In this document: positions 1-64,000 of the stretch, in pieces | Layout of the letters: each line of letters starts with the position of its first letter | How positions within the stretch are numbered: the stretch's first letter is position 1 | Assembly: GCA_049999805.1 (NCBI GenBank) | Contig: JBNGIO010005933.1 | Location: forward strand, 1-64,000 | Length of the DNA stretch: 64,000 nucleotides | Source: Folioceros fuciformis | Lineage: Eukaryota | Direction: 5' to 3' | Notes under the pieces: generated by a model | Told to the model about the DNA's origin: nothing | Database searches by the model: none | Seen by the model: only the letters and a program-made list of their open reading frames with translations | Translations under genes and position numbers: made by a program

Positions 1-948
1 GGGGGCATCAGCCTCAGCATCAGCACGGGTGAAAGCCAGTTTCAACACAGTGCTCATGGGCCCCAGGCTGCCCTGTACGGAACCCCTAGCTGCATCATAC
101 TCATCCGAATCTTCCTCAGCCGGATCTTCATCATTCAAGTAAAGCTCCCGGAGCGAGGCACAGAGCGGAAGAGCGTTTGCAATACACTGGGCTCCCTCCT
201 CATCCATGCCGATGTGATCCAGATACAGGACATTGAGACGGGGAGCGGTGGCCAGCATGCGAGCCAGGTGCTGTGCCCCTTCACCATCTCCCACTCTGTT
301 GTGGCTTATGTCCAAACATTCCAGGACAGAATCCTGGTTGAAGCCATCGACCAGGGCACCAAGTCCAGCGGCATCAAGCCCAATGTTCCGTGCCTCCAGC
401 CGTCGCAAGCTGCGACTAGAAGCAATGAGCTGGCCCAGGGCCTTGCAACCCGCCAGCCTTCCAAAACCTGAGCACGAATTCAGATCAAGAGATTCCAGGG
501 AAGGGCTGGATGCCAGGCCCTCCAACAGAACCGCGCATTCATTCTCCCGACCGATGCCGATTTGCCAATTGAAAGATATGTACAGCTTTCCGCCGAGACT
601 GCGGCACTGGCCAATAGCTGTCAATACCCGCTTGCGCACTCGCCAGTACCTGCCATCCGTCCTCATTGAAGCTCCCCATGTGAAGAAATCGCCGTACGCC
701 TGTCCGCCCAAGTCGGGGAGTTGGGTCACGGCGTGCCCTTCCAGATCTTCCAGCAGCTGTTGCAGCTTTTCCGGCAACTCGGGCCAGTCATAGTTCTTCT
801 CCATCATGCTGAAGACATCGCCGTACTCCTCCCTGTCCATGTCGTCGGGAAGTTTGGAAAGGGCATGGATAGTTCATTCCACATGTACCAGCAGCTGTTG
901 GACTTTATACGACAACTCGAGCCAGCCATAGTCCTCCTGCTCCGCCAT
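1..948 (-). CDS. ROCO cluster copy 1, 5' part (N-terminal module + RNI-like LRRs); gene continues off the left edge of the window
   Basis: ATG at 948 (MAEQEDY..) is homologous to the starts of copies 2 and 3, but there is an in-frame TGA at 874-876 in a duplicated N-terminal module. The frame from ATG 840 or 807 (MMEKNYDWPELPEKLQQLLEDLEG) is open to position 1 and reads WRVRKRVLTAIGQCRSL..LESLDLNSCSG..LECLDISHNRVGDGEG..KLAFTRADAEADAP, collinear with 28214..30082. Confidence 0.85.
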
Positions 949-1020
949 GCTGCGCTAAGCTGCGCTTTCCAATGCAAGCAAATCTGATGAATGGATTGTA
1001 TGTATCATTCGTTTTGTAGC

Positions 1021-1260
1021 AGGGGCAGCAACCTCACAGCACGCACTCGAGGATTGCGACACCAGACAAGGACAGGCTACGGGACAGCCAACTCACAAGC
1101 ACACACGCGCGGAGGGTTGGGACACCAGACAAGGATAGGCCAGCAGCCAGCAGCCAGCAACCTCCCAACAACACACTCGAGGAGGATTGGCAAACCACAC
1201 CAGGATAGGCTAGGGGACGACAACCTCACAACACACACACTGGGTAAGGATAGGGACACC
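1021..1260. repeat. Degenerate ~60-70 bp tandem repeat upstream of ROCO copy 1
   Basis: Recurring CAACCTCACA..CACACAC..GAGG..ACACCAGACAAGGATAGGCTA units; the same array lies upstream of copies 2 and 3. Confidence 0.75.
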
Positions 1261-1473
1261 AGAGGTGTGGTAGCCGGCAATAGAGCTGGCAGGTCTCACT
1301 CACTCTCTCTCCACTCATCAACGCGTGAGCGTGCGCGTGCTTGACTTTTCCCCTCCCCCGCGCTCTCTCTCTCTGCGACCAGTGGATATTCCTCCTACAT
1401 ACATACTTGTGTGCGTGCAGAATTTTATCAAACCGTAGCTACCTAGGTGTTGTGGACTCACTGGGCCAACCAG

Positions 1474-1550
1474 CATCGTGGACAGGACAAGACACGACAT
1501 CCATCGTGGACACGACCTCCATCGTGGACACGACCTCCATCGTGGACATG
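1474..1550. repeat. 18-bp minisatellite (CCATCGTGGACACGACCT)
   Basis: Three to four adjacent copies visible. Confidence 0.8.
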
Positions 1551-2157
1551 ACTCGACACGAAAGGTTTGTGGGCGGTCGGACCCAGCACCTGAGCTCAGC
1601 TTAGGTCAGTTGGGTTCCTAGCCCAGTCATCGTCATCCGTTCCTTTGGACTCATCAGGGGGAAACGCCCGCCACGCTCATCACTCTCGCCCGCTCCCCTC
1701 CCCTCCCCAGGCGTTGCCACTTGTCTTGGCATCTTTTTATCAACTTCCTGGACCCCTCCGTCTGGCAGCACATCCAAAACACCAAGACAGAAAACAATTC
1801 TCTGACTTTGTCCCCCCTTGTCGAAAAGCGAATGGGGTGTGGAGAAAGAGAGGTACACCATCCCACCACCTTCCTCCATCACAACTTACCATCACGTCAC
1901 CAGGTTCAGGCCACTAACGCTTGCACACTACTCTGTACCAACTTTAGATCGTCAGTGAATTCACAATCAAGCAGTCAGCTCAGCATAGTGCGTGTGAATG
2001 GCATGGCTAGAATGGCATGGCTACCAAATGATGAAGTCTGCAAAACACTATGCTGCGCCTCGTTCGCGTTTCCTGCAAGTATTCCCCCCTCCTGCTCCGA
2101 CCTACCGCAGACGCGTCCGCACGCCAAGCCTCTAACCCTATGCGCAACATATTTCCT

Positions 2158-2465
2158 TAAGGAAGCGTCCTGTTTTATGTATCCGTAATTAATATATTAA
2201 AAACTTAATGTTGTAAAAATTAAAATAAATCATAAAATTAATGCATGCATGTTAGTTAACGTAACTTAAGTAATTTTGTACATTGTTGCTAAAAAGTGAT
2301 CACTCTCTATTTCCTGAAGGGGTGTCCCGTTTTATGTTTCCGTAATTAACATATTACAAATTTAATGTTGTAAATATTAAAGTAAATCGCAAAATTAATC
2401 CATACATGTTAGTTAATGTAACTTAAGTAATTTTGTATATTGTTGCTTAAAAGTGATCACTCTCT
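2158..2465. repeat. AT-rich ~158-bp direct tandem duplication
   Basis: AAGG..GTCC.GTTTTATGT.TCCGTAATTAA...AAGTGATCACTCTCT occurs twice (~2158 and ~2317). Confidence 0.75.
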
Positions 2466-4329
2466 CAGTTTGCAGCTCTTATGCTACTCACTAGCTTGAT
2501 TTTGTGGATGGAGCTAATCTCAAACCCTGAACTTTCACTCTTTCTCAAACCCATGGATAATATTTACATGAAAAATGTCTTGTACAGAATTTTGTACTGG
2601 ACACAATAGCCATAGTCTTCATATGCCATGAAAAATATGTACAATATTATTCTTTCATACAATGCGCGACAGGATTTGTAATATATGTTTCTAAGTAATA
2701 TGAGAGAAGTAGTACTTTAAACCTTTTGGCAAGAATATAATGTAGTGAGCCCTAAAGAACCTAACGAGAAGTGGTGAGCCTTAAAGAACGTAATGAGACG
2801 TAGCACAAGCTAGACTTCTGTAGTCTATAAACGTTGAAAAAAGTAATAGTTTTAAAACAAGCTGTTTGCTCTACTTGCCTGTTAGTCGTAAATTTATGTA
2901 ATGGGTCCTCAATGACATCTAATACCAAACCCATTGATTGGAGAATGCAATTAAGTGTTGCTGCATGGTTCGAAAGAGTCGTAGAGAAGAAGTTATGTAG
3001 ATTATGGCGCACTTGAATAATGAGGAAGCTAAACAGAAACCAAGTCAACATGGAGAAACTCAGATTATGTGAACGTGGTGAACTCAAATGATGAGGAATC
3101 TAGAGAGAAAACATGTCAACATGGTGAACTTAGACAATAAGGAAACTATAGAGGAAACAAATCAACCACTAGAGAAGTAGCTAGAGTCATATTTGATGAG
3201 AATCATAGACTAGCTCTAGTGTTGTGTAGTGCATTAAGTGTAGAAAGTACATACCTTTGTAGGAAAGGTTGTTGTGATCATAAAATGATTATAACTAAGA
3301 AAATAACTAATCACCTACTTAAGGAATCCACCTAGTACTCGTGGTGCCCTTGTGAAGAGTGTGTTATTTTATGAATATCGAGCCAGAACAAAACCCTTGG
3401 ATTAGGTTTTTAGCTCACACAAAGATGTTCAATATAAAATTTGTTGGAAGTAAGGGAAGGAAAGAAGCAGAGAAGGATACTAGTAGTATGCAAATAGTAC
3501 AATAACATAACAAACATGCAGCATTGTCCCATGCACAACCTTACTCTAAATGCCTATGCGGCGGGTTTGGGTTTGCTGTATCATGCATTTCGTGTCACCT
3601 GCAGCGATCACCCCTGAACAAAGAGACGCCCGTGAAAAAAGTGGAATCGCGAATGATGTGAACGGAACAGTCGGGTGAAAGGTAGGCGTCAACGTTTCAG
3701 AGCTGTCTTTTCTTCGATGCTGGAGGATGTCCATTGTGGGATTTTCCTCTGAACAACAATCTATTCGTCTCATGCTCCACAACGGCCATGAGTGGACTGC
3801 TTGTGCTGCACGAGGCGGCGGACATGGTAACGGATCTATCCCTCTGTCAGCACGGCGCTGACGGAGAAGCCCAACAGCCATGACAAGCCCTAGCAATTGT
3901 ATAAGGATGCGAGGCACGCTACCAAGGAGGGGGAACGTGATGAGATCATTTTTCAGGCGCTGGAGGATGTGCTGTGCTGGGCTGGATGCCCAGCCTGGAT
4001 GAACGAGCCAATGAACGATTGAGGGTAGATCCCCTGGCTGAAGGAACGATTGAGGGCAGCTGATCTGCACTGCACCTGATTCGACCAGGATTCGAGCCAA
4101 GCAGCTCTCCTCGTTTTGCAGTACACCAAGTGCGAGTCAGTCCGTGCCTGGGTGCTCTCGAATTCAACATCTAATCCTCAACCACCAGAGCATCATACCT
4201 TACTGGTAGTGCTATCCGGAATGAAATTGTTCCACACTGCCTGACGTGCTCTTGGTCCACCTGAAAGCAAGCCGAAAGATCAAACCATGAACAAGCAACA
4301 CAAGGGCTGCGACCGTTCTTCATACTAGG

Positions 4330-4790
4330 CAGATGTGCACGCTTTCCCTGCATTACTTGTGTGGCGCTGGCGAGCTCTTCAGGCTCGAAATGCACTTGAC
4401 TCATTTCCGTCACCGGGCCGCGGGGACTAAATCTGGTCTGCATCACGGCTTCGCACAATCAACCCCATCCTACTATTTCCTTCTGTTGTAGTTCTGGCAT
4501 TAAATTTCCAGTCCCGAGGACTAGCATGCACCATGATCGATCCGACACTCTTCCAGCAGTGGGACAAGTTTGATAAAAAATAAGTTCCTAACGGTCGAAG
4601 CTCTTGAAGAGCTCATCCTAACTTCATGAGGCGTGACCTCCAGCCACCATCACTCGTATCTGTTTCTATTAAGCAAGTGTCGATGAAGGCACGTGGTAGC
4701 CTCAGCCACGGGTGACGATGGGTTCGCACGATGTCGTTCGTCTAATGCACAACAGCGGCAATGAGTGACCATCCAGAGACCTACCGCTCG
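4330..4790. repeat. Segment duplicated at ~13865-14230 and ~15060-15120
   Basis: Near-identical stretches, e.g. CACCGGGCCGCGGGGA.TAAATCTGGTCTGCATCACGGCTTCGCACAAT and GCGGCAATGAGTGACC.TCCAG.GACCTACCGCTCGGT. Confidence 0.75.
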
Positions 4791-5375
4791 GTTTTGTCTA
4801 GTGTCACTGTTACAAGAAGGCTCCTAAGGCGCTCCAGATGCGATTTGAGTGAGCGACATCCTGTTCCAGCTTTAGTTGGCTGCTCGGAAACTGAAATATA
4901 CATCCTAAGATGAAAACGAAAGATGTGAAAACCAAAAGACCACCATCCTATACTTCTTCAAGCCTCTTCAAACCTAGAGCTGGAGCTGTGTACGAAACCG
5001 CAATGCCACACGTTCTTTCCTCCCTACCCATAGCATCCATGAGCCATCATCTGTTCATGCAAATCAAGATGCGGTGACAGGTCTCTCTTGCCAAGCAGGA
5101 ATTAATGCGTAGAAAGGGAGAAGACAGAAAATGCTCTAAGAAGCAGTTTCATATAGTCACCGACAAACATTTAGCATGTCGCTGAAGACGATACCCGACA
5201 TTTGATTGAAAGCATTACAGGCCCCAGCTGGCCACACGCTAGCCAGGCATATGGAGAGCATGGAATGATCAACACCACTGGCGCTTTATATCGACCTGGG
5301 ACCCTGGAATCTTTCCTTCCATCCTTGTACGGTTATTTGCAGAACCTCCATGGGCCTGGGCTTGCCAATCAAGCT

Positions 5376-5537
5376 TGTTAGCATGTTCATCACGCTTCTA
5401 TCACAGAGTGCTGTTAAAAACAGTGAGTACCAAGATCAATCTATGTTTCAGCACATGGTATTATCCTATATATCCTGGGATATACTTACAGCATTCTAGT
5501 CTAGATGTGTTGTTACCAACCCTATGGATTTCTAACA
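5376..5537 (-). repeat. 3' LTR of the copia element (~162 bp)
   Basis: Inverted termini TGTTAG...CTAACA, preceded on the minus strand by a polypurine tract GAGTGGGAG. Confidence 0.7.
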
Positions 5538-8500
5538 CTCCCACTCAACACATCGACCATCTAATTTATAAATCTTACTCAATTAACCCTAGCATCAACA
5601 TGAACCCTAAACTTCATATGCTTTTCTAAGGCTAGACCTTTGGTAAGAACATCAGTCAGCATGTTCTCTGTATGACAATAAGCTAATTCTATTTCTTTCG
5701 ATTGGACTTTCTCCCTAATGAAATGATGCTTAACTTCAATGTGTTTCGTCCTTGCATGAAAAATAGTATTCTTGGCCAAATGAATGCAGCCTTGATTGTC
5801 ATTGAAGATGAGGGTTGCTCCCTTCTACTTGAATCCCATCTCTTCAAGCAATCTACGAAGCCATATGGCTTCCACTGTTGCAGCTGAGGTTGCCATGTAC
5901 TCTGCTTCTGTAGAGGATAGTGCTATTGTGGGTTGACGTCTACTGCTCCACGAGATGGCTCCCCCAAATAGCATGAAGGCATATCCAATGGTAGACTTGC
6001 GGGTATCGACATCTCTTGCCCAATCTGAATCGCACAATCCAACAACCTAGGCTTCTTCTTTTTTATTTTGGTAAGTTAATTTTCAGTGCTTTGTACCCTA
6101 TAGATACCTGAAAATTCTCTTGACTGCTTGATAATGCTGTTGTTGAGGATTGACCAAGAATTGGCTCACAACCCCCACTGCCTCTGCGATGTCTGGCCTT
6201 GTGCTTGTTGCCAAATAGGTGAGACAGCCAACAGGACGCTGGTAAAGATTTTTGTCTACTCTTTCTGTCACCTTTTCATTTGTAGGATTTGCTTCCTTTG
6301 ACAGTTTCTCGTTGAGGATCATGGGCGTTCTTGTCGGTTTACAATCTTGGATTCCAAAACGCTCCAGTATGTTCTCCACATATGTTTGCTGACTTAAGGA
6401 GATTACCATGTTGATCCTTTGTCTTTCCACCTTTATTCCTAAGAAAAAATGGAGCTTGCCCATGTCTTGCATATCAAAACTTTCTTTGAGGTTCCTCTTA
6501 GTTGAGTTTAAAAGTTCCACATTGTTGCTAGCAATGATCAAGTCATCCACGTACACGGCAGTGATAACAATGGATTCTCCCACTTGCTTCACATATATAT
6601 TCCAATCAACGCTAGTTCTCTTGAAATCTTTAGACTGTAAGTGATTATCGAGCTTACGATACCAAGCAAGGCAGATTGTTTAAGACCGTAGAGAGCCTTC
6701 TGCAGCTTATAAACTTCGCCTTCTTTTCCTAGGGGTAAGGCTCCAACAGCGTCTTCAACCGTAGAAACATTAGGAGTGTCTCCCCCTTCCCCCCTTATGT
6801 CACCAGGTTGAGAAGAGTCGTCAAACATCGGATCAGGCGGGTCAAGGTGGCAGCTAGTTGGAGAAGGCACATCATTATCTCCGGCAGATGGAACATTTGA
6901 AGGGCCCACTCCAGGCATCAACTCGACAGCACCCTGAAAAACAATGTCCCTACTAAAAAAGACCTTCTTCGTAGTAAGATTGTATAACCTATAGCCTTTC
7001 ACAGCATCTGAATAGCCAAGCAGGAGACACTTCGTTCCATTAGCATCCCATTTGGTCCGGCTCTCCTTCGGGATACAAGCGTAGACCATGGAACCGAAAA
7101 CCTTCAAATGTCGGATATCAGGTTTTATACCGGACCATGCTTCCTCTGGTGTCATACTATGTACAGCTTTTGTCGGAACTCTATTCAACACATAGGTTGC
7201 TGTCATGACAGCCTCTCCCCAAAAGTTGACTTGCAAGCCGCTGTGAAACAACATGCACTTGGCTGCTTCCACAAGGCTCTGTATCTTCCGCTCCGCGACT
7301 CCATTTTGCTGCGGAGTGTGTGGAATCTTGAGTTGCCGTTTGATGCCGTTTTCCTTACAAAAACTTTGGAACTGAGAAGAAACATATTCTCCTTCATTGT
7401 CGCTCCGAAGCATCTTAAGGCATTCACCACATTCAGTCTCCACCATACTCTTTCACTCCTTAAAAGTCTGGAACACCTGAGATTTTTCTTTCAAAAGGTA
7501 AGTCCACATCTTCCTTGTAAAATCATCAACAAAGATGAGCATGTAGCGATTCCCACCCTGTGTAGGGTTTCGCATGGGCCTGCTCACGTTAGTGTGGACT
7601 AATTCCAGTGCCTTCTGCACACGATGTGTCGCAGCTTTAGGAAACTTTGTGCGATTTAGCTTCCCATCTGACATCCTGGACACAATTGTGTTACAGTAAT
7701 CTCCTTCAAATCTAATCCTGTCACCATGTCATGAGTCATCATCTGCTTGAGTTTGTCCACTCCGATGTGGCCCAAACGCTGATGCCATAAATCGATAGAC
7801 TCTATGTGGTTGTATGAACTAGCCAGGAACGTACAAGCTTGCTTTCTCATTGAAGCACAAAGTTTGTACAGATTTCCCACACGAACACCATGAGCAACCA
7901 CGTGTGATGGCTCAGGCTGTACAGGTTGAATGCAACAGCCTGTAGAGTTGAAGACTATTTCATGACCTGCATTTGCAATGCGCGCAACTGGAAGAAGATT
8001 CTTCGCGAGATTAGGTACATGATGCACATTCTCTATACGTGCGGGGTTGCCGCCCTGCAACTGAATGTGTAAGACTCCTTTCCCCTCAATATCATGTGAC
8101 GTATTGTCACCGAGTGTGTAGTGTATTATCACTGTATGGCCCTTTGAGAGTCTAGTGTAGCCAGTGAACCCTGGAAGGTTGTAACTGAAGTGCTGAGATG
8201 CACTAGAGTTGAGATAAAGATTCTTATCCTTCGTAGATGAAGTAGCTCCATCGCTAGCCACAAAAGATTGTTCCTATTGAGGTTGCTGACTCGCTTGATT
8301 GGCTTGATAGGATTTCTCCTTCTTCGACTCGTCTGCCAACCTAGTTGTACATTCTTTGGCGTGATGACCTGGCTTCCTGCAATAATAGCAAGATCCTTTC
8401 ATCGTACGGCTCGTACCATCCTTCTTCTTCTCGTCTATAGACTTGGACTCGTCCTTAGACTTGAACTTTGCCTTTCATGGTGAAAAGGACGGCATCATCA

Positions 8501-8643
8501 GTCTTCTCTTTCTTGTTTGAAAACTCCAATTCCTCGTGCAAAAGCAATCCGACCACCTCATCCAACGACGGCGGTTTGTCGTTTGATTGCATCGTGACCG
8601 TTGTCCTAAAGGCCGACACAAGTGGCTTGTAGAGTGGCAACTG
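5376..8643 (-). mobile_element. Ty1/copia LTR retrotransposon, 5'-truncated and degenerate (gag-PR-INT-RT-RNaseH + 3' LTR)
   Basis: Gag zinc knuckle CYYCRKPGHHAKEC (~8345-8390), protease LNSSASQH, LWHQRLGH, integrase VDDFTR/LRSDNEGEY/PQQNGVAER, RT LYGLKQS/YVDDL and RNaseH CDSDWA/STEAEY/KHIEVKHHFIRE, in copia order. Multiple stops, frameshifts and an internal RT deletion. Confidence 0.95.
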
Positions 8644-11600
8644 TTGTGATATCTAGAAGGCACTTCATCAGATGCTGGTTGAGAACCGATTGACTGTGTC
8701 GGTGAATNNNNNNNNNNCACTTCATCAGATGCTGGTTGAGAACCGATTGACTGTGTCGGTGAATACACAGTGTGAGCTTCGCCACACACTCAGTCCTGAT
8801 GATCCCTTCTACTAGTTCAACTCCAGGACTACCTTCAGGAGAGGCACAAAATGCTCTCAGTTGCGCAACAATCCTCTGCTGGAGAAACTGGATCGTTTCG
8901 TCTTTGCTCTTGAGTGACCTCATCAAAATGTCAACACGATCCCCAATGTCCCCGGTCTCGTCCCGAATATCCCCACTGCTCTCCAGAAACACGTCTATAC
9001 CATCGTAGTTAAATCTGATCAAGTTACGCGCAATGCTATACTGATGAGACTGCATACCGCAGAGCCCATCGAACAAGATCTGTCGTAACTTGACCTGCAA
9101 TGCACAAGCAATGGCCATGTCATAAAACCCAAGAGAGGTTATATGACTAACAAAAGAGACAGCTCAGACGGCAACGTACCTGGAATCTTGGAAAGCAGCC
9201 TGGACCGAGAATGTCTTTGTTTCATCTCGGCATTGTAGCCGCCTGCCTACATAATTGTACTTGGACCACGGACCACCTTTCCAGTCCAATTGTCGTTTCC
9301 CTTGAAGAGCTTTACCTTCGGCGTCATCCAAGGTGAAGGGAACGAAGAATCCAGGCCTTGGATTCGCATCATCTCGATAGCACAAGTTTAGTCTCATCAT
9401 CAACGATACCAAATCTTCAACACGAATCCTGTCGGCCGCGTGCGTGTCCTCGAGGATCCGGGTCAAGGTGTCGTTGAGGAGGACTTGAGCAACAAATCCA
9501 CGGTCTCGCGATCTCCCCAAGGAAGGCTGTCCGGCTAGGCGCTCAATGAGATGGCCCAGGAACGAATGACTGATCCAGTGTGGATTTACCACCACAGCAT
9601 CTGCATCTGCATCTTGGAACCAGATGACCCGGCCTGCATTGTGCAGATAGGCAAGAATTGCTTGAAGGCGTTGCTCATCAAATTCTTCAAAAACCTTTTT
9701 GCATCTCTCCTTGGCCACCAGAGGCTGACCTGGATTTTGAGATACCCAGTGAGTCAAAGCAGCACTGAATCGATTGCACGCCTCCGGGACCCAAAACAGA
9801 GGAAGCGCAAATAGCTCTTGAAATGATTGGAATAGCTGCTCCAGCAAAGGTTGCACAGTCTGTTTAGATCGAGCATCCATGAAGAAAGGCGTTGTCCTGA
9901 TAAGAAGTACCTCCTCGAAAGTCTTGGCCAACTCTTCCACGACTGGTTGCAGCAGACGAACCAGTAATTTAGCCTCCAGATCCTCCATCTGATCCTTATG
10001 AGTGACAACCACAAATACCCGAGGCAAACAGGAACCCACGTTGCGAGAATTGGAGTGGACGAATCTAAGCCAAAACTTGAAGCTGTTTCTGAACTTGTCC
10101 AGCAGCACTTCATCGGACGGAAGGGGTTCGACAGGCTTGTGGGCATCAAGTGGGTTGAATGTGAACAGGAAGACACATGTCTGGTTGAAGCTGGGGAACA
10201 AGTAGTCTTGCAGAGCTCGGTAGTGAGCTTGTCCAGCCAGATCCCAAATGGTAACTTCCATCTCGTCGTCGTTGCGCAGCACCTCGATTTCTATGCCTTC
10301 CGTTCGGGGCACAGTTCCGAAACGGCTGCAAGAACATATCCATCCCCAAGCTGAAGACAGATGTTCCCGGAGGGAGACAAGAAGCGACAGGTTGAGTGAT
10401 GCGCGCCATGCGGTGATCATGATGTTTCGGAGAGTGGTCTTCCCTGCGTAAGGTGCACCGCACAGGAAAAGGCGGCCGACCCTGGGCTTCACAGCCTCTT
10501 GCCCCTCCAAAAGCAAAGGCCAGTAGGCCCTGTGACTAACATTGCGTGCCAACGTCGCGTTGATGATGGCCTGCTTTCCCTCTCTCCCCCAGTTTGTGTC
10601 CTCTACGTCGACTTTCTGTAAAGTGGTGTTGACTTGGAGGTACTGCATCAACTCTCTGAACAGCTCATCGCCGAGTCCGTCGCAATACCAAAAGCAGAGC
10701 TCCTTCAAAGACGTATTTTTCGCCAAAGACTGCACCAACGCTTTCATGAAAGAGGGCCACTTAATCCTTTTCAAAACCAGGTTGCGTAAAGATTTGCAAT
10801 CCAGAAACGACATCGAAAATTCACTTAACGACTCGTCACCCTGATAGTCGCACAACTGAAGTGCGGAGAGGGTGGAGTTGTGGCGCCAGGCGTCCAGGCC
10901 GAACTTGACAACAAAAAAGCTGATCCTAAGCTCCGTGATACAATCGTTGGTGCGCAACATTCCGGCCAGCGCGTCGGCCAGGCCTGGCTCGTCTCTGTTC
11001 CTCCTGATATCCAACTTCAGCGTGGTGACTCCAGATATGGGGGCATCAGCCTCAGCATCAGCACGGGTGAAAGCCAGTTTCAACACAGTGCTCATGGGCC
11101 CCAGGCTGCCCTGTACGGAACCCCTTACTGCATCATACTCATCCCAATATTCATCATTCAAGTAAAGCTCCCGGAGCGAGGCACAGAGCGGAAGAGCGTT
11201 TGCAATACACTAGGCTCCCTCCTCATCCATGCCGATACTATCCAGATCCAGCTCATTGAGACGGGGAGCGGTGGCCAGCATGCGAGCCAGGTGCTGTGCC
11301 CCTTCACCATCTCCCACTCTGTTCCAGCTTAGGGTCAAACACTCCAGGACAGAATCCTGGTTGAAGCCATCGACCAGGGCACCAAGTCCAGCGGCATCAA
11401 GCCGAATGTTCCATGCCTCCAGCCGTCGCAAGCTGCGACTAGAAGCAATAAGCTGGCCCAGGGCCTTGCAACCCGCCAGCCTTCCAAAACCTTCGCACCG
11501 ATATAGATCAAGAAATTCCAGGGAAGGGTCGGATGCCACGCCCTCCAACAGAACCGCGCATTCATCCTCCCGACCGATGCCGATTCCCCAACTCGGGTCG

Positions 11601-11833
11601 ATGGACAGGTCGCGGCGGAGACTGCGGCACTGGACAATAGCTGTCAATACCCGCTTGCGCACTCGCCAGTGCCTGCCATCCGTGGTCGTTGAAGCTCCTA
11701 CACTGAAGAAATCGCCGTACTCCTTTCCGCCCAAGTAGGGGAGTTTGGTCAAGGCTTGCCCTTCCAGATCTTCCAGCAGCTGTTGCAGCTCTTCCGGCAA
11801 CTCGCGCCATTCATAGTCTTCCTGCTCCGCCAT
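8644..11833 (-). pseudogene. ROCO cluster copy 2: LRR-Roc-COR (TORNADO1-like), disrupted; C-terminal caspase region missing
   Basis: ATG at 11833; CAG->TAG stop at 11210-11212. Roc motifs GAPYAGKTT, RTEGIEI, WDLAGQ, VTHKD, DARS and COR VNPHW. 1-bp deletion at ~9210. Intron 9095-9179 matches the copy 3 intron. Homology to copy 3 stops at ~8644, where copia gag begins. Confidence 0.9.
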
Positions 11834-11904
11834 GCTGTGCTAAGCTGCGCTTCCCAATGCAAGCAAATATGATGAGTGGATTGAATGTATCATCCGTTTT
11901 GTAG

Positions 11905-12285
11905 CAGGGGCAGCAACCTCACAGCACACACTCGAGGATTGCGACACCAGACAAGGACAGGCTACGGGACAGGCAACTCACAAGCACAAACGCGCGGAGG
12001 GTTGGGACACCAGACAAGGATAGGCCAGCAGCCAGCAACCTCCCAAAAACACACTCGAGGAGGATTGGCAGACCACACAAGGATAGGCTAGAGGACGGTG
12101 ACATCAATCTCACAGGACACACACTTGAGGAAGATCCCGATTGGAACACCAGACACGGATGGGCTAGAGGACGACAACCTCACATCATACACACTTGAGG
12201 AAGATCCCGACTGGAACACCAGACACCTATAAGCTAGGGGACGACAACCTCACAGCACACACACTAGGTAAGGATAGGGACACCA
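11905..12285. repeat. Degenerate ~60-70 bp tandem repeat upstream of ROCO copy 2 (~6 units)
   Basis: Same unit as 1021-1260 and 30060-30410. Confidence 0.8.
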
Positions 12286-12760
12286 TACAAGGTCTCTTGA
12301 ATGTCCGAGACGAGAGGGTTGTGTGGTAGCCGGCAATAGAGCTGCCAGGTCTCCCTCCACTCATCAACGCCTCCACTCATCCCCTTCCCCACGCTCTCTC
12401 TCTCTCTCCGTCTGTGTCTGTGTCTGTGACCAGTGGATATTCCTCCTCCACACCACACCGAAGGCTAAACTTTTCTCAGCTGCTGCTTCCAACCCTCCTT
12501 CCAATTCTCTCGCCCCTACCCCTACTTGTTACAACACCACATGCACCAAAGATGCCTTCCTTTACATGGAAGGCAGGAACAGTACACCAGGTTTGTGGGC
12601 GAAAGGACCCACCTCAGCTCAGCTCACTGGTCAGCAAGGTTCCTAGCCCAGTCATCGTCACGACCCTTCCTTTGGACTCACCTTTGGACTCACCTTTGGA
12701 CTCACATCAGGGGGAACGCGGTTTGTCTGGACCAAGCACGAAGGGCCAAATTTCGTGAAT

Positions 12761-13850
12761 TCATTTTGAATGAAAAATTGTATCAGCTTGGTGTCCTTGC
12801 TCTCCAATCCGCTTGTGAAGCTCGATCCCCGTCTCTAACGCTGCGTTGCCAAGATTTGCACATACCTGAAGTATACAGAGAAATGTCATTACATTGGGTG
12901 AGGCCATGCCATCTTCTTGCATAGCATTGTAGGCACGCAGGGCTTCCAAGCCCTTGCCATTCTGGGAATACCCTGCAGTCATCACATTCCACGCCACAAC
13001 ATCTTTTTTTGCAATTCCATCGAACAGTGTCTGGGCATCCTCCAGGCTGCCACATTTTGCGTACATATCCACTAAGCTGTTCGCAACAAACACATCAGCT
13101 TGATGTCCTCGGTCCCTAATTTGGGCATGAAGCTCTTTCCCCCTCTCCAGAGCAGCAGTGCCCAAACTTGCACATGCCTGCAAGAGGCACACCAAAGTAA
13201 CAGAATTCGGTACAGCTGCGCCACCTTCTTCCATGACACTGTAGAGATGACGGGCTTCCTGCCCCTTGCCTTGCTGGGAATACCCTGCTATCATTGCATT
13301 CCATGTCACAACGTCTTTGTCCTCTACTGCATCAAACAGTCTCTGGGCCTCTTCCAAGCTGCCACACTTGGCATACATGTTCACCAAGCTGCTGGCTACA
13401 AACACATCATCATGGTGTCCTCTTTCTCTGATTTGTACATGAAGATGGTTGCCCTTCTCCAACGCTGGGGTGATCACTGTTGCGCATGCTTGCAGAAGAC
13501 ATACAAACGTAACAGAATTCGGCGAAGCATTCCCTTCCACTTGCATATCACTGTAGAGAAGAAGGGCTTCGTGGCCCATGCCCTGCTGGGCGTACAATGC
13601 TGTCATAGCATTCCATGTCATCACGTCTTTTTGACCAAGTCCCTCAAACACACTTCGAGCATCTTCCACGCTGCAACACTTTGCATACATGTTCACCAGA
13701 CTGCTGAATACAAACGCATCAACTTGGTGTCCTTGTTCCACGAGTTGTGTATGAAGCTGCTTTCCCTTCTCCAATCCCTTGGAACCCATGCTTGCACATC
13801 TCTGGAGGAGGCAGATAAATGTAACAGAATCAGGGACAAGGGCTGCGACA
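12761..13850 (-). pseudogene. PLS-class pentatricopeptide repeat (PPR) gene fragment
   Basis: Three P-L-S triplets: DVFVASSLVNMYAKCGSLEEAQRLFD / DVVTWNAMIAGYSQQG / PNSVTFVCLLQAC. No E/DYW tail; the ORF ends by running into ROCO 5' flank sequence. Confidence 0.85.
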
Positions 13851-15129
13851 GTTCTTCAAATCAGGCAGATGCGCACGCTTTCCACTGCATTACTTGGGTG
13901 GCACTGGCGAGATTGCTAGGCTTGAAATGCACCTGACGCATTTTCGTCACCGGGCCGCGGGGAATAAATCTGGTCTGCATCACGGCTTCGCACAATTAAC
14001 CCCATCCTACTATTCCCTTCTGCTGTAGTTCTGGCATTAAATTTCCAGGCCCGAGGACTAGCATGCACCATGATCCATCCGACGCTCTTCCAGCAGTGGG
14101 CCAAGTTCGATCAAAAACAAGTTCCTGACGGTCGGAACTCTTGAAGAGCTCATGACTCACTTCATGAGGCGTGACCTCCATGAGCATCACTCGTATCTGT
14201 TTCTGTTAAGCAAGTAACGATGAAGGCACGTACGTGGTGGCCTCAGCCACTAGTGATAAGGTACAGAAAGATCCCACCCGCAGCGACTTCCCGCACTCCG
14301 CCGCGGAACCTCTCCCCTCGATTGCCCACAGGCAGAGAACTGAGGATTGCCCTGAGGACTGGACACATCCTGAATGAGATCAGGAAGGAAACCTTTCGGA
14401 AGGGCAACGAAATTAACGTTCACATCTTGGAAGACGACTAAAGGCAGATTCCGTGCTCCGGAACACCCGGGTTTGCAAACAAATGTGATCGACTTGTACA
14501 TGCTTGCTCGCTGTGCACCGTTTAGCCAACTTCCAGACATGCATTTGCATGTCTTCAAATGGGTTGAATATTGGTCACCAGTGTGTCTTCGTCGGCAAAC
14601 CCAATGAAATCTGTGCTGGTATGCAGCAACACAAATCCTGGCGAGTCCATGATGTTACACGTGGCAGCCTTGGAACTGCGTATGCTACCGTTGTGAGCCG
14701 CTATGGTTGCAGCCAAGAAGACCTGTCAGGAAACCCAACGACAACGACTGCAACCGTTGAGGATGCCCAAGCTTTGAGAGGACCTGTGTTCGTGTGACTG
14801 CTCCTAGCTATTCACATAAATGGAATACGCTGGAGACATGGACGGAATGAAACACAACAGCCACAGGCCACAACAACATGTCTCTGCACAACTATCTCGA
14901 TACCATGCAAAAACATGGACAACCTACAGCACAGGAGGAGCCGCCTGCCTACATATACCACTGCGCCCTGTCTCCACCCTTCCTACACCAACTCATCCAG
15001 TTGCCTCTTCAAAGGCGTCCACATTTGCTGCAAGGGTTTGCACGGTCTCTTCACAGCATCCGTTCGTCTGATGCACCACAGCGGCAATGAGTGACCGTCC
15101 AGTGACCTACCGCTCGGTAGCCACTCTCC

Positions 15130-15410
15130 AGTGACCTTTACTGGTATGCTCGAACTTGCACATGCCTGCAGCAGGGACACAAATGTCACAGAATTGGGTG
15201 TGACAATACCTTCTTCCTTCATCACCCTGTAAAGATCAAGAGCTTCCTGTCCCATACAACGCTGTGAATATGCAGCTATCATGGCGCGTAGAGCAGTCCA
15301 CGTCACCACGTCTTTCTGACCATTTCACAAAACAATCTTTGGGCATCCTCTAGGCTGCCACGCTTCGCATACCTGTTCACCAAGCTATTGGGTACAGACA
15401 CATTAGCCAA
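15130..15410 (-). pseudogene. PPR gene fragment (frameshifted)
   Basis: NSLVNRYAKRGSLEDAQRLF and VTWTALRAMIAAYSQ..EALDLYRVM..PNSVTFVSLLQAC in two frames. Confidence 0.75.
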
Positions 15411-17739
15411 ACATGCATGCAATGCTGTGAAAATTGCACATATTCTGTGCCAAGTAACTACAAAAGCGCACCTCCAAATCCAACCTCTAGCAAGTGCCTT
15501 TGAGAAAGACAAGTAGGTGATCCCTCCGACAGCATCAATTTTTTACTTCAAGCGTCGGTGGCAGGGTTCCTCAATTGCGAAGTTCACACACCTATGCACG
15601 CAGTGAGGAGTTGTTGAAGGANNNNNNNNNNNNNNNNNNNNNNNNNNNNNNNNNNNNNNNNNNNNNNNNNNNNNNNNNNNNNNNNNNNNNNNNNNNNNNN
15701 NNNNNNNNNNNNNNNNNNNNNNNNNNNNNNNNNNNNNNNNNNNNNNNNNNNNNNNNNNNNNNNNNNNNNNNNNNNNNNNNNNNNNNNNNNNNNNNNNNNN
15801 NNNNNNNNNNNNNNNNNNNNNNNNNNNNNNNNNNNNNNNNNNNNNNNNNNNNNNNNNNNNNNNNNNNNNNNNNNNNNNNNNNNNNNNNNNNNNNNNNNNN
15901 NNNNNNNNNNNNNNNNNNNNNNNNNNNNNNNNNNNNNNNNNNNNNNNNNNNNNNNNNNNNNNNNNNNNNNNNNNNNNNNNNNNNNNNNNNNNNNNNNNNN
16001 NNNNNNNNNNNNNNNNNNNNNAATGGATGACTTGGGAATGTCGGAGGATCCGGCGGCAACGTTCAATGCCCCACGCCGGTCTCACCCTTGTGTTGGGCCC
16101 CACACCTTGGCATCTGTGTGTGCGATGACTCAGCAGTTACAGCTGAATCCATGAAGGCAAGTAGGCCGAAACGGCGCCAATGAGCAGCCGCAGCCCAATG
16201 AGTGGAGCTGGATCGTGGAGCTTCACTGTTCGTAATGAAAGAGCCACAACCGTCGCAATTTTGTCCATCCATTTGACGATCGGGTGGGCCATGCTTCCTC
16301 TGCCACCCGGCCGCAGTGCAGGCAGCGAGGACTGTGTGGCGAACGGTTGTGCAATGGGATCAGACTCTTCCGAAAGCCGGGTCCCCATGGCATGCGCAAA
16401 CATGGCAGCACAGTGCGCGCCGAGTTGGGTTTGGGTCATTTGTCTGTACCCAATAGCTTGCATGATGTAATGACACATTGCATGGTGCAATAGTCAAGAA
16501 ACATCTGTTTCATTCAGTTAACTCCATGGTGGTGTCCCTTATAAGAAGCCTTTAGGTTTATTAGTGATGCTTGTGAGGATGTTTTCTGGTGAAGGGAATT
16601 GGGTTGTAGATGCTTTGGTTCAGGTTCATTCCTTCAAGCAGCCATGCAGAGAGGAAGCCATGTGGTTGTAATCAGCAGTAACAGATGTTGCACAACTTAT
16701 ATGGCATCAACAACCCTGCACAACTTATATGGCATCAGCAACCTTTCTGATACCAAGGAAGAAATAATGATAGAATCACTTTCAAGAGGCCCTTCTAAAT
16801 TTTGGGCAAAAGAGATATGTGTAGATGAAAGTATCGATAGAAAAATATAGTATTATAATACATTGTTATAATAAATAATATTTTTTAACTTCTAAAAGAA
16901 ATAGAGAGGAGAAAGATCTTACTTTATCTGAGGTAAAATAAATGGACAATCCTACCTAGTATGAAAGAGAAGGATTCAAAACTTTACCATCTAAATCATC
17001 AACTTCAACATCCTTGAGGTCCTTGAAAAGACAATCCTACCTAGCATGAAAGAAAGGGAATAAAAAATTTATCATTCGAATCATTGTCTTCATACCTAGC
17101 ATCCTTAACATCCTTGAGGCTATAAGTAGATATGGCTATAAATAGATATGGTACTATCAGACTATTTCTTTGAGACTTTACTTAAAGGGGAACATGTATC
17201 ATTACCTTAACTGAGTCTTAATTTGCATACTATCTAGGTTATATAGGAGTGTTAAAATTAATAACCTAGACGTATGGCCAACGTACTTAGGGTTTATACA
17301 TGTATAAATACCTTAAAGACTCGTTTCGTAATTAGTTCGCTTGGTGCATATTCAAGCTCTCCAGGCTATCACGTGTCGAGTGTTTTTCGTACGCTTCTAC
17401 ATGATGTCAAGCTGCCTTGACTCAATTCTGTTACTAGGCCTACCCTTATTCATGCCTCCTAGGACGGGAGAGGCATTTTGCCTCTCTTCTCTTTCCTCAT
17501 CTTCTTTCACGTCTTCCCAGTCCCTCTCCATGGCTAGGTGTTCAAGCTCAAGAGCTCGATGGCAGCATGCACATGCCACACACCCTGGACGACATTGCCG
17601 TTGAAGCAACACCATGAATACTACGAATTACGGCTTGTCATCTGTGCCAAGATGGACGTAGAGCTCATCACTTGATTTCCTTGAGTTTCTTCTTCAAAAT
17701 TTCTCTAAGCAACGCCGGAATGAAGCCACCCAAGTGAAT

Positions 17740-17875
17740 GATCCATAGGGCCTACTTGGACATTTTGGCTGCCCCGCCTTTGTTCACGTTCCCAAGGTTT
17801 TGAGGCGGAAGCTCGATTTGGAGTCCAAGGCTAGCATCCTCTACTACAGCAAAACTGTCAAGGCCTACCAAACAT
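17740..17875 (+). mobile_element. Short copia pol remnant
   Basis: Translates as LGHFGCPAFVHVPKVLRRKLDLESKA, similar to the post-integrase segment of copia pol. Confidence 0.5.
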
Positions 17876-18308
17876 GCATGCAATGTGTCATTACATCATG
17901 GTAGTCCAGGTCACAACGTCCTTCTTAACGAGTCCGGCATGGTCTTTGTAAAGAGGCACTTGCCGTGTATGAACGCACGGAGGTGGCGGGAGCCTCATGT
18001 TCCTCTTGGTTGCCTTCTGTGGAAGAACTGGTGCCTTACAGATGGGCAGGCAGCTGTACTCCCGACTTGTGGAAAGAACGCCTTTGAATGATGTTAGTCA
18101 TGGTCACCACCTGCCTCGTGGACATTTGTGCGCAATGTCGTCTTCTTTATAAGATGCACGCGAGAAAGACTTGGCCACAAGAGAAATGTGGCGGAAATTG
18201 GTGCCTGTACAATTGGTGGAAATTGTCGCGTGTCCGTTGACGAAGAAACGACTCCGTGAATCACCTCAAGATCAAGTTTAATGGACAACGTCTTCTCGGT
18301 TATTTCCT

Positions 18309-18436
18309 GACAATCTGGCTGCAGCGACATCAGACAGAGTAGACAATCTGGCAGCAACGACATCAGACAGAGTAGACAATCTGGCAGCAAAGACATCAGA
18401 CAGAGTAGACAATCTGGCAGCAACGACAGCAGACAG
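18309..18436. repeat. 33-bp tandem repeat (~3.8 copies)
   Basis: GACAATCTGGCAGCAACGACATCAGACAGAGTA units. Confidence 0.9.
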
Positions 18437-21140
18437 GGTGGGGTGTCTGGATACGATGTCAGATCATGCTTTGCGGATAGGTTTCGTTTGGGGATTCGAC
18501 TTCGGCTTTAGATTATCTCTACTGTTGGCACCGCATTTGCCTTCGACACGGGCATAGTTTGGCTGTTCCGTCCTCGCGAGGCGTTCAGCAACGGAGGGTT
18601 GACGGTGCCTACACAGGCCCTCACATCGGGGGCATGAGATTCAGCATCCGCGCAAATCGCTTCCTTTTGTTGTTCGTCGCCACGAGGAGGATTCCGAAGC
18701 AGTCGAGTAAGAATTCCCCAACCCCTTGGAGATCGTCCCCCCGAGACTGGACTGATGACATAAGCAACCAGCTGCACATTGTGAAGATAGCTTGGCACAC
18801 GTGGAGCTGAAGAAAATGAGTCGTGGCTCGACTCTCGGCGCGGCTGGAGTGCAGAAGCATTCAAACCTCGTCAGCTGTTGCCGGTATTTGGGAGGAAGGA
18901 TCATCGGAGCCTGGGAAAAGTTTGAAAACCCGATGACGTGGTACAGTGAGTGCGAGGGAATTTGCGAAGAGCAGCAGTCTACTTCTCCTGCCATCAAGGG
19001 GCTTCTATCCAGCCTCCAGGCTCTTGTTGTGAGACATCAAATAAACCCTGGGCCCTAGCACAATCCATTGCATTGAAAGCTGACTCAGGAAGTTTTGATG
19101 GAGACTGATGGCTTGAAGTTGGGAGAGATGCCAACATGCCTTTGTTTGCTCTGCCCAGCCCTCCAGGCCCTCCAGGTCCTACAGGGAAGGACGCGAGCAG
19201 GCGGCCTCCTTGGCAGCTGGCAAGGAAGCCGCTGGGGGAACACAAGCCTTGCACTAGGGGGGGCAGGAGGGAGAGTGAATCAGTTCTTGCCTCGGAAGTG
19301 GTGAATGCCATCCCTCAGCTTCCTATTAATGTGAGCAGCCTAAGGAGGTTGAGGTGGAGAAGGTGCTAATTTCGGCCGTGAGAGCTGGGAAGGCCGCAGG
19401 ACGGTATGTTCATTTCGACCATGTGCCTGGCCGGCCAGGTGCACGGTCTGAAGAGGGTTGGGTTGAAGCCTTTTGAGGGGGAAGCAGTGCTGTGGCAGCT
19501 GGGAGAGTTTCGGCGGGTGGTTTGAACCGAAGGTTGGCGGATGGGGATAGGGGCAGGGATGGCANNNNNNNNNNNNNNNNNNNNNNNNNNNNNNNNNNNN
19601 NNNNNNNNNNNNNNNNNNNNNNNNNNNNNNNNNNNNNNNNNNNNNNNNNNNNNNNNNNNNNNNNGGTCAGGGATGGCATCAATGGCTCCTGCGGTGATGT
19701 GCATTGGGTGCCTTGGGATGATTTTAGCTCAGATGGCTGCAAGGTGAGTTTGGAGGACTAGCTGGAGGCATGGGGAGCGGAGATTGTCAGCTCTGTGGAG
19801 GTTGGAGAAGGGGTTGAAGTTGGCGCCATTTTTGGTTGCTCCGATGATGATCATGAGGACATGGTTCCGATGGTGGAGACATCTAGCTCCCCAAAATTGG
19901 TGAGGAAGCTGAAGGGATCTGGGCTATCCAGCAGGTACAGGCTCCTCCAGTCCCTCCATGCTGTGATGTGCTATGCAGAGCTGGGCTGGGCTTCCCAGTA
20001 CGAGCAAACATGAAGAATGGCTTGTCTGCATAACCTGACCTGACCTGACCTGCATTGTAGCAAGGGCAAAAGCTCACACACAACACAATGGATTGGGAGA
20101 CCAGACAAGGCTAGGCTAGGCTAGGCTAGGCCAGGCCAGGGGACATGAACCTCACAGCACACTCTAGAGGAGGATAAAAGACACCAAGCCTTCCTTCCCT
20201 CCCCCCACTTGTCACAACAGGACAGAACATGACTGTTGCAACACTGCTCCGCGCAGGAGAGATGCCTTCCTTCACATGGAAGGTAGGTTTGTGGAGCGTC
20301 GAATCCCACCACCTCAGCTCAGCTCAGCTAGGCTCCTAGCCCATTCATTGTCATCTCGTCCTTTGGACTGTTTTCCTCTGAATGGGACTGTCCTTCCGGG
20401 TTGCTTCAAATCCCACATTGTATCTACATGACTCAAAAATATACATACTCATATCTCCTCCTGCCAAAGGGAGAATAGTCAGACTGCGTATTGGAATGAG
20501 AAATAGTCTATATGTTGTTCTAAACTGTGAGTTGATAGAAAGGTCGGCCTCTCGTTTGTACTCAGGTCAGCTCAGCTATGGTGCACATGCAGGCGAGCAC
20601 CTGCCCTGCTGCCTCAATGACTCTGCCACCTGCCCTGGTGGGCATGTGTGCAAAACTGTGAGGACTAGAGGAGTGGAATGATGCCATGCTTGGCCTCAAA
20701 GGATGTGAGAATGTGGATCTAAGGTACATGTGGTACTTCAAAACACAAATTAAATTTGGTTTGAGAGCCGTGGTGATTCTTGGTAGATGTGTAAAATTTT
20801 CTCTTTTCAACCGCATTGTTTATGTCACACTCTTACAGTGCCATATGCAGATCCATACCTCTTGGGGCTGGACTATGGCCTTCACTGTTCAAACTAGGCA
20901 TGAGCCTCTTGACATGTGGCGTCCTCGACCTTCTTGGAATTCATTCTCTAGGTTGTAATATCGTGAGAATTTGGTCCACAAACCTTTTGTCTGCTTGAAA
21001 TCTGTTCAGTTGATGCATCTCGTTGGCATCAGGATGGCACCGTTGTTTTGTTTCTCTTCTAGCCTCCCCTTCTCTCTTGCTCCTCCTGAATCATTTCTTG
21101 TGGGATGAGTGTGTTCCTGCACTGCACTAAGCAAGCTTAT

Positions 21141-21755
21141 TGTAAATTTTCCTATTAGTAGGAAGAAAGATTTTTATTTTAAATTACATTCTATTTCTTA
21201 TATTGAGCATAATGATAAAGTACAGAGGTAGGTGTTTCTTTTATAGGTGCCCAGGGCACCTCTTTGCTAAGGGTGTGACCGTTCGGGGGTATAGTGGGAT
21301 TAACCTAACTTGAACTGACTGCTAATTGGAGTTATGGGTTACTTAGCAGAAGAAACTATTTTTAACACTCTCTCTTAAGTAAGACGTAACCTGGCTCAAC
21401 AATCACTAGCTTAATGACAATCGTGCTCCCTCTTACGAATGAGTCTTCCCTTGTGCTTGGGTAGCAGAGAGGTAGGGCGTGAAATCTACGAGTCCCATAC
21501 TCTGCATGTGCTGGTAGTGTCGCAACTTGGGTAGGCAATCATTAGGATGTCTGCCAAGTTATCTTCAATAGGGGTACATAGCCAGCTTGTACCACCCTAC
21601 GCTCCACAACATCACGAATGTAGTGATGCTGAATTTCAATGTGTTTTGGCGTGAAACTTGGGGTTAGAGATCTTGGGTATAGTGGGATTAACCTATCTTG
21701 AACTGACTACTAACTGGGATTATGGGTTACTTAGTAGAAGAAACTATTTCTAACA
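21141..21755 (-). mobile_element. Internally deleted miniature copia derivative with 5-bp target-site duplication
   Basis: TG...CA termini flanked by CTTAT on both sides (21136-21140, 21756-21760). LTR segment repeated at ~21288-21367 and ~21676-21755. PPT AAGAGAGAG and RNaseH remnant KHIEIQHHYIRD between them. Confidence 0.75.
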
Positions 21756-22499
21756 CTTATAAGGTGTGCAAGGATATGAATTATGTCAGCAAAAGGTTTG
21801 TGTCCATTTTCGCGGTTGTTGACCTGTTGAATCTATTTCTGTTGAAGTGATGGTTTGGGTTAAGCATGATATCACATCTAACCTTTAACGTTATCCTTGC
21901 CCTATGTATACCTATGCTCGGTGGAACATGCAAGTGGGTCTACCGCCACTAAGTACTTGGCAATGGCTATGGCCCTAATGAGCCTAACATGACCTACATG
22001 AGGTAGTTCAAGGCTATGATGTTTGCCAGTGAAAGCAAGTAGGTTTTATAGCTCTCATAGTGTTTATATGTACTGTATTCACAAATTTGTGTTGATGGTC
22101 ACTTTGAAGCATTCCTTGGGATACAAGAAGGAGGACGATACGCAAAATCTATATCAAGCATAAACAACTTTGAGTATTATGCATATATATATATATAAAC
22201 TTTCATGTTTTGACACATCACAGATTTTTACATGAAAAAAACAAATTCATTATTTATACTATGATAAGTTTTACACAAACTCTTTATGTTTAATCGAATA
22301 AAGTTAGCCCTCCCTAAATGAAAGCCATTGAGAATTCTTGAAAGAAGAACCCTTCAATTGGCCCTCCCCAAATGGGAATTCCTAAAATATGAAGCCTCAC
22401 TGAATAGTAATTGGGATCTTTTTTAAACATATATTCTTCAAAGTTATAATTCTCTAAATGAAATTTATTAAAAAAACAAATGTGACAAGCTACTCATAA

Positions 22500-22640
22500 A
22501 TAGGATTTTAATTATTTGCCACCCTACTTGCACCAGAATTCCCAAAGCCTCAACAGCCTCCTTGAGCCGACCCTCCTCACACAGCTTGCTCACTCTTTCA
22601 GGCATCGCACCCACTTGGTATCCTCCAGGCCCGACAGGGC
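22500..22640 (-). pseudogene. Probable N-terminal fragment of a PLS-PPR gene
   Basis: RVSKLCEEGRLKEAVEAL resembles the start of plant PLS-PPR arrays; cut off by AT-rich DNA. Confidence 0.4.
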
Positions 22641-22909
22641 CAAGCTCGCCTGCCACGCCGCGATACAGGGAGCAGGAACGAGCAACAGAGGGATGCGCCA
22701 CGTATCGCCGCACGCCCTTCCCCGAAACTCCTCCCCTTCCATACCAGCACAGGGACGCGGGGGACAACCAGTCCCTGCCATCCACCGAAAGACGCCGCTT
22801 CTTCAGCTGCTGCGCATGTGGCACTTGCAGGCTCTGCTTCCACCACGGATCCTCAAACAACACTCCTCAAGCACATTCCGTGCGGTTCCCTGATCTTCGT
22901 CAAGGCACC

Positions 22910-24648
22910 AGAGCTTCAAAATAACTTCTTCAACATAAAGCTTCTCCGCCTTGTCTGCTTCACCTAAGCAAACATACTTTCTACCATATTCTTCAGTCTC
23001 ACCATGGGCATTTACGTAAAACAGAAAGCAATCGTGCTTATTGAAGTCAGGATGCCCGACAACGTGCTCCAACGTTGATTTCGCTTCCTTAAGATCGTCC
23101 ACCACACAGACCATCTCAAACTTCAAGGGCAGACCACGGAGAAGAACGTCGAGTCGCCCTCTGTCTAGCTGTCCTCCATCTCTGCCTTTTTCTATACTGA
23201 CTATCATTGCAAGACCTCGCCCGTGACCTGCTTTCACCCTTTCGTTTGGATATGACGGTTCCTTCCTTGACTTCAGTAGAGGCGGTCCCTGTGACTGACA
23301 TTGGATACGATGGTTCCTTCCCTGAGGTTCTCCACACACTCAGTCCTGATGATCCCTTCTACTAGTTCGACTCCAGGACTCCCTTCAGGAGAAGCACAAA
23401 ATGCTCTCAGTTCCGCAACCAAACTCTGCTGGAGAAATTCGATCGTTTTGTCTTTGCTCTTGAGTGACCTCATCAAAATGTCAAGACGATCACCAATGTC
23501 CCCGGTCTCCTCCCCAATATCCCCACTGCTCTCCAAAAATACGTCCATAACATACTAGTTAAATTTGATCAAGTTGCGTGCAATGCTATACTGATGACAC
23601 TGTATACCCTAGGGTCCATTAAACAAGATCTGTCGTAAAATGACCTGCAACGCACAACCATTGGCCATGTCATGAAAGCCAAAGAGAGCATATATCACTA
23701 ACGAAATGTCACAGACCTCACAAGGCAACGTACCTGGAATCTTGGAAAGAAGCCTGGACGACAAACGTGTTCATTTATCTCGGCATTGTAGCCACCTCTC
23801 TAAGTAGTTGTACTTGTGCACTGTACCACCCTTCCAGTCTCTCGGCATTGTAGCTGCCTCCCTTTACCTTCTGTGTCATCCAAGGTGAAGGGAACGAAGA
23901 ATCGAGGGCTAGGGTTCGCATCATCTTCATAGTACAAGTTTAGTCTCTCCATCAATAATACGAAATGTTCACCACGAGTCTCGTCCGCTTCCGTGACCTG
24001 GTCCAAGGTTGCGATCTTGAGAAGCTTTTGAGGCAAACGTTTTCTAAGCTGCTACTTCCACCTTTCCTTCCCTCCCCCACTTGTCACCTGAGGACAGAAC
24101 ATGACTGTTACAACACTGCACCTTGCAGGAGAGATGCCTTCCTTCACATGGAAGGTGGGTCTATGGACCGTAGGATCCCACCACCTGAGTTCTGCTCAGC
24201 TAGGCTCCCAGCCCATTCATCGTCATCCCTTCCTTTGGACCTTTTTCCTCTGAATGAGACTGCCCGTCTGGGTTGCTTCAAATCCCACATTATACGTACC
24301 TCGAAAACATACATCATGCCTGCCCAAGGGAGAAAAGTCCCTCATAGTCGAGTCCCACGCAATACACAAACCGGAGCTCATTCAAAGGTGTATTTTCACC
24401 AACGCTCTTATAAAAGAGGGCCAGTTTATCCATTCCAAACTCAGGATGCGTAATGATTTGCATTCCAGAGACGACATCGAAAATTCCCTAAACCACTCGT
24501 CACCGTCATAGTTCCACAACATAAGATGAGAGAGGGTGAAGTTGTGGCGCCAGGCGTCCAGGCCGAACTTGACAACAAAACAGCCGATCCTAAGCTCCGT
24601 AATACAATCGTTGGTGCGCAACATTCCGGCCAGCGCGTCGGCCAGGCC
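22910..24648 (-). pseudogene. ROCO cluster copy 4: fragmented remnant (LRR piece, COR pieces, N-terminal half of the caspase domain)
   Basis: LRR piece 24381-24648 (GLADALAGMLRTNDCITEL); COR 23750-24010 and 23330-23644 with the same intron position; caspase piece RGLAMIVS..RDGGQLD..DCFLFYVNAHG at 22915-23290, lacking the ACRG half. Stops and deletions present. Confidence 0.85.
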
Positions 24649-25803
24649 NNNNNNNNNNCTGACTGGCCAAGTTGTCTCAATTCTCCAGCCAGCCATCAGG
24701 GATGAGAATCTGCATCTCTGGGGACCGACTTACACATTACTTTTCAGCAAGCCGAAACGAGTGGCACAGCCCGGCTATTGAAACCTCTGCCTACCAACAC
24801 CGTTCACAATTCCCCTTGACATCCTGGAGGATCCCGGGAAGAACAACTTACTTGAAATCAACCTGTGCATTAGTCAACTGGAGATTCATCAACGAGAATT
24901 TACTGGAAATCTGCTTTTGGAGTTCATGCCAAATCCCACGGTAACTGCACAAACGGAAACAGAGCTCAACACAGCGCAAACCAGGTCGGTATACTATTTC
25001 TTGAATCTGCACCGACACAGAGATGTCAGGTATGTCACTACGGGCAGCTCCCAGTACGATGCAACACCGTACTGTATCCCACTGGTGGTCGGTCGGCCCG
25101 GAGCTTGGCCGGCCCACACGTTTCCTGCGCGATCGAGAACGTTCTTGGCTGCTGCTGACCGGGACGAGAATATTAAATACAGTACATGTACTGTATGTCG
25201 GTCAGTGTTTAGTGGAGAAAACCCGGGCTTTATTGAAAGAGGAAGAGAGAGAAAGATGTGGTCCAAACCAGGAGAAACTACGGCGACAGCACCAACCCCA
25301 AAACGTGCTACCACTGGTATGACTGTGACATGAAGGCACAAGCTCCCGACCCGACGCCAGTTCAGAGCGAGACATCCTGTCCCAGCTTTGCTTTTGGCTC
25401 GTCGCGGAGGGAAGATGAGGCATACATCCTCACGCCGGTGTACAGAGCAATGTAAACACCAGAAGTTCAGACCTCAAACTTGGACTTGCTTCTTGAAACC
25501 AACACCTCCCAGCTGTGCACGAACACAGCACCATCTTCCCTCCTTACACATCGCCTCCACGACCCATCATCTGTTCATCCACACCAGGACAGGACCCTGT
25601 GAGAGGACGTTTTTGCCAAACCAGGCAGAGAACGGGAGGAGACGTGAGAAGGTCGGACCACAGGCAGTTCGACACACCAATAAACAGGCAGTACAGTATG
25701 TATCTAGAGAGACTTGATACCTGACAGTTGATGGAAGGCATTACAGGCCCTGACCACACGCTCCTCACGCTAGCCAACCAGGCATTCGCAGAGAATGGGG
25801 TGG

Positions 25804-28800
25804 TTAAGACCAGTATAGCTTTCCAGTAAGTGTGGTGAGGACCTGGGGACACTGCACGTTCTGCATTTCGGTGACCTCGCGAGTCACTCTTGTTAGAATG
25901 CTCACCACATCTTCGGTACGAGAGTGGTCAATGATGGCTCTCATGAAAGCTACGATGAAGTTTGTGCCTTCCTTAACATTTCTGAAGGATAAATCTCCAG
26001 GACTGGTAGAGAAGACGATGAGAAAATCTTTCGCCTGGTACAAGGGTCGAATTCTCTTGCTGAGACCCTGGCTTCCCTCAACGTCTGACCCCTCGGCTTT
26101 GCTGGTAGTGGTAAGGTCGGCGGGGCCCGGCCCCTGTGCTTTCATGCTTCTCACCAGACTGCGAGTGCCTCGACAAGCATTTATGACAACCACCTTAGGC
26201 TTGTGTGCCAAATTCTGGCATTCAGCGATGGGATTCAAAATATCTTCTTCAACATAAAGCTTCTCCGCCTTGTCTGCTTCACCTGAGCAAACATACTGTC
26301 TTCCGTCTTCATCAGTCCCACCATGGGCGTTCACGCAAAACAGAAAGCAGTCGTCTTCTGCTAGGCGAGGGACCCTGAGAAGGGCTTTCAACCTTGATTT
26401 CCCTTCCTTAGGATCGTTCACCACGATATCTGTATCAAAATTCAACATCTCGAAGAGTGCTTCAAGTCGCCCTCTGTCTACCTGTCCTCCATCCCTGTCG
26501 TCTTCCATGCTGACTATCATTGCAAGCCCTCTCCGGTGACCTGCTTTCGCCCTTTCGTTTGGATATGAAGGTTCCTTCCCTAACTTCAGTATAGGCGGTA
26601 CCTGTGGCTGACTTGTTCCAGCTGAAGGCCCACTCGTTGCGTCGAGGGATGGACGGGGCCCACACTGCCGCAAAGCAGACTGCACCTCTTCGCTACTTAA
26701 CAGATCCCTGGCTTTCTCGTATACAAGGGATAGACCAGCTTCAGGCATTTCTGGCCAGCACCATTGATAATCGGAGCAATCCGAGCCGGAGGAAGTCTGT
26801 CCTGCATGGCTTTTGTGATGATCCAGAAAGCACTTCATCAAATGCTGGGTGAGAACCGATTGACTGTGTCGATGAATACAGAGTGTGAGCTTCTCCACAC
26901 ACTCAGTCCTGATGATCCCTTCTACTAGTTCAACTCCAGGACTACCTTCAGGAGAGGCACAAAATGCTCTCAGTTCCGCAACAATCCTCTGCTGGAGAAA
27001 CTGGATCGTTTCGTCTTTGCTCTTGAGTGACCTCATCAAAATGTCAACACGATCCCCAATGTCCCCGGTCTCGTCCCAAATATCCCCACTGCTCTCCAAA
27101 AACACGTCCATACCATTGTAGTTGAATCTGATCAAGTTACGCGCAAAGCTATACTGATGAGACTGCATACCGCAGAGCCCATTGAACAAGATCTGTCGTA
27201 ACTTGACCTGCAATCCACAAGCATTGGCCATGTCATGAAACTCAACAGAGGTTAAATGACTAACAAAAGAGACAGCTCAGAAGGCAACGTACCTGGAATC
27301 TTAGAAAGCAGCCTGGACCGAGAAACGTTTTTCTTCCATCTCGGCATTGTAGCCGCCTGCCTACGTAACTGTACTTGGACGCCGCACCACCCTTCCAATC
27401 CAACTGTCGTTTCCCTTGAAGAGCTTTACCTTCAGCGTCATCCAAGGTGAAGGGAACGAACAATCCTGGCCTTCGATTGGCATGATCTTCGTAGCACAAG
27501 TTTAGTCTCTTCATCAATAATACCAGATATTCAACACGAATCCCCTGCACTTGCGTGTGGTCGAGGATGTCGTTCAAGGTTCCATGCAGCAAAGTTGTAG
27601 CAACAAATCCATCCTTGAATATTCCCAAGGAATCCTCTCCGGCTAGGCGCTCAATGAGGCGGCCCAGAAATGAATGACTGATCCATTGTGGATTCACCAC
27701 CACAGCATCTACATCTTGGAACCAGATGACTCTGCCTGCATCGTGGAGATAGGCAAGAATTGCTTGAAGGCGTTGCTCATCATCTTGTCGAAACAACTCT
27801 TTGCATCGCTCCTTGGTGACAATAGGCTCAGCTGGATTTCGAGATACCCACCGTGTCAAAACAGCACTGAGTCGGTTGCATGGCTTCGGAACCCAAAACA
27901 GATGAAGTGCAAATAGCTGTTGAAACGATTGGAATAGTTCCTCCAGCAAGGGGTGCACGGTGTGCGTAGATCGAGCATCCATGAAGAATAGATGGGTTGT
28001 CGTAACATGAAGTACCTCCTGAAAAGCCTTGGCCAACTCGTTCACGACTGGTTGCAGCAGTTCAACTAGTATATCAGCCTCCCGAGCCTGCATCTGATCC
28101 TTGTGAGTGACAACCACAAATACCCGAGGCAAACATGAACCCACGTTGCGACAATTAGAGTGGATGAATCTAAGCCAGAACTTGAAGCTGTTTGTGAACT
28201 TGTCCAACAGCATTTAAGTAGACGGGAGGGGTCCACTAGGCTTGCCGGTAGACGGGAGGGGTCCACTAGGCTTGCCGTCATCAAATGGGTTGAATGTGAA
28301 CAAGAAGACACATGTCTGGTTGGAGCTGGGAAACAAGTAGTCTTGCAGAAATCGGTAGCGAGCTTGTCCAGCCAGATCCCAAATGGTAATTTCCATATCG
28401 TCGTTGTTGAGCAGCACCTCGATTTCTATGCCTTTCGTTCGGGGAACAGTACCCACCTGGCTGGGTGATGCCGCTCCTGTGCATGGATGCCACCCCAAAG
28501 GTTTCCAAGGTGGAAACAATTCCAGGTTATATCGTGATTTCAATCGTGGTGGCGATGCGCGCCATGCGGTGATCATGGTGTTTCGGAGTGTGGTCTTCCC
28601 TGCGTACGGTGCACCGCACAGGAAAAGGCGGCCGACCTTGGGCCGCACAGCCCCTTGCCCCTCCAAAAGCAAAGGCCAGTAGACCCTGTGACTAACATTG
28701 CGTGCCAACGTCTCGTTGATGATGGCCTGCTTTCCCTCTCTCCCCCAGTTTGTGTCCTCTACGTCGATTTTCTGTAAAGTGGTGTTGACTTGGAGGGACT

Positions 28801-29986
28801 GCATCAACTCTCTGAACAGATCATCGTCGAGTCCCTCGCAATCCCAAAACCAGAGCTCAATCAAAGACGTATTTTTCGCCAAAGACTGCACCAACGCTTT
28901 CATGAAAGAGGGCCCCGTTATCCTTTCCAAATCCAGGGTGCGTAATGATTTGCATTCCAGAAACGACATCGAAAATTCACTCCAAGACTCGTCACCGTCA
29001 AACAACACAAGTTCGGAGAGGGTGGAGTTGTGGCGCCAGGCGTCCAGGCCGAACTTGACAACAAAACAGCTGATCGAAAGCTCCGTGATACAATCGTTGG
29101 TGCGCAACATTCCGGCAAGCGTGTCGGCCAGGCCTGGCTCCTCTCTGTTCCCGATACCCAACGTCAGCTGGGTGACCCCAGATACGGGGGCATCAGCCTC
29201 AGCATCAGCACGGGTGAAAGCCAGTTTCAACACAGTGCTCATGGGCCCCAGGCTGCCCTGTACGGAACCCCTAACTGCATTACGACTACCCGGATATTCA
29301 TCATCCAAGGAAAGCTCCCGGAGCGAGGCACAGAGCGGAAGAGCGTTTGCAATACACTGGGCTCCCTCCTCATCCATGCCGATACTATGCATATGCAGGA
29401 CATTGAGACGGGGAGCGGTGGCCAGCATGCGAGCCAGGTGCGGTGCCCCTTCACCATCTCCCACGCTGTTACAGCCTAGGTCCAAATACTCCAGGACAGA
29501 ATCCTGGTTGAAGCCATCGACCAGGGCACCAAGTCCAGCGGCATCAAGCCCAATGTTCCGTGCCTCCAGCCGTCGCAAGCTGCGACTAGAAGCAATAAGC
29601 TGGCCCAGGGCCTTGCAACCCGCCAGCCTTCCAAAACCTGAGCACATGCTCAGATCAAGTTCTTCCACGGCAGGGTTGGATGCCACGCCCTCCAACAAAA
29701 CCGCGCATTCATCCTCCCGACCGATGCCGATTCTCCACCGTTCATATATCTCCAGGCGGCGGGGGCAGAGACTGCGGCACTGGCCAATAGCTGTCAATAC
29801 CCGCTTGCGCACTCGCCAGTGCCTGCCATCCGTGTTCGCTGAAGCTCCCTTTCTGAAGAAACCGCCGTACTCCTCTCCGTCCAAGAGGGGGAGTCGGGTA
29901 AAGAGGGCGTGCCTTTCCAGATCTGCCAACAGCTGTTGCAGCTCTTCCGGCAACTCGCGCCAGTCATCGTCCTCCTGCTCCGCCAT
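25804..29986 (-). CDS. ROCO cluster copy 3: LRR-Roc GTPase-COR-caspase-like protease fusion (TORNADO1-like N-terminal part); ~1365 codons with one in-frame TAA
   Basis: Exons 29986-27293 and 27207-25804; phase-0 GT-AG intron 27208-27292 joins FLRFQ|VKLRQ. RNI-like LRRs; Roc G1 GAPYAGKTT, G2 RTKGIEI, G3 WDLAGQ, G4 VTHKD, G5 DARS; COR. C-terminal peptidase C14 with His (NAHG, 26323-26325) and Cys (NACRG, 26173-26175). A single in-frame stop at 28214-28216 means it may be a recent pseudogene or a sequencing error. Confidence 0.9.
28218..28277. repeat. Perfect 30-bp in-frame tandem duplication (GKPSGPLPST x2)
   Basis: GTAGACGGGAGGGGTCCACTAGGCTTGCCG twice. Confidence 0.95.
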
Positions 29987-30059
29987 GCTGTGCTCAGCTG
30001 CGCTTCCCAACGCAAGCAAATATGATGAATGGATTGTATGTATCATCCGTTTCGTAGCA

Positions 30060-30410
30060 AGGGCAGCAACCTCACAGCACACACTCGAGGATTGCGAAAC
30101 CAGACAAGGACAGGCTACGGGACAGCCAACTCACCAGCACACACGCGCGGAGGGTTGGGACACCAGACAAGGATAGGCCAGCAGCCAGCAACCTCCTAAC
30201 AACACACTCGAGGAGGATTGGCAGACCACACAAGGACAGGCTAGGGGACGGTGACATCAATCTCACAGGACACACACTTGAGGAAGATCCCGATAGGAAC
30301 ACCAGACACGGATGGGCTAGGGGACCACAACCTCACATCATACACACTTGAGGAACATCCCGATTGGAACACCAGACACGGATAGGCTAGGGACGACAAC
30401 CTCACACAAT
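30060..30410. repeat. Degenerate ~60-70 bp tandem repeat upstream of ROCO copy 3
   Basis: Same unit as 11905-12285; shared flank with copy 2 continues to ~30713 (matching ~12775). Confidence 0.8.
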
Positions 30411-31123
30411 GTATGTATGGACACCACACCACACCAAAGGCTAAACTTTTATCAGCTGCTGCTTCCAACCCTCCTTCCAATTCTGTCGCCCCTACCCCTA
30501 CTTGTTACCACACCACATGCACCAAAGATGCCTTCCTTTACATGGAAGGCAGGTACAGTACAGCAGGTTTGTGGGCGCTAGGACCCACCTCAGCTCACCT
30601 CAGCTCAGCTCCAGTCGTCGTCACGACCGTTCCTTTGGACTCACATAGGGGGAACGCAGTTTGTCCGGACCGAACGCGCAAGGGCCAAATTTCGTGAATT
30701 CATTTTGAATGAATAATTGTATATAATATAATATATATAGTTTTTATGTCGGTATTTGAGATTAGGAATTGGACAAAATATGTAATTAAAGTTCGTAGTC
30801 CTAAAATGTGTATCTAAGTTCAAAATGCAGTAAATGTGTTACGAGGTTGCGGTGTTGGCTGGTTTGACTCAAAAGCCGACAAGGGTAGAACAAAAAATAG
30901 GTCAGCAAAGCAAAGTGGCTATGTGAAGAATATGTTGAGACCCCGCGCTCCGAAACCCTTATACTGAGAGCTCGCGTCTTGTCTGCTGTGTTGCCGCTGG
31001 ACGCGAAGCTTCGCCCCGCCTCCTCGGTGCCCTGGGCAGTGTTGCCCAAGTCTTGTTCTCGGGCCGAGTCCGATCAGCGAGCCAAATCGGATTGCACCCG
31101 GGTGGTGAGATAGGGTTTTCACC

Positions 31124-32384
31124 ATGTCTCGCGTTTATGTGGGGAATCTGGATCCGCGGGCAACGGAGCGGGAGTTGGAGGATGAATTTCGAGTATACGG
31201 CGTTTTGCGCAGGTGAACATGCGTGTAGGGGCGTGGATTTAGATGGAACTCGGCGTCCCCGGGCTGAGGTCTCTCTGCCGGCTTGTTGGCTGACCCTGCT
31301 CTTATCTCTTGGCGTCTTTGTGGATGCTGCAGCGTGTGGGTGGCTCGGAAGCCTCCGGGGTTTGCTTTTATTGAGTTCGAGGATCGGAGAGACGCGGATG
31401 ATGCTATTCGTGCCTTGAATGGTACGTGCGTGAGTTTTTAGCCGTTTCTGTGTGTGTGGTGTGTCCTCTCTTCTGCAGATTGGTGCGGCATGCTTTGTGC
31501 TAGGTCGAGGTTGCCTTCTTGGTGGTCTCTGTTGGTGTTGAGAGTAATTCAAGAGGAATGTTTCCCAAGCCGTTTAATGACTTTTTGTGACTAGGGTTGG
31601 AGGGGTGAGGCAGTGTTGATGTTGTACTCTGGTCTGTTGTTTTTGATGGTCTGTGGTGTCATGTGGTGATTATCAGCGGGGAAGAATGGGTGGCGTGTCG
31701 AACTGTCCCGGAGCTCTGGAGGGGGCGGAGGGCCTCGAGGGAGAGGGGGTGACGACATGAAGTGTTATGAGTGTGGTGAGCCAGGCCATTTTGCCAGAGA
31801 ATGCAGACTTCGTATTGGAGCTGGGGGCATGGGAACTGGAGGACGTGGGAGGAGCCGTAGTCCTCGTTATCGTCGAAGCCCAAGTTACGGTCGCAGGTGA
31901 GTTCCACAGCAACTTGCACAAGTTATTAGGGTTCTGCAACGGTGCTGAAGGGTTCGGTTTTTTTTTTTCTCTTTTCTCTCTTTTCTTGTCTTTTGCCGTT
32001 GCTGGACCTTTTTTCAGTAGAACTAAAGGGGTGGTTTTGCCATTTACGCTCGCTGTGTTTGGTTTATTCCAGTGGCAGTCGCAGCCCTCCTCGACGGAGC
32101 CGCTCACCTCGAAGAAGAAGTGCATCCCCTGCTCGTCGCCCTGCGGCCAGGACTCCCAGCCGGACTCCTCCTCCTCGTCGCGATCGTGATCGTCGAGCTT
32201 CACCTGTTGTAAACGGGTATACCACCGTGTTTTTTGGCAAGGATCATGTTAGGCTTTACTGGTTTGCACTGGAAGGGTAGTGGGTTGCACTTGTTATCTT
32301 CAGATCGTATTCACACCATGTTATTGTTTGTGTAGGAGTCCTGTTGCTCGGGATCGGCGCCGCAGTCGGAGTCGCACTCCCTAG
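31124..32384 (+). CDS. RSZ: Serine/arginine-rich splicing factor, RSZ subfamily (RRM + CCHC zinc knuckle + RS); 5 exons
   Basis: Exons 31124-31212, 31333-31421, 31677-31896, 32073-32216, 32336-32384. [60 protein letters not shown]-rich tail. Confidence 0.95.
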
Positions 32385-33778
32385 AGTTGCTGCATGGATA
32401 TATACTGTTGAGGGTGGTGTAAGATGGCTGGAAGGAACAGATGATGGGTAACCAGTAGGCGGACACGTCAGCAATCTTACATCATCAACTGGCCCTTGAT
32501 CTGCTCCAGTCGTGTAGCGCAGTTTGAGGTGGATCCCCTGTGCTTGTTTTGTAGCAGCTGTTTGTCCAGTTTCGGCCACTGCAATGAAATAGGCTGTGGA
32601 CTGGATAAGGCATTGGACTCCCTCTGCATACTGTCTGCTGCCTCCTTCAGTAGAATGACTTCCTGCTGAAGCCCGGGGCTACCTGCTATTGGGATAAGTT
32701 TCTTGCCTGGCGCCTTTTGATTTCGGTGAACAATTGTTTTTTAAACATAAGTGTGCTTTAGGCTTTTGAATTGTGAAGCAGCTTAGTAGATTTCTTTGAT
32801 ATATTATCCTAGATACAAACTCACAGAGGCCTTGCCTTTGTTGCTGTTTCTGAGGTGTGGTTCTGCTTAGAACGGCACGGCTCGGCACGGCACTGCACTG
32901 CACTGCCTCCCGCCATCTGCTTCTTCATTCATTGGTCTCCCTTAACTGCGTCGTCAATGGTTTAGCGACGCTTGCTGCCTTCTGCGAATTGATCTTCTCA
33001 TCTAGGGGGTTGTTGTAATCTGCTCTTCTGCTTCATTGTGGTCTTCCGACTGTTATTCCATCATGGTAGAGGTATTCTGACTGGCCTGAGCGCTTCGACC
33101 TCGACAAAACTGCAGCTGTGTATCCTTTCCGCCCCAGCATCCTCATCAACTGGTCTGCCTTCTTCCTTGGCATCCCAAGTTGTTTTTGCATTCTGAGACC
33201 GATGCCTCTGCTCCTTTCCCTTGAATTGCCCTTCCTTGTTGCGAGAGAGCAAGAGCTAGCTGTTTTGCAGGGCCGCCAGATTTGACTTGCAGTATGTTGG
33301 CTCATGGACCTAGGCGTCTGCCTGTGGTTTTCGTATCATTTTGGCAAGACTCGCTGCTTCGTAGGATCATGCAGGTGTGTTTCTTCCTGCAAGGCGGAAC
33401 ACCAGAGACCAGAGCACCAGATACAGCTGACAGCATCCAAGGGGGGTAAATTCCTTTGTTGGCCACTTGGTCTATGTTGCCTGTATACTAGGATGAATAC
33501 AAAGTAGGGTCACATTCATCAAGATGTGGTTGATGTCCAAGTGTCCACATTTCAAGCTGCGAGACGCCCATACCCTTTTGCACAGCATCTCCCTCGATCT
33601 GAGATGGTGCAATCGCCATTAGCGTCTCCAAACGGTTGATTTGCTGTGCTCGTGTGCGCAAGGTGGCGGTTAATCATTTGGCGTAGCATTGAAAACTGAA
33701 ACCTTCTGTTTCTCGTCCGTTGAACTAACTTCACAAGATTCGATATGGCCCTGGTGGAAGCAAGGAGCCATTCAGACG

Positions 33779-34252
33779 ATGCTCTCTAGGAGTTGGGCAG
33801 TGGGAAGTCGGGCGTCGCCATGGGGGACAGGAGGCGGGCGAGTCCGGGTCCCATTAGCGGCGACTTGCGTTTGTGCGGCTAGGGCTGGCAGGAGCAGGCA
33901 AATGCGAGCTATGGCTGGAGAGCCCGAGAGGAGTCAGGAGCGCAGGCGGCTGGTGGATGTGCTACGCATGTTGCCCAAGTTGTACGAATCGTATTTCAGG
34001 AGTCGTAGGCGGCGGGCGCTCTTCGGGGGTCTTGCCATCCTTGGGGGCTTCTATGTCGCTCTCAGGGTGTCCATTTCATACGGTTCCTTGCCTGTCAACG
34101 ATTGGCTCGCTGCGGCTGTTTTCTATCTCTTCACCGAGCTGGTCACATGGTACAATTACTCCCGGCCCGTCATCACCTTCCCTGTCGCCATGGTCAACAA
34201 CTTCAAAGTGGGCTTCACGTATGGCCTGTTTGTGGGAGCCTTCAAGCTCTGA
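33779..34252 (+). CDS. Ycf20-like (DUF565) plastid membrane protein
   Basis: Transit-peptide-like N-terminus; LGGFYVA..VNDWLAA..NNFKVGFTYGLFVGAFKL family signature; start codon uncertain. Confidence 0.8.
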   Translation: MLSRSWAVGSRASPWGTGGGRVRVPLAATCVCAARAGRSRQMRAMAGEPERSQERRRLVDVLRMLPKLYESYFRSRRRRALFGGLAILGGFYVALRVSISYGSLPVNDWLAAAVFYLFTELVTWYNYSRPVITFPVAMVNNFKVGFTYGLFVGAFKL

Positions 34253-35376
34253 ATGGATTGGCATCTGAGCATGGCTCGCAATTCCGCAGGCTACCGTGCA
34301 GTCCAAGTATGTGGCCGTGAGATTCCTCCATTCGCAGGGTCACACATGGCTCGCGTTGCCTCCAGTATGGATTTTGGGCCATAGATCTGACTCGCCAGCG
34401 TCGTCCTCGAGGTCCTCGGGAAGGAAGATGTGACCAGGTCTGCCATGGGTGCGCGCGCTTTCCTCGTTCTGCATCAGGTACCAGCCGCCTAGCATCCTCA
34501 ATGTTCGTGTTCCATTGCGGTTTCGGAGACTGACGGTGGTCTGCTGGCGTAGCAACGTGACTGTGGTGGTTGAATTGCAGGACTGGCGGATGACAGGAGG
34601 GAAAAGCAAGAAGGCTTGAGACAGCTGCGTTTTGACAAGAAGGTGTGTATGTGAGATGTGCTCTGTGTTCACGACTTCTTTTGAACGCCTACTTCGTGCC
34701 CGTCACACAGCTTGGAATGGTAATCCCGAATCCGGCTTAGGTTCACAACGACCCAGTGCCTGAAGTCACAATGTTTACCGCAACCTGTTTGGTCCTGGCA
34801 CTTCCCCGTGGCCAAACAGATCTTCAACAGAAACGTGGAAGAGTTTACATGAGTGTGATTTGAGGGCGTGAACCTTGCACCCACATCCTTATGTGTGCAT
34901 CAATGCTTGCCCTGATGCCTGTCGAGTGCGGGATGATACCCATCGTAAGGATGGCCAGCTTAGAACAGACAGCCCTCCTCACCTTGCCTTCCGGAAGAAC
35001 TGATATCTGAACACCGTAAGCCTAGGCGAACCGATGCAGTACCTCAGTGACACTAATCAGCCAGTTTGTCGAAAGTTGTTTGCCTTCAGTTTTAGAAACT
35101 AAACTACAACACAAACAGCTGTAAATGTGATTTGTTGTAGTCTAGACGGTTAGGTCGTACGATGCGCACCCCAGCGATCGGAGATCTAGTCCCGTCGATA
35201 ACATGGAAGTTAGATAAGGTGGTGAGATGTCGAGAGTGTACGTACTAGAATATTACTTTGGTAGAGGTTGGATGACCTTAATATCTAATCTCTTTTGGGT
35301 CAAGTTCTAAGTTTTGATAATAATTCAAATAGCAAAAAATCGAAAGGGATACTAACCTCATCGCTCCCAAAATAAG

Positions 35377-35524
35377 TATCGTAATGCAGAATAACAAAGG
35401 CTTAGGCCTATAAATATCGTAATGCAGAATAACAAAGGCTTAGGCCTATATATATCATAATGCAGAATAACAAAGGCTTAGGCCTGTAAATATCATAATG
35501 CAGAATAACAAAGGCCTAGGTCTA
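35377..35524. repeat. 38-bp tandem repeat (~4 copies)
   Basis: TATCGTAATGCAGAATAACAAAGGCTTAGGCCTATAAA units. Confidence 0.9.
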
Positions 35525-35660
35525 TCTATTACCTACCGCCTTCTTGAAAGAAGTTCATCGTTGATGTTTAAAGAAGTTCATCGTTGAGAAAAGAAGAAGA
35601 ACCCCAATTCTATGACTATGATAAACGTTTGTGCACTCCTTGATTAATCGTGAAATGTCC

Positions 35661-35758
35661 TTAACCATAGTCCCATGGGTCTTAAGAATAAAGAAGACTA
35701 GCTACCGAGTTAACCATAGTCCCATGGGTCTTAAGAATAAAGAAGACTAGCTACCGAG
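35661..35758. repeat. 49-bp perfect tandem duplication
   Basis: TTAACCATAGTCCCATGGGTCTTAAGAATAAAGAAGACTAGCTACCGAG twice. Confidence 0.9.
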
Positions 35759-36978
35759 AAAGGCAGTTGGGGCATAGACCTCCTTGGCCAAAAGGAGGAC
35801 CTCCCAAAGGTGACTGGCATGGAAGTTTGCATTCAGGCCAAATCATTGACAACACTAGGTTGTTTGTAATTTAAGAAGCTTTTGGCAATCAATGAAGGAA
35901 TGACCTTTCTGCTTGAACTTGAGGGTGTGTTTATATTAACCAACTTCCTAAACCATCTCTACTCTTTAGAGGATTCTAAGTTGGAGAACCCTACCTTCTC
36001 TCCCTCATCTTTAAGTCCTATGAGGAACCTTAATATGCTAGTATGCCCTATATTGTTCTTGCTTCCAAAAACTTCTTTATGTTTTATAATATTTATGATT
36101 ATAAATATTAAATTAAAATGATAAAATTGAACTGTAATGATAAAAATAAATATTCATTAAAAATAGTATATAACATTTATAAAAAATAACATTTAATCTT
36201 ACTCCCCAAGTACATAAGAGGGAGGTCAGATTTAGACAGGGTCGACTGATATACATAGATAAGTCTGGCGTCCGGTCACGGAAGGCAGGAGGGTGGGAGG
36301 CTGCTGGCCGTGGAGACACGGAGCTTTCGAGAAGAGTCGCCCACGGAGCAGCCTGGAAAAGAATGGCCCGGTCAGATGTTTGCGCGGCAGCCACGGCAAA
36401 GGGAGGGAAGGACCCGTCAATCCCATGCGAGCAGCACTGCTTGCAGTGACTCCTGTCCAGTCCAGTTTGCTACTTGTAGACATAGGTAGCATGGTGGTGA
36501 AGCATTGACGCAGAAATTGGCTTCCTGGCGATGGTCCACTTCCCGCAACGCCGAACTGGCTTGAAGGCGTTGAGCAACTTCCCTTCATCGTGGCGCACGC
36601 GCACGACAAGGTCCTGCATTGAAAGCTGCTGGTCTTACGGACGCTGGCTCTCAATCAGTGAGTGACCCGATCCGGATGGTGACTTCTTTTATGTTTCCGG
36701 CCTCGGTACCCACCATCTCCACAGGAAGGGCAGAGCGCCGATTTGTGTCATCGAGACGTTGGTCGCCGGAGAAACCAGCACACCGTGTACTTTTTGTATG
36801 TATGTATGTACTTGCTGCTTTCTCAGGCCACCGTGTTCTTGGCATTTTGGTGAGTTGTTGGTGCACGCTTACAGGTGGATACGGCTTTTTGTAATGAATT
36901 TTGTTTGTTTTTGGAACCTCAAAGCATGCAGGTGTATTACTGAGGGCTAGAAACGGGTCCCGGGAGAAGAGACGCTGA

Positions 36979-38677
<1,699 letters not shown>

Positions 38678-39767
38678 TCGTGTTGCTCCACCACCAAATC
38701 ATCTGCGGCATTAGGGTACGAAACGTCATTCTGTCAAGGAGAGGAAACAATTCAATGGTTTTTGTTTTCAAGTGAACAATCTATAAACTTCTATATTGAT
38801 TCTTACAGAGTATCCCATTAGACGAGAAAGTTGTCACCCCTCGCCCATACCCATAGTAGTACAAATGCAAAAGAGCTTTATAAGGCATCAAAAGTTCATA
38901 TTGATAATGTTTCAGATTAAGAATCAATATGTCCCAATACAAATCTTTTCCCTAACTCATCCTAATCGAGTCTCATACTCTAAATACTCTTAGGTAATGT
39001 AGAGGAGAGTCACATGATTTGTGTCACCACAAAGAGGACCTCCTTCACAAACATAGGAAAGTTGTGTTTTAGTCATAAAATTGGGTTGGCATGAACTTGA
39101 ACCTAGCACAACATACATAACATGGTAGAAAGGACTTTCAGTGGCCTGTGCAACCTTAGGGATCTTCAAGACTAGCAAGTAATGTAAGGATCACTTAGAA
39201 GCTTTAATGATAGACTTCAACAATGTGCAAAGTCATTGTGGAAGGTCGAGCTACTACACCATAGAGAAAGGGGAAAGGGAGGCATAAAAGCTCCTAAAGA
39301 CTATGAGTATGGGCTCCTAAAGACTATGAGTACGGACACCATGCGATGCTATGCACAATTTCCATTGCAACAAAACAACGAATAGTGTTTCTATTGCATC
39401 AAAGCAATGAATATTCATAGAACTGTGCAACAATATCCATGAGTCATTATACGACTGATGTTCCTTGACAGTTTCCATTCTAGTATCATCTAAGTGATGT
39501 AGCGCATTGTTCTTGCATTTGTTTGAGTGTATTATCTTTTTGAATGATTCTATAATAGAGTTTGTTTCTAGAGTTGATTTCTAGAGATCAAAATGGGAGT
39601 GATAGGGCTTGGGATCTTAAAGCCAACTCTTGTAACATGGATCTAAGTGTGTTTTGAGGGGATCTTTTTTATGAGTTCATTCTCATTTAATAATCTAGTT
39701 TATTGGCTGGGTGTCGATGTCGGCCCAAATGTGCTTGGTGTGGTTCGAGAAACGTGGTTTGTGGAGC

Positions 39768-39898
39768 TTGTCAAACCAGGTATAGTGCTCTGGAGCTTTA
39801 ACAAGAAACCAAAACAATTAGAGGAGTGCCCACTTGTCAAACCAGGTATAGTGCCCTGGAGCTTTAACAAGAAACCAAAACAATCGGAAGAGTGCCCA
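39768..39898. repeat. 66-bp tandem duplication
   Basis: TTGTCAAACCAGGTATAGTGC.CTGGAGCTTTAACAAGAAACCAAAACAAT..GA.GAGTGCCCA twice. Confidence 0.85.
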
Positions 39899-40832
39899 TA
39901 TACCCTGCTCAAGGACATCTCCCTCGTTGCATACCTTTTCCTAACCAAGGGGGACTAGGTTTCTATAGCAGATGTGGTTGTCATAGACCCTACTCAGACA
40001 ACCATCAGAAGGAAGTGCAACAAGGAAGACTCGCAAGTACAGGCCGTACAACAGGGTCACTTTTCAAGGAAGACTCGCAAGTACAGGCCGTACAACAGNN
40101 NNNNNNNNNNNNNNNNNNNNNNNNNNNNNNNNNNNNNNNNNNNNNNNNNNNNNNNNNNNNNNNNNNNNNNNNNNNNNNNNNNNNNNNNNNNNNNNNNNNN
40201 NNNNNNNNNNNNNNNNNNNNNNNNNNNNNNNNNNNNNNNNNNNNNNNNNNNNNNNNNNNNNNNNNNNNNNNNNNNNNNNNNNNNNNNNNNNNNNNNNNNN
40301 NNNNNNNNNNNNNNNNNNNNNNNNNNNNNNNNNNNNNNNNNNNNNNNNNNNNNNNNNNNNNNNNNNNNNNNNNNNNNNNNNNNNNNNNNNNNNNNNNNNN
40401 NNNNNNNNNNNNNNNNNNNNNNNNNNNNNNNNNNNNNNNNNNNNNNNNNNNNNNNNNNNNNNNNNNNNNNNNNNNNNNNNNNNNNNNNNNNNNNNNNNGT
40501 ACAGGGTAGAAAGGAAAAGTGATAAAGTCCGGGCTGTAGCCTAAGGCACATGCGAACAGTCAGTCGGGGGCAACGTGGGCCCAGACTGGGCCCACGAGGT
40601 TCGGCGCCTGCGCATTGCATCACCTCTGCAGCGACCAGACGAGCATTGAGAAAGAAAGGAAACAAACATTCTTTATGAACCACAATGAGTTTCAATCCAT
40701 CAATCAGTAGAAGGATAGAAAACGCCCGCACCTGACTGGCTTTGTCATGTCACACAAATTTCCGTCGCATACTGATGAGGAAGCGATCGCTTTCAGGGAA
40801 TCACGAGTGCGGTCTGGTGTCCGGCTTTGGAA

Positions 40833-42005
40833 ATGGGTACGTTGGAGTTTGCACTCTTGACTCTCGTCGCCCTGGCAGGATTGGGTATGGCCACCTGCAC
40901 GGAGTTTTCGTTGCAGCTGTGGCCGGAGTACGAGGTGCTGGAGGGAGTGGACGTTGTGTGGCAGATTCCGCAAAATCCCAAAGCGGTGCTGCTGCTCCTG
41001 CATGGGTTCGAGTCCAGCGCCACCATCTTCTGGGATCCCACTCCTAACTGCGCAAAATGCACTGGCTTGCCGGAGAATCGGGCTATCACACTGGCTGCTC
41101 TTGACAGGGGATTTGCAGTGATAGCCATCTCCAGCGTCACCAATTGGATGCTATGGCCCGTGGAGGGCAATGTAGATGTGCGCAACGTGGTCACCATTCT
41201 GCGGGACTGGGGGCTGCGCTACGGCCTCAGCCACTTGCCTCACACCGCCATGGGGACCTCGCATGGCGGGCGCTTCCTCGCCGTGTTGGCCCATGCGCAG
41301 GAATTCTCATCAATCGTGCTCATGATATCTCCAGGAAATGAGGACGCCATTGAAGCAGCTTACATCAGGGGCTCGTACCCGCCCACTTTCTTTATCCATG
41401 TAAGCGCCTTCTTCTCCTCCCTCTGCCTTTCCCTCGTGAAGTCTCTGATGAGATGAAGATCAGTCCGCAAAGATACTGTCGGGGAGGCATGAACATGAAA
41501 CGAGCTCCTTGGATTGCAGATGCCCAGGGACAGCATGACAGAAGCATGGGTGAATGCAAGCATGGCAACGCTGAAGGGGTTGGGAACACCTGTTGGAAGC
41601 GTGCCCTGCTTTCCCTTCGCCCTTAATGTGGATTACTTCACCGAGAGGATCCCTGGCCTTCGGCTGGAGCTCTCAACGCGGATCGTCGAGGCTCTGAGGC
41701 AGCACGGGTACCTAGACGCTCAAAACTTCCTCATCACCAACATCACTACACCAGAGGGATGGGAAGGCTGGTATGATGCAGAGGATTGGGAAGGAGTGAT
41801 GACGGAGTTGCAGATTTTTCCTGTCCCCGACAACCTCTCTTCGAAGAGTTTCTACGATGGAGTGCTGCAGGAGCTGAGACTAGCATATGCTTTCCACAGC
41901 ACTACTAGCCTGCCGAGCCCAGCCATGCTGGATTGGCTGGATGCACATCTCGGGCTCGAAGATGACATGGCTCAAGTCGCCACCCGTCACTCAGAAAGCA
42001 CGTAG
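40833..42005 (+). CDS. Secreted alpha/beta-hydrolase-fold protein; 2 exons
   Basis: Signal peptide; WQIPQNPKAVLLLLHG, GLPE, GTSHGG (GxSxG). Intron 41400-41519 joins FIH|MPRD; C-terminal LAYAFH. Confidence 0.8.
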
Positions 42006-42242
42006 CGGACTTTTGACCCAAAAAAACGTGCGCTCACAAACTGAGAGTCACCGGCAAGTTGTCGCTGAGTGCATAAATGCACAGCCAACGTTATTTTCGT
42101 AGGGAAGGTAGCAGTAACAAATCAGAGTGAACAATGCCTCAGGTCCTACCCTGCTGTTTCACAGACTGTTCTGCTTGCTTCACAGACCAGAACCATGGAC
42201 GATTGACATTATCCCCGTCGAGACATACATCAAGAAAAGCAT

Positions 42243-43275
42243 CTAGTAACTCCAGTCTCCGGCCTCGAGCTCCTTGCGTATCTTCTTCTCAGCTTCAGGA
42301 TGCTCAGCCATGTACTCATCGACAGTCTGTGTCCTCAAATTTTCCTGCGCACACAATGCAGCTCATCAAGTTTCCCGGAGACAATTTTCATTGTAGAGCA
42401 AAATCATGTACCAAAACACAAAACTCATCGCCTGACGCGTGATGCATACTAGTATGCACAGAAACAGACGCTAGTATGCACAAGCGGACCAGCAAGACTT
42501 CCAACGATGTCTCTGCCCTGACCTTATACTTCCGAATGTCTTCTAGCTCAGCTTCAATCTTCACCAATATCTGCTTCGACCGCTCTTCAGATGCCGTTGC
42601 TTTAGCCACCTGCAGCATCGTATTAAAAAAAAAAAAAACCAATCATGACTCAACGCCCCGTGGTTCGTTTCCTACCATGCTCCCCAAGGCAGTCCTGCAA
42701 TGCAAGCCAAACAGTCCGTACCAGCTCAAGATGCTTCTTCTGGTACTCAGGCGTGAAGGTATCTTCATAATCAGGGACCTTGAGTGCTGCACGAACATGG
42801 CACTGAGATGAACTTGCACAGCCAAGACTGCTCTATAACTCAAGAGCCTCAGCACCGCTCATGGATTGCACTTGCTCCCTGCTACAGCATGCCAGGCAGG
42901 TGCAGATGCCGACTCACATTCATGTGACTTCTGGAAGATGTTGACGATGTTCGGATTCAACCTCTGCTTGTAGTAGTCCCAGTTTATAGTCGTCGGTTTC
43001 TGCCAAAACAAAACTCAACACACCACCAAACCCCAGCTCAACGGGACGGAGTCGGCCCCCCGGGGTTTCTCCCAAATCCACGAAAGATTGGTGGCACATT
43101 AGGTCAGTCATGGGCTAACCATATTCAGCTTGGTCTCCAGCGTGTAGGAAACATCGTCGTAGGCGAGGCGGAGCTTGGCAAGCTCGCGCCTGCCCTCTTC
43201 GGACAACACCACCTTGTTGAGAAAATCCCAGTCGATGACGCGCCCGACCTTGGTCACCACATTCTTGCCGCTCAT
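42243..43275 (-). CDS. ATPQ: Mitochondrial ATP synthase subunit d; 5 exons
   Basis: IDWDFLNKVVLSEEGRRELAKLR | KPTTINWDYYKQRL | KVPDYED | VAKATASEERS | TVDEYMAEHPE..GDWSY*, joined by GT-AG introns. Confidence 0.88.
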
Positions 43276-44585
43276 CCTGACAGCCGGCAACGCGCTCCCA
43301 CCAACTGCCTCGCGGCCCGCAGCTGCACGAACTCGCTCGCAGATCTGTTCCACCTCCTTCGCTCCGTCCCCGTTCCAGGCCTTGCCTTAACGAACGTCCG
43401 TGAAACGTGAGATTTCTGGTTGCTGCCTGCCTCTTCGGTCTGATGTTTCCTAGTAACTTGCATGTGTAAATACATTCTGGTTCAATGGAGATAAAAGAAG
43501 CAAACGGTTTTGTTACTGAGAAGAAAAACGATAAGCTGAAGATGCTTCTTCGCATCATTTTTAAGGTTTCTTTACCAACCCTATTTGGATTAGACTGGAC
43601 AACAGGAAAGACTGCAGAGTCAAGGGAAAGGAGAATTTTTAAGCTTGTGGCAGAACCAAGGATATGCAAATGAGAGGAAAACGTGTCCCATACATCTACA
43701 TACTGTACAGTATCCTTTATTACAATACTGTATTACGAAGTAGGAAAGCATACCCAACCTGGGAACGTATACCAGGCTCGAAGTATGTACTGGAAGGGCA
43801 GGCCATAGATAGTACTACCTTTCCAGAAGTGCCCAAAAGGGGCAGGAGGTGGTACTACATTTTCATACGAGAGCCCATGAGATCAAGCGGCGCAAGCTGC
43901 ATAGTACAAGCCGAACCGCAAAAGTGGGTTACTTGTTGCCAAGAACAGTACAAATGTAGTATAGGCCAAAGATTTTATACCAGTTCCACCCGGCTGGGAA
44001 GCTACATTGTATCGTTGCCCCTGATGAGAGGATGCTTGCACCGCAGAGGCTGTGTTTTGCTCCAGCTCCAGTTTCTTCGAAGCCCCGTGCACGGCGAAGA
44101 GAAGGGCCGTTTGTCTGCAGGTCCAGCACCCTCCAAGGCGACTTGTCAATGCATGCGCCCAGGCTGGAGCAGTGCATGACAGCAACACGAGAAGGAAGCC
44201 TTCTTCTGTCGTCCTCATGCACTGCCTCTTCCCTGGTCCCATAGAATCATATCATTTCTGCATCACTGTTTCACGCAGCTCATCAGTTAGTTGCTCAGAA
44301 TTGTATGCAGGGACCCACAGGAGGACCCAATATCCGGCAGCAGAGCTAGCAATCGCCTCTTCCATGAGAGACGGATCATCCATACTGCCAACAAGAATTT
44401 GTCTTCCGCCGCTGAAGAGATGGATACAGGTGCGGAATCAAGTGTCCCAGAAGTAGTGGATACCATAGATCTGTATTCTTACATGAACACGAAGGTCTAT
44501 ATCGACAGGAATTATGTCCAATACGGACGAAGAATTTTGAGAATCATGTTCTTGTACAAGCACAAGTGGTAAGAAATTTTGTAGC

Positions 44586-45829
44586 CTAACGCTTAACCCA
44601 CTGGAAGCTCTTACGAGCTTTCGCTTTTCCTGGCTTCTTCCGCTCCACGATTCGATCATCCCTTCTGAGCATTCCCTCTGTCAGCCACTCACCGTCAAAA
44701 GTGAGCGCGTGCAAGCAGCAACAGTCACTGAATTACTGAGCAGACAGCTTTGTCAACCTCACCTGATTTTAACAGCGGACGCAGTGCAGGATCGAAAAGC
44801 TGCAGTGCCTTGCTTATTCCATGTCTCAGCGCTCCCGATTGTCCTAGTAGAGGCGAGCGTGGATAAGACAGTGGCAACTGCATCCTCTAGAGAAAAATCA
44901 ACGCGATTTTACGATAGATGATGTACCTGAAATGCCACCACCCTTGACAGTGGACCGGACATCAAAGCTTCCAAGAGTGTTGGTGATCACAAACGGTTCC
45001 AACACCTGGACTCGGTGATCCAAGTCAAGGAAGTAAAGGTCATGAGATTTCCCATTGATCGTGATGTTACCTCCTCCCTCCGCAATCCATACCCTGGCTA
45101 TGGAAGTCTTCCTCTTCCCCGTGGCGTAAGCCCTGCCAAGGGCATCGACTTGCTTGACTCTAGCTTTCTTCAGCTCCTCCTGCTTCTTCCTTTCCGCTTC
45201 CCGCCGCTGTGCCTTTTCCTCCTGCTCGTCATCCTGTCCAAAAATCGAATCCAGAGGAGGAAGGCCCCGGATTCCCTTGAAGTTTCTGAATGCGATGAGA
45301 TTGTCCAAGTCGTCTTCCGTGACATTTGCCAGCCGTGCTCCGAAATCCACAGGTCTTGGAGAATTGGCTACTGGCAAGCGAGTGTCTGAAGCTCCCTCAG
45401 AATTGGAGCCTACCAAATTGGACAAACCGTGGGAAATTATACGCTACCAACAAACAAAGTAGTCACCCCGGCTATCGATGCAGTCACCCACAGAGCTCAT
45501 CACCACAAACCTCCTCACTGAATATGCAAAAGACGCGACTCACCAACATTCTCGTCCCTCCTGGACGGACCTCCAGTATTCGCAGACACAGAATCGGGCG
45601 TCTCCCGCCTCTGGGCAGAGGCAGGCCAAGCCCCGGTAGAGTCAGGTCTCCCTCCACCTCCCCGCTCCACCTCACCAGTTCCGTTACCGCTCCCTTCTGA
45701 GAAGAAACGACAACAGGGCTGCCATGGATGCAAGGCCTTGGAATCGAAACCCCTTTCCCAGAAGCAAAGCTGGGCCTTGGGCAGGTGACGCCACGCTCCC
45801 GACGCTCTACTTCCAAAGGCGGCCATCAT
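44586..45829 (-). CDS. RPS9: Mitochondrial ribosomal protein S9 (uS9m), multi-exon
   Basis: Presequence; [55 protein letters not shown]. Confidence 0.92.
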
Positions 45830-45874
45830 GTGGATGGCAGACTTACTAAGCAACCAGGGTTTAGGGGTTTTCAG

Positions 45875-48800
45875 ATGGGCAAGGACTCCTATGTAAGAAC
45901 TGGACCTCCACAGATGGAGGTCTCGTCGGAGATGGAGGACGGAGCCATGGATACAGACGTTGAGGAGGCGGGGGTGGATGCAGAGCTGGAAAGAGCTGTG
46001 CAGCTGGATGAGAAGACTCGGGCTTTGGCATCGGCTCTGGGGACCAAGAGTGCCGAAGATTTGGTAACGGCGTTAGAGAGGATGAGAAGGGTTATTGAAG
46101 GTAAAGACGGAGGGGATGTCTTGCAGAGATATGTCTTGGCATCACCCAATTGCAGCGAGTTGCAATCAGCATGGGAAGCAGGTAGGTTTCGGACAACGGA
46201 GGACTGGGTGTTTGTGTATTGGTTGTGGAGCGTATGCTCTTTGTTGAAGGATATTTGATGCTGATGGAGATTTGATGCTTGGTTTGATTCAGGGCCAGAC
46301 TCAGCAGTGAGTGTCCCCCTGCTGAGACTTCTGTCTGCGATCCTTCGGCATCCTGTGGGATTAGTTACTGTTGAGGATGATCATCGGGGAAAGGATTCTG
46401 ATGAGGATAAGAGTAGAGTGAGAGTCCGTCTGAGGCTGGATAAACTTGCAACCTCCATCATACGGACAAGAATGAAGGCCATGTATTCTCATCTGTCATC
46501 TAAGAAGCGGGCAAGGCAGAATGCGGCCTTGGTTTTGCTGACTGGCATTGTCTTCAGGAGTAAGATCATTGCTGCGGAACTTGCCAAGGACTTCAATTTT
46601 TCTCTGGAGGCCTTGCGGGAAATGGCAAAACCGCCTCGGCTGTCTGGAGGAAAGAGCAGGGTGCAGAGGCAAAGCTCACCTCTTTTCCAACCCACAAGGG
46701 TTGCCTTTGTAGACTTTGCAATGTCATTTCTGACGGTGAGCGACCCAGGGCTGCTCCGCTGGGTTCTTGCACAGCGCCCACTCTATTATGGTGTGCTGAG
46801 GTTCCTTGCTAGGGACGATGAAAAAACTGTTACGTACGTTTTGAAGTTACTCCAGAAGAAAGTGGTAAATTCCACCGCTGCTGTGCCCTCTGGCATTATG
46901 AACTCATTATTTGGCGATCTTGCTCTTGATCAGTTGGCACAGATTGTTCAGAATGAGCAGTATGCCGACGCTCCCAAGCTTGCTTACCAAATTCTTATTC
47001 AACTTTGTACACGTCCAGGACATGGTTTATCCACAGCCTCCACAGACTTTTCCAAGTTTGTAGGAACATCTTCCTATGGCAGCAGAGACAGCAAAGTATT
47101 AAGGCTACTGCTGCATCTAAAACCAACAGTGTTTGAAAGGCACAGGGCTTTGCTCTTTGCTATAGCAGGCTCGACACCAAAGGTGGCCGCAGCATATCTT
47201 GACTCGTTGCCGTTTTCTCTACAGCCCAGACGGTCATCCTCTTGGTAACTATGTGTAGGATTCTGGAAGCATTGTGATTGGCCTTGCTTTGCCTGGTCAC
47301 ATTGCTTGCTAATTTGTGCTCTGTTGCGCTCCAGGTTTGCTGCAATGTCAGTTGTTGCCGAACTTGTTCCAAAGGCCAGTGTTCCACCTCCATTTTCCTC
47401 CCTAGCCGCCCAAGGACTCTGTCCTGCGCTAGATGGGCCACTAGTCCAAGGAACCATTCACAGTCTGATTCCTCGTGCTCTTTCAAGAGTTGCTCTTAGC
47501 AAGGGACTTCAACATGCGGATGTGCTAATCATCCAGGCTTGCTTGAAGGTTATTTTCGTGGCTTTGCAGTCTGCAGAGCTTCTTCTCGGAGGAATCCTGG
47601 AGGCTGCTGATCTCTGCAGTGTCACCCCCGTAGTCGGCAAGTCTAGAGGTGGCATAACTGAATCCTTGTCAGAATCCGGTTGTAAGAATGAGCTCGACGA
47701 TATACCAAGGCATGAGGGTTTTCGGAACACCTTTCTGAAGCAAGAGTCAACGTCACTGTCCCGTGGGGCTATTCGATCCTATGAAACTCCTTTGAGTAGC
47801 AAACATGAAATGTCTGTCACTAGCGATTACTGGTATGGGTTTGCCAGACATGTTCAGGATTCTTTGCGTGCATTGTTGCCTGACCCACAGCTTCTCATTA
47901 GACTCCTACACTCTAAGGAAGGAGTGATGGCTATCAGCAAGAAAAGGAAATTACAGGCTGACAGTGACACTGAGCTATCAAGAAGCAAGAAACAACGTGT
48001 GGGGAAAGTGTCTACAGAGGGTGACACAGCTGGTAATAATAGTCTTGGAATGGATGAAAGCAGCGATGAGGAGGATGATATTAATTACTTGAAAGTAGAA
48101 GACCTTCTTCCAGATGCCTTAGAGCTTTTGCACAGGGAAGGACTGCGCAATTCAAAGGTGCTTGAAGTCTTGGGAGCATATCAGGTATGCATGTTTTCTC
48201 CTGAAGGATCCCTTGCTGAACAGAAAGAGGCTCAGGGTATTGGCAGCTCCTGGGTTACATGATGAGCATGTCCAGCTGAGGCACTTATTTGGATAACCCT
48301 TAGTGTAGTTCATTGACGCCTCACCTGCTTGTGTCGGTTGTTTGTTGCAGAGAGTTTTGCCAGTGTCTCTGGCAGATAATCGTTTTGATGCCTTCAAGCT
48401 GTTACCTGATGATCCAAGCTCCTTGTTACCTGCACAGCAGAGGGCTCTGCTAGGTCTGTTATTGTCTGCCACAGACCATGACTTCAGTAGCTGTGCTGGC
48501 ACGAAAAGGCATCTGTGGCTGGATATGCCAAAATCTGGACCTATATACAAACATCTGAGGTCATTGCTACGTGTGATGATTTCCACTGATGTAGATGATA
48601 TAAGGAAGCAGGCACGTGAGCTATCCTCCAGGGCTATGATAAGTACTGGTGCTTTTGACAGTGGAAGTTACGAGGTCTCTTTGCTGCTAGACTTCATCCC
48701 CTTGGAGGCAATTACTTCTGTCAATCTACATCCTAGGAAAAGCTCTGGCGGGTCCTGCATTCAGGGTCTATACGCAGAAGCTGTGGTTTCGTTTTTATCA

Positions 48801-51800
48801 GACGCAGTCTGTTCTATTGGTCTGAACATCTATCAATATCTGGACCAGCTGCATGCCCTCCTGGCCGCTGATACTCTGCTAGACCGTGCCAAGTTTTCCA
48901 CTCTGCAGAACGGCAGTGGTCATGGTAAATGGTCGCTACTCCTGATTTTAATGCTTGTCACATTGTTTCCTTTTATTAGAGATGGGGTGACTGTTGCTGA
49001 TTTTGTGACTGATGACTTGTTTGTATGCCGTCCAGACGTGGGGATTTTGGAATTTGGGCCCTTTATTCTTTGTCTTCTGAGTAGCTGGCGGTCCAAAGCC
49101 GCGAAACCACCTCAGCTTGCAGTCTTGACATCTTATGTTGCTGCTGTTTTGCTCAATCTTTTGATGTCTCAGGTATGTTTCTTTTGCAGTCTCAGTCTCT
49201 GCAAGAGCATGTGCACCTTTGACTCACCCCATTGACCTGCACCTTCTAATGTTTAAAATGTGTTCCTGGGTCTTACCACCATTTTTAACCGTGATAATCA
49301 GGCTAATCCTCAACCTCTGGCAACGCTCATTAAATCAACTTTGCACCTTGAGGGTGCTCTTGCCTCTCATTCTGGTGAGGTCTCAAATTCGAGGGAGTGG
49401 ACTCCACTTGTACATTTGCTGTCAACAGTGGAAAATGTTTTGAGCAAGACTAGTTCGCCCAAGCCAGACCTGCATCTGTCTTCCACAGAATTCAGCAAGT
49501 TCTTCTCAGTAGAGGAGGATGAAAGTGCAGGACAAGCCGCTTCAGTGCTTTCAGATCATGGTTTACGTGCCACTCCAAAAGAGATAGCTGGTGTTTTGCC
49601 GCAACTCGTGCAAACATTGATGATGCATTTTCAAGCAGATTTTTCTATCCTCTTCTTCCAAATTTCAGTTCACAAGTATCTGCTGCGTGAGATTGCTGAC
49701 CGTTGGACAGACATCTTTGAGAATGCCGTTGGCCTTATTGGATCTGATGGTAGGGCGACCAAGCTGGAAGACATTGGCCTGGCTACGCAGCCGTGTGTTG
49801 CTACTGGTATTGCACAGTTTTTGAGGCTTTTGCCGTTTCACATTTTATTCCCTGCTATCGCACATAGTAGAAGACTCCTTTCTCTGATGCCTTTGAGGAA
49901 TCTCCTCCATAACACCATTTCCAACATGGCCCCGTCAAGATGGTTATTTTCTGCTAACCTTATCCTTTTCCAAGTCGGAACTCTATCCTCGTCTGATAGA
50001 TCTGCAGAAGAGTTTGAACAACTTTATACGTGTTTCGCTCTTTTGAGGCACATGATTTTCCAGATAGATCCCTTAAATCTGACAGGCTTTGTGGATGATG
50101 ACGATCACAGGACCACATGCTATGGTAATATGATTTCAGGAGTCCTGGCTCATCCAGTTTTTCAACAGTTCTTGACACCTCGGGTTGCCAAATCTCTTCT
50201 GGCAGTGAAGATTGCCAAGTTTGATAAGCTTCTGCATGAAAAGAAGGATTGGGGGGCTGTGAATCGGATGAACGGGCTGTGCTTGCAGCTAGCCTCGTGC
50301 AGGAGGAGTATGCAAGTGGGTGACTACTTGCTTCTTGAGTACCTGCAGGAACTTCTGAAACACAGTCAGCTTATTTACTCTAACACTTGGTCTAAATCCT
50401 CCAGACCTCTTTTCCACAATTTGCACACGAGAATCCTGTCGTCATCTCAACCACATATCTCTTCTGCTGTTGCTGCAGTGAGGACACAGTTGGGTGATAT
50501 CGAAGGATTGAAGAAGCTTTCAGGATCCCCGTTGTTGTATGTCCTGTCTGCACTCCTACCTTATGTTGAATCCTCCGTACTGGTGGATTTGCTGTTCGAC
50601 CTTCTTTCTGGAATCAGTCAGTCGTCTCTGAATCTCGATCCTTCACTGGACTCCCTTACGTTTCATTTATCCAGTATCATATTCAATTCTCTGTCACCAA
50701 TGTACAGCCAGCGTCCAAATCAGACAAAACTGCAGACAAATCAGGGTGATGCCGTTGAGGACTGTAAATCAGAAAAAACAGCTCGTGTTCTGGAGGCACT
50801 TGCTGAGACAGTCATCAGAGCAGGTTCAGAACTTGGCGATAGGTGCTTTCTTGCAGCTTTGCAGGCCCTTCAAGGGAGCCACTATGCTATGGTACCTTCT
50901 CTGGAATGCAAGACTACTGAGCTGCCAAGGCTGACCCATCTGACCTCTTTTATCCCTGTTGACCTGTTGTGGTACTGTGTGAAACAGCCTACTAGAACAA
51001 AGGCAAGCATTGTGGACTTTTTAATCCACAGCAGCTCAGTGCACTTAGTAGAATTTGGACGAGTCATGGCATATGCCACTTCTGAGGAAGAATACGGAGT
51101 CTCTGAGGACACGAACATGGAGACAGCTGCAGCATTGATGAGGACGGGTTTAGTTGACCTAAGAAATATTCCACTCCTTTCTGATGAATCTTTGTTAATT
51201 TTTGTTTCTCCTGCACTTCAGTACGTATCCTCTCAAGTTGAGGAAGGACAACCATGGAAAACTGGCACGGTTGCACAACATATTGCACACCTTTATGGAA
51301 AGGTTATTTGTGACGCCATCAAGAAGGGCGACAGCTCCAATTTTTTCAAGGATGAGGTCTCCTCAGGAGAAAGTGATTCCAGCGGTGAGATCAATATGGA
51401 CAGGATATACTTCAGCTCCACTGTTGCAAAAGCTGTAAGGATGGTGGAGCTTTGTCTGACCCTGGATTCGACATGTGGTGGTCAGAAAGAGAGCCTACGG
51501 CGTGCTCTGCTAACAAGCAACAAGAATCTGTTAAGAACTTTGGCAAATCCTGAAGTCTGTCACTCTGTATCCAAATTACAGCAGATGGCTGTTGAATTTT
51601 TCGGTAGAGTCAGCTTATTGCAGGCATTAATAGTACCTGCTTGTCAAAATGAATGGTTAGGAACTGGAAGAATCGCTTCCAATGGGGTATCTGTAAAGCA
51701 GGTGTTAAACGAAGGAGGTAAAAGCAAAGGACACGTTCTGAAGTACGTCAACTTCCTCGTTGACAGTATCAACGTATTATTGACTCAACTAAACGATAAG

Positions 51801-54800
51801 AGGGTAGATCAGTCTCTTTCTAGCTCCTGGATTTTTTACATGGAGCAAAGTCTCGTGGGCCATTTACTTGATGCAACTGGTTGGATTGAAACTCCAAGTC
51901 GGGACTCCCGTTATCTGTCATTAATTAAAGCAGTCTTCACTGTTATGCTAAAGCACAGGTTTGCTGAGGTCTCAAGTATGAAAGCTCTAAGGTGCCTCAG
52001 TGCTTCACTGTTGCATGTAGCTGGTGGCCAGCCATCTGATGCCGTGGCTAATCTTGGTGCAGAGCTGTTGGATCTGGTTGTGTCTCATTCACAATTTGTA
52101 CCTTGTCTGATCCGTGGAGAAACAAAAAATGCTCTGCCTACTGAGTTTCGAGGCCATTCTACTCGGGGCACGTTTTTCAGCTCGCTTCCATTTCTGTTGG
52201 CTCTGGTTGAAACCCCCTCTCAGGAAAGGGATCGACCTTCAAGGCCTCCCAAAGCGAGTTTGAGACACACCAAACTTGGTGACCAAGGATGGGACATCTT
52301 GTCTCATGTGGCCAGTGGCCAGAGTGCTCAGATCAGGCTGGAGATGGTGAGGCTACTTAGAGTACTTTTTGCTTTGAAAATGCATCCAGGCAATGTCCCC
52401 AAAGTTGAAGGTGACACAGTCATGTTTCGTGATGTGTTATCCCTGCTCCTTGCCGTGTACGGAGCTACTATGAGCCCAGTGGACCAAGAGATCTTCAACC
52501 TAATGCATGAGATAGAAGTATATGGCGGTGCTGGTTTCTTTGGTTTGTCAGGAATGAATTACAGTTGGGGAGAGGCAGCTGGCAAGAGAAGAAAGCTGCA
52601 TGTAGATGGGAGACAGTCTGGTTCTGCGGAGACTATCATGGGAGAAGATGTTGGATTTGAGTTCAGCAGAAGAATTTTCAAGGAGGACATGGAGATCGAT
52701 CCAAAACGTTGCGGATTAACTGTCTGGTGTTTTCCAGTGGAAAGAAAGATATGGACTGCTGCGAGTGGGGGGAAGATACTGGAGAAGTTAACAGATGTAC
52801 ATGCAGCATGACCTTGCCTAGCACCGATTTTTCCTGTTCCTAGGGATTTCGGAAAAACTTTTATATTGAGTAGCTTTTCAACTTTGTGGACTTGCAGGGG
52901 TTCTTGGATTTGAGGTCTGATGTGCCGAGCTCGAGTGAAGCTGCGTATGATCCAGCATTCATCCTTCCATTCTGCAAGAACGCAGTGAGTAAGGGTTATC
53001 TGGCCGCTGAAGAGGTTGTGCGGCTGGGCCTGCTTGCTCTATGCCTTGCAAGCATCAGCTCAGCAGATGATGGTATGAGGAAGCTGGGTTATGAGGTCCT
53101 CATGAAGTTCATGGAAATTTTGGAGGTACCGTCCTTTCCACTGGTTGTTCTGTTTTTCCATTTGTTAGAAATTTGTTGGTAGTGTTATAATATTATGCTG
53201 TGGTACTCTGCAGGCAGGGCCCAGATTCAAAGGGAGTCAGCAGATTCATGTTTTGCTCACTTCTGTGAAGAATGCAATCACAGAACCTTGGCAAAGGATT
53301 CCCTTTGTATCAGCTGCTTTCGCTGCAGAAGCCTCCTGTGTATTGATGCATCCAGAAAGTCTGCATTATTTGACGGTCAACCGTTGCCTGCTTCAGAGGC
53401 CAAGTCTAGATATTGAGGTTTCTTCCTGAATTTTCCTGAAGAATGTGTTTGTTGAACATGTATTGTTGTTGTCCTGAACAACATGAATTGCATGGTGTTG
53501 CAGCGCATCCCCTTGTTTCACACAATGCTCAGCAGTGGCGAAGCACAATACCGCAGTGACCGTGCTTGGATTTTACGGCTGCTAGCAGCTGGTTTAGTTT
53601 CTTCTCTGGATGCACAGATCTATCGCCGCAAATTCGTTCTGGAAATCTTAATGAGTCTCTACTCCTCACCATTGTCAGACCTCTTCACTAGCAAATGGGT
53701 GTTGGAGGTAAGAAAATAGCATTGTTTGCTTGGTGTTGCAAATTAATGTCTGAATCCTTTTTTGTGTGTCGCCCTTACAGTCACATTGTGCAGGTCCTCC
53801 GAAAAGCATCAAGAATACCATCAAGTGCTCGTCACCTTGTGGAACATTTGGGTATACTTTCGTGGCTCACTTCTGCTGCAATCAGTAGTAGTGACCTATG
53901 CCTCGGGGGGCAGGAGCAACAATTTCATGACGTCCCTACCACATGTTTAGAGGTGAATGTCTACTTGAGGTGACGAGTCTTGGACTCTTACTGAAGCTGG
54001 ACCTGACCTTCTGACCTATACATGAATTTACAGGTGTTGGAAAATGTGTTACGCTGGAAAAGGGTGAGAGACTTTGGAGCATCGGAAGGGTTTGATGAGC
54101 TGTTGAAGGTTGCTTTGCAATTACACGGGCATATAGCAAACACACTGGAGAATCCGCAGCAAATCGGGGTTTTCAAACAACCTACGATCCGGATATTGGC
54201 ACTCGTCATCAACTTGAGCCAACGAAGAAAAAAGCATCAGACCGGGGTTAGCGTTTCCCTGAAGTTTCTAGCAGAGATCATACACTGGGTGGAAAAAGAT
54301 GATCTAGATGGCAGTGAATCTAGAGAAGAAACCCGGATGCAGGCACTCTTGTTGCTCCTACATAGCCGACCTCCCCCAACTTTAGGCAATGAGGTTGTGT
54401 CCTGTTTGTTTCGTTATGTAGCTACAGTACTCAGTTGTCTGATCGATGGATGCTTAACCTGTCTGCTTAATTCTGAGCGTGTGATTGCAGGAGATGGTAA
54501 TGCTTCTGGAGGTGGCGAGGTGGGCAGTTAGAATTGCTTTAAGACGATCGCCCAGCAATAAAGGTTCCCCTCTATCCAAGGATGAGTGGGATAAAGAAAG
54601 CATTCCACACAAGCTCTTGCGGTGGGTCTCAGCATCACTGGTGCTCGGTCTGCATACCAGGAGCGCCTTTCCAGCTGGAACATATAACAGTTTCTGGTGT
54701 CTCTGCTCCAACTACAGCTGCAACGTTTCATCCGCAGCAACGTGCTCCGAGCTGACAGGTTTGCTGGTAATGCTGCATGGCCACATAGTAGCAGAATCGT

Positions 54801-55470
54801 CCACTGTATCAGCAGAGTTTGTTGTAGATGCCTTGGTAATTCTATTATGTAGCCAAGGTATCCTTCAATCAGCTTCAAGAATAAGAGGTGAGGCAGCACC
54901 TCCGGTAACTTTTGTGTTGTACTTATCTGTCGATCATGAGGACGGACTGACTTCTCATTCGACTCTATGACCAGGTCCTTCTTGGCAGTCTCAAGCCATT
55001 CAGCAAACCCTGGAACTGATACTGAAAGACCTTCCCTGTCCAGCGGAAGTGGCTCCTTCCTGGCACTGGTAATTGAAACTTTTAGTTGCTTGCAGTCATA
55101 ATGTTGTCATGTGTTGAACCAACGTGACTTTCACCTCTGTCTCTACAGGTCCTTTTTCAGGCAGCAGAGCTTAGAACCTGAAAGTGAGACGGAGGCGTAT
55201 GATGTGGATATTCAATCAATGTACTTTTTCAAATTGCGGAATATCTTATCAGTCATATGTCAACAGCTACTGGCGGGCGGATCCATGGAATTCAAGGGCT
55301 GCGTGGTGCAGAGGTGGAAGAAAGGTTTGGAAGCCAACCATCCGACCACCTTCAGTAGATGCGAGCTCCAGCAACGAGTGAATGCTTTCCGATCTAAGCT
55401 GATGGCTGCACTAGCTGCTGCTACGGGAGAGAAGCTGTCGGTGAACAGCCGGAGTCGATGTATAACATAG
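45875..55470 (+). CDS. URB1: Nucleolar pre-ribosomal-associated protein 1 (URB1/Npa1), large multi-exon gene
   Basis: YVLASPNCSEL, RQNAALVLL, TRVAFVDFAMSFL, YGATMSPVDQEIF, YDPAFILPF, GLLALCLASISS, IPLFHTML..DRAWILRLL, all characteristic of Npa1/NopRA1. Start codon and some exon borders approximate. Confidence 0.85.
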
Positions 55471-56023
55471 CAAAGGGTACGTAGATATCCACGAGGAAGG
55501 TGAGAAATGCGCATCGTCAATGAGCCTTTCTCAACAGTGGCTTGGTACGCTCCTTTTATGCCCAGGTTCTCTTCCATTATGGATTGCGACCACTCGCATG
55601 GCCCGAATCAGGGTAGGCGAGATACGTACCGTCCATTCCCTATTCAATGGCCAGAGAATGGAAATGGACGAGTCCAAACATGGTGCTTTCTTGAAAACTG
55701 ATACTACTTGAATGTTTCTCACCTTGGGCAGCTATGCAACCAGTGTGGGCGTCCAAATGGCTTAGGGCAGATGAGCACACGTGCATTGAGAAAATCTCGA
55801 ACTTAGGCGCTGAACAGAATAACAGGAACCCTTCGACCTCAGTAGACTTCCGACTGAATGTGTGTATTAATTTACGTACCGTACTACCGGAACCTGAGGA
55901 GACTGATGAAATTTTATTGTCGTTCATCTGAGTGCAGCTTGGGCAGCTAGTGGGGCACCGGGGGGAAGATTGCCATCGGATCCGGACTCCGTTGACAGTT
56001 TCTGAAAACCTGTTTATATGACC

Positions 56024-59000
56024 TCAAAACCCTGCTTCATATGACCTCTTACAGTTCAGCGACACCGTCACCAGCAGAGCGTATACTGCCACGATGGTGA
56101 CACTGAAAATTCCCAGGTTTTCCAACATTGGACCCTCGATGTTCAACTCTTCACATGCCACTAGGATGGACACCACCGCGCCATGACTGGGGACGGAGGC
56201 AGATAAGTACCTCCGAATTACATTGTGCTCGCCTGTCCACCCATCTTTAACCTCGCACTGCCATTCCGACTGCCTTGCAGTAGGAGTGGGCTTGCTCTGA
56301 TTAGCAGGCGGCCCAGCACTCTGAAAATGCTGAATGGTGTCCTTGAGTGCGAGGGTGATGACATTTTTGTAAGGTCCGAGGTTGAAGAAAGCCACGATAA
56401 TTTCACCTGCGCATACCAGCCGCTGTCAGGTCACATTTTACAGAAATTGAAAAGACTATTAACTATGTTCAATCTTGCGCGATGATCCACCTTGTGATCC
56501 ACGAGCAACCCACACACGATANNNNNNNNNNNNNNNNNNNNNNNNNNNNNNNNNNNNNNNNNNNNNNNNNNNNNNNNNNNNNNNNNNNNNNNNNNNNNNN
56601 NNNNNNNNNNNNNNNNNNNNNGAGGTGGTTAGGAAGGTAGTTGTGTACCTGGCTTGCCTTGCCCACACACTTAGTCAGTGGTCCATGTGAGAAGTGTGCT
56701 GTCGAGCCATGCTCGGTAATGGCTGCAGCATCTAGGCACACATCTGGGGTTCCTGATGTCCAGATGTCACCAACCTCCAGGATGTGGCTGGTGGTACTGC
56801 ACAACCCACCTTTAAGTGCATCTGACTTGAAAAGTTAGGAGCAAATAATCTGTCGGTCTCTGAAGTACAAGTCTTACTCATCTGATAGTTGGCCAGGAGT
56901 TGCTGCTGGTGGATTCGCCACTGACGGCCTCCAGTTTAAACAGCCTACAGGTGTCTTCTCTGATGGAGGACTGTTCCAACAGACCCGGTCCTCTTCTATC
57001 GCAAGATTACTTCTACGTCTGACCCAGCTTGTTTCTCCAGTCAGATGACAGGCTGCCAACTGCCAGCTTGTCCTTCCTGGAGTAGAGCTGAAAAGCTGCA
57101 GAGCCCCCGGCACCACATTGTTGCGTCCGAGCTTCACTGTTTGCTCATCACATAAGAGAAAGTTTCAGGGGCCTCACCTCACGGTTCTCAGCGCTGTTTG
57201 CATTGATTTCCAACATTACAGGATTTGTGAGTATCTCAAATGTCCACTGATCGAGGGAAAGCATGTCACCCCCAAACATGAGAGGGGATCTTGCTATTGC
57301 CCACAGGGTCATCTGTAACCACCAAGCAAAACGGGCATCTGGGGCCATCAGCATAGCTGGTGGCCTACTGTTATAGCAAGAATTTATTTGAATACCTGAG
57401 TTATTTGTTCGTCCCTGGTGAGACCACTAGATCTGTGTGGGCCTGCATCCGCCCCTATCAGCAAGCAGATCAACTAGTCAAGAACATGGGCCTTCAATGT
57501 CACACGACAAGCAATAAACAATATCTTTAGGCCTTCTTTACCAGGATCAGTAAGCTGGCCCAATGGCAGCATGTCAAGATCAGGCCAAGACTTTCCACCA
57601 TGCAGACCAGATGCTCCTATTAATCCAGCTGCTGCATAGTCTCTGTAACAAGTCCTCCCTTCAATAAGAAATAGATAACACACGTCCCAGCCATCACCGC
57701 GAGCAACAGCAACACAAAAACAGGCAAATTAATACTATGTAAGCACCTGGCCACATTAAAATGTGATTCCAAATGGGGCCAGATGTCCCAGTCATCACTA
57801 GTGACGCGGTACATATTGGTGATATTGAAGATGGTCCATGCCAGGTCTGCAGATGCTCTGGATCCTGGTGACAAGGAGTACACCATAGGTCGGCCTGTCT
57901 CAACAATGGCCTACAGGAATCCGGAGGCGTTAACAAATAAGCTGCTAAGAAGCTTGCCAAGAAAGCCTTGCAGTCGCAAAATGGTGGAAAAGGGATTCTG
58001 CAGTTTATCTGAGAGTGGTAAAACTACCAAACTAGAAGTAACAACTGCTGACCTGCGATACAGCAGCGATTTCATCAAAACGATAGTCATCTCCAAAAAT
58101 GCAGTCGTGCTTTACTGCATATCCTCGCACAAAACAGTGCATGAAATCAAGATAATGAAGGAAAGCAGGCAAGAGAGTAGCTGGCAAGAGCAGGCAGAAC
58201 CAGTGGTGAACTGACCAGTGTCAACGCTCATGCTATTCACAAAGCTTACTAAAGCATATGGGGAGCGAGGCCGTACTGAAATCAACTCCCCAGCTGGCGT
58301 ACTGTTGGTACAGAGAGTTAATAAACGCTAAGCCACCTTCGGTACTGACATTCACGCCCAGAAAGCATCCTTGCATCCACCCACAGTCTGTCCCGTTGAC
58401 AAAAATGTCTGCAGCAGTCCACTTTCGTCCTTCTGAGCCTCCTGAACGTTCCTGTATCCACAGGACCAGCACTGCTCGACATTGAAGGTGTCCCAAGGAA
58501 CTATTGATGCTATTCTGGGAAGCTCGACCTACAAGAGAAAGTCAGGAAAGGACCTTATCTTGCAGAATGGGGCTACGAGCTGCAATAGCAGCCGAGCTTA
58601 TTCCACGCATGACGTGTATCCCAAACTTGAGGCCCATGGCGTGCACCTTCTCTGCAACTGGCGCGAACCCTTTACCATCTTTACTAGATGGCCAACGCCC
58701 TGGATCTGGTATGGGTCTTCCCCACTCATCGATGACATCAAAGCCAGGGGACCACACAGAGGCACCTGGGACATGCCGTCTATACCACAGAAAGTCCACC
58801 ACCACGTACTGTAACACGTTACAGGGAGGGGATTTTCAGACGCATTTGATCAAGCAACGGCCCAGGACCGCTCCAGCACCTTTCAATTGGAAAAGCTTAT
58901 TACAAGGTGACTACTTCGTAGAAAACATCAGAATGAGGCTAGTTGCCAACCTCGTAGCCAAACGGGAGAAGACGTTCGGCGACTTTCTGTGCATTGTTCA

Positions 59001-59339
59001 GAAACTCCTCTTCGGAAACAATCCATGAATATGAGTCGTAAGAATTCCAGCCTCGGGGAGGAGATAGAGACACCCCTGCAGGATTTGTGGTGCTTGCTGC
59101 AGACTTGATCCTGAAGCCACGATTAAACATTAGCCAAGGATCCGAATAGCAATAGCACGTCACTCAAGAACAGCTGGCAGTTTCGTTCAAAGACGACTCG
59201 ACCTCTGGAATAGGAACCAGACCAACACAAGAAAATCCAAAGATCACCAGCGGATTGTTCACCTGATCACCGTTAAGATCAAGAAAGCCTGCACAGGAAA
59301 CCGAACCCATAGCCAACACCAGCCGCTCAAACTCGACAT
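56024..59339 (-). CDS. Glycoside hydrolase family 27 alpha-galactosidase (melibiase-like), multi-exon; assembly gap inside
   Basis: PPRGWNSYDSY, YVVVDFLWY, MGLKFGIHVMRG, WGVDF, MYRVTSDDWD, WPDLDMLPLG, MTLWAIARSPLMFGGD; start codon approximate. Confidence 0.9.
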
Positions 59340-60584
59340 TGTCAAAAATAAACATCTACTCCTCCTGCGACACCAACGGAGTACACTTGCCCAAGCTATC
59401 CGACAGTTTGTGAATCACAACAAATCCACTTCCATCGTACGGTGCAGCTTCTCAGCAGCGATTCCTGACGGACCTTGACATCTTGGACGGCTTCAGCCTG
59501 AAAGCACTGACAGGACCCTTCTTTGTGGAGGCCACATCGGCATGCAGTGGAGAGAGGATATCTCTTCCTACATCATGACGCAGTGGCCCGTGCTGAGTTC
59601 GCAAAGCGAGGATACATATAACCATAAACGCTTCCCGGTGTGAATGAGCGTGATTAAAGGTCCTGATATGAGCAAGCGTTCTCCGATCAGAGCAACACCT
59701 CGCTTGCGCTTCTGAAGGAGAGGACCCGATTGTAAGCGGGGACAATCGAAGATGCAAAAATCTCAGTGTTGAGGCGGGAAAGAAAATCAAAACTACAAGA
59801 TCAGCGATCACTTCGGGATTAGAGCAGTGAGCTTGTTCTTTCGCATGTTGGATTGGATGTGAAAGCCACATCTGTCTGCCAAATGGATTTTGCGTGGGAG
59901 GGATAGCAAAGTTGAGGCCGCTGCCTCCTTCCAATCCTCCCAACAGTGTGCCAATATTCTGTACAGTATTTTGATCCAAGGGTTTGAGAAGGCGTGAATC
60001 CTGGAGGCCGATCCTGGAGGGTAGCACCATATATGATACGATGTTCGTCAACAGCAACTAGGAAGCCCGGTCCTTGAAATGCTGGACTAAACGGCACGAT
60101 GGTTTATTGCACTACGGTCTTAAGAGATCGAGCAGGACAGGCAACGGAGCCACAATGTCGGTTGCTTCGCACAATGTCATGGGAAGAGGAAAGGTTCTTC
60201 CTAAAAAGTTCACGATCTGTTTAGACGGTGTGGATCGTGTGGTTTCCGGCCATGCCAGAAGGTATGTACGTCCGAATCAGATTGTGGAGGCAGTGAGATT
60301 CGCGTGAGCATCTCCAGCGGCAGAATGCATCTGCCAGTCAAACAAGGGTTCTCTGATCTCCACGGGCACACTGTGAAGGGGAAAGCCCAGAGAGGCACGG
60401 CCAGGGTGCTGGTTGGGCGGCGGCAAACCTCGTCACTGTGCCAAGCTTTGGCTCGAGAGTAAACTTCGCACGAGGGCCGTTAAAAAGGGACTAGTTCAGC
60501 TGAGGTTTGTTTCGGTTGCAGAGAATCTCGCATCTCATGCGTCCAACACTCCTCAGCAGCTCAGATCTGGGAGGATTGACGGGG

Positions 60585-61569
60585 ATGTCGGCTCACAGGG
60601 ATGGAGACCCTCGGGTGCCTAATATCGGGGCTGCTATTCGCGCTATCCCTGACTTCCCGAAGCCTGGTATGCTCTGCCCCGTGGGCGTCGCATTGCACTG
60701 CACTGCACTGCATGAGACACCCTGTATGATGAGCTGTGTGTGTGTGTGTTTGTGGCCTCCCAGGTATCAACTTTCGGGACATCACCACTCTGCTCCTCGA
60801 TCACAAGGCCTTTCAGGACACCATTGATCTTTTTGTGGAGCGCTACAAGGACCAGAAGATTGACGTGGTTGCCGGTACGATGTCAGGGCCCCTTCCCGCT
60901 TGATCGTGATTGCTGTGTGCACGTATCTCAGATTTGATGTGTTTGGTGTTGCAGGTGTGGAGGCCCGGGGTTTCATCTTCGGGCCTCCTGTTGCGCTCGC
61001 CATCGGCGCCAAATTTGTGCCGCTGAGGAAGCCTAAAAAGTTACCAGGTAGTTTGGATTGAAGATGCGCTGCGGAGTACGAATATTATTGAGGACAGGGG
61101 TAGGTGGACTAACTTCCAAGCCACGTTTGATGGGCAGGGGAAGTCATTGGAGAGGACTATGTCTTGGAGTACGGTACGGACAGGATAGAAATGCATGTGG
61201 GTGCAGTTCAGCCGGGTGAACGGGCTGTCATCATGGATGACCTGATTGCAACGGGGGGAACCCTTGGAGCCTCCATCAAGCTTCTCAGTCAGTAGCTTGG
61301 CTACTTGTGCATGGCAGCAAATCTTTTCTAAGTTCCCCCCTCCTGACAAGTAGCCTGGCTGGTGCACAGGGAGAGCAGGGGCTGAAGTGGTGGAGTGCGC
61401 TTGTGTCGTGGAGCTGAACGATTTGAAGGTAGTGGAAGGACAGTCCTCCAGTCTTCCAACTAGGTTTTAGGCTGCCGAATCTGAGATCATGCTGCTTCTT
61501 TTCTTGCAGGGTCGTGAGAGACTCGGGGATGTGCCTCTGTTCATCCTGGTTGAGTACGAAGGTGAATAG
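60585..61569 (+). CDS. APT: Adenine phosphoribosyltransferase, multi-exon
   Basis: [58 protein letters not shown]; in-frame upstream ATG at 60537. Confidence 0.95.
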
Positions 61570-62061
61570 AGGGCAAAACGGAGATGGCCATGGGGGCACA
61601 ATCGAGTATTTCGAAACAGCAGCTTAGCACCGCCTCCTCTTCTCTCCTCGGTTCTTCTTCCGTAGTGTGCGATCATCCAACAGCCCAATGGAATCCACAC
61701 GTGTTGCCAACATTGTACCACGAACATTTTTTCAGCATGAGCAAGGAAGCTCTGCCCAATTGAAACAGTGTCATCCGGTTCGTCACTTCCGAAGACGAAT
61801 CAACTGGGCATGTNNNNNNNNNNAGTGTCATCCGGTTCGTCACTTCCGAAGACGAATCAACTGGGCATGTTTCCTCTACACGCCTCGCTTGTGCCTTCGC
61901 GGCATCTACCGGAGACGAAACAAAGCAGTATAAAGCTCCAAGAAGGTAGTAAACCACGCGTCGGGTTGTTCGCTCCGCGGCATGGAATGACGGACCATAC
62001 CTAAGACAGTTCCCCAGGCGTGTGATTTGCATCTGTGTCTAGCGCCAAACTGCTAGAGGGG

Positions 62062-62292
62062 ATGGAGCCCGGTATGAAGAGGCTGATATTCCTGTATCGG
62101 CTAAGTCTAGGGGCAGCAGCAACGCTGGTGCTGGGTGTAACGACTTACGACATCCACCGCTCCATACAAAACAACCGGAAACCTCCCACCAAAGAACAGT
62201 TGGCTGCGCTCTCTGCTCGAATCGAGGAATCCCGACAGTCCTCCACGTTGCCACCGGGCCAGGAAAACGGCGATGAGTCTGTGCAGCACTGA
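62062..62292 (+). CDS. Small single-pass membrane protein of unknown function
   Basis: Hydrophobic LSLGAAATLVLGV followed by DIHRSIQNNRKPPTKEQ, resembling a conserved small plant protein family. Confidence 0.55.
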   Translation: MEPGMKRLIFLYRLSLGAAATLVLGVTTYDIHRSIQNNRKPPTKEQLAALSARIEESRQSSTLPPGQENGDESVQH

Positions 62293-63199
62293 AGGATGTG
62301 GGTTTTGGTGCAGCGTGGTTGAGCTGATCACGTGTTGCAGCGCCGCCCCCAGGAACCTGGTTGCAGCGATTTGACTCCATTGGTGTGGCTACTGTCGTTT
62401 CCGAGCAACTGTAATCCCTGGATTGCCCATCTCCTTTTCTGCCTTTTGCCTCTCTCAGCGAGTTAGCAGCAGAGCTGTGGGTGCTTACTGCTGCTTTTTT
62501 TGATGCAGGTGACCATCCATTCTGTCAAGACCAACGAATGGCACTGGAGGGAGAGCTTTCCTGTGGGTCTCGTTCAACGTACACTCTCTGCACCATAGGG
62601 AACGACTGGGGAGCAATGTAACCTGCATCCATGAGGATGACTGCTGATGTACACTGATGATACATTTTTATCACCAATAGAACGAGAGGAAGGTAATGGT
62701 AGGGTGACCCTTCCGTTTTCTCGGGGTGTCATACTTCCAAGGGTTCGCAAAGTGGAGGAACAGGAGCACGGGCTTGAGGCTGTGAAGAAACTTGACAGCG
62801 GAAACTAGGGTACTCTGAAGAGTGACGTCCTCGACAGTATGTACCGGATGTCACTTCGAAGGATGCCTCCTATGTCATTTCGACACAGCAGGGTATCGTT
62901 TCTACTTCAACTCCAAGCTCCTGCATTCGCATGTTGTTGAAGATGGTTTAGAGTCCGATATTTTTTGGCAAGTACTGTCATCAAAGCGGTGGTGAAGTGT
63001 AGGGAGTGTTGAAGCTGCCTCGGTTTGTTTCAGGGTTGACCAAACCGGACAGTTTTCTCTCGGCCTTGAGTCATAACAGGATCTAGGCAGGATCTGTTAG
63101 AAAGCTCTGAGAATGTCTGTGCAGTCGAGCATGTACACTAGGACATATAGGGCTTGGAGATTTTGTGAGCGAGAGGGGGGATTGGTAGGGGCGATTGAT

Positions 63200-63720
63200 C
63201 AGTTGTTTCGCTAGGTAGCTCTCTCATTAAAGATTGAATTGCACAACAAAAGATTTTCATGGCAGTATATGCGTTACAACACAGGGTTGAGCAGGTTGTT
63301 GCAAGTATATGAAGAAATGAGGCACAAGGAATCAGTTTCACTTGTTCGACCCTTCTTTCGGTGCTTAAAGGCTGTGACTCTATAGCTGACTTGGAAGGAG
63401 GCATTAACCGACGACAATCCATGAAAGAAGCCTCCCTGTGGCAGTCCAAAATGGTTCGCTCTCATATGCACCATGGGAGCCTCGTGAATACGTACCACGT
63501 TTTTTTTGCAGTATCTCATAGCGGCCTCTGGTGGTGTGGAATGCAATGTGCTCCGTTGGGCTTCAATGAGAAAGTGCTGGAGCTCTATGCAGATATGCCT
63601 TCATATGGTGAGGCACCTGATGACTGGACGTTCGCCAGCTTTTCCATTGCATGCAGTAGCTTTGCAAATACAGCGAATGGCACACTCGTGGACGGGACAA
63701 ACAATCAAATTCCAGTGTTG
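63200..63720 (+). pseudogene. Degenerate PPR fragment
   Basis: VLKGCDSIADLEGG, GFNEKVLELYADM..PDDWTFASFSIACSSFA; disrupted reading frame. Confidence 0.55.
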
Positions 63721-64000
63721 ACAGAGGTGGAAGGATATGCACTGTGGAATCTTTCAATAAGGATCACATTGCTGGCCCGGTTGTTGGCATCTCTCTTCTC
63801 AACATGGATGCAAGCTGCTGAAGCTTGCTGGACGTCCGTCTTCTATTTGAGTCGTTGTTGAACGTGGTTTCGTGCACTACAATGCTGGCCGGTCATGCCC
63901 GGTAGCCGCAAATTGAGGCGGATGATTGTGGAATGGATTGGTGGATGTGCTCAGCAGGATGAAGTTTGAACTCAGCATTCGGTCGCGCCGAAGTGTGCAG

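Follow-up and report, generated by a model that had tools for sequence, protein, structure and literature searches.

A stop-interrupted hornwort gene copy joining LRR, Roc-COR and caspase-type protease domains, from a family of predicted intracellular sensors

TORNADO1/TRN1-type plant ROCO proteins have an LRR-Roc-COR chassis, and plants are, to our knowledge, generally credited with no C14 proteases other than metacaspases (C14B). The reference on TORNADO1/TRN1 is reportedly the work of Cnops et al. from 2006. The plant cell-death field has been searching for caspases for decades. Three abstracts state that caspases are found in animals only (PMC5756287, PMC13272413, 10.1101/2023.04.28.538660), and abstracts attribute the 'caspase-like' activities of plants to unrelated proteases, plants being stated to have no caspases. 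Bacterial LRR-AP-GTPase(Roc)-COR proteins with a C-terminal caspase were described by Kaur, Burroughs, Iyer and Aravind (2021, eLife, PMC8195603), in whose account the caspase is one of at least 24 alternative effectors of bacterial conflict proteins, predicted to be counter-invader systems; the LRR-Roc-COR-caspase architecture is therefore not in itself new. Moreover, brown-algal LRR-ROCO proteins have variable LRRs and are candidate pathogen receptors on evolutionary grounds (PMC3341825, PMC11378527), and a term search of the text of PMC11378527 returned 0 occurrences each of 'caspase' and 'protease'.

Here we describe a gene copy, copy A, on the minus strand of a 64,000-nucleotide stretch of DNA from the hornwort Folioceros fuciformis (the window). 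Based on ORFs, read-through translation and Pfam, the whole gene model extends over 25804-29986, with the domain order LRR-Roc-COR-A, intron, COR-B-linker-caspase. Three minus-strand ORFs lie there (30130-28214, 28213-27260 and 27276-25804), and the read-through translation comprises 1365 codon positions, one internal TAA counted. Exon 1 (27293-29986, minus strand), which starts at the Met of MAEQEDD, holds ribonuclease-inhibitor-type LRRs, a Roc GTPase and COR-A, while exon 2 (27207-25804) holds COR-B and, beyond a linker, the full caspase domain. Between them lies an 85-nt, phase 0 GT-AG intron (27208-27292, minus strand), supported by the sequence and by one X3 contig, across which the frame is preserved. 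An earlier sequence-only reading had joined all of these domains in a single spliced gene model; the domain order stands, but joining them requires reading through the TAA at 28216-28214, which breaks the frame and at which that reading hinted only by the expression 'stop-repaired'. Its claim that COR and protease share one exon and frame was confirmed, as COR-B, the low-complexity linker it quoted and the caspase domain run uninterrupted over 27207-25807. In addition, exon 1 residues 32-898 align with P0029, a 1413-residue COR-domain protein of Marchantia (27% identity, E 3e-80), and residues 290-898 with Marchantia P0021 (33% identity, E 3e-83).

The LRR region (28697-29779, minus strand; approximately residues 70-430) comprises about 11 repeats, with a 28-residue period in the first five, and the N-terminal 450 residues were predicted by AF2 as about 11 strand-helix repeats (pLDDT 77.5). 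This model matches ribonuclease inhibitor and the LRRs of NLRP3, NLRP14 and NOD2 (Foldseek E 1e-11 to 1e-8), which upholds the assignment as RNI-like LRRs despite a Pfam LRR_6 match of only E 0.012. The Roc domain (27917-28636, minus strand) was recognized by its motifs and by homology to Marchantia proteins whose own Roc exceeds the Pfam cut-off, with which the copy A region can be aligned; its own Pfam score, 22.9 bits against a cut-off of 27, is below that mark, as it is in paralog B. Motif inspection clearly identified G1 (GAPYAGKT, pattern GxxxxGKT; 28615-28592), G3 (DLAGQ, pattern DxxGQ; 28378-28364) and G4 (THKD; 28108-28097), all on the minus strand, but G2 and G5 are only plausible, so that the earlier count of five G-motifs holds clearly for three. 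COR follows Roc directly, as in ROCO proteins: COR-A (27452-27817, minus strand; residues 724-845 of P0002) matches PF16095 with 41.6 bits (cut-off 35.3), and COR-B (26668-27207, minus strand; exon 2 residues 1-180) shares 38-47% identity with its counterparts in Riccia P0001 and Nothoceros P0005, COR-B alone being matched by 38 stored proteins. The linker (26533-26667, minus strand), including a low-complexity stretch at 26652-26593, has no Pfam match. Of the profile matches expected by the earlier reading, C14 and COR-A are thus above the Pfam cut-offs, while Roc is below and LRR_6 weak.

We then considered the C-terminal domain (25807-26532, minus strand), in which p20, inter-subunit loop and p10 of a caspase-type (C14A-like) cysteine protease can be distinguished. 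Peptidase_C14 (PF00656) matches it over the full profile (positions 1-233 of 233) with 98.8 bits (cut-off 21.4, E 4.8e-28), and together with the AF2 model (pLDDT 83.8, with a disordered inter-subunit loop) and Foldseek this describes a complete caspase/hemoglobinase fold. In a PDB sequence search, the best 60 of 172 matches were all caspases, headed by caspase-8 (5.8e-13), the best solved relatives being caspase-8, Dronc and caspase-3. The Foldseek matches listed were likewise all caspases (TM 0.67-0.73), with caspase-8 (E 4e-16), -7 and -3 at the top. A metacaspase or paracaspase identity was also considered; neither appeared among those 60 of 172 PDB matches or among the listed Foldseek matches, and the caspase-like protease claimed earlier is thus borne out by profile, sequence and fold. 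Alignment to caspase-8 pairs AHG and NACRG with its SHG and QACQG and places the catalytic His codon at 26325-26323 and the catalytic Cys codon at 26175-26173 (minus strand), so that the His/Cys dyad is retained; the same alignment and invariant columns place pocket Arg codons in DRDG and SFRN, within 25807-26532 on the minus strand. Domain residues R19, H76, C126 and R190 are invariant among 6 close relatives, and C126 is retained in at least 90% of 18 sequences. The Asp-binding S1 pocket of caspases consists of Arg, Gln and Arg; both Arg (R19 and R190) are retained, while the Gln is Asn here and in its clade (N124, invariant in 6/6 sequences). Given this Asn in NACRG, an acidic P1 specificity of the hornwort domain is a guess. 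Plant metacaspases share with the hornwort domain the clan, Pfam family PF00656 and the His/Cys dyad, but they cleave after Arg or Lys, whereas the hornwort pocket has both Arg of the Asp-specific caspases.

The combination of LRRs, an NTPase and a caspase recalls the logic of the inflammasome and apoptosome platforms of caspase-8, caspase-9, Dronc and CED-3. With the animal initiator caspases the hornwort protein shares the dyad, both pocket Arg, the disordered inter-subunit loop and a predicted symmetric last-strand dimer; unlike them, it has no CARD, DED, death-fold adaptor or STAND ATPase, and it has NACRG in place of the QACRG of animal caspases. Its switch is a Roc GTPase with COR, and its protease is covalently fused, whereas the animal protease is recruited. 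The dimer was predicted from two copies of the exon 2 product, with a score of 0.46 against 0.00 for the best of 3 controls, by a mark that was reached by 21 of 30 proteins whose solved structure is a pair of one chain and by 0 of 23 whose solved structure is a single chain (17 of 29 and 0 of 30, respectively, for eukaryotes). Runs share at least 42% of contacts, with a partner pLDDT of at least 53, and the predicted interface, residues 453-463 and 432-446, is of the caspase last-strand type. As caspase dimers have already been solved, this result may reflect memory, and we read it as a likeness only.

An in-frame TAA (28214-28216, minus strand), at codon 591 between G3 and G4, where copy B has GAA, interrupts the Roc frame and with it a working GTPase. 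It stands just after a 30-bp in-frame tandem duplication (28217-28276, minus strand), encoding GKPSGPLPST twice, which is missing in copy B (a 30-nt gap) and inside which, at 28245, two X2 contigs diverge. Because of this stop inside Roc, copy A probably represents a young pseudogene, inactivated recently, or else a null allele. It is unlikely that the TAA is an assembly or sequencing error, or one polymorphic allele, and that a functional copy A makes the full 1365-residue protein. Such a possibility would agree with the TAA being the sole disabling change, with every indel in the A frame relative to copy B a multiple of 3, with purifying selection on Roc-COR, and with a draft assembly containing 7 N runs, in which many near-identical paralogs could mislead assembly or polishing. 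Nevertheless, the TAA is unambiguous in the window sequence, the best-supported differences listed include none at 28214-28216, the neighbouring copies are plainly pseudogenes, and the duplication together with a Met in copy A for a Val in copy B beside the stop suggests local decay. That Met (ATG, 28213-28211) follows the TAA immediately, and the downstream frame is open through COR-A and, once spliced, through the caspase domain; the stop could therefore yield two products, the second a truncated half-Roc-COR-caspase protein without LRRs and P-loop that might be constitutively active as a protease or serve as a decoy. X3 word depth does peak over the caspase domain (1094-2203, against 166-780 over the LRRs), but these depths sum paralogs and cannot rank the parts. 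As reinitiation past a long ORF, here of 590 codons, is inefficient in eukaryotes, the downstream Met may have arisen by chance through a single substitution, and no transcript start was seen there, in contigs that are unable to reveal starts, we regard two products as highly improbable, and continue with copy A as a probable pseudogene.

Four tandem paralogs, A to D, were found in the window, all on the minus strand. Paralog B (8720-11833), 75.6% identical to copy A in amino acids over exon 1, is interrupted by a TAG (codon 210) and, close to the end of exon 1, by a 1-nt deletion; past COR-B residue 125 it is cut off by a copia-like element and an N run (8708-8717). Paralog C (1-873) runs off the edge of the window, which includes just its N-terminal 291 residues, in an open frame. 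Paralog D (22914-24648) consists of degraded pieces, namely an LRR piece, the end of COR-A, COR-B and a partial caspase domain (Pfam C14, 21.8 bits on 23339-22806), in the same order as in copy A. The intact copy on which the earlier reading partly depended was not encountered: none of the four copies is shown intact in the window (stop in A; stop, frameshift and insertion in B; edge cut in C; fragments in D), and no full-length protein of this architecture is among 1.84 billion protein representatives. Four of the 165 stored proteins matching exon 2 hold COR-B and caspase in one alignment, all of at most 450 residues (P0003, P0004 and the Nothoceros transcripts P0013 and P0166). Since these proteins carry both parts and paralog D keeps the domain order, the COR-B-caspase fusion is not an artefact of the copy A locus. 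Moreover, 645, 782 and 463 read contigs on 6.25 kb at 90-99% identity indicate that many copies, 90-99% similar, exist.

Regarding expression, one X3 contig, of depth 212 and with 31 letters on its shorter side, skips exactly the 85-nt intron, and no intron-skipping contig was found in the DNA runs X1 and X2. From about 30400 onwards X3 cover drops almost to zero, where the DNA runs continue. The splice anticipated across 27208-27292 is thus present in a probable RNA run, X3 being RNA by the tool's guess, but the contig may derive from a paralog that is at least 90% identical.

Rates of substitution were then compared between copies, at least two of which are pseudogenes. For the LRRs, dN/dS was 1.68 (A-B), 2.15 (A-C, p 0.014) and 1.49 (B-C), with two of the three tests for dN > dS not significant (p 0.088 and 0.31); for Roc and COR-A together it was 0.55 (p 2e-4) and for COR-B 0.4, and the contrast between LRRs and Roc-COR had p 0.0027. 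Fast LRRs (1.5-2.2) on constrained Roc-COR (0.4-0.55) is, as far as such rates go, an immune-receptor pattern, and four copies in tandem, of which three or more are damaged, together with diversifying LRRs describe receptor-like evolution. A receptor-like role fits the tandem cluster with its broken copies, the LRR dN/dS above 1 and the predicted caspase-type homodimer. As no Pfam match to an NB-ARC or NACHT ATPase domain was found in the three ORFs or the read-through product, the hornwort protein is not an NLR, though it may work like one. On the other hand, TRN1, a patterning gene acting in development, is the only plant ROCO that we know to have been studied, animal caspases have non-death roles too, and exon 1 aligns throughout with Marchantia LRR-Roc-COR proteins of about 1250-1410 residues, all of which would suit a developmental or housekeeping regulator using its caspase for limited regulatory proteolysis. 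We find such a role quite unlikely, as a tandem array, rapid pseudogenisation and many diverged copies are typical of conflict genes, dN/dS above 1 is confined to the LRRs, and the C-terminal effector is swapped among relatives. The hornwort family shares the LRR-Roc-COR chassis of TRN1-type proteins, but has a caspase domain in place of their C-terminal region, and it is multicopy and tandem with fast LRRs where the TRN1 type is a conserved single gene.

Overall, we favour, with a probability of about 60%, copy A being a broken member of a tandem, transcribed hornwort LRR-Roc-COR-caspase family, whose intact members are predicted to be intracellular sensors comparable to NLRs and to the bacterial LRR-Roc-COR-effector conflict proteins. 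In such members, the variable LRRs would bind a pathogen-derived or danger ligand, and Roc-COR would turn binding into a changed nucleotide state and dimer or oligomer state, so that two caspase domains would meet at the last-strand interface usual for caspases. Once active, the protease would cleave itself in the 140-165 loop and its substrates behind acidic residues, with defence or cell death as the outcome. In bacteria, Roco proteins dimerise when free of GTP and are monomeric when GTP is bound, so the direction could also be opposite to the sequence of ligand, dimerisation and activation proposed earlier.

As to its origin, the gene lies among plant neighbours, a PPR gene, an Npa1 gene and a BAHD/HCT gene, the last 89% identical to Anthoceros agrestis HCT. 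These neighbours place the window in a hornwort near Anthoceros, in agreement with the earlier assignment of the architecture to a land plant. In the tree, which lacks a settled root, the caspase domain belongs to a clade of 12 rows (SH-aLRT 98) that is separate from the metazoan caspases; all of its named members are bryophytes, among them the hydrolase-caspase proteins P0020 and P0051 of Marchantia. The solved relatives are all animal caspases, and of the named relatives looked up, those outside the bryophytes are all animals (insect, crayfish, cnidarians), as might be expected of contamination from an animal or bacterium, or of a very recent transfer; however, with plant genes on either side on one contig, a spliceosomal intron, a chassis most like Marchantia and Riccia proteins, a bryophyte clade apart from animal caspases and a copia-type plant retroelement inserted in paralog B, foreign DNA is close to refuted. 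Among 185,579 prokaryote genomes, a weak test, 7 pattern matches to the caspase domain were found, and 0 were confirmed as close relatives.

P0001 and P0075 are bryophyte Roc-COR-alpha/beta-hydrolase proteins and P0096 combines NB-ARC, LRR, COR-B and hydrolase; modules of four kinds, namely hydrolase, caspase, NB-ARC and Roc-COR, are thus shuffled in bryophyte lineages. With other bryophyte ROCO proteins ending in a hydrolase and Marchantia fusing that hydrolase to the same caspase clade, in P0020 and P0051, which lack LRR and Roc unlike the hornwort family, effectors are swapped among these relatives. The Hyd-NLRs of Chia et al. (2024, PMC11218826) have NB-ARC and an N-terminal effector, whereas the hornwort protein has Roc-COR and a C-terminal caspase. 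Brown algae diversify the LRRs of their LRR-ROCO proteins by exon shuffling, whereas the hornwort LRRs lie in one exon and a protease is attached. With the bacterial proteins (PMC8195603), the hornwort family has in common fast-evolving N-terminal LRRs, a Roc-type GTPase, COR, a C-terminal effector and the predicted sensor-switch-effector logic; however, the former are prokaryotic and predicted only, while the latter is nuclear and intron-bearing, with a plant-ROCO-like chassis and a caspase from the bryophyte clade. The earlier impression that the architecture had not been described thus holds for land plants, for which we found no report in the literature searched, but not in view of the bacterial counterparts in print.

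We tentatively propose, at somewhat less than even odds, a genuine caspase lineage in hornworts and, within a different fusion, in liverworts, with an Asp-pocket-like site, that has become, in hornworts, the built-in effector of NB-ARC-less ROCO immune receptors, a single-chain counterpart of the inflammasome, maybe derived from bacterial LRR-Roc-COR-effector systems. If true, the textbook view of plants having metacaspases only would be contradicted, and a class of intracellular immune receptor would stand beside NLRs in plants. A bryophyte caspase clade with the dyad and both pocket Arg makes the plant-caspase question directly testable, and its liverwort hydrolase-caspase proteins, undiscussed in the searchable literature, are already in public databases. 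If intact members are immune receptors, a class of receptors parallel to NLRs would have evolved in land plants or been inherited by them from bacteria, caspase activation by induced proximity would not be an animal invention, and ROCO proteins, including the LRRK2 family, would gain a simple model with an easily assayed protease output.

The sequence-only reading had assigned RNI-like LRRs, a Roc GTPase, a COR domain and a caspase-like protease to copy A, the main locus (29986-25804, minus strand), and this domain list proved correct by Pfam, by alignment to Marchantia proteins and by a structural model of the LRRs. In Pfam, Peptidase_C14 matched over its full profile (1-233; 98.8 bits, cut-off 21.4, E 4.8e-28) and COR-A also passed (41.6 bits, cut-off 35.3), with Roc falling short (22.9 bits, cut-off 27) and LRR_6 leaving a trace (16.1 bits, cut-off 23.4, E 0.012), so that the profile check bore out the protease and COR-A and left the other two domains below their cut-offs. 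Paralog B, a further copy in the window, likewise scored 22.9 bits for Roc, and in the copy A sequence motifs G1, G3 and G4 are clear, with G2 and G5 merely plausible. Exon 1 aligned nearly end to end with Marchantia LRR-Roc-COR proteins, several of which pass the Pfam Roc cut-off; the stored protein P0029 covers residues 32-898 (E 3e-80), and P0021 residues 290-898 (33% identity, E 3e-83). Moreover, residues 1-450 were modeled by AlphaFold2 as approximately 11 strand-helix repeats (pLDDT 77.5), which in structure comparison matched ribonuclease inhibitor and the LRRs of NLRP3, NLRP14 and NOD2. The location of COR-B, linker and caspase in a single exon and frame was likewise borne out. Membership of copy A in the NLRs was rejected, as Pfam found neither an NB-ARC nor a NACHT domain.

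Judged from its sequence and predicted fold, the protease of copy A is caspase-type. At E 0.01 or better the domain matches 172 PDB sequences, and every one of the top 60 is a caspase, with caspase-8 first (5.8e-13), followed by Dronc, caspase-3, CED-3 and caspase-9. Residue-level alignment places the query motifs DRDG, AHG, NACRG and SFRN opposite the corresponding motifs of caspase-8; we take DRDG to hold the first pocket Arg, AHG the catalytic His, NACRG the pocket Gln position together with the catalytic Cys, and SFRN the second pocket Arg. The pocket Gln of caspases is replaced by Asn in the clade to which the window's domain belongs. The domain model (pLDDT 83.8) has a disordered loop at 140-165, the site of the inter-subunit linker in caspases, and Foldseek returned solely caspases among the matches listed (E 4e-16, TM 0.67-0.73). 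Assignment to the metacaspases was rejected, given that those best 60 PDB matches and the Foldseek matches listed are all caspases.

The coding sequence of copy A is distributed over three minus-strand ORFs, at 30130-28214 (638 aa), 28213-27260 (317 aa) and 27276-25804 (490 aa). The first two share one frame, whose sole break is a TAA at 28216-28214, while the second and third are linked via an 85-nt, phase 0 intron with GT..AG ends (27292-27208). Read from the Met at 29986, exon 1 has 898 codon positions and exon 2 has 467, the stop being codon position 591 of exon 1. Paralog B has GAA at this position and is missing a 30-bp tandem duplication that lies immediately upstream of the TAA in copy A. 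As the TAA is the only stop, and every remaining indel relative to paralog B is a multiple of three, copy A has one disabling change, and it is probably a pseudogene. The spliced gene model put forward earlier thus holds for its domains, Roc being weak by Pfam, and fails for its reading frame. At 28211-28216 (minus strand) the TAA is directly followed by ATG, which gives the downstream ORF of copy A an initial Met; in copy B the equivalent two codons read Glu-Val, which amounts to two neighboring substitutions beside the duplication.

Two ways around the stop codon were considered. A mini-intron excising the TAA was rejected, since the only nearby GT..AG pair spans 38 nt and would remove residues kept in copy B; no joint at this pair was found among the run contigs covering copy A. 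Rescue by the U-to-C RNA editing of hornworts was rejected as well, because this editing is organellar and the codon in copy B is GAA, not CAA. A 494-residue open frame also runs antisense to the LRR exon of copy A (28692-30176, plus strand), with a similar frame antisense to copy B; because of its overlap with the LRR exon, the 494-residue frame was rejected as a gene, and it probably arises from the way codons recur in the repeats.

A tblastn search of the window with both exons located three further copies on the same strand as copy A. Paralog B (11833-8720, minus strand) is 75.6% identical to copy A. Its codon 210 is a TAG, it has a 1-nt deletion, and past COR-B its sequence is broken off by an N run followed by a copia-like element. 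Paralog C runs from 873 to the window edge (minus strand), so that the window shows its first 291 residues only, which are open, and paralog D (24648-22914, minus strand) survives as fragments in the same domain order as copy A. None of the four copies in the window could be shown to be intact, paralog C being cut by the window edge. Ty1/copia-type retrotransposon ORFs, with integrase and reverse-transcriptase motifs spotted by eye, occupy 6098-8273 (minus strand), adjoining the N run at 8708-8717 and the truncated paralog B on their downstream side, and this element probably interrupts paralog B. In plus-frame translation, the 5' flanks of A (30058-30351) and B (11905-12198) are nearly identical, which indicates that the duplicated unit takes in the 5' flank; this flank probably contains the promoter.

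The neighbors of the cluster include a PPR repeat gene (12764-13855, minus strand), a BAHD/HCT acyltransferase exon (37688-38674, plus strand) that is 89% identical to an Anthoceros agrestis hydroxycinnamoyltransferase, its next-ranking matches being at 68% and 66%, and a large Npa1/URB1-like ribosome-biogenesis gene (46265-52808, plus strand), whose later ORFs have no Pfam match. The acyltransferase identities place the window in a hornwort near A. agrestis yet distinct from it. Contamination was rejected, in part on the basis of these PPR, BAHD and Npa1-type genes on the same contig. An RRM exon of an SR-type splicing factor was recognized by eye at 31268-31441 (plus strand), and Rfam gave no match over the whole window.

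Three coded sequencing runs cover the stretch in part: X1 and X2, both DNA from the same sample, and X3, which the tool guessed to be RNA. Their contigs were compared over 24750-31000. As many as 645, 782 and 463 short contigs, respectively, fitted this region at 90-99% identity, which implies many similar copies. An 85-nt skip at 27208/27294 was present in one X3 contig (depth 212) and in none of the DNA contigs; it equals the predicted intron, within the uncertainty left by the repeated CAG/GT ends. Moreover, X3 covers the linker and the caspase and is gone upstream of approximately 30400, where the DNA runs continue. Altogether, the contigs make a fair but not conclusive case for the transcription of family members and for their splicing in the predicted way: the intron for which spanning reads had been proposed as a check is removed in a contig of presumed RNA, which is not assignable to copy A. 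A 305-nt skip (27785 to 28091) occurs in contigs from the DNA runs as well as from X3, and one contig found only in X3 skips 183 nt (27786-27970) with GT..AG ends on the plus strand; these probably represent paralogs with COR-A deletions, or antisense splicing.

A HMMER search of 1.84 billion representatives yielded 1342 matches at E 0.001 or better, 119 of them at 1e-10 or better and two at 1e-30 or better. The top identity was just 36-47%, so the family of copy A itself is absent from this library. Among the 165 stored proteins matching exon 2 by BLASTP, 38 matched COR-B alone and 123 the caspase alone; four, P0003 (450 aa), P0004 (427 aa) and the Nothoceros aenigmaticus (hornwort) transcripts P0013 and P0166, matched both in one continuous alignment, and none was a full-length fusion protein. 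In P0004 the catalytic Cys motif is replaced and the His motif kept, and judged by its sequence this family member may be inactive or act as a decoy. In a word-index homology search, the exon 1 read-through gave no match at E 0.001 among 8000 scored candidates, and exon 2, at the 'longer' lengths, gave one among 7482, the Riccia protein P0001. A prokaryote genome scan based on a single peptide pattern from one alignment (A2), a weak test of bacterial origin, gave seven pattern matches, none of them confirmed.

The caspase phylogeny started from 102 stored-protein rows, each with 150 or more matched positions; a drop list named 13 close cluster-member ids, and the tree comprised 94 rows, the window's own domain included. 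This domain falls within a 12-row clade (SH-aLRT 98), whose named members are bryophytes only: Marchantia polymorpha, M. paleacea, Riccia fluitans and Nothoceros. The Marchantia members have the caspase fused to an alpha/beta-hydrolase. An alpha/beta-hydrolase also ends the bryophyte ROCO relatives P0001 and P0075, and P0096 (1704 aa), found among the COR-B relatives, mixes NLR with ROCO modules in one chimeric protein: NB-ARC, LRR, COR-B and alpha/beta-hydrolase. These varied ends indicate an exchangeable C-terminal module, as in conflict systems. The ROCO relative P0005 (N. aenigmaticus transcript, 605 aa; COR-B 47% identical) has no Pfam match in its final ~300 residues and may bear another alternative module. 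The caspase matches also include two unusual proteins on the animal side: P0081 from the sea anemone Exaiptasia diaphana (899 aa), with an LRRC8 pannexin-like channel, LRRs and a caspase, and P0123 (770 aa), with a GT4-conflict glycosyltransferase and a caspase, which groups with a coral caspase cluster.

The same architecture has been predicted in bacteria, where LRR-Roc-COR-caspase proteins would act as counter-invader systems (Kaur et al. 2021, PMC8195603), and as such it is already in print; that work deals with bacteria and metazoa, not plants. Brown-algal LRR-ROCO genes have been proposed as immune receptors, with neither 'caspase' nor 'protease' occurring in PMC11378527. Abstracts describe caspases as confined to animals, genuine orthologs being missing in plants. 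A survey of NLRs in non-flowering plants (PMC11218826) has caspase once, within 'caspase recruitment domain', and a Marchantia pangenome paper has neither 'caspase' nor 'Roc'. Searches on Marchantia caspase domains, hornwort ROCO proteins and hornwort or Anthoceros caspases, assessed mostly by title, returned nothing relevant, and no discussion of a land-plant ROCO-caspase or of a bryophyte caspase clade was found in the literature; supplementary domain tables, such as the source data of Figure 6 in PMC8195603 and bryophyte genome annotation tables, may list some. The novelty claimed for the fusion is thus lost for the design, known from bacteria, and kept for land plants, in which the family and its caspase-type clade, with named members all from bryophytes, appear to be undescribed. 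Interest in the locus is tempered by the probable pseudogene state of copy A, by the lack of any intact full-length member among those seen, and by this bacterial precedent.

Selection was estimated as dN/dS by the Nei-Gojobori method between the window's paralogs, a rough measure with few copies. For the LRRs (residues 100-470), the A-B ratio was 1.68 (p 0.088, dN vs dS), and for the N-terminus and LRRs (residues 1-267) it was 2.15 for A-C (p 0.014) and 1.49 for B-C (p 0.31). Roc and COR-A gave 0.55 for A-B (p 2e-4), COR-B 0.40-0.42 for A-B and A-D, and the caspase 0.69 for A-D; the contrast between LRR and Roc-COR had a p of 0.0027. Since pseudogene decay drives dN/dS toward 1 and not beyond, ratios above 1 in the LRRs point, at the level of sequence, to repeats that diversify while the Roc-COR switch is constrained.

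Predicted as a two-copy structure, the exon 2 product passed with a score of 0.46, the best of three controls reaching 0.00. Among proteins of solved structure, 21 of 30 known as pairs of one chain and 0 of 23 known as single chains reached the mark applied (on eukaryotes, 17/29 and 0/30). Contact agreement between runs was at least 42% and partner pLDDT at least 53. The predicted symmetric interface, made up of the last strand (453-463) with the helix before it, is the one by which caspases dimerize, and COR-B lies outside its confident part. As caspase dimers have already been solved, the pass shows likeness, perhaps memory. COR is the dimer device of ROCO proteins, and initiator caspases are activated by proximity. 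One bacterial Roco protein is dimeric when free of GTP and monomeric when GTP is present, and the proteases here may be paired in either nucleotide state. Based on the dimer prediction, together with COR dimerization and activation by proximity, the most likely working order is that the LRRs would bind a ligand, Roc-COR would then change state, the caspase domains would be paired, and cleavage would follow. The NLR-like sensor, switch and protease reading does not apply to copy A as it stands; for the family as a whole, the way the copies cluster and the pattern of selection suggest that such a receptor would be a fitting description.

Follow-up and report, generated by a model that had tools for sequence, protein, structure and literature searches.

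Tandem clusters of plant resistance genes, among both NLRs and Cf-4/9-type receptors, have hypervariable xxLxLxx residues in their leucine-rich repeats (LRRs). Excerpts of a work on brown-algal LRR-ROCOs state the same for the exposed xxLxLxx residues of NB-LRRs and present the algal proteins as candidate immune receptors with positively selected sites on the concave face (PMC11378527). In these algal genes every LRR is a separate exon, shuffled and alternatively spliced, and a search of the paper for caspase gives no match (PMC11378527). The excerpted part of a 2014 review describes TORNADO1 (TRN1) as a developmental ROCO gene of plants and restricts the ROCOs of plants to flowering plants, with Tornado1 as the sole representative (PMC4104024). 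According to a recent abstract, metacaspases take the place of caspases, which are absent from plants (PMC12521494).

The window analyzed here, i.e., the whole stretch of 64 kb from the hornwort Folioceros fuciformis, contains four minus-strand LRR-Roc-COR paralogs (c1 to c4), with at least four copies in 30 kb. They resemble the resistance-gene clusters of plants in being tandem paralogs with birth-and-death, sequence exchange, and differences on solvent-exposed strand residues. They differ from them in having a Roc-COR GTPase switch and no NB-ARC/NACHT ATPase, an N-terminal LRR of the ribonuclease inhibitor (RI) type, a caspase-type protease as effector, and an LRR framework whose silent sites have diverged more recently than those of the switch domain. 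With the brown-algal LRR-ROCOs, as the excerpts portray them, they share the LRR-Roc-COR order, a multi-copy family, and an apparently selected concave LRR face, but the 12 hornwort LRRs lie in one exon (codons 1–590 of c3 form one uninterrupted ORF), outside the algal class of shuffled genes with one exon per LRR. The excerpted TRN1 description also has N-terminal RI-like LRRs followed by Roc-COR. A TORNADO1 orthologue would be a single-copy gene that has no protease domain, whereas the hornwort family is multi-copy and hypervariable, with a C14 protease at the C-terminus, and thus appears distinct by copy number and domain content. An analogy in logic (sensor, switch, and caspase, with an aligned His/Cys dyad) exists with the NLR/apoptosome-caspase pathways of animals. 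In contrast to these, the putative hornwort system has sensor, switch, and protease in one polypeptide, a GTPase in place of the STAND ATPase, and no detected CARD/DED adaptor. On balance, we consider it probable that these genes code for LRR-Roc-COR-C14 receptors whose LRRs are homogenized by exchange, whose concave face carries selected diversity, and whose ligands are likely to be nonself.

Gene Copies in the Window

The sole complete gene model, derived from ORFs, is that of c3 (25804–29986, minus strand, as are all features given here). Exon 1 (29986–27293) and exon 2 (27207–25804, including the stop) are joined with an unbroken frame across an intron (27292–27208), and the contigs of public run X3 skip precisely these 85 nt, which have GT..AG ends. 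The product begins with an N-terminal cap (codons 1–71, 29774–29986), helical in the AlphaFold2 (AF2) model, and continues with an LRR domain of 12 RI-like repeats (codons 72–445, 28652–29773) delimited by variation, AF2, and Foldseek. A Roc GTPase and COR-A region (27293–28651) identified with Pfam follows, and a caspase-type Peptidase_C14 domain (25813–26532) is found with Pfam PF00656 and by phmmer against PDB. The interval 28690–29800, where a previous sequence-only reading located the differences between paralogs, is indeed the LRR region of c3 on the minus strand, and the peptide triplets which it quoted are all found in the translations. An in-frame TAA interrupts c3 (28214–28216, GAA in c2), immediately preceded by a 30-nt tandem duplication (28217–28276).

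Copy c2 (8718–11833) comprises LRR-Roc-COR and the beginning of exon 2, where it is cut by an assembly gap (8708–8717). It has an in-frame TAG (11210–11212) and a frameshift caused by a 1-nt deletion beside 9209; in the stretch past this indel, the reading frame of c3 is the one that matches the relative P0162 (alignment A1). Copy c1 (1–840) codes for the cap and LRR1–6, is open throughout, and runs off the window. Copy c4 (22915–24648), bounded by a gap (24649–24658), is decayed, with a 13-nt deletion opposite c3 28876–28888, large deletions, and stops. Stops or frameshifts, as read in this gapped draft assembly, thus affect c2, c3, and c4, which we count as evidence of birth-and-death, and the window copies may no longer be functional, their sequences being a record of selection in the past. 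This disruption escaped the sequence-only reading, as did the C-terminal caspase-type protease. A copia-type element adjoins the paralog array.

Domain Architecture

The Pfam Roc profile matches both c3 and c2 with 23 bits (E = 1e-4), under its 27-bit cut-off, and COR-A scores 41.6 bits in c3 and 35.1 in c2 (cut-off 35.3). Relatives bearing Roc and COR align by phmmer over residues 452–892 with E-values down to 1e-104, and the c3 translation contains P-loop, DxxG, and xKxD-like motifs. The beginning of exon 2 is COR-B-like (38% identity to P0156 and P0161). The protein has therefore the two marks of ROCO proteins, a Roc GTPase domain (recognized from relatives and motifs, with a Pfam score below cut-off) and a COR directly after it. 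Scanned with Pfam at E up to 0.01, the six ORFs gave no match to NB-ARC or NACHT, and the family falls outside the plant and animal NLRs (STAND).

The C-terminus of c3 matches Peptidase_C14 (PF00656) with 99 bits (E = 4e-28, cut-off 21.4). When this domain is compared with PDB by phmmer, caspases make up all 60 of the 60 matches listed; the best alignments are with animal caspases (caspase-8, -9, -1, CED-3, and Dronc, E from 2e-12, for caspase-8, to 3e-7). The Atlas clusters for the domain are caspase-1/-14/-3 (0.95). A His and a Cys of c3 align with the caspase-8 motifs SHG and QACQG, and we take these residues to be the catalytic dyad; with the C14 profile, they would qualify the domain as a putative caspase. 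Aligned with the S1 pocket of caspase-8, it appears to have both Arg, but the Gln of QACxG is replaced by Asn, in which it differs from animal caspases. The AF2 model of the C14 domain, built from the single sequence, has a pLDDT of 35 and is unusable.

Variation Follows the LRR Register

The repeat register L1-x2-x3-L4-x5-L6-x7-x8-N9-x10-x11 fits twelve LRRs, and the variability was compared site by site among the four window copies, with at most three sequences at any single site. Codons that vary in amino acid are frequent at x3 (7/12), x5 (9/12), x7 (11/12), x8 (8/12), and x10 (6/12), the last lying directly past the strand, and rare at x2 (2/12), L1 (1/11), L4 (1/12), L6 (2/12), N9 (2/12), and in the helices outside the motif (21/145). 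Taken together, x3, x5, x7, and x8 vary in 35 of 48 codons versus 52 of the 324 other LRR codons (Fisher p = 3.3e-15, odds ratio 14). When the register is shifted by −13 to +14 codons, the count never reaches 35: the next best is 28 (at +2) and all others are at most 20. The nucleotide differences between c2 and c3 are likewise clumped, with a variance/mean ratio of 1.99 in 9-nt bins (in 2000 shuffles it averages 0.90 and does not exceed 1.29). L4 codons differ between copies in only 0–1 of 12 cases, the 35 L1/L4/L6 codons show 0–2 silent differences, and no pair of copies has a synonymous-only difference at x3, x5, x7, or x8. The clustering of variation on the LRR register is thus confirmed as real and far from chance.

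The AF2 model of the LRR region (pLDDT 82, pTM 0.82) contains 12 strand-helix units, and in all 12 repeats the beta strand begins at L1+2. Foldseek matches this model to ribonuclease inhibitor and to the LRRs of NLRP3/7/9 (probability 1.00, E down to 3e-12), and the Pfam matches to LRR_6/LRR_4 are under the curated cut-offs. AF2 and Foldseek together describe an RI-like horseshoe, with repeats of ~28 residues, an LxxLxL strand, and a convex helix. Hence the paralog differences, which the sequence-only reading had assigned to exposed LRR positions, do fall on strand residues of an RI/NLR-like horseshoe according to the AF2 model and the variability counts. At the DNA level, the copies are nearly identical in the helices and in the Leu codons that lie between the variable ones. 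The same reading had called two helices essentially invariant in DNA, and each has one variable base (about 2/126 among c1–c3); this invariance reflects a young, probably gene-converted LRR segment, beyond protein constraint alone.

Receptors in an arms race have a classical footprint, the hypervariable LRR face of clustered genes. In plants this footprint has so far been tied to NLRs and receptor-like proteins, and here it is found on a ROCO GTPase chassis, itself fused in the hornwort to a protease whose nearest solved relatives are animal caspases.

A Putative Single-Chain Receptor

In the explanation we favor, the window contains a portion of a cluster in which members of a large gene family arise and die in tandem, and whose proteins would combine an LRR sensor of the RI/NLR-like kind with a GTPase switch (Roc-COR) and, at the C-terminus, a caspase-type protease. 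The LRR framework would be kept homogeneous by unequal crossing-over or gene conversion, while selection would create or preserve amino acid diversity on the concave, ligand-binding face, so that each paralog may have a different binding specificity. By analogy with known sensor-plus-caspase systems, of which this would be a single-chain counterpart, binding of a ligand to the LRRs would release the GTPase switch, dimerization or oligomerization mediated by Roc-COR would bring the protease domains together, and the ensuing proteolysis would lead to defense or cell death. The same analogy makes nonself recognition by the hornwort family plausible, its ligands being most likely variable nonself molecules. 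We propose only tentatively, as a view still short of even chances, that hornworts have a large, expressed, fast-diversifying family of single-chain intracellular immune receptors in which a hypervariable LRR sensor and Roc-COR directly control a true caspase-type protease.

If this were true, executioners of the caspase type would exist in land plants, and receptors of a class other than NLRs would have come independently to the logic, from sensor to caspase, by which the inflammasomes and apoptosomes of animals work. To our knowledge, hornworts are the bryophyte lineage least studied for immunity, and functional proteins would offer a testable route into how they sense ligands and kill cells. 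They would also be a natural single-chain system for the coupling of ligand binding to an effector by Roc-COR, relevant to LRRK2-type proteins, and an added case of gene conversion and diversifying selection at codon resolution.

The selection could be real and yet act on variable self or selfish ligands rather than on pathogen molecules, e.g., in allorecognition, in sexual or gametophyte compatibility, or toward transposon or symbiont products. The analysis identifies no ligand either way, the copia-type element lies beside the array, and excerpts of a work on fungal NLR-like families with similar patterns give them a role in allorecognition (PMC13449251). We nevertheless regard such ligands as unlikely, since positive evidence for them is lacking and pathogen sensing would just as well account for a birth-and-death cluster and for the order of sensor, switch, and protease.

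Silent-Site Ages and Probable Selection at the x Positions

Between c2 and c3, pS is 0.065 in the cap and LRR, 0.234 in Roc-COR, and 0.063 at the beginning of exon 2, i.e., about 4-fold higher in Roc-COR than in cap and LRR (Fisher p = 4e-9). The younger silent sites of the LRR framework point to gene conversion, and the mosaic of silent-site ages indicates that exchange occurs. The local silent divergence (~0.05) is matched by noncoding differences between c2 and c3 in the intron (7/85) and in the 5′ flank (5/67). Because these are equally conserved, the low framework dS represents the local neutral level. A constraint on silent sites from an antisense ORF (28698–30176, plus strand) was rejected, as there is no plus-strand ORF of at least 180 aa over c2 and the noncoding flanks are as conserved as the LRR. 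Programmed diversification of the DGR or VLR kind was also discarded, the window having no template repeat or cassette array.

At the x positions of c1, c2, and c3, pN is 0.29–0.37 versus a pS of 0.03–0.05 in the surrounding LRR. In a maximum likelihood (ML) partition model where the silent rate is shared with the surrounding LRR, omega at x is 7.2 for c2 and c3 (LRT 40.4, p = 2e-10), 12.4 for c1, c2, and c3 (LRT 56.8, p = 5e-14), and 4.0 for c2, c3, and c4 (LRT 13.6, p = 2e-4), whereas that of the remaining LRR codons is 0.6–1.15. The cap also evolves fast (NG86 pN 0.116–0.164 vs. pS 0.033–0.071 in three pairs). If the x codons are allowed a separate silent rate, omega falls to 2.4 (p = 0.10), 1.3 (p = 0.55), and 3.9 (p = 0.075), and is significantly above 1 in one of six fits; third positions of x codons differ by 0.19–0.29 per site versus 0.016–0.042 in the framework (pairs of c1, c2, and c3). 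The diversifying selection claimed by the sequence-only reading, to be given up if dN/dS at x positions did not exceed 1, is therefore borne out with flanking dS as the yardstick, pN at x being 6–12 times the surrounding LRR silent divergence, but in no more than the one fit with the codons' own silent rate. Since omega is mostly nonsignificant in the latter fits, part of the x-site diversity may be old and maintained, or imported by exchange, rather than newly selected.

One might then dispense with adaptation altogether, the x codons being unconstrained, their differences old and neutral or imported piecemeal, and gene conversion having erased all others. The omega of 1.3–3.9, mostly not above 1 with significance, and the demonstrated exchange agree with this, as does an x-site divergence (pN and third positions alike) near the silent divergence of Roc-COR (0.23). 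However, conversion tracts are unable to skip single codons, and L4 and L6 sit among the variable ones. If x sites were neutral, one would expect them to be homogenized to ~0.05 like their neighbors, yet 35 of 48 differ, so that keeping the difference requires selection. Neutral relaxation is a poor fit under either yardstick, and we hold an origin without adaptation to be quite unlikely. That the copies are decaying pseudogenes, differing by degradation or by errors of a gapped draft, is very improbable in spite of the TAG and frameshift of c2, the TAA of c3, the many lesions of c4, the seven N runs in the window, and an omega near 1 at non-x LRR codons, because decay is expected to hit all codon positions alike, whereas the differences track the LRR register without a single silent-only change at x3, x5, x7, or x8, most indels in the coding alignment of c1, c2, and c3 have lengths divisible by 3, and spliced paralog contigs exist.

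Family Size, Expression, and Relatives

Public runs contain many expressed, spliced paralogs. Contig pieces with at least 85% likeness to the 4.4-kb gene number 616 in X1, 745 in X2, and 489 in X3, with as many as 18 contigs over a single place on the gene, and a comparison of run contigs with the gene reveals 887 variable places. The X3 contigs spliced at the GT..AG intron belong to paralogs; that this run is RNA is a guess, its contigs being spliced. At many places none of the runs has the letter that stands in the window.

A search with the LRR-Roc part of c3 among proteins of near length gave four weak RanGAP/NACHT-type LRR matches and no close relative. In the full library, the best phmmer identity was 37–40%, and extra close paralogs for site models were not found. 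Exon 2 had one match among longer proteins (P0163, 24% of the query) and none with a similar caspase domain, which is weak evidence, and Pfam detected Peptidase_C14 in 0 of the 37 relatives scanned (28 + 6 + 3). Literature searches did not bring up any bryophyte family of LRR-Roc-COR-caspase proteins, a point on which supplements and recent hornwort pan-genome papers may bear. Thus, the hypervariable pattern itself is classical, and the LRR-Roc-COR-caspase family appears to be undescribed. The relatives share 33%–40% identity over Roc-COR, and those of bryophytes have in common the LRR-Roc-COR-B arrangement, a modular chassis, with other C-terminal modules (e.g., DUF676, an alpha/beta hydrolase).

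Four LRR-Roc-COR Paralogs in a Hornwort Window

The window is plant nuclear DNA and contains several ordinary plant genes: a PPR protein (12761–13789, minus strand), a DUF565 protein (33689–34252, plus), a two-exon HCT-type acyltransferase (36991–38677, plus), and a long Npa1/URB1-like ribosome-biogenesis gene (46307–52811, plus). The acyltransferase is 90% identical to Anthoceros agrestis HCT over 37790–38674, the next named organisms being Sphagnum species (62–63%). These identities mark the source as a hornwort, probably a species other than A. agrestis. A BLASTN search of the whole window with 25501–30400 finds four related copies of an LRR-Roc-COR gene, all on the minus strand. Copy c1 (1–811; 87.3% over 820 nt) runs off the window, c2 (8718–12248; 87.6% over 3601 nt) is cut by a gap at 8708–8717, c3 lies inside the query and is the query itself, and c4 consists of three fragments within 22915–24648 (81–84%). 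Copia-type retroelement fragments (GAG-pre-integrase, integrase, SH3-like; 6589–8261, minus) lie between c1 and c2 and adjoin the gap that truncates c2.

The sole complete gene model, c3, has exon 1 at 29986–27293, an 85-nt GT..AG intron at 27292–27208, and exon 2 at 27207–25804. The reading frame is unbroken across the exon junction, and the intron is exactly skipped by contigs of X3, one of three public sequencing runs (X1–X3, all from one organism), labelled RNA as a guess. Among the window ORFs, Pfam identifies Peptidase_C14 (99 bits, E = 4e-28) and COR-A (41.6 bits, over its own cut-off), with Roc at 23 bits, under the 27-bit cut-off. Two short tandem arrays (a 63-nt unit × 2.6 and a 70-nt unit × 2.1) occupy 30087–30406, upstream of the c3 start codon, and BLAST finds similar sequence upstream of c1 and c2. 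A 492-codon ORF (28698–30176, plus) is antisense to the LRR region of c3, and one of 186 codons lies opposite c1. As there is no antisense ORF of at least 180 codons opposite c2, codon composition probably accounts for the one at 28698–30176.

Variation Concentrates on the LRR Strand Face

The sequence-only reading had placed the paralog differences at exposed LRR positions within 28690–29800, which is the LRR region of c3; the codon alignment of the copies, built in the c3 frame, reproduces every peptide it quoted and confirms the concentration. Twelve repeats follow the pattern L1-x2-x3-L4-x5-L6-x7-x8-N9-x10-x11; their L1 residues are c3 codons 75, 107, 137, 165, 194, 222, 271, 300, 323, 348, 375, and 404. 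An AlphaFold2 model of c3 codons 1–445 (15 aligned sequences; pLDDT 82.3, pTM 0.82) has 12 strands, each starting at L1+2, and its Foldseek matches are ribonuclease inhibitor and the LRRs of NLRP3, NLRP7, and NLRP9. Amino-acid-variable codons number 7/12 at x3, 9/12 at x5, 11/12 at x7, and 8/12 at x8; 6/12 at x10, 3/12 at x11, and 2/12 at x2; and 1/11, 1/12, 2/12, and 2/12 at L1, L4, L6, and N9. Outside the motif, 21/145 helix codons and 14/96 other coil codons vary. Variable codons are thus 35/48 at x3/5/7/8 vs 52/324 in the rest (odds ratio 14, p = 3.3e-15), and shifting the register gives a peak at shift 0 (35), the runner-up being 28 at +2. The c2–c3 differences cluster (9-nt bins give a variance/mean of 1.99, and 2000 shuffles a maximum of 1.29), and no x3/5/7/8 codon differs only synonymously in any pair. 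The two helices singled out as near-invariant at the DNA level have one variable base each when counted on the alignment. The N-terminal 71 codons (the cap; 29774–29986, minus) are fast-evolving too, with pN 0.116–0.164 vs pS 0.033–0.071 in all three pairs.

Mosaic Ages and Probable Selection

Silent sites of c2 and c3 diverge by 0.065 in cap plus LRR (28652–29986; about 20/308 sites), 0.063 at the start of exon 2 (26831–27207), and 0.234 in Roc-COR (27293–28651; 69/296 sites, Fisher p = 4e-9 vs cap plus LRR), all on the minus strand. Segments of different age are thus combined in one gene, which suggests gene conversion or recombination among paralogs; in this pair the switch domain is the older part. 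Given the low silent divergence of cap plus LRR and the high one of Roc-COR, the helix invariance probably reflects, for the most part, an LRR segment that was exchanged recently.

By Nei-Gojobori counts, c2 and c3 have pN 0.293 at the x positions (43.2/147.7 sites; pS is left out, silent sites being few), pN 0.051 and pS 0.049 in the rest of the LRR, and pN 0.129 and pS 0.234 in Roc-COR. The c1–c2 and c1–c3 pairs are similar (x pN 0.31 and 0.34; rest pS 0.03). In a purpose-built maximum-likelihood codon model (MG-type, F3x4) that applies a single silent rate to the whole LRR and fits separate omegas, omega at x is 7.2 for c2 and c3 (LRT 40.4, p = 2e-10; rest 0.90), 12.4 for c1, c2, and c3 (LRT 56.8, p = 5e-14; rest 1.15), and 4.0 for c2, c3, and c4 (LRT 13.6, p = 2e-4; rest 0.62). 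The local silent yardstick is fair, because between c2 and c3 the intron (7/85) and 5′ flank (5/67) are just as little diverged.

When x codons are given their own silent rate, omega drops to 2.4 (c2, c3; p = 0.10), 1.3 (c1, c2, c3; p = 0.55), and 3.9 (c2, c3, c4; p = 0.075), and on x3/5/7/8 alone only c2-c3-c4 is significant (p = 0.013). The drop arises because third positions of x codons differ too, at 0.19–0.29 per site vs 0.016–0.042 in the framework (c1/c2/c3 pairs). The diversifying selection that had been proposed for the concave face is supported against the local neutral yardstick (omega 4.0–12.4) and is unproven under the stricter within-codon test (1.3–3.9). Either the x codons underwent many recent changes, or older diversity was kept while the surroundings were homogenised. 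Plain neutrality is disfavoured by the interleaved leucine codons, since L1, L4, and L6 are at framework level (2 silent-only differences in 35 codons, c2–c3) and a conversion tract cannot leave out individual codons. On either of the two remaining readings, selection must favour amino-acid diversity on the strand face. Recognition of non-self is a reasonable inference.

A Caspase-Type Domain on an LRR-Roc-COR Chassis

The C14 domain (25813–26532, minus) forms the C-terminal end of c3. Its best PDB alignment is with caspase-8 (E = 2e-12); all 60 PDB matches listed are caspases, with no metacaspase among them, and in the Atlas the closest clusters are those of caspase-1, -14, and -3 (0.95; 30/30 matches in that family set). 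A His and a Cys, the presumed catalytic pair, align with the caspase-8 dyad, both presumed pocket Arg are present, and the Gln of QACxG is replaced by Asn. The closest LRR-Roc-COR relatives are 33–40% identical, the named ones being liverwort proteins of Riccia and Marchantia, and a C14 domain is absent from all 37 that were scanned. Two of the relatives, P0156 and P0161, share with exon 2 its COR-B-like stretch, the initial 180 residues, and diverge beyond it, and others end in DUF676 or a weak alpha/beta-hydrolase match. These differing ends point to a chassis bearing interchangeable C-terminal modules.

The kind of site pattern is already known. It is classical for clustered LRR receptors and is reported (PMC11378527) for brown-algal ROCOs, whose LRRs are encoded one per exon and shuffled as such; the hornwort LRRs occupy a single exon. 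A 2014 review (PMC4104024) restricts plant ROCOs to Tornado1, in flowering plants only. A bryophyte LRR-Roc-COR-caspase family was not found in the main text of the openly available papers searched, nor in the passages of PMC11218826, PMC11906373, and PMC8075897 reached by term look-up. What appears to be new is the type of receptor, in which a hornwort joins a hypervariable LRR-ROCO to a caspase-type protease.

Family Size, Expression, and State of the Copies

Contigs of the three runs, placed on the 4.4-kb gene at a likeness of at least 85%, cover it with 616 (X1), 745 (X2), and 489 (X3) pieces. Their likeness ranges from >99% down to <90%, as many as 18 distinct contigs coincide at a single place, and letters differ from the window at 887 places, which means that many paralogs exist. 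X3 contigs with a likeness to c3 of about 84% show splicing of the c3 intron; hence, paralogs are transcribed. An indel-rich insert lies between the P-loop and switch regions (28440–28555, minus), and in each of the three runs, DNA data among them, contigs lack 114 nt of it.

The stops are as they read in the assembly, which has seven N runs in the window. Copy c1 is open over all 280 visible codons. Copy c3 has one in-frame TAA, at 28214–28216 (GAA in c2), directly after a 30-nt tandem duplication in the Roc domain (28217–28276, minus) that encodes a 10-residue peptide twice. In c2 there is an in-frame TAG at 11210–11212 (CAG in c1 and c3) and a 1-nt deletion beside 9209 that disrupts the reading frame upstream of the intron; at this site, the c3 frame matches that of the relative P0162. 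Copy c4 carries stops as well as large deletions and one of 13 nt. Because most indels in the coding alignment of c1, c2, and c3 have lengths divisible by three, the lesions look recent.
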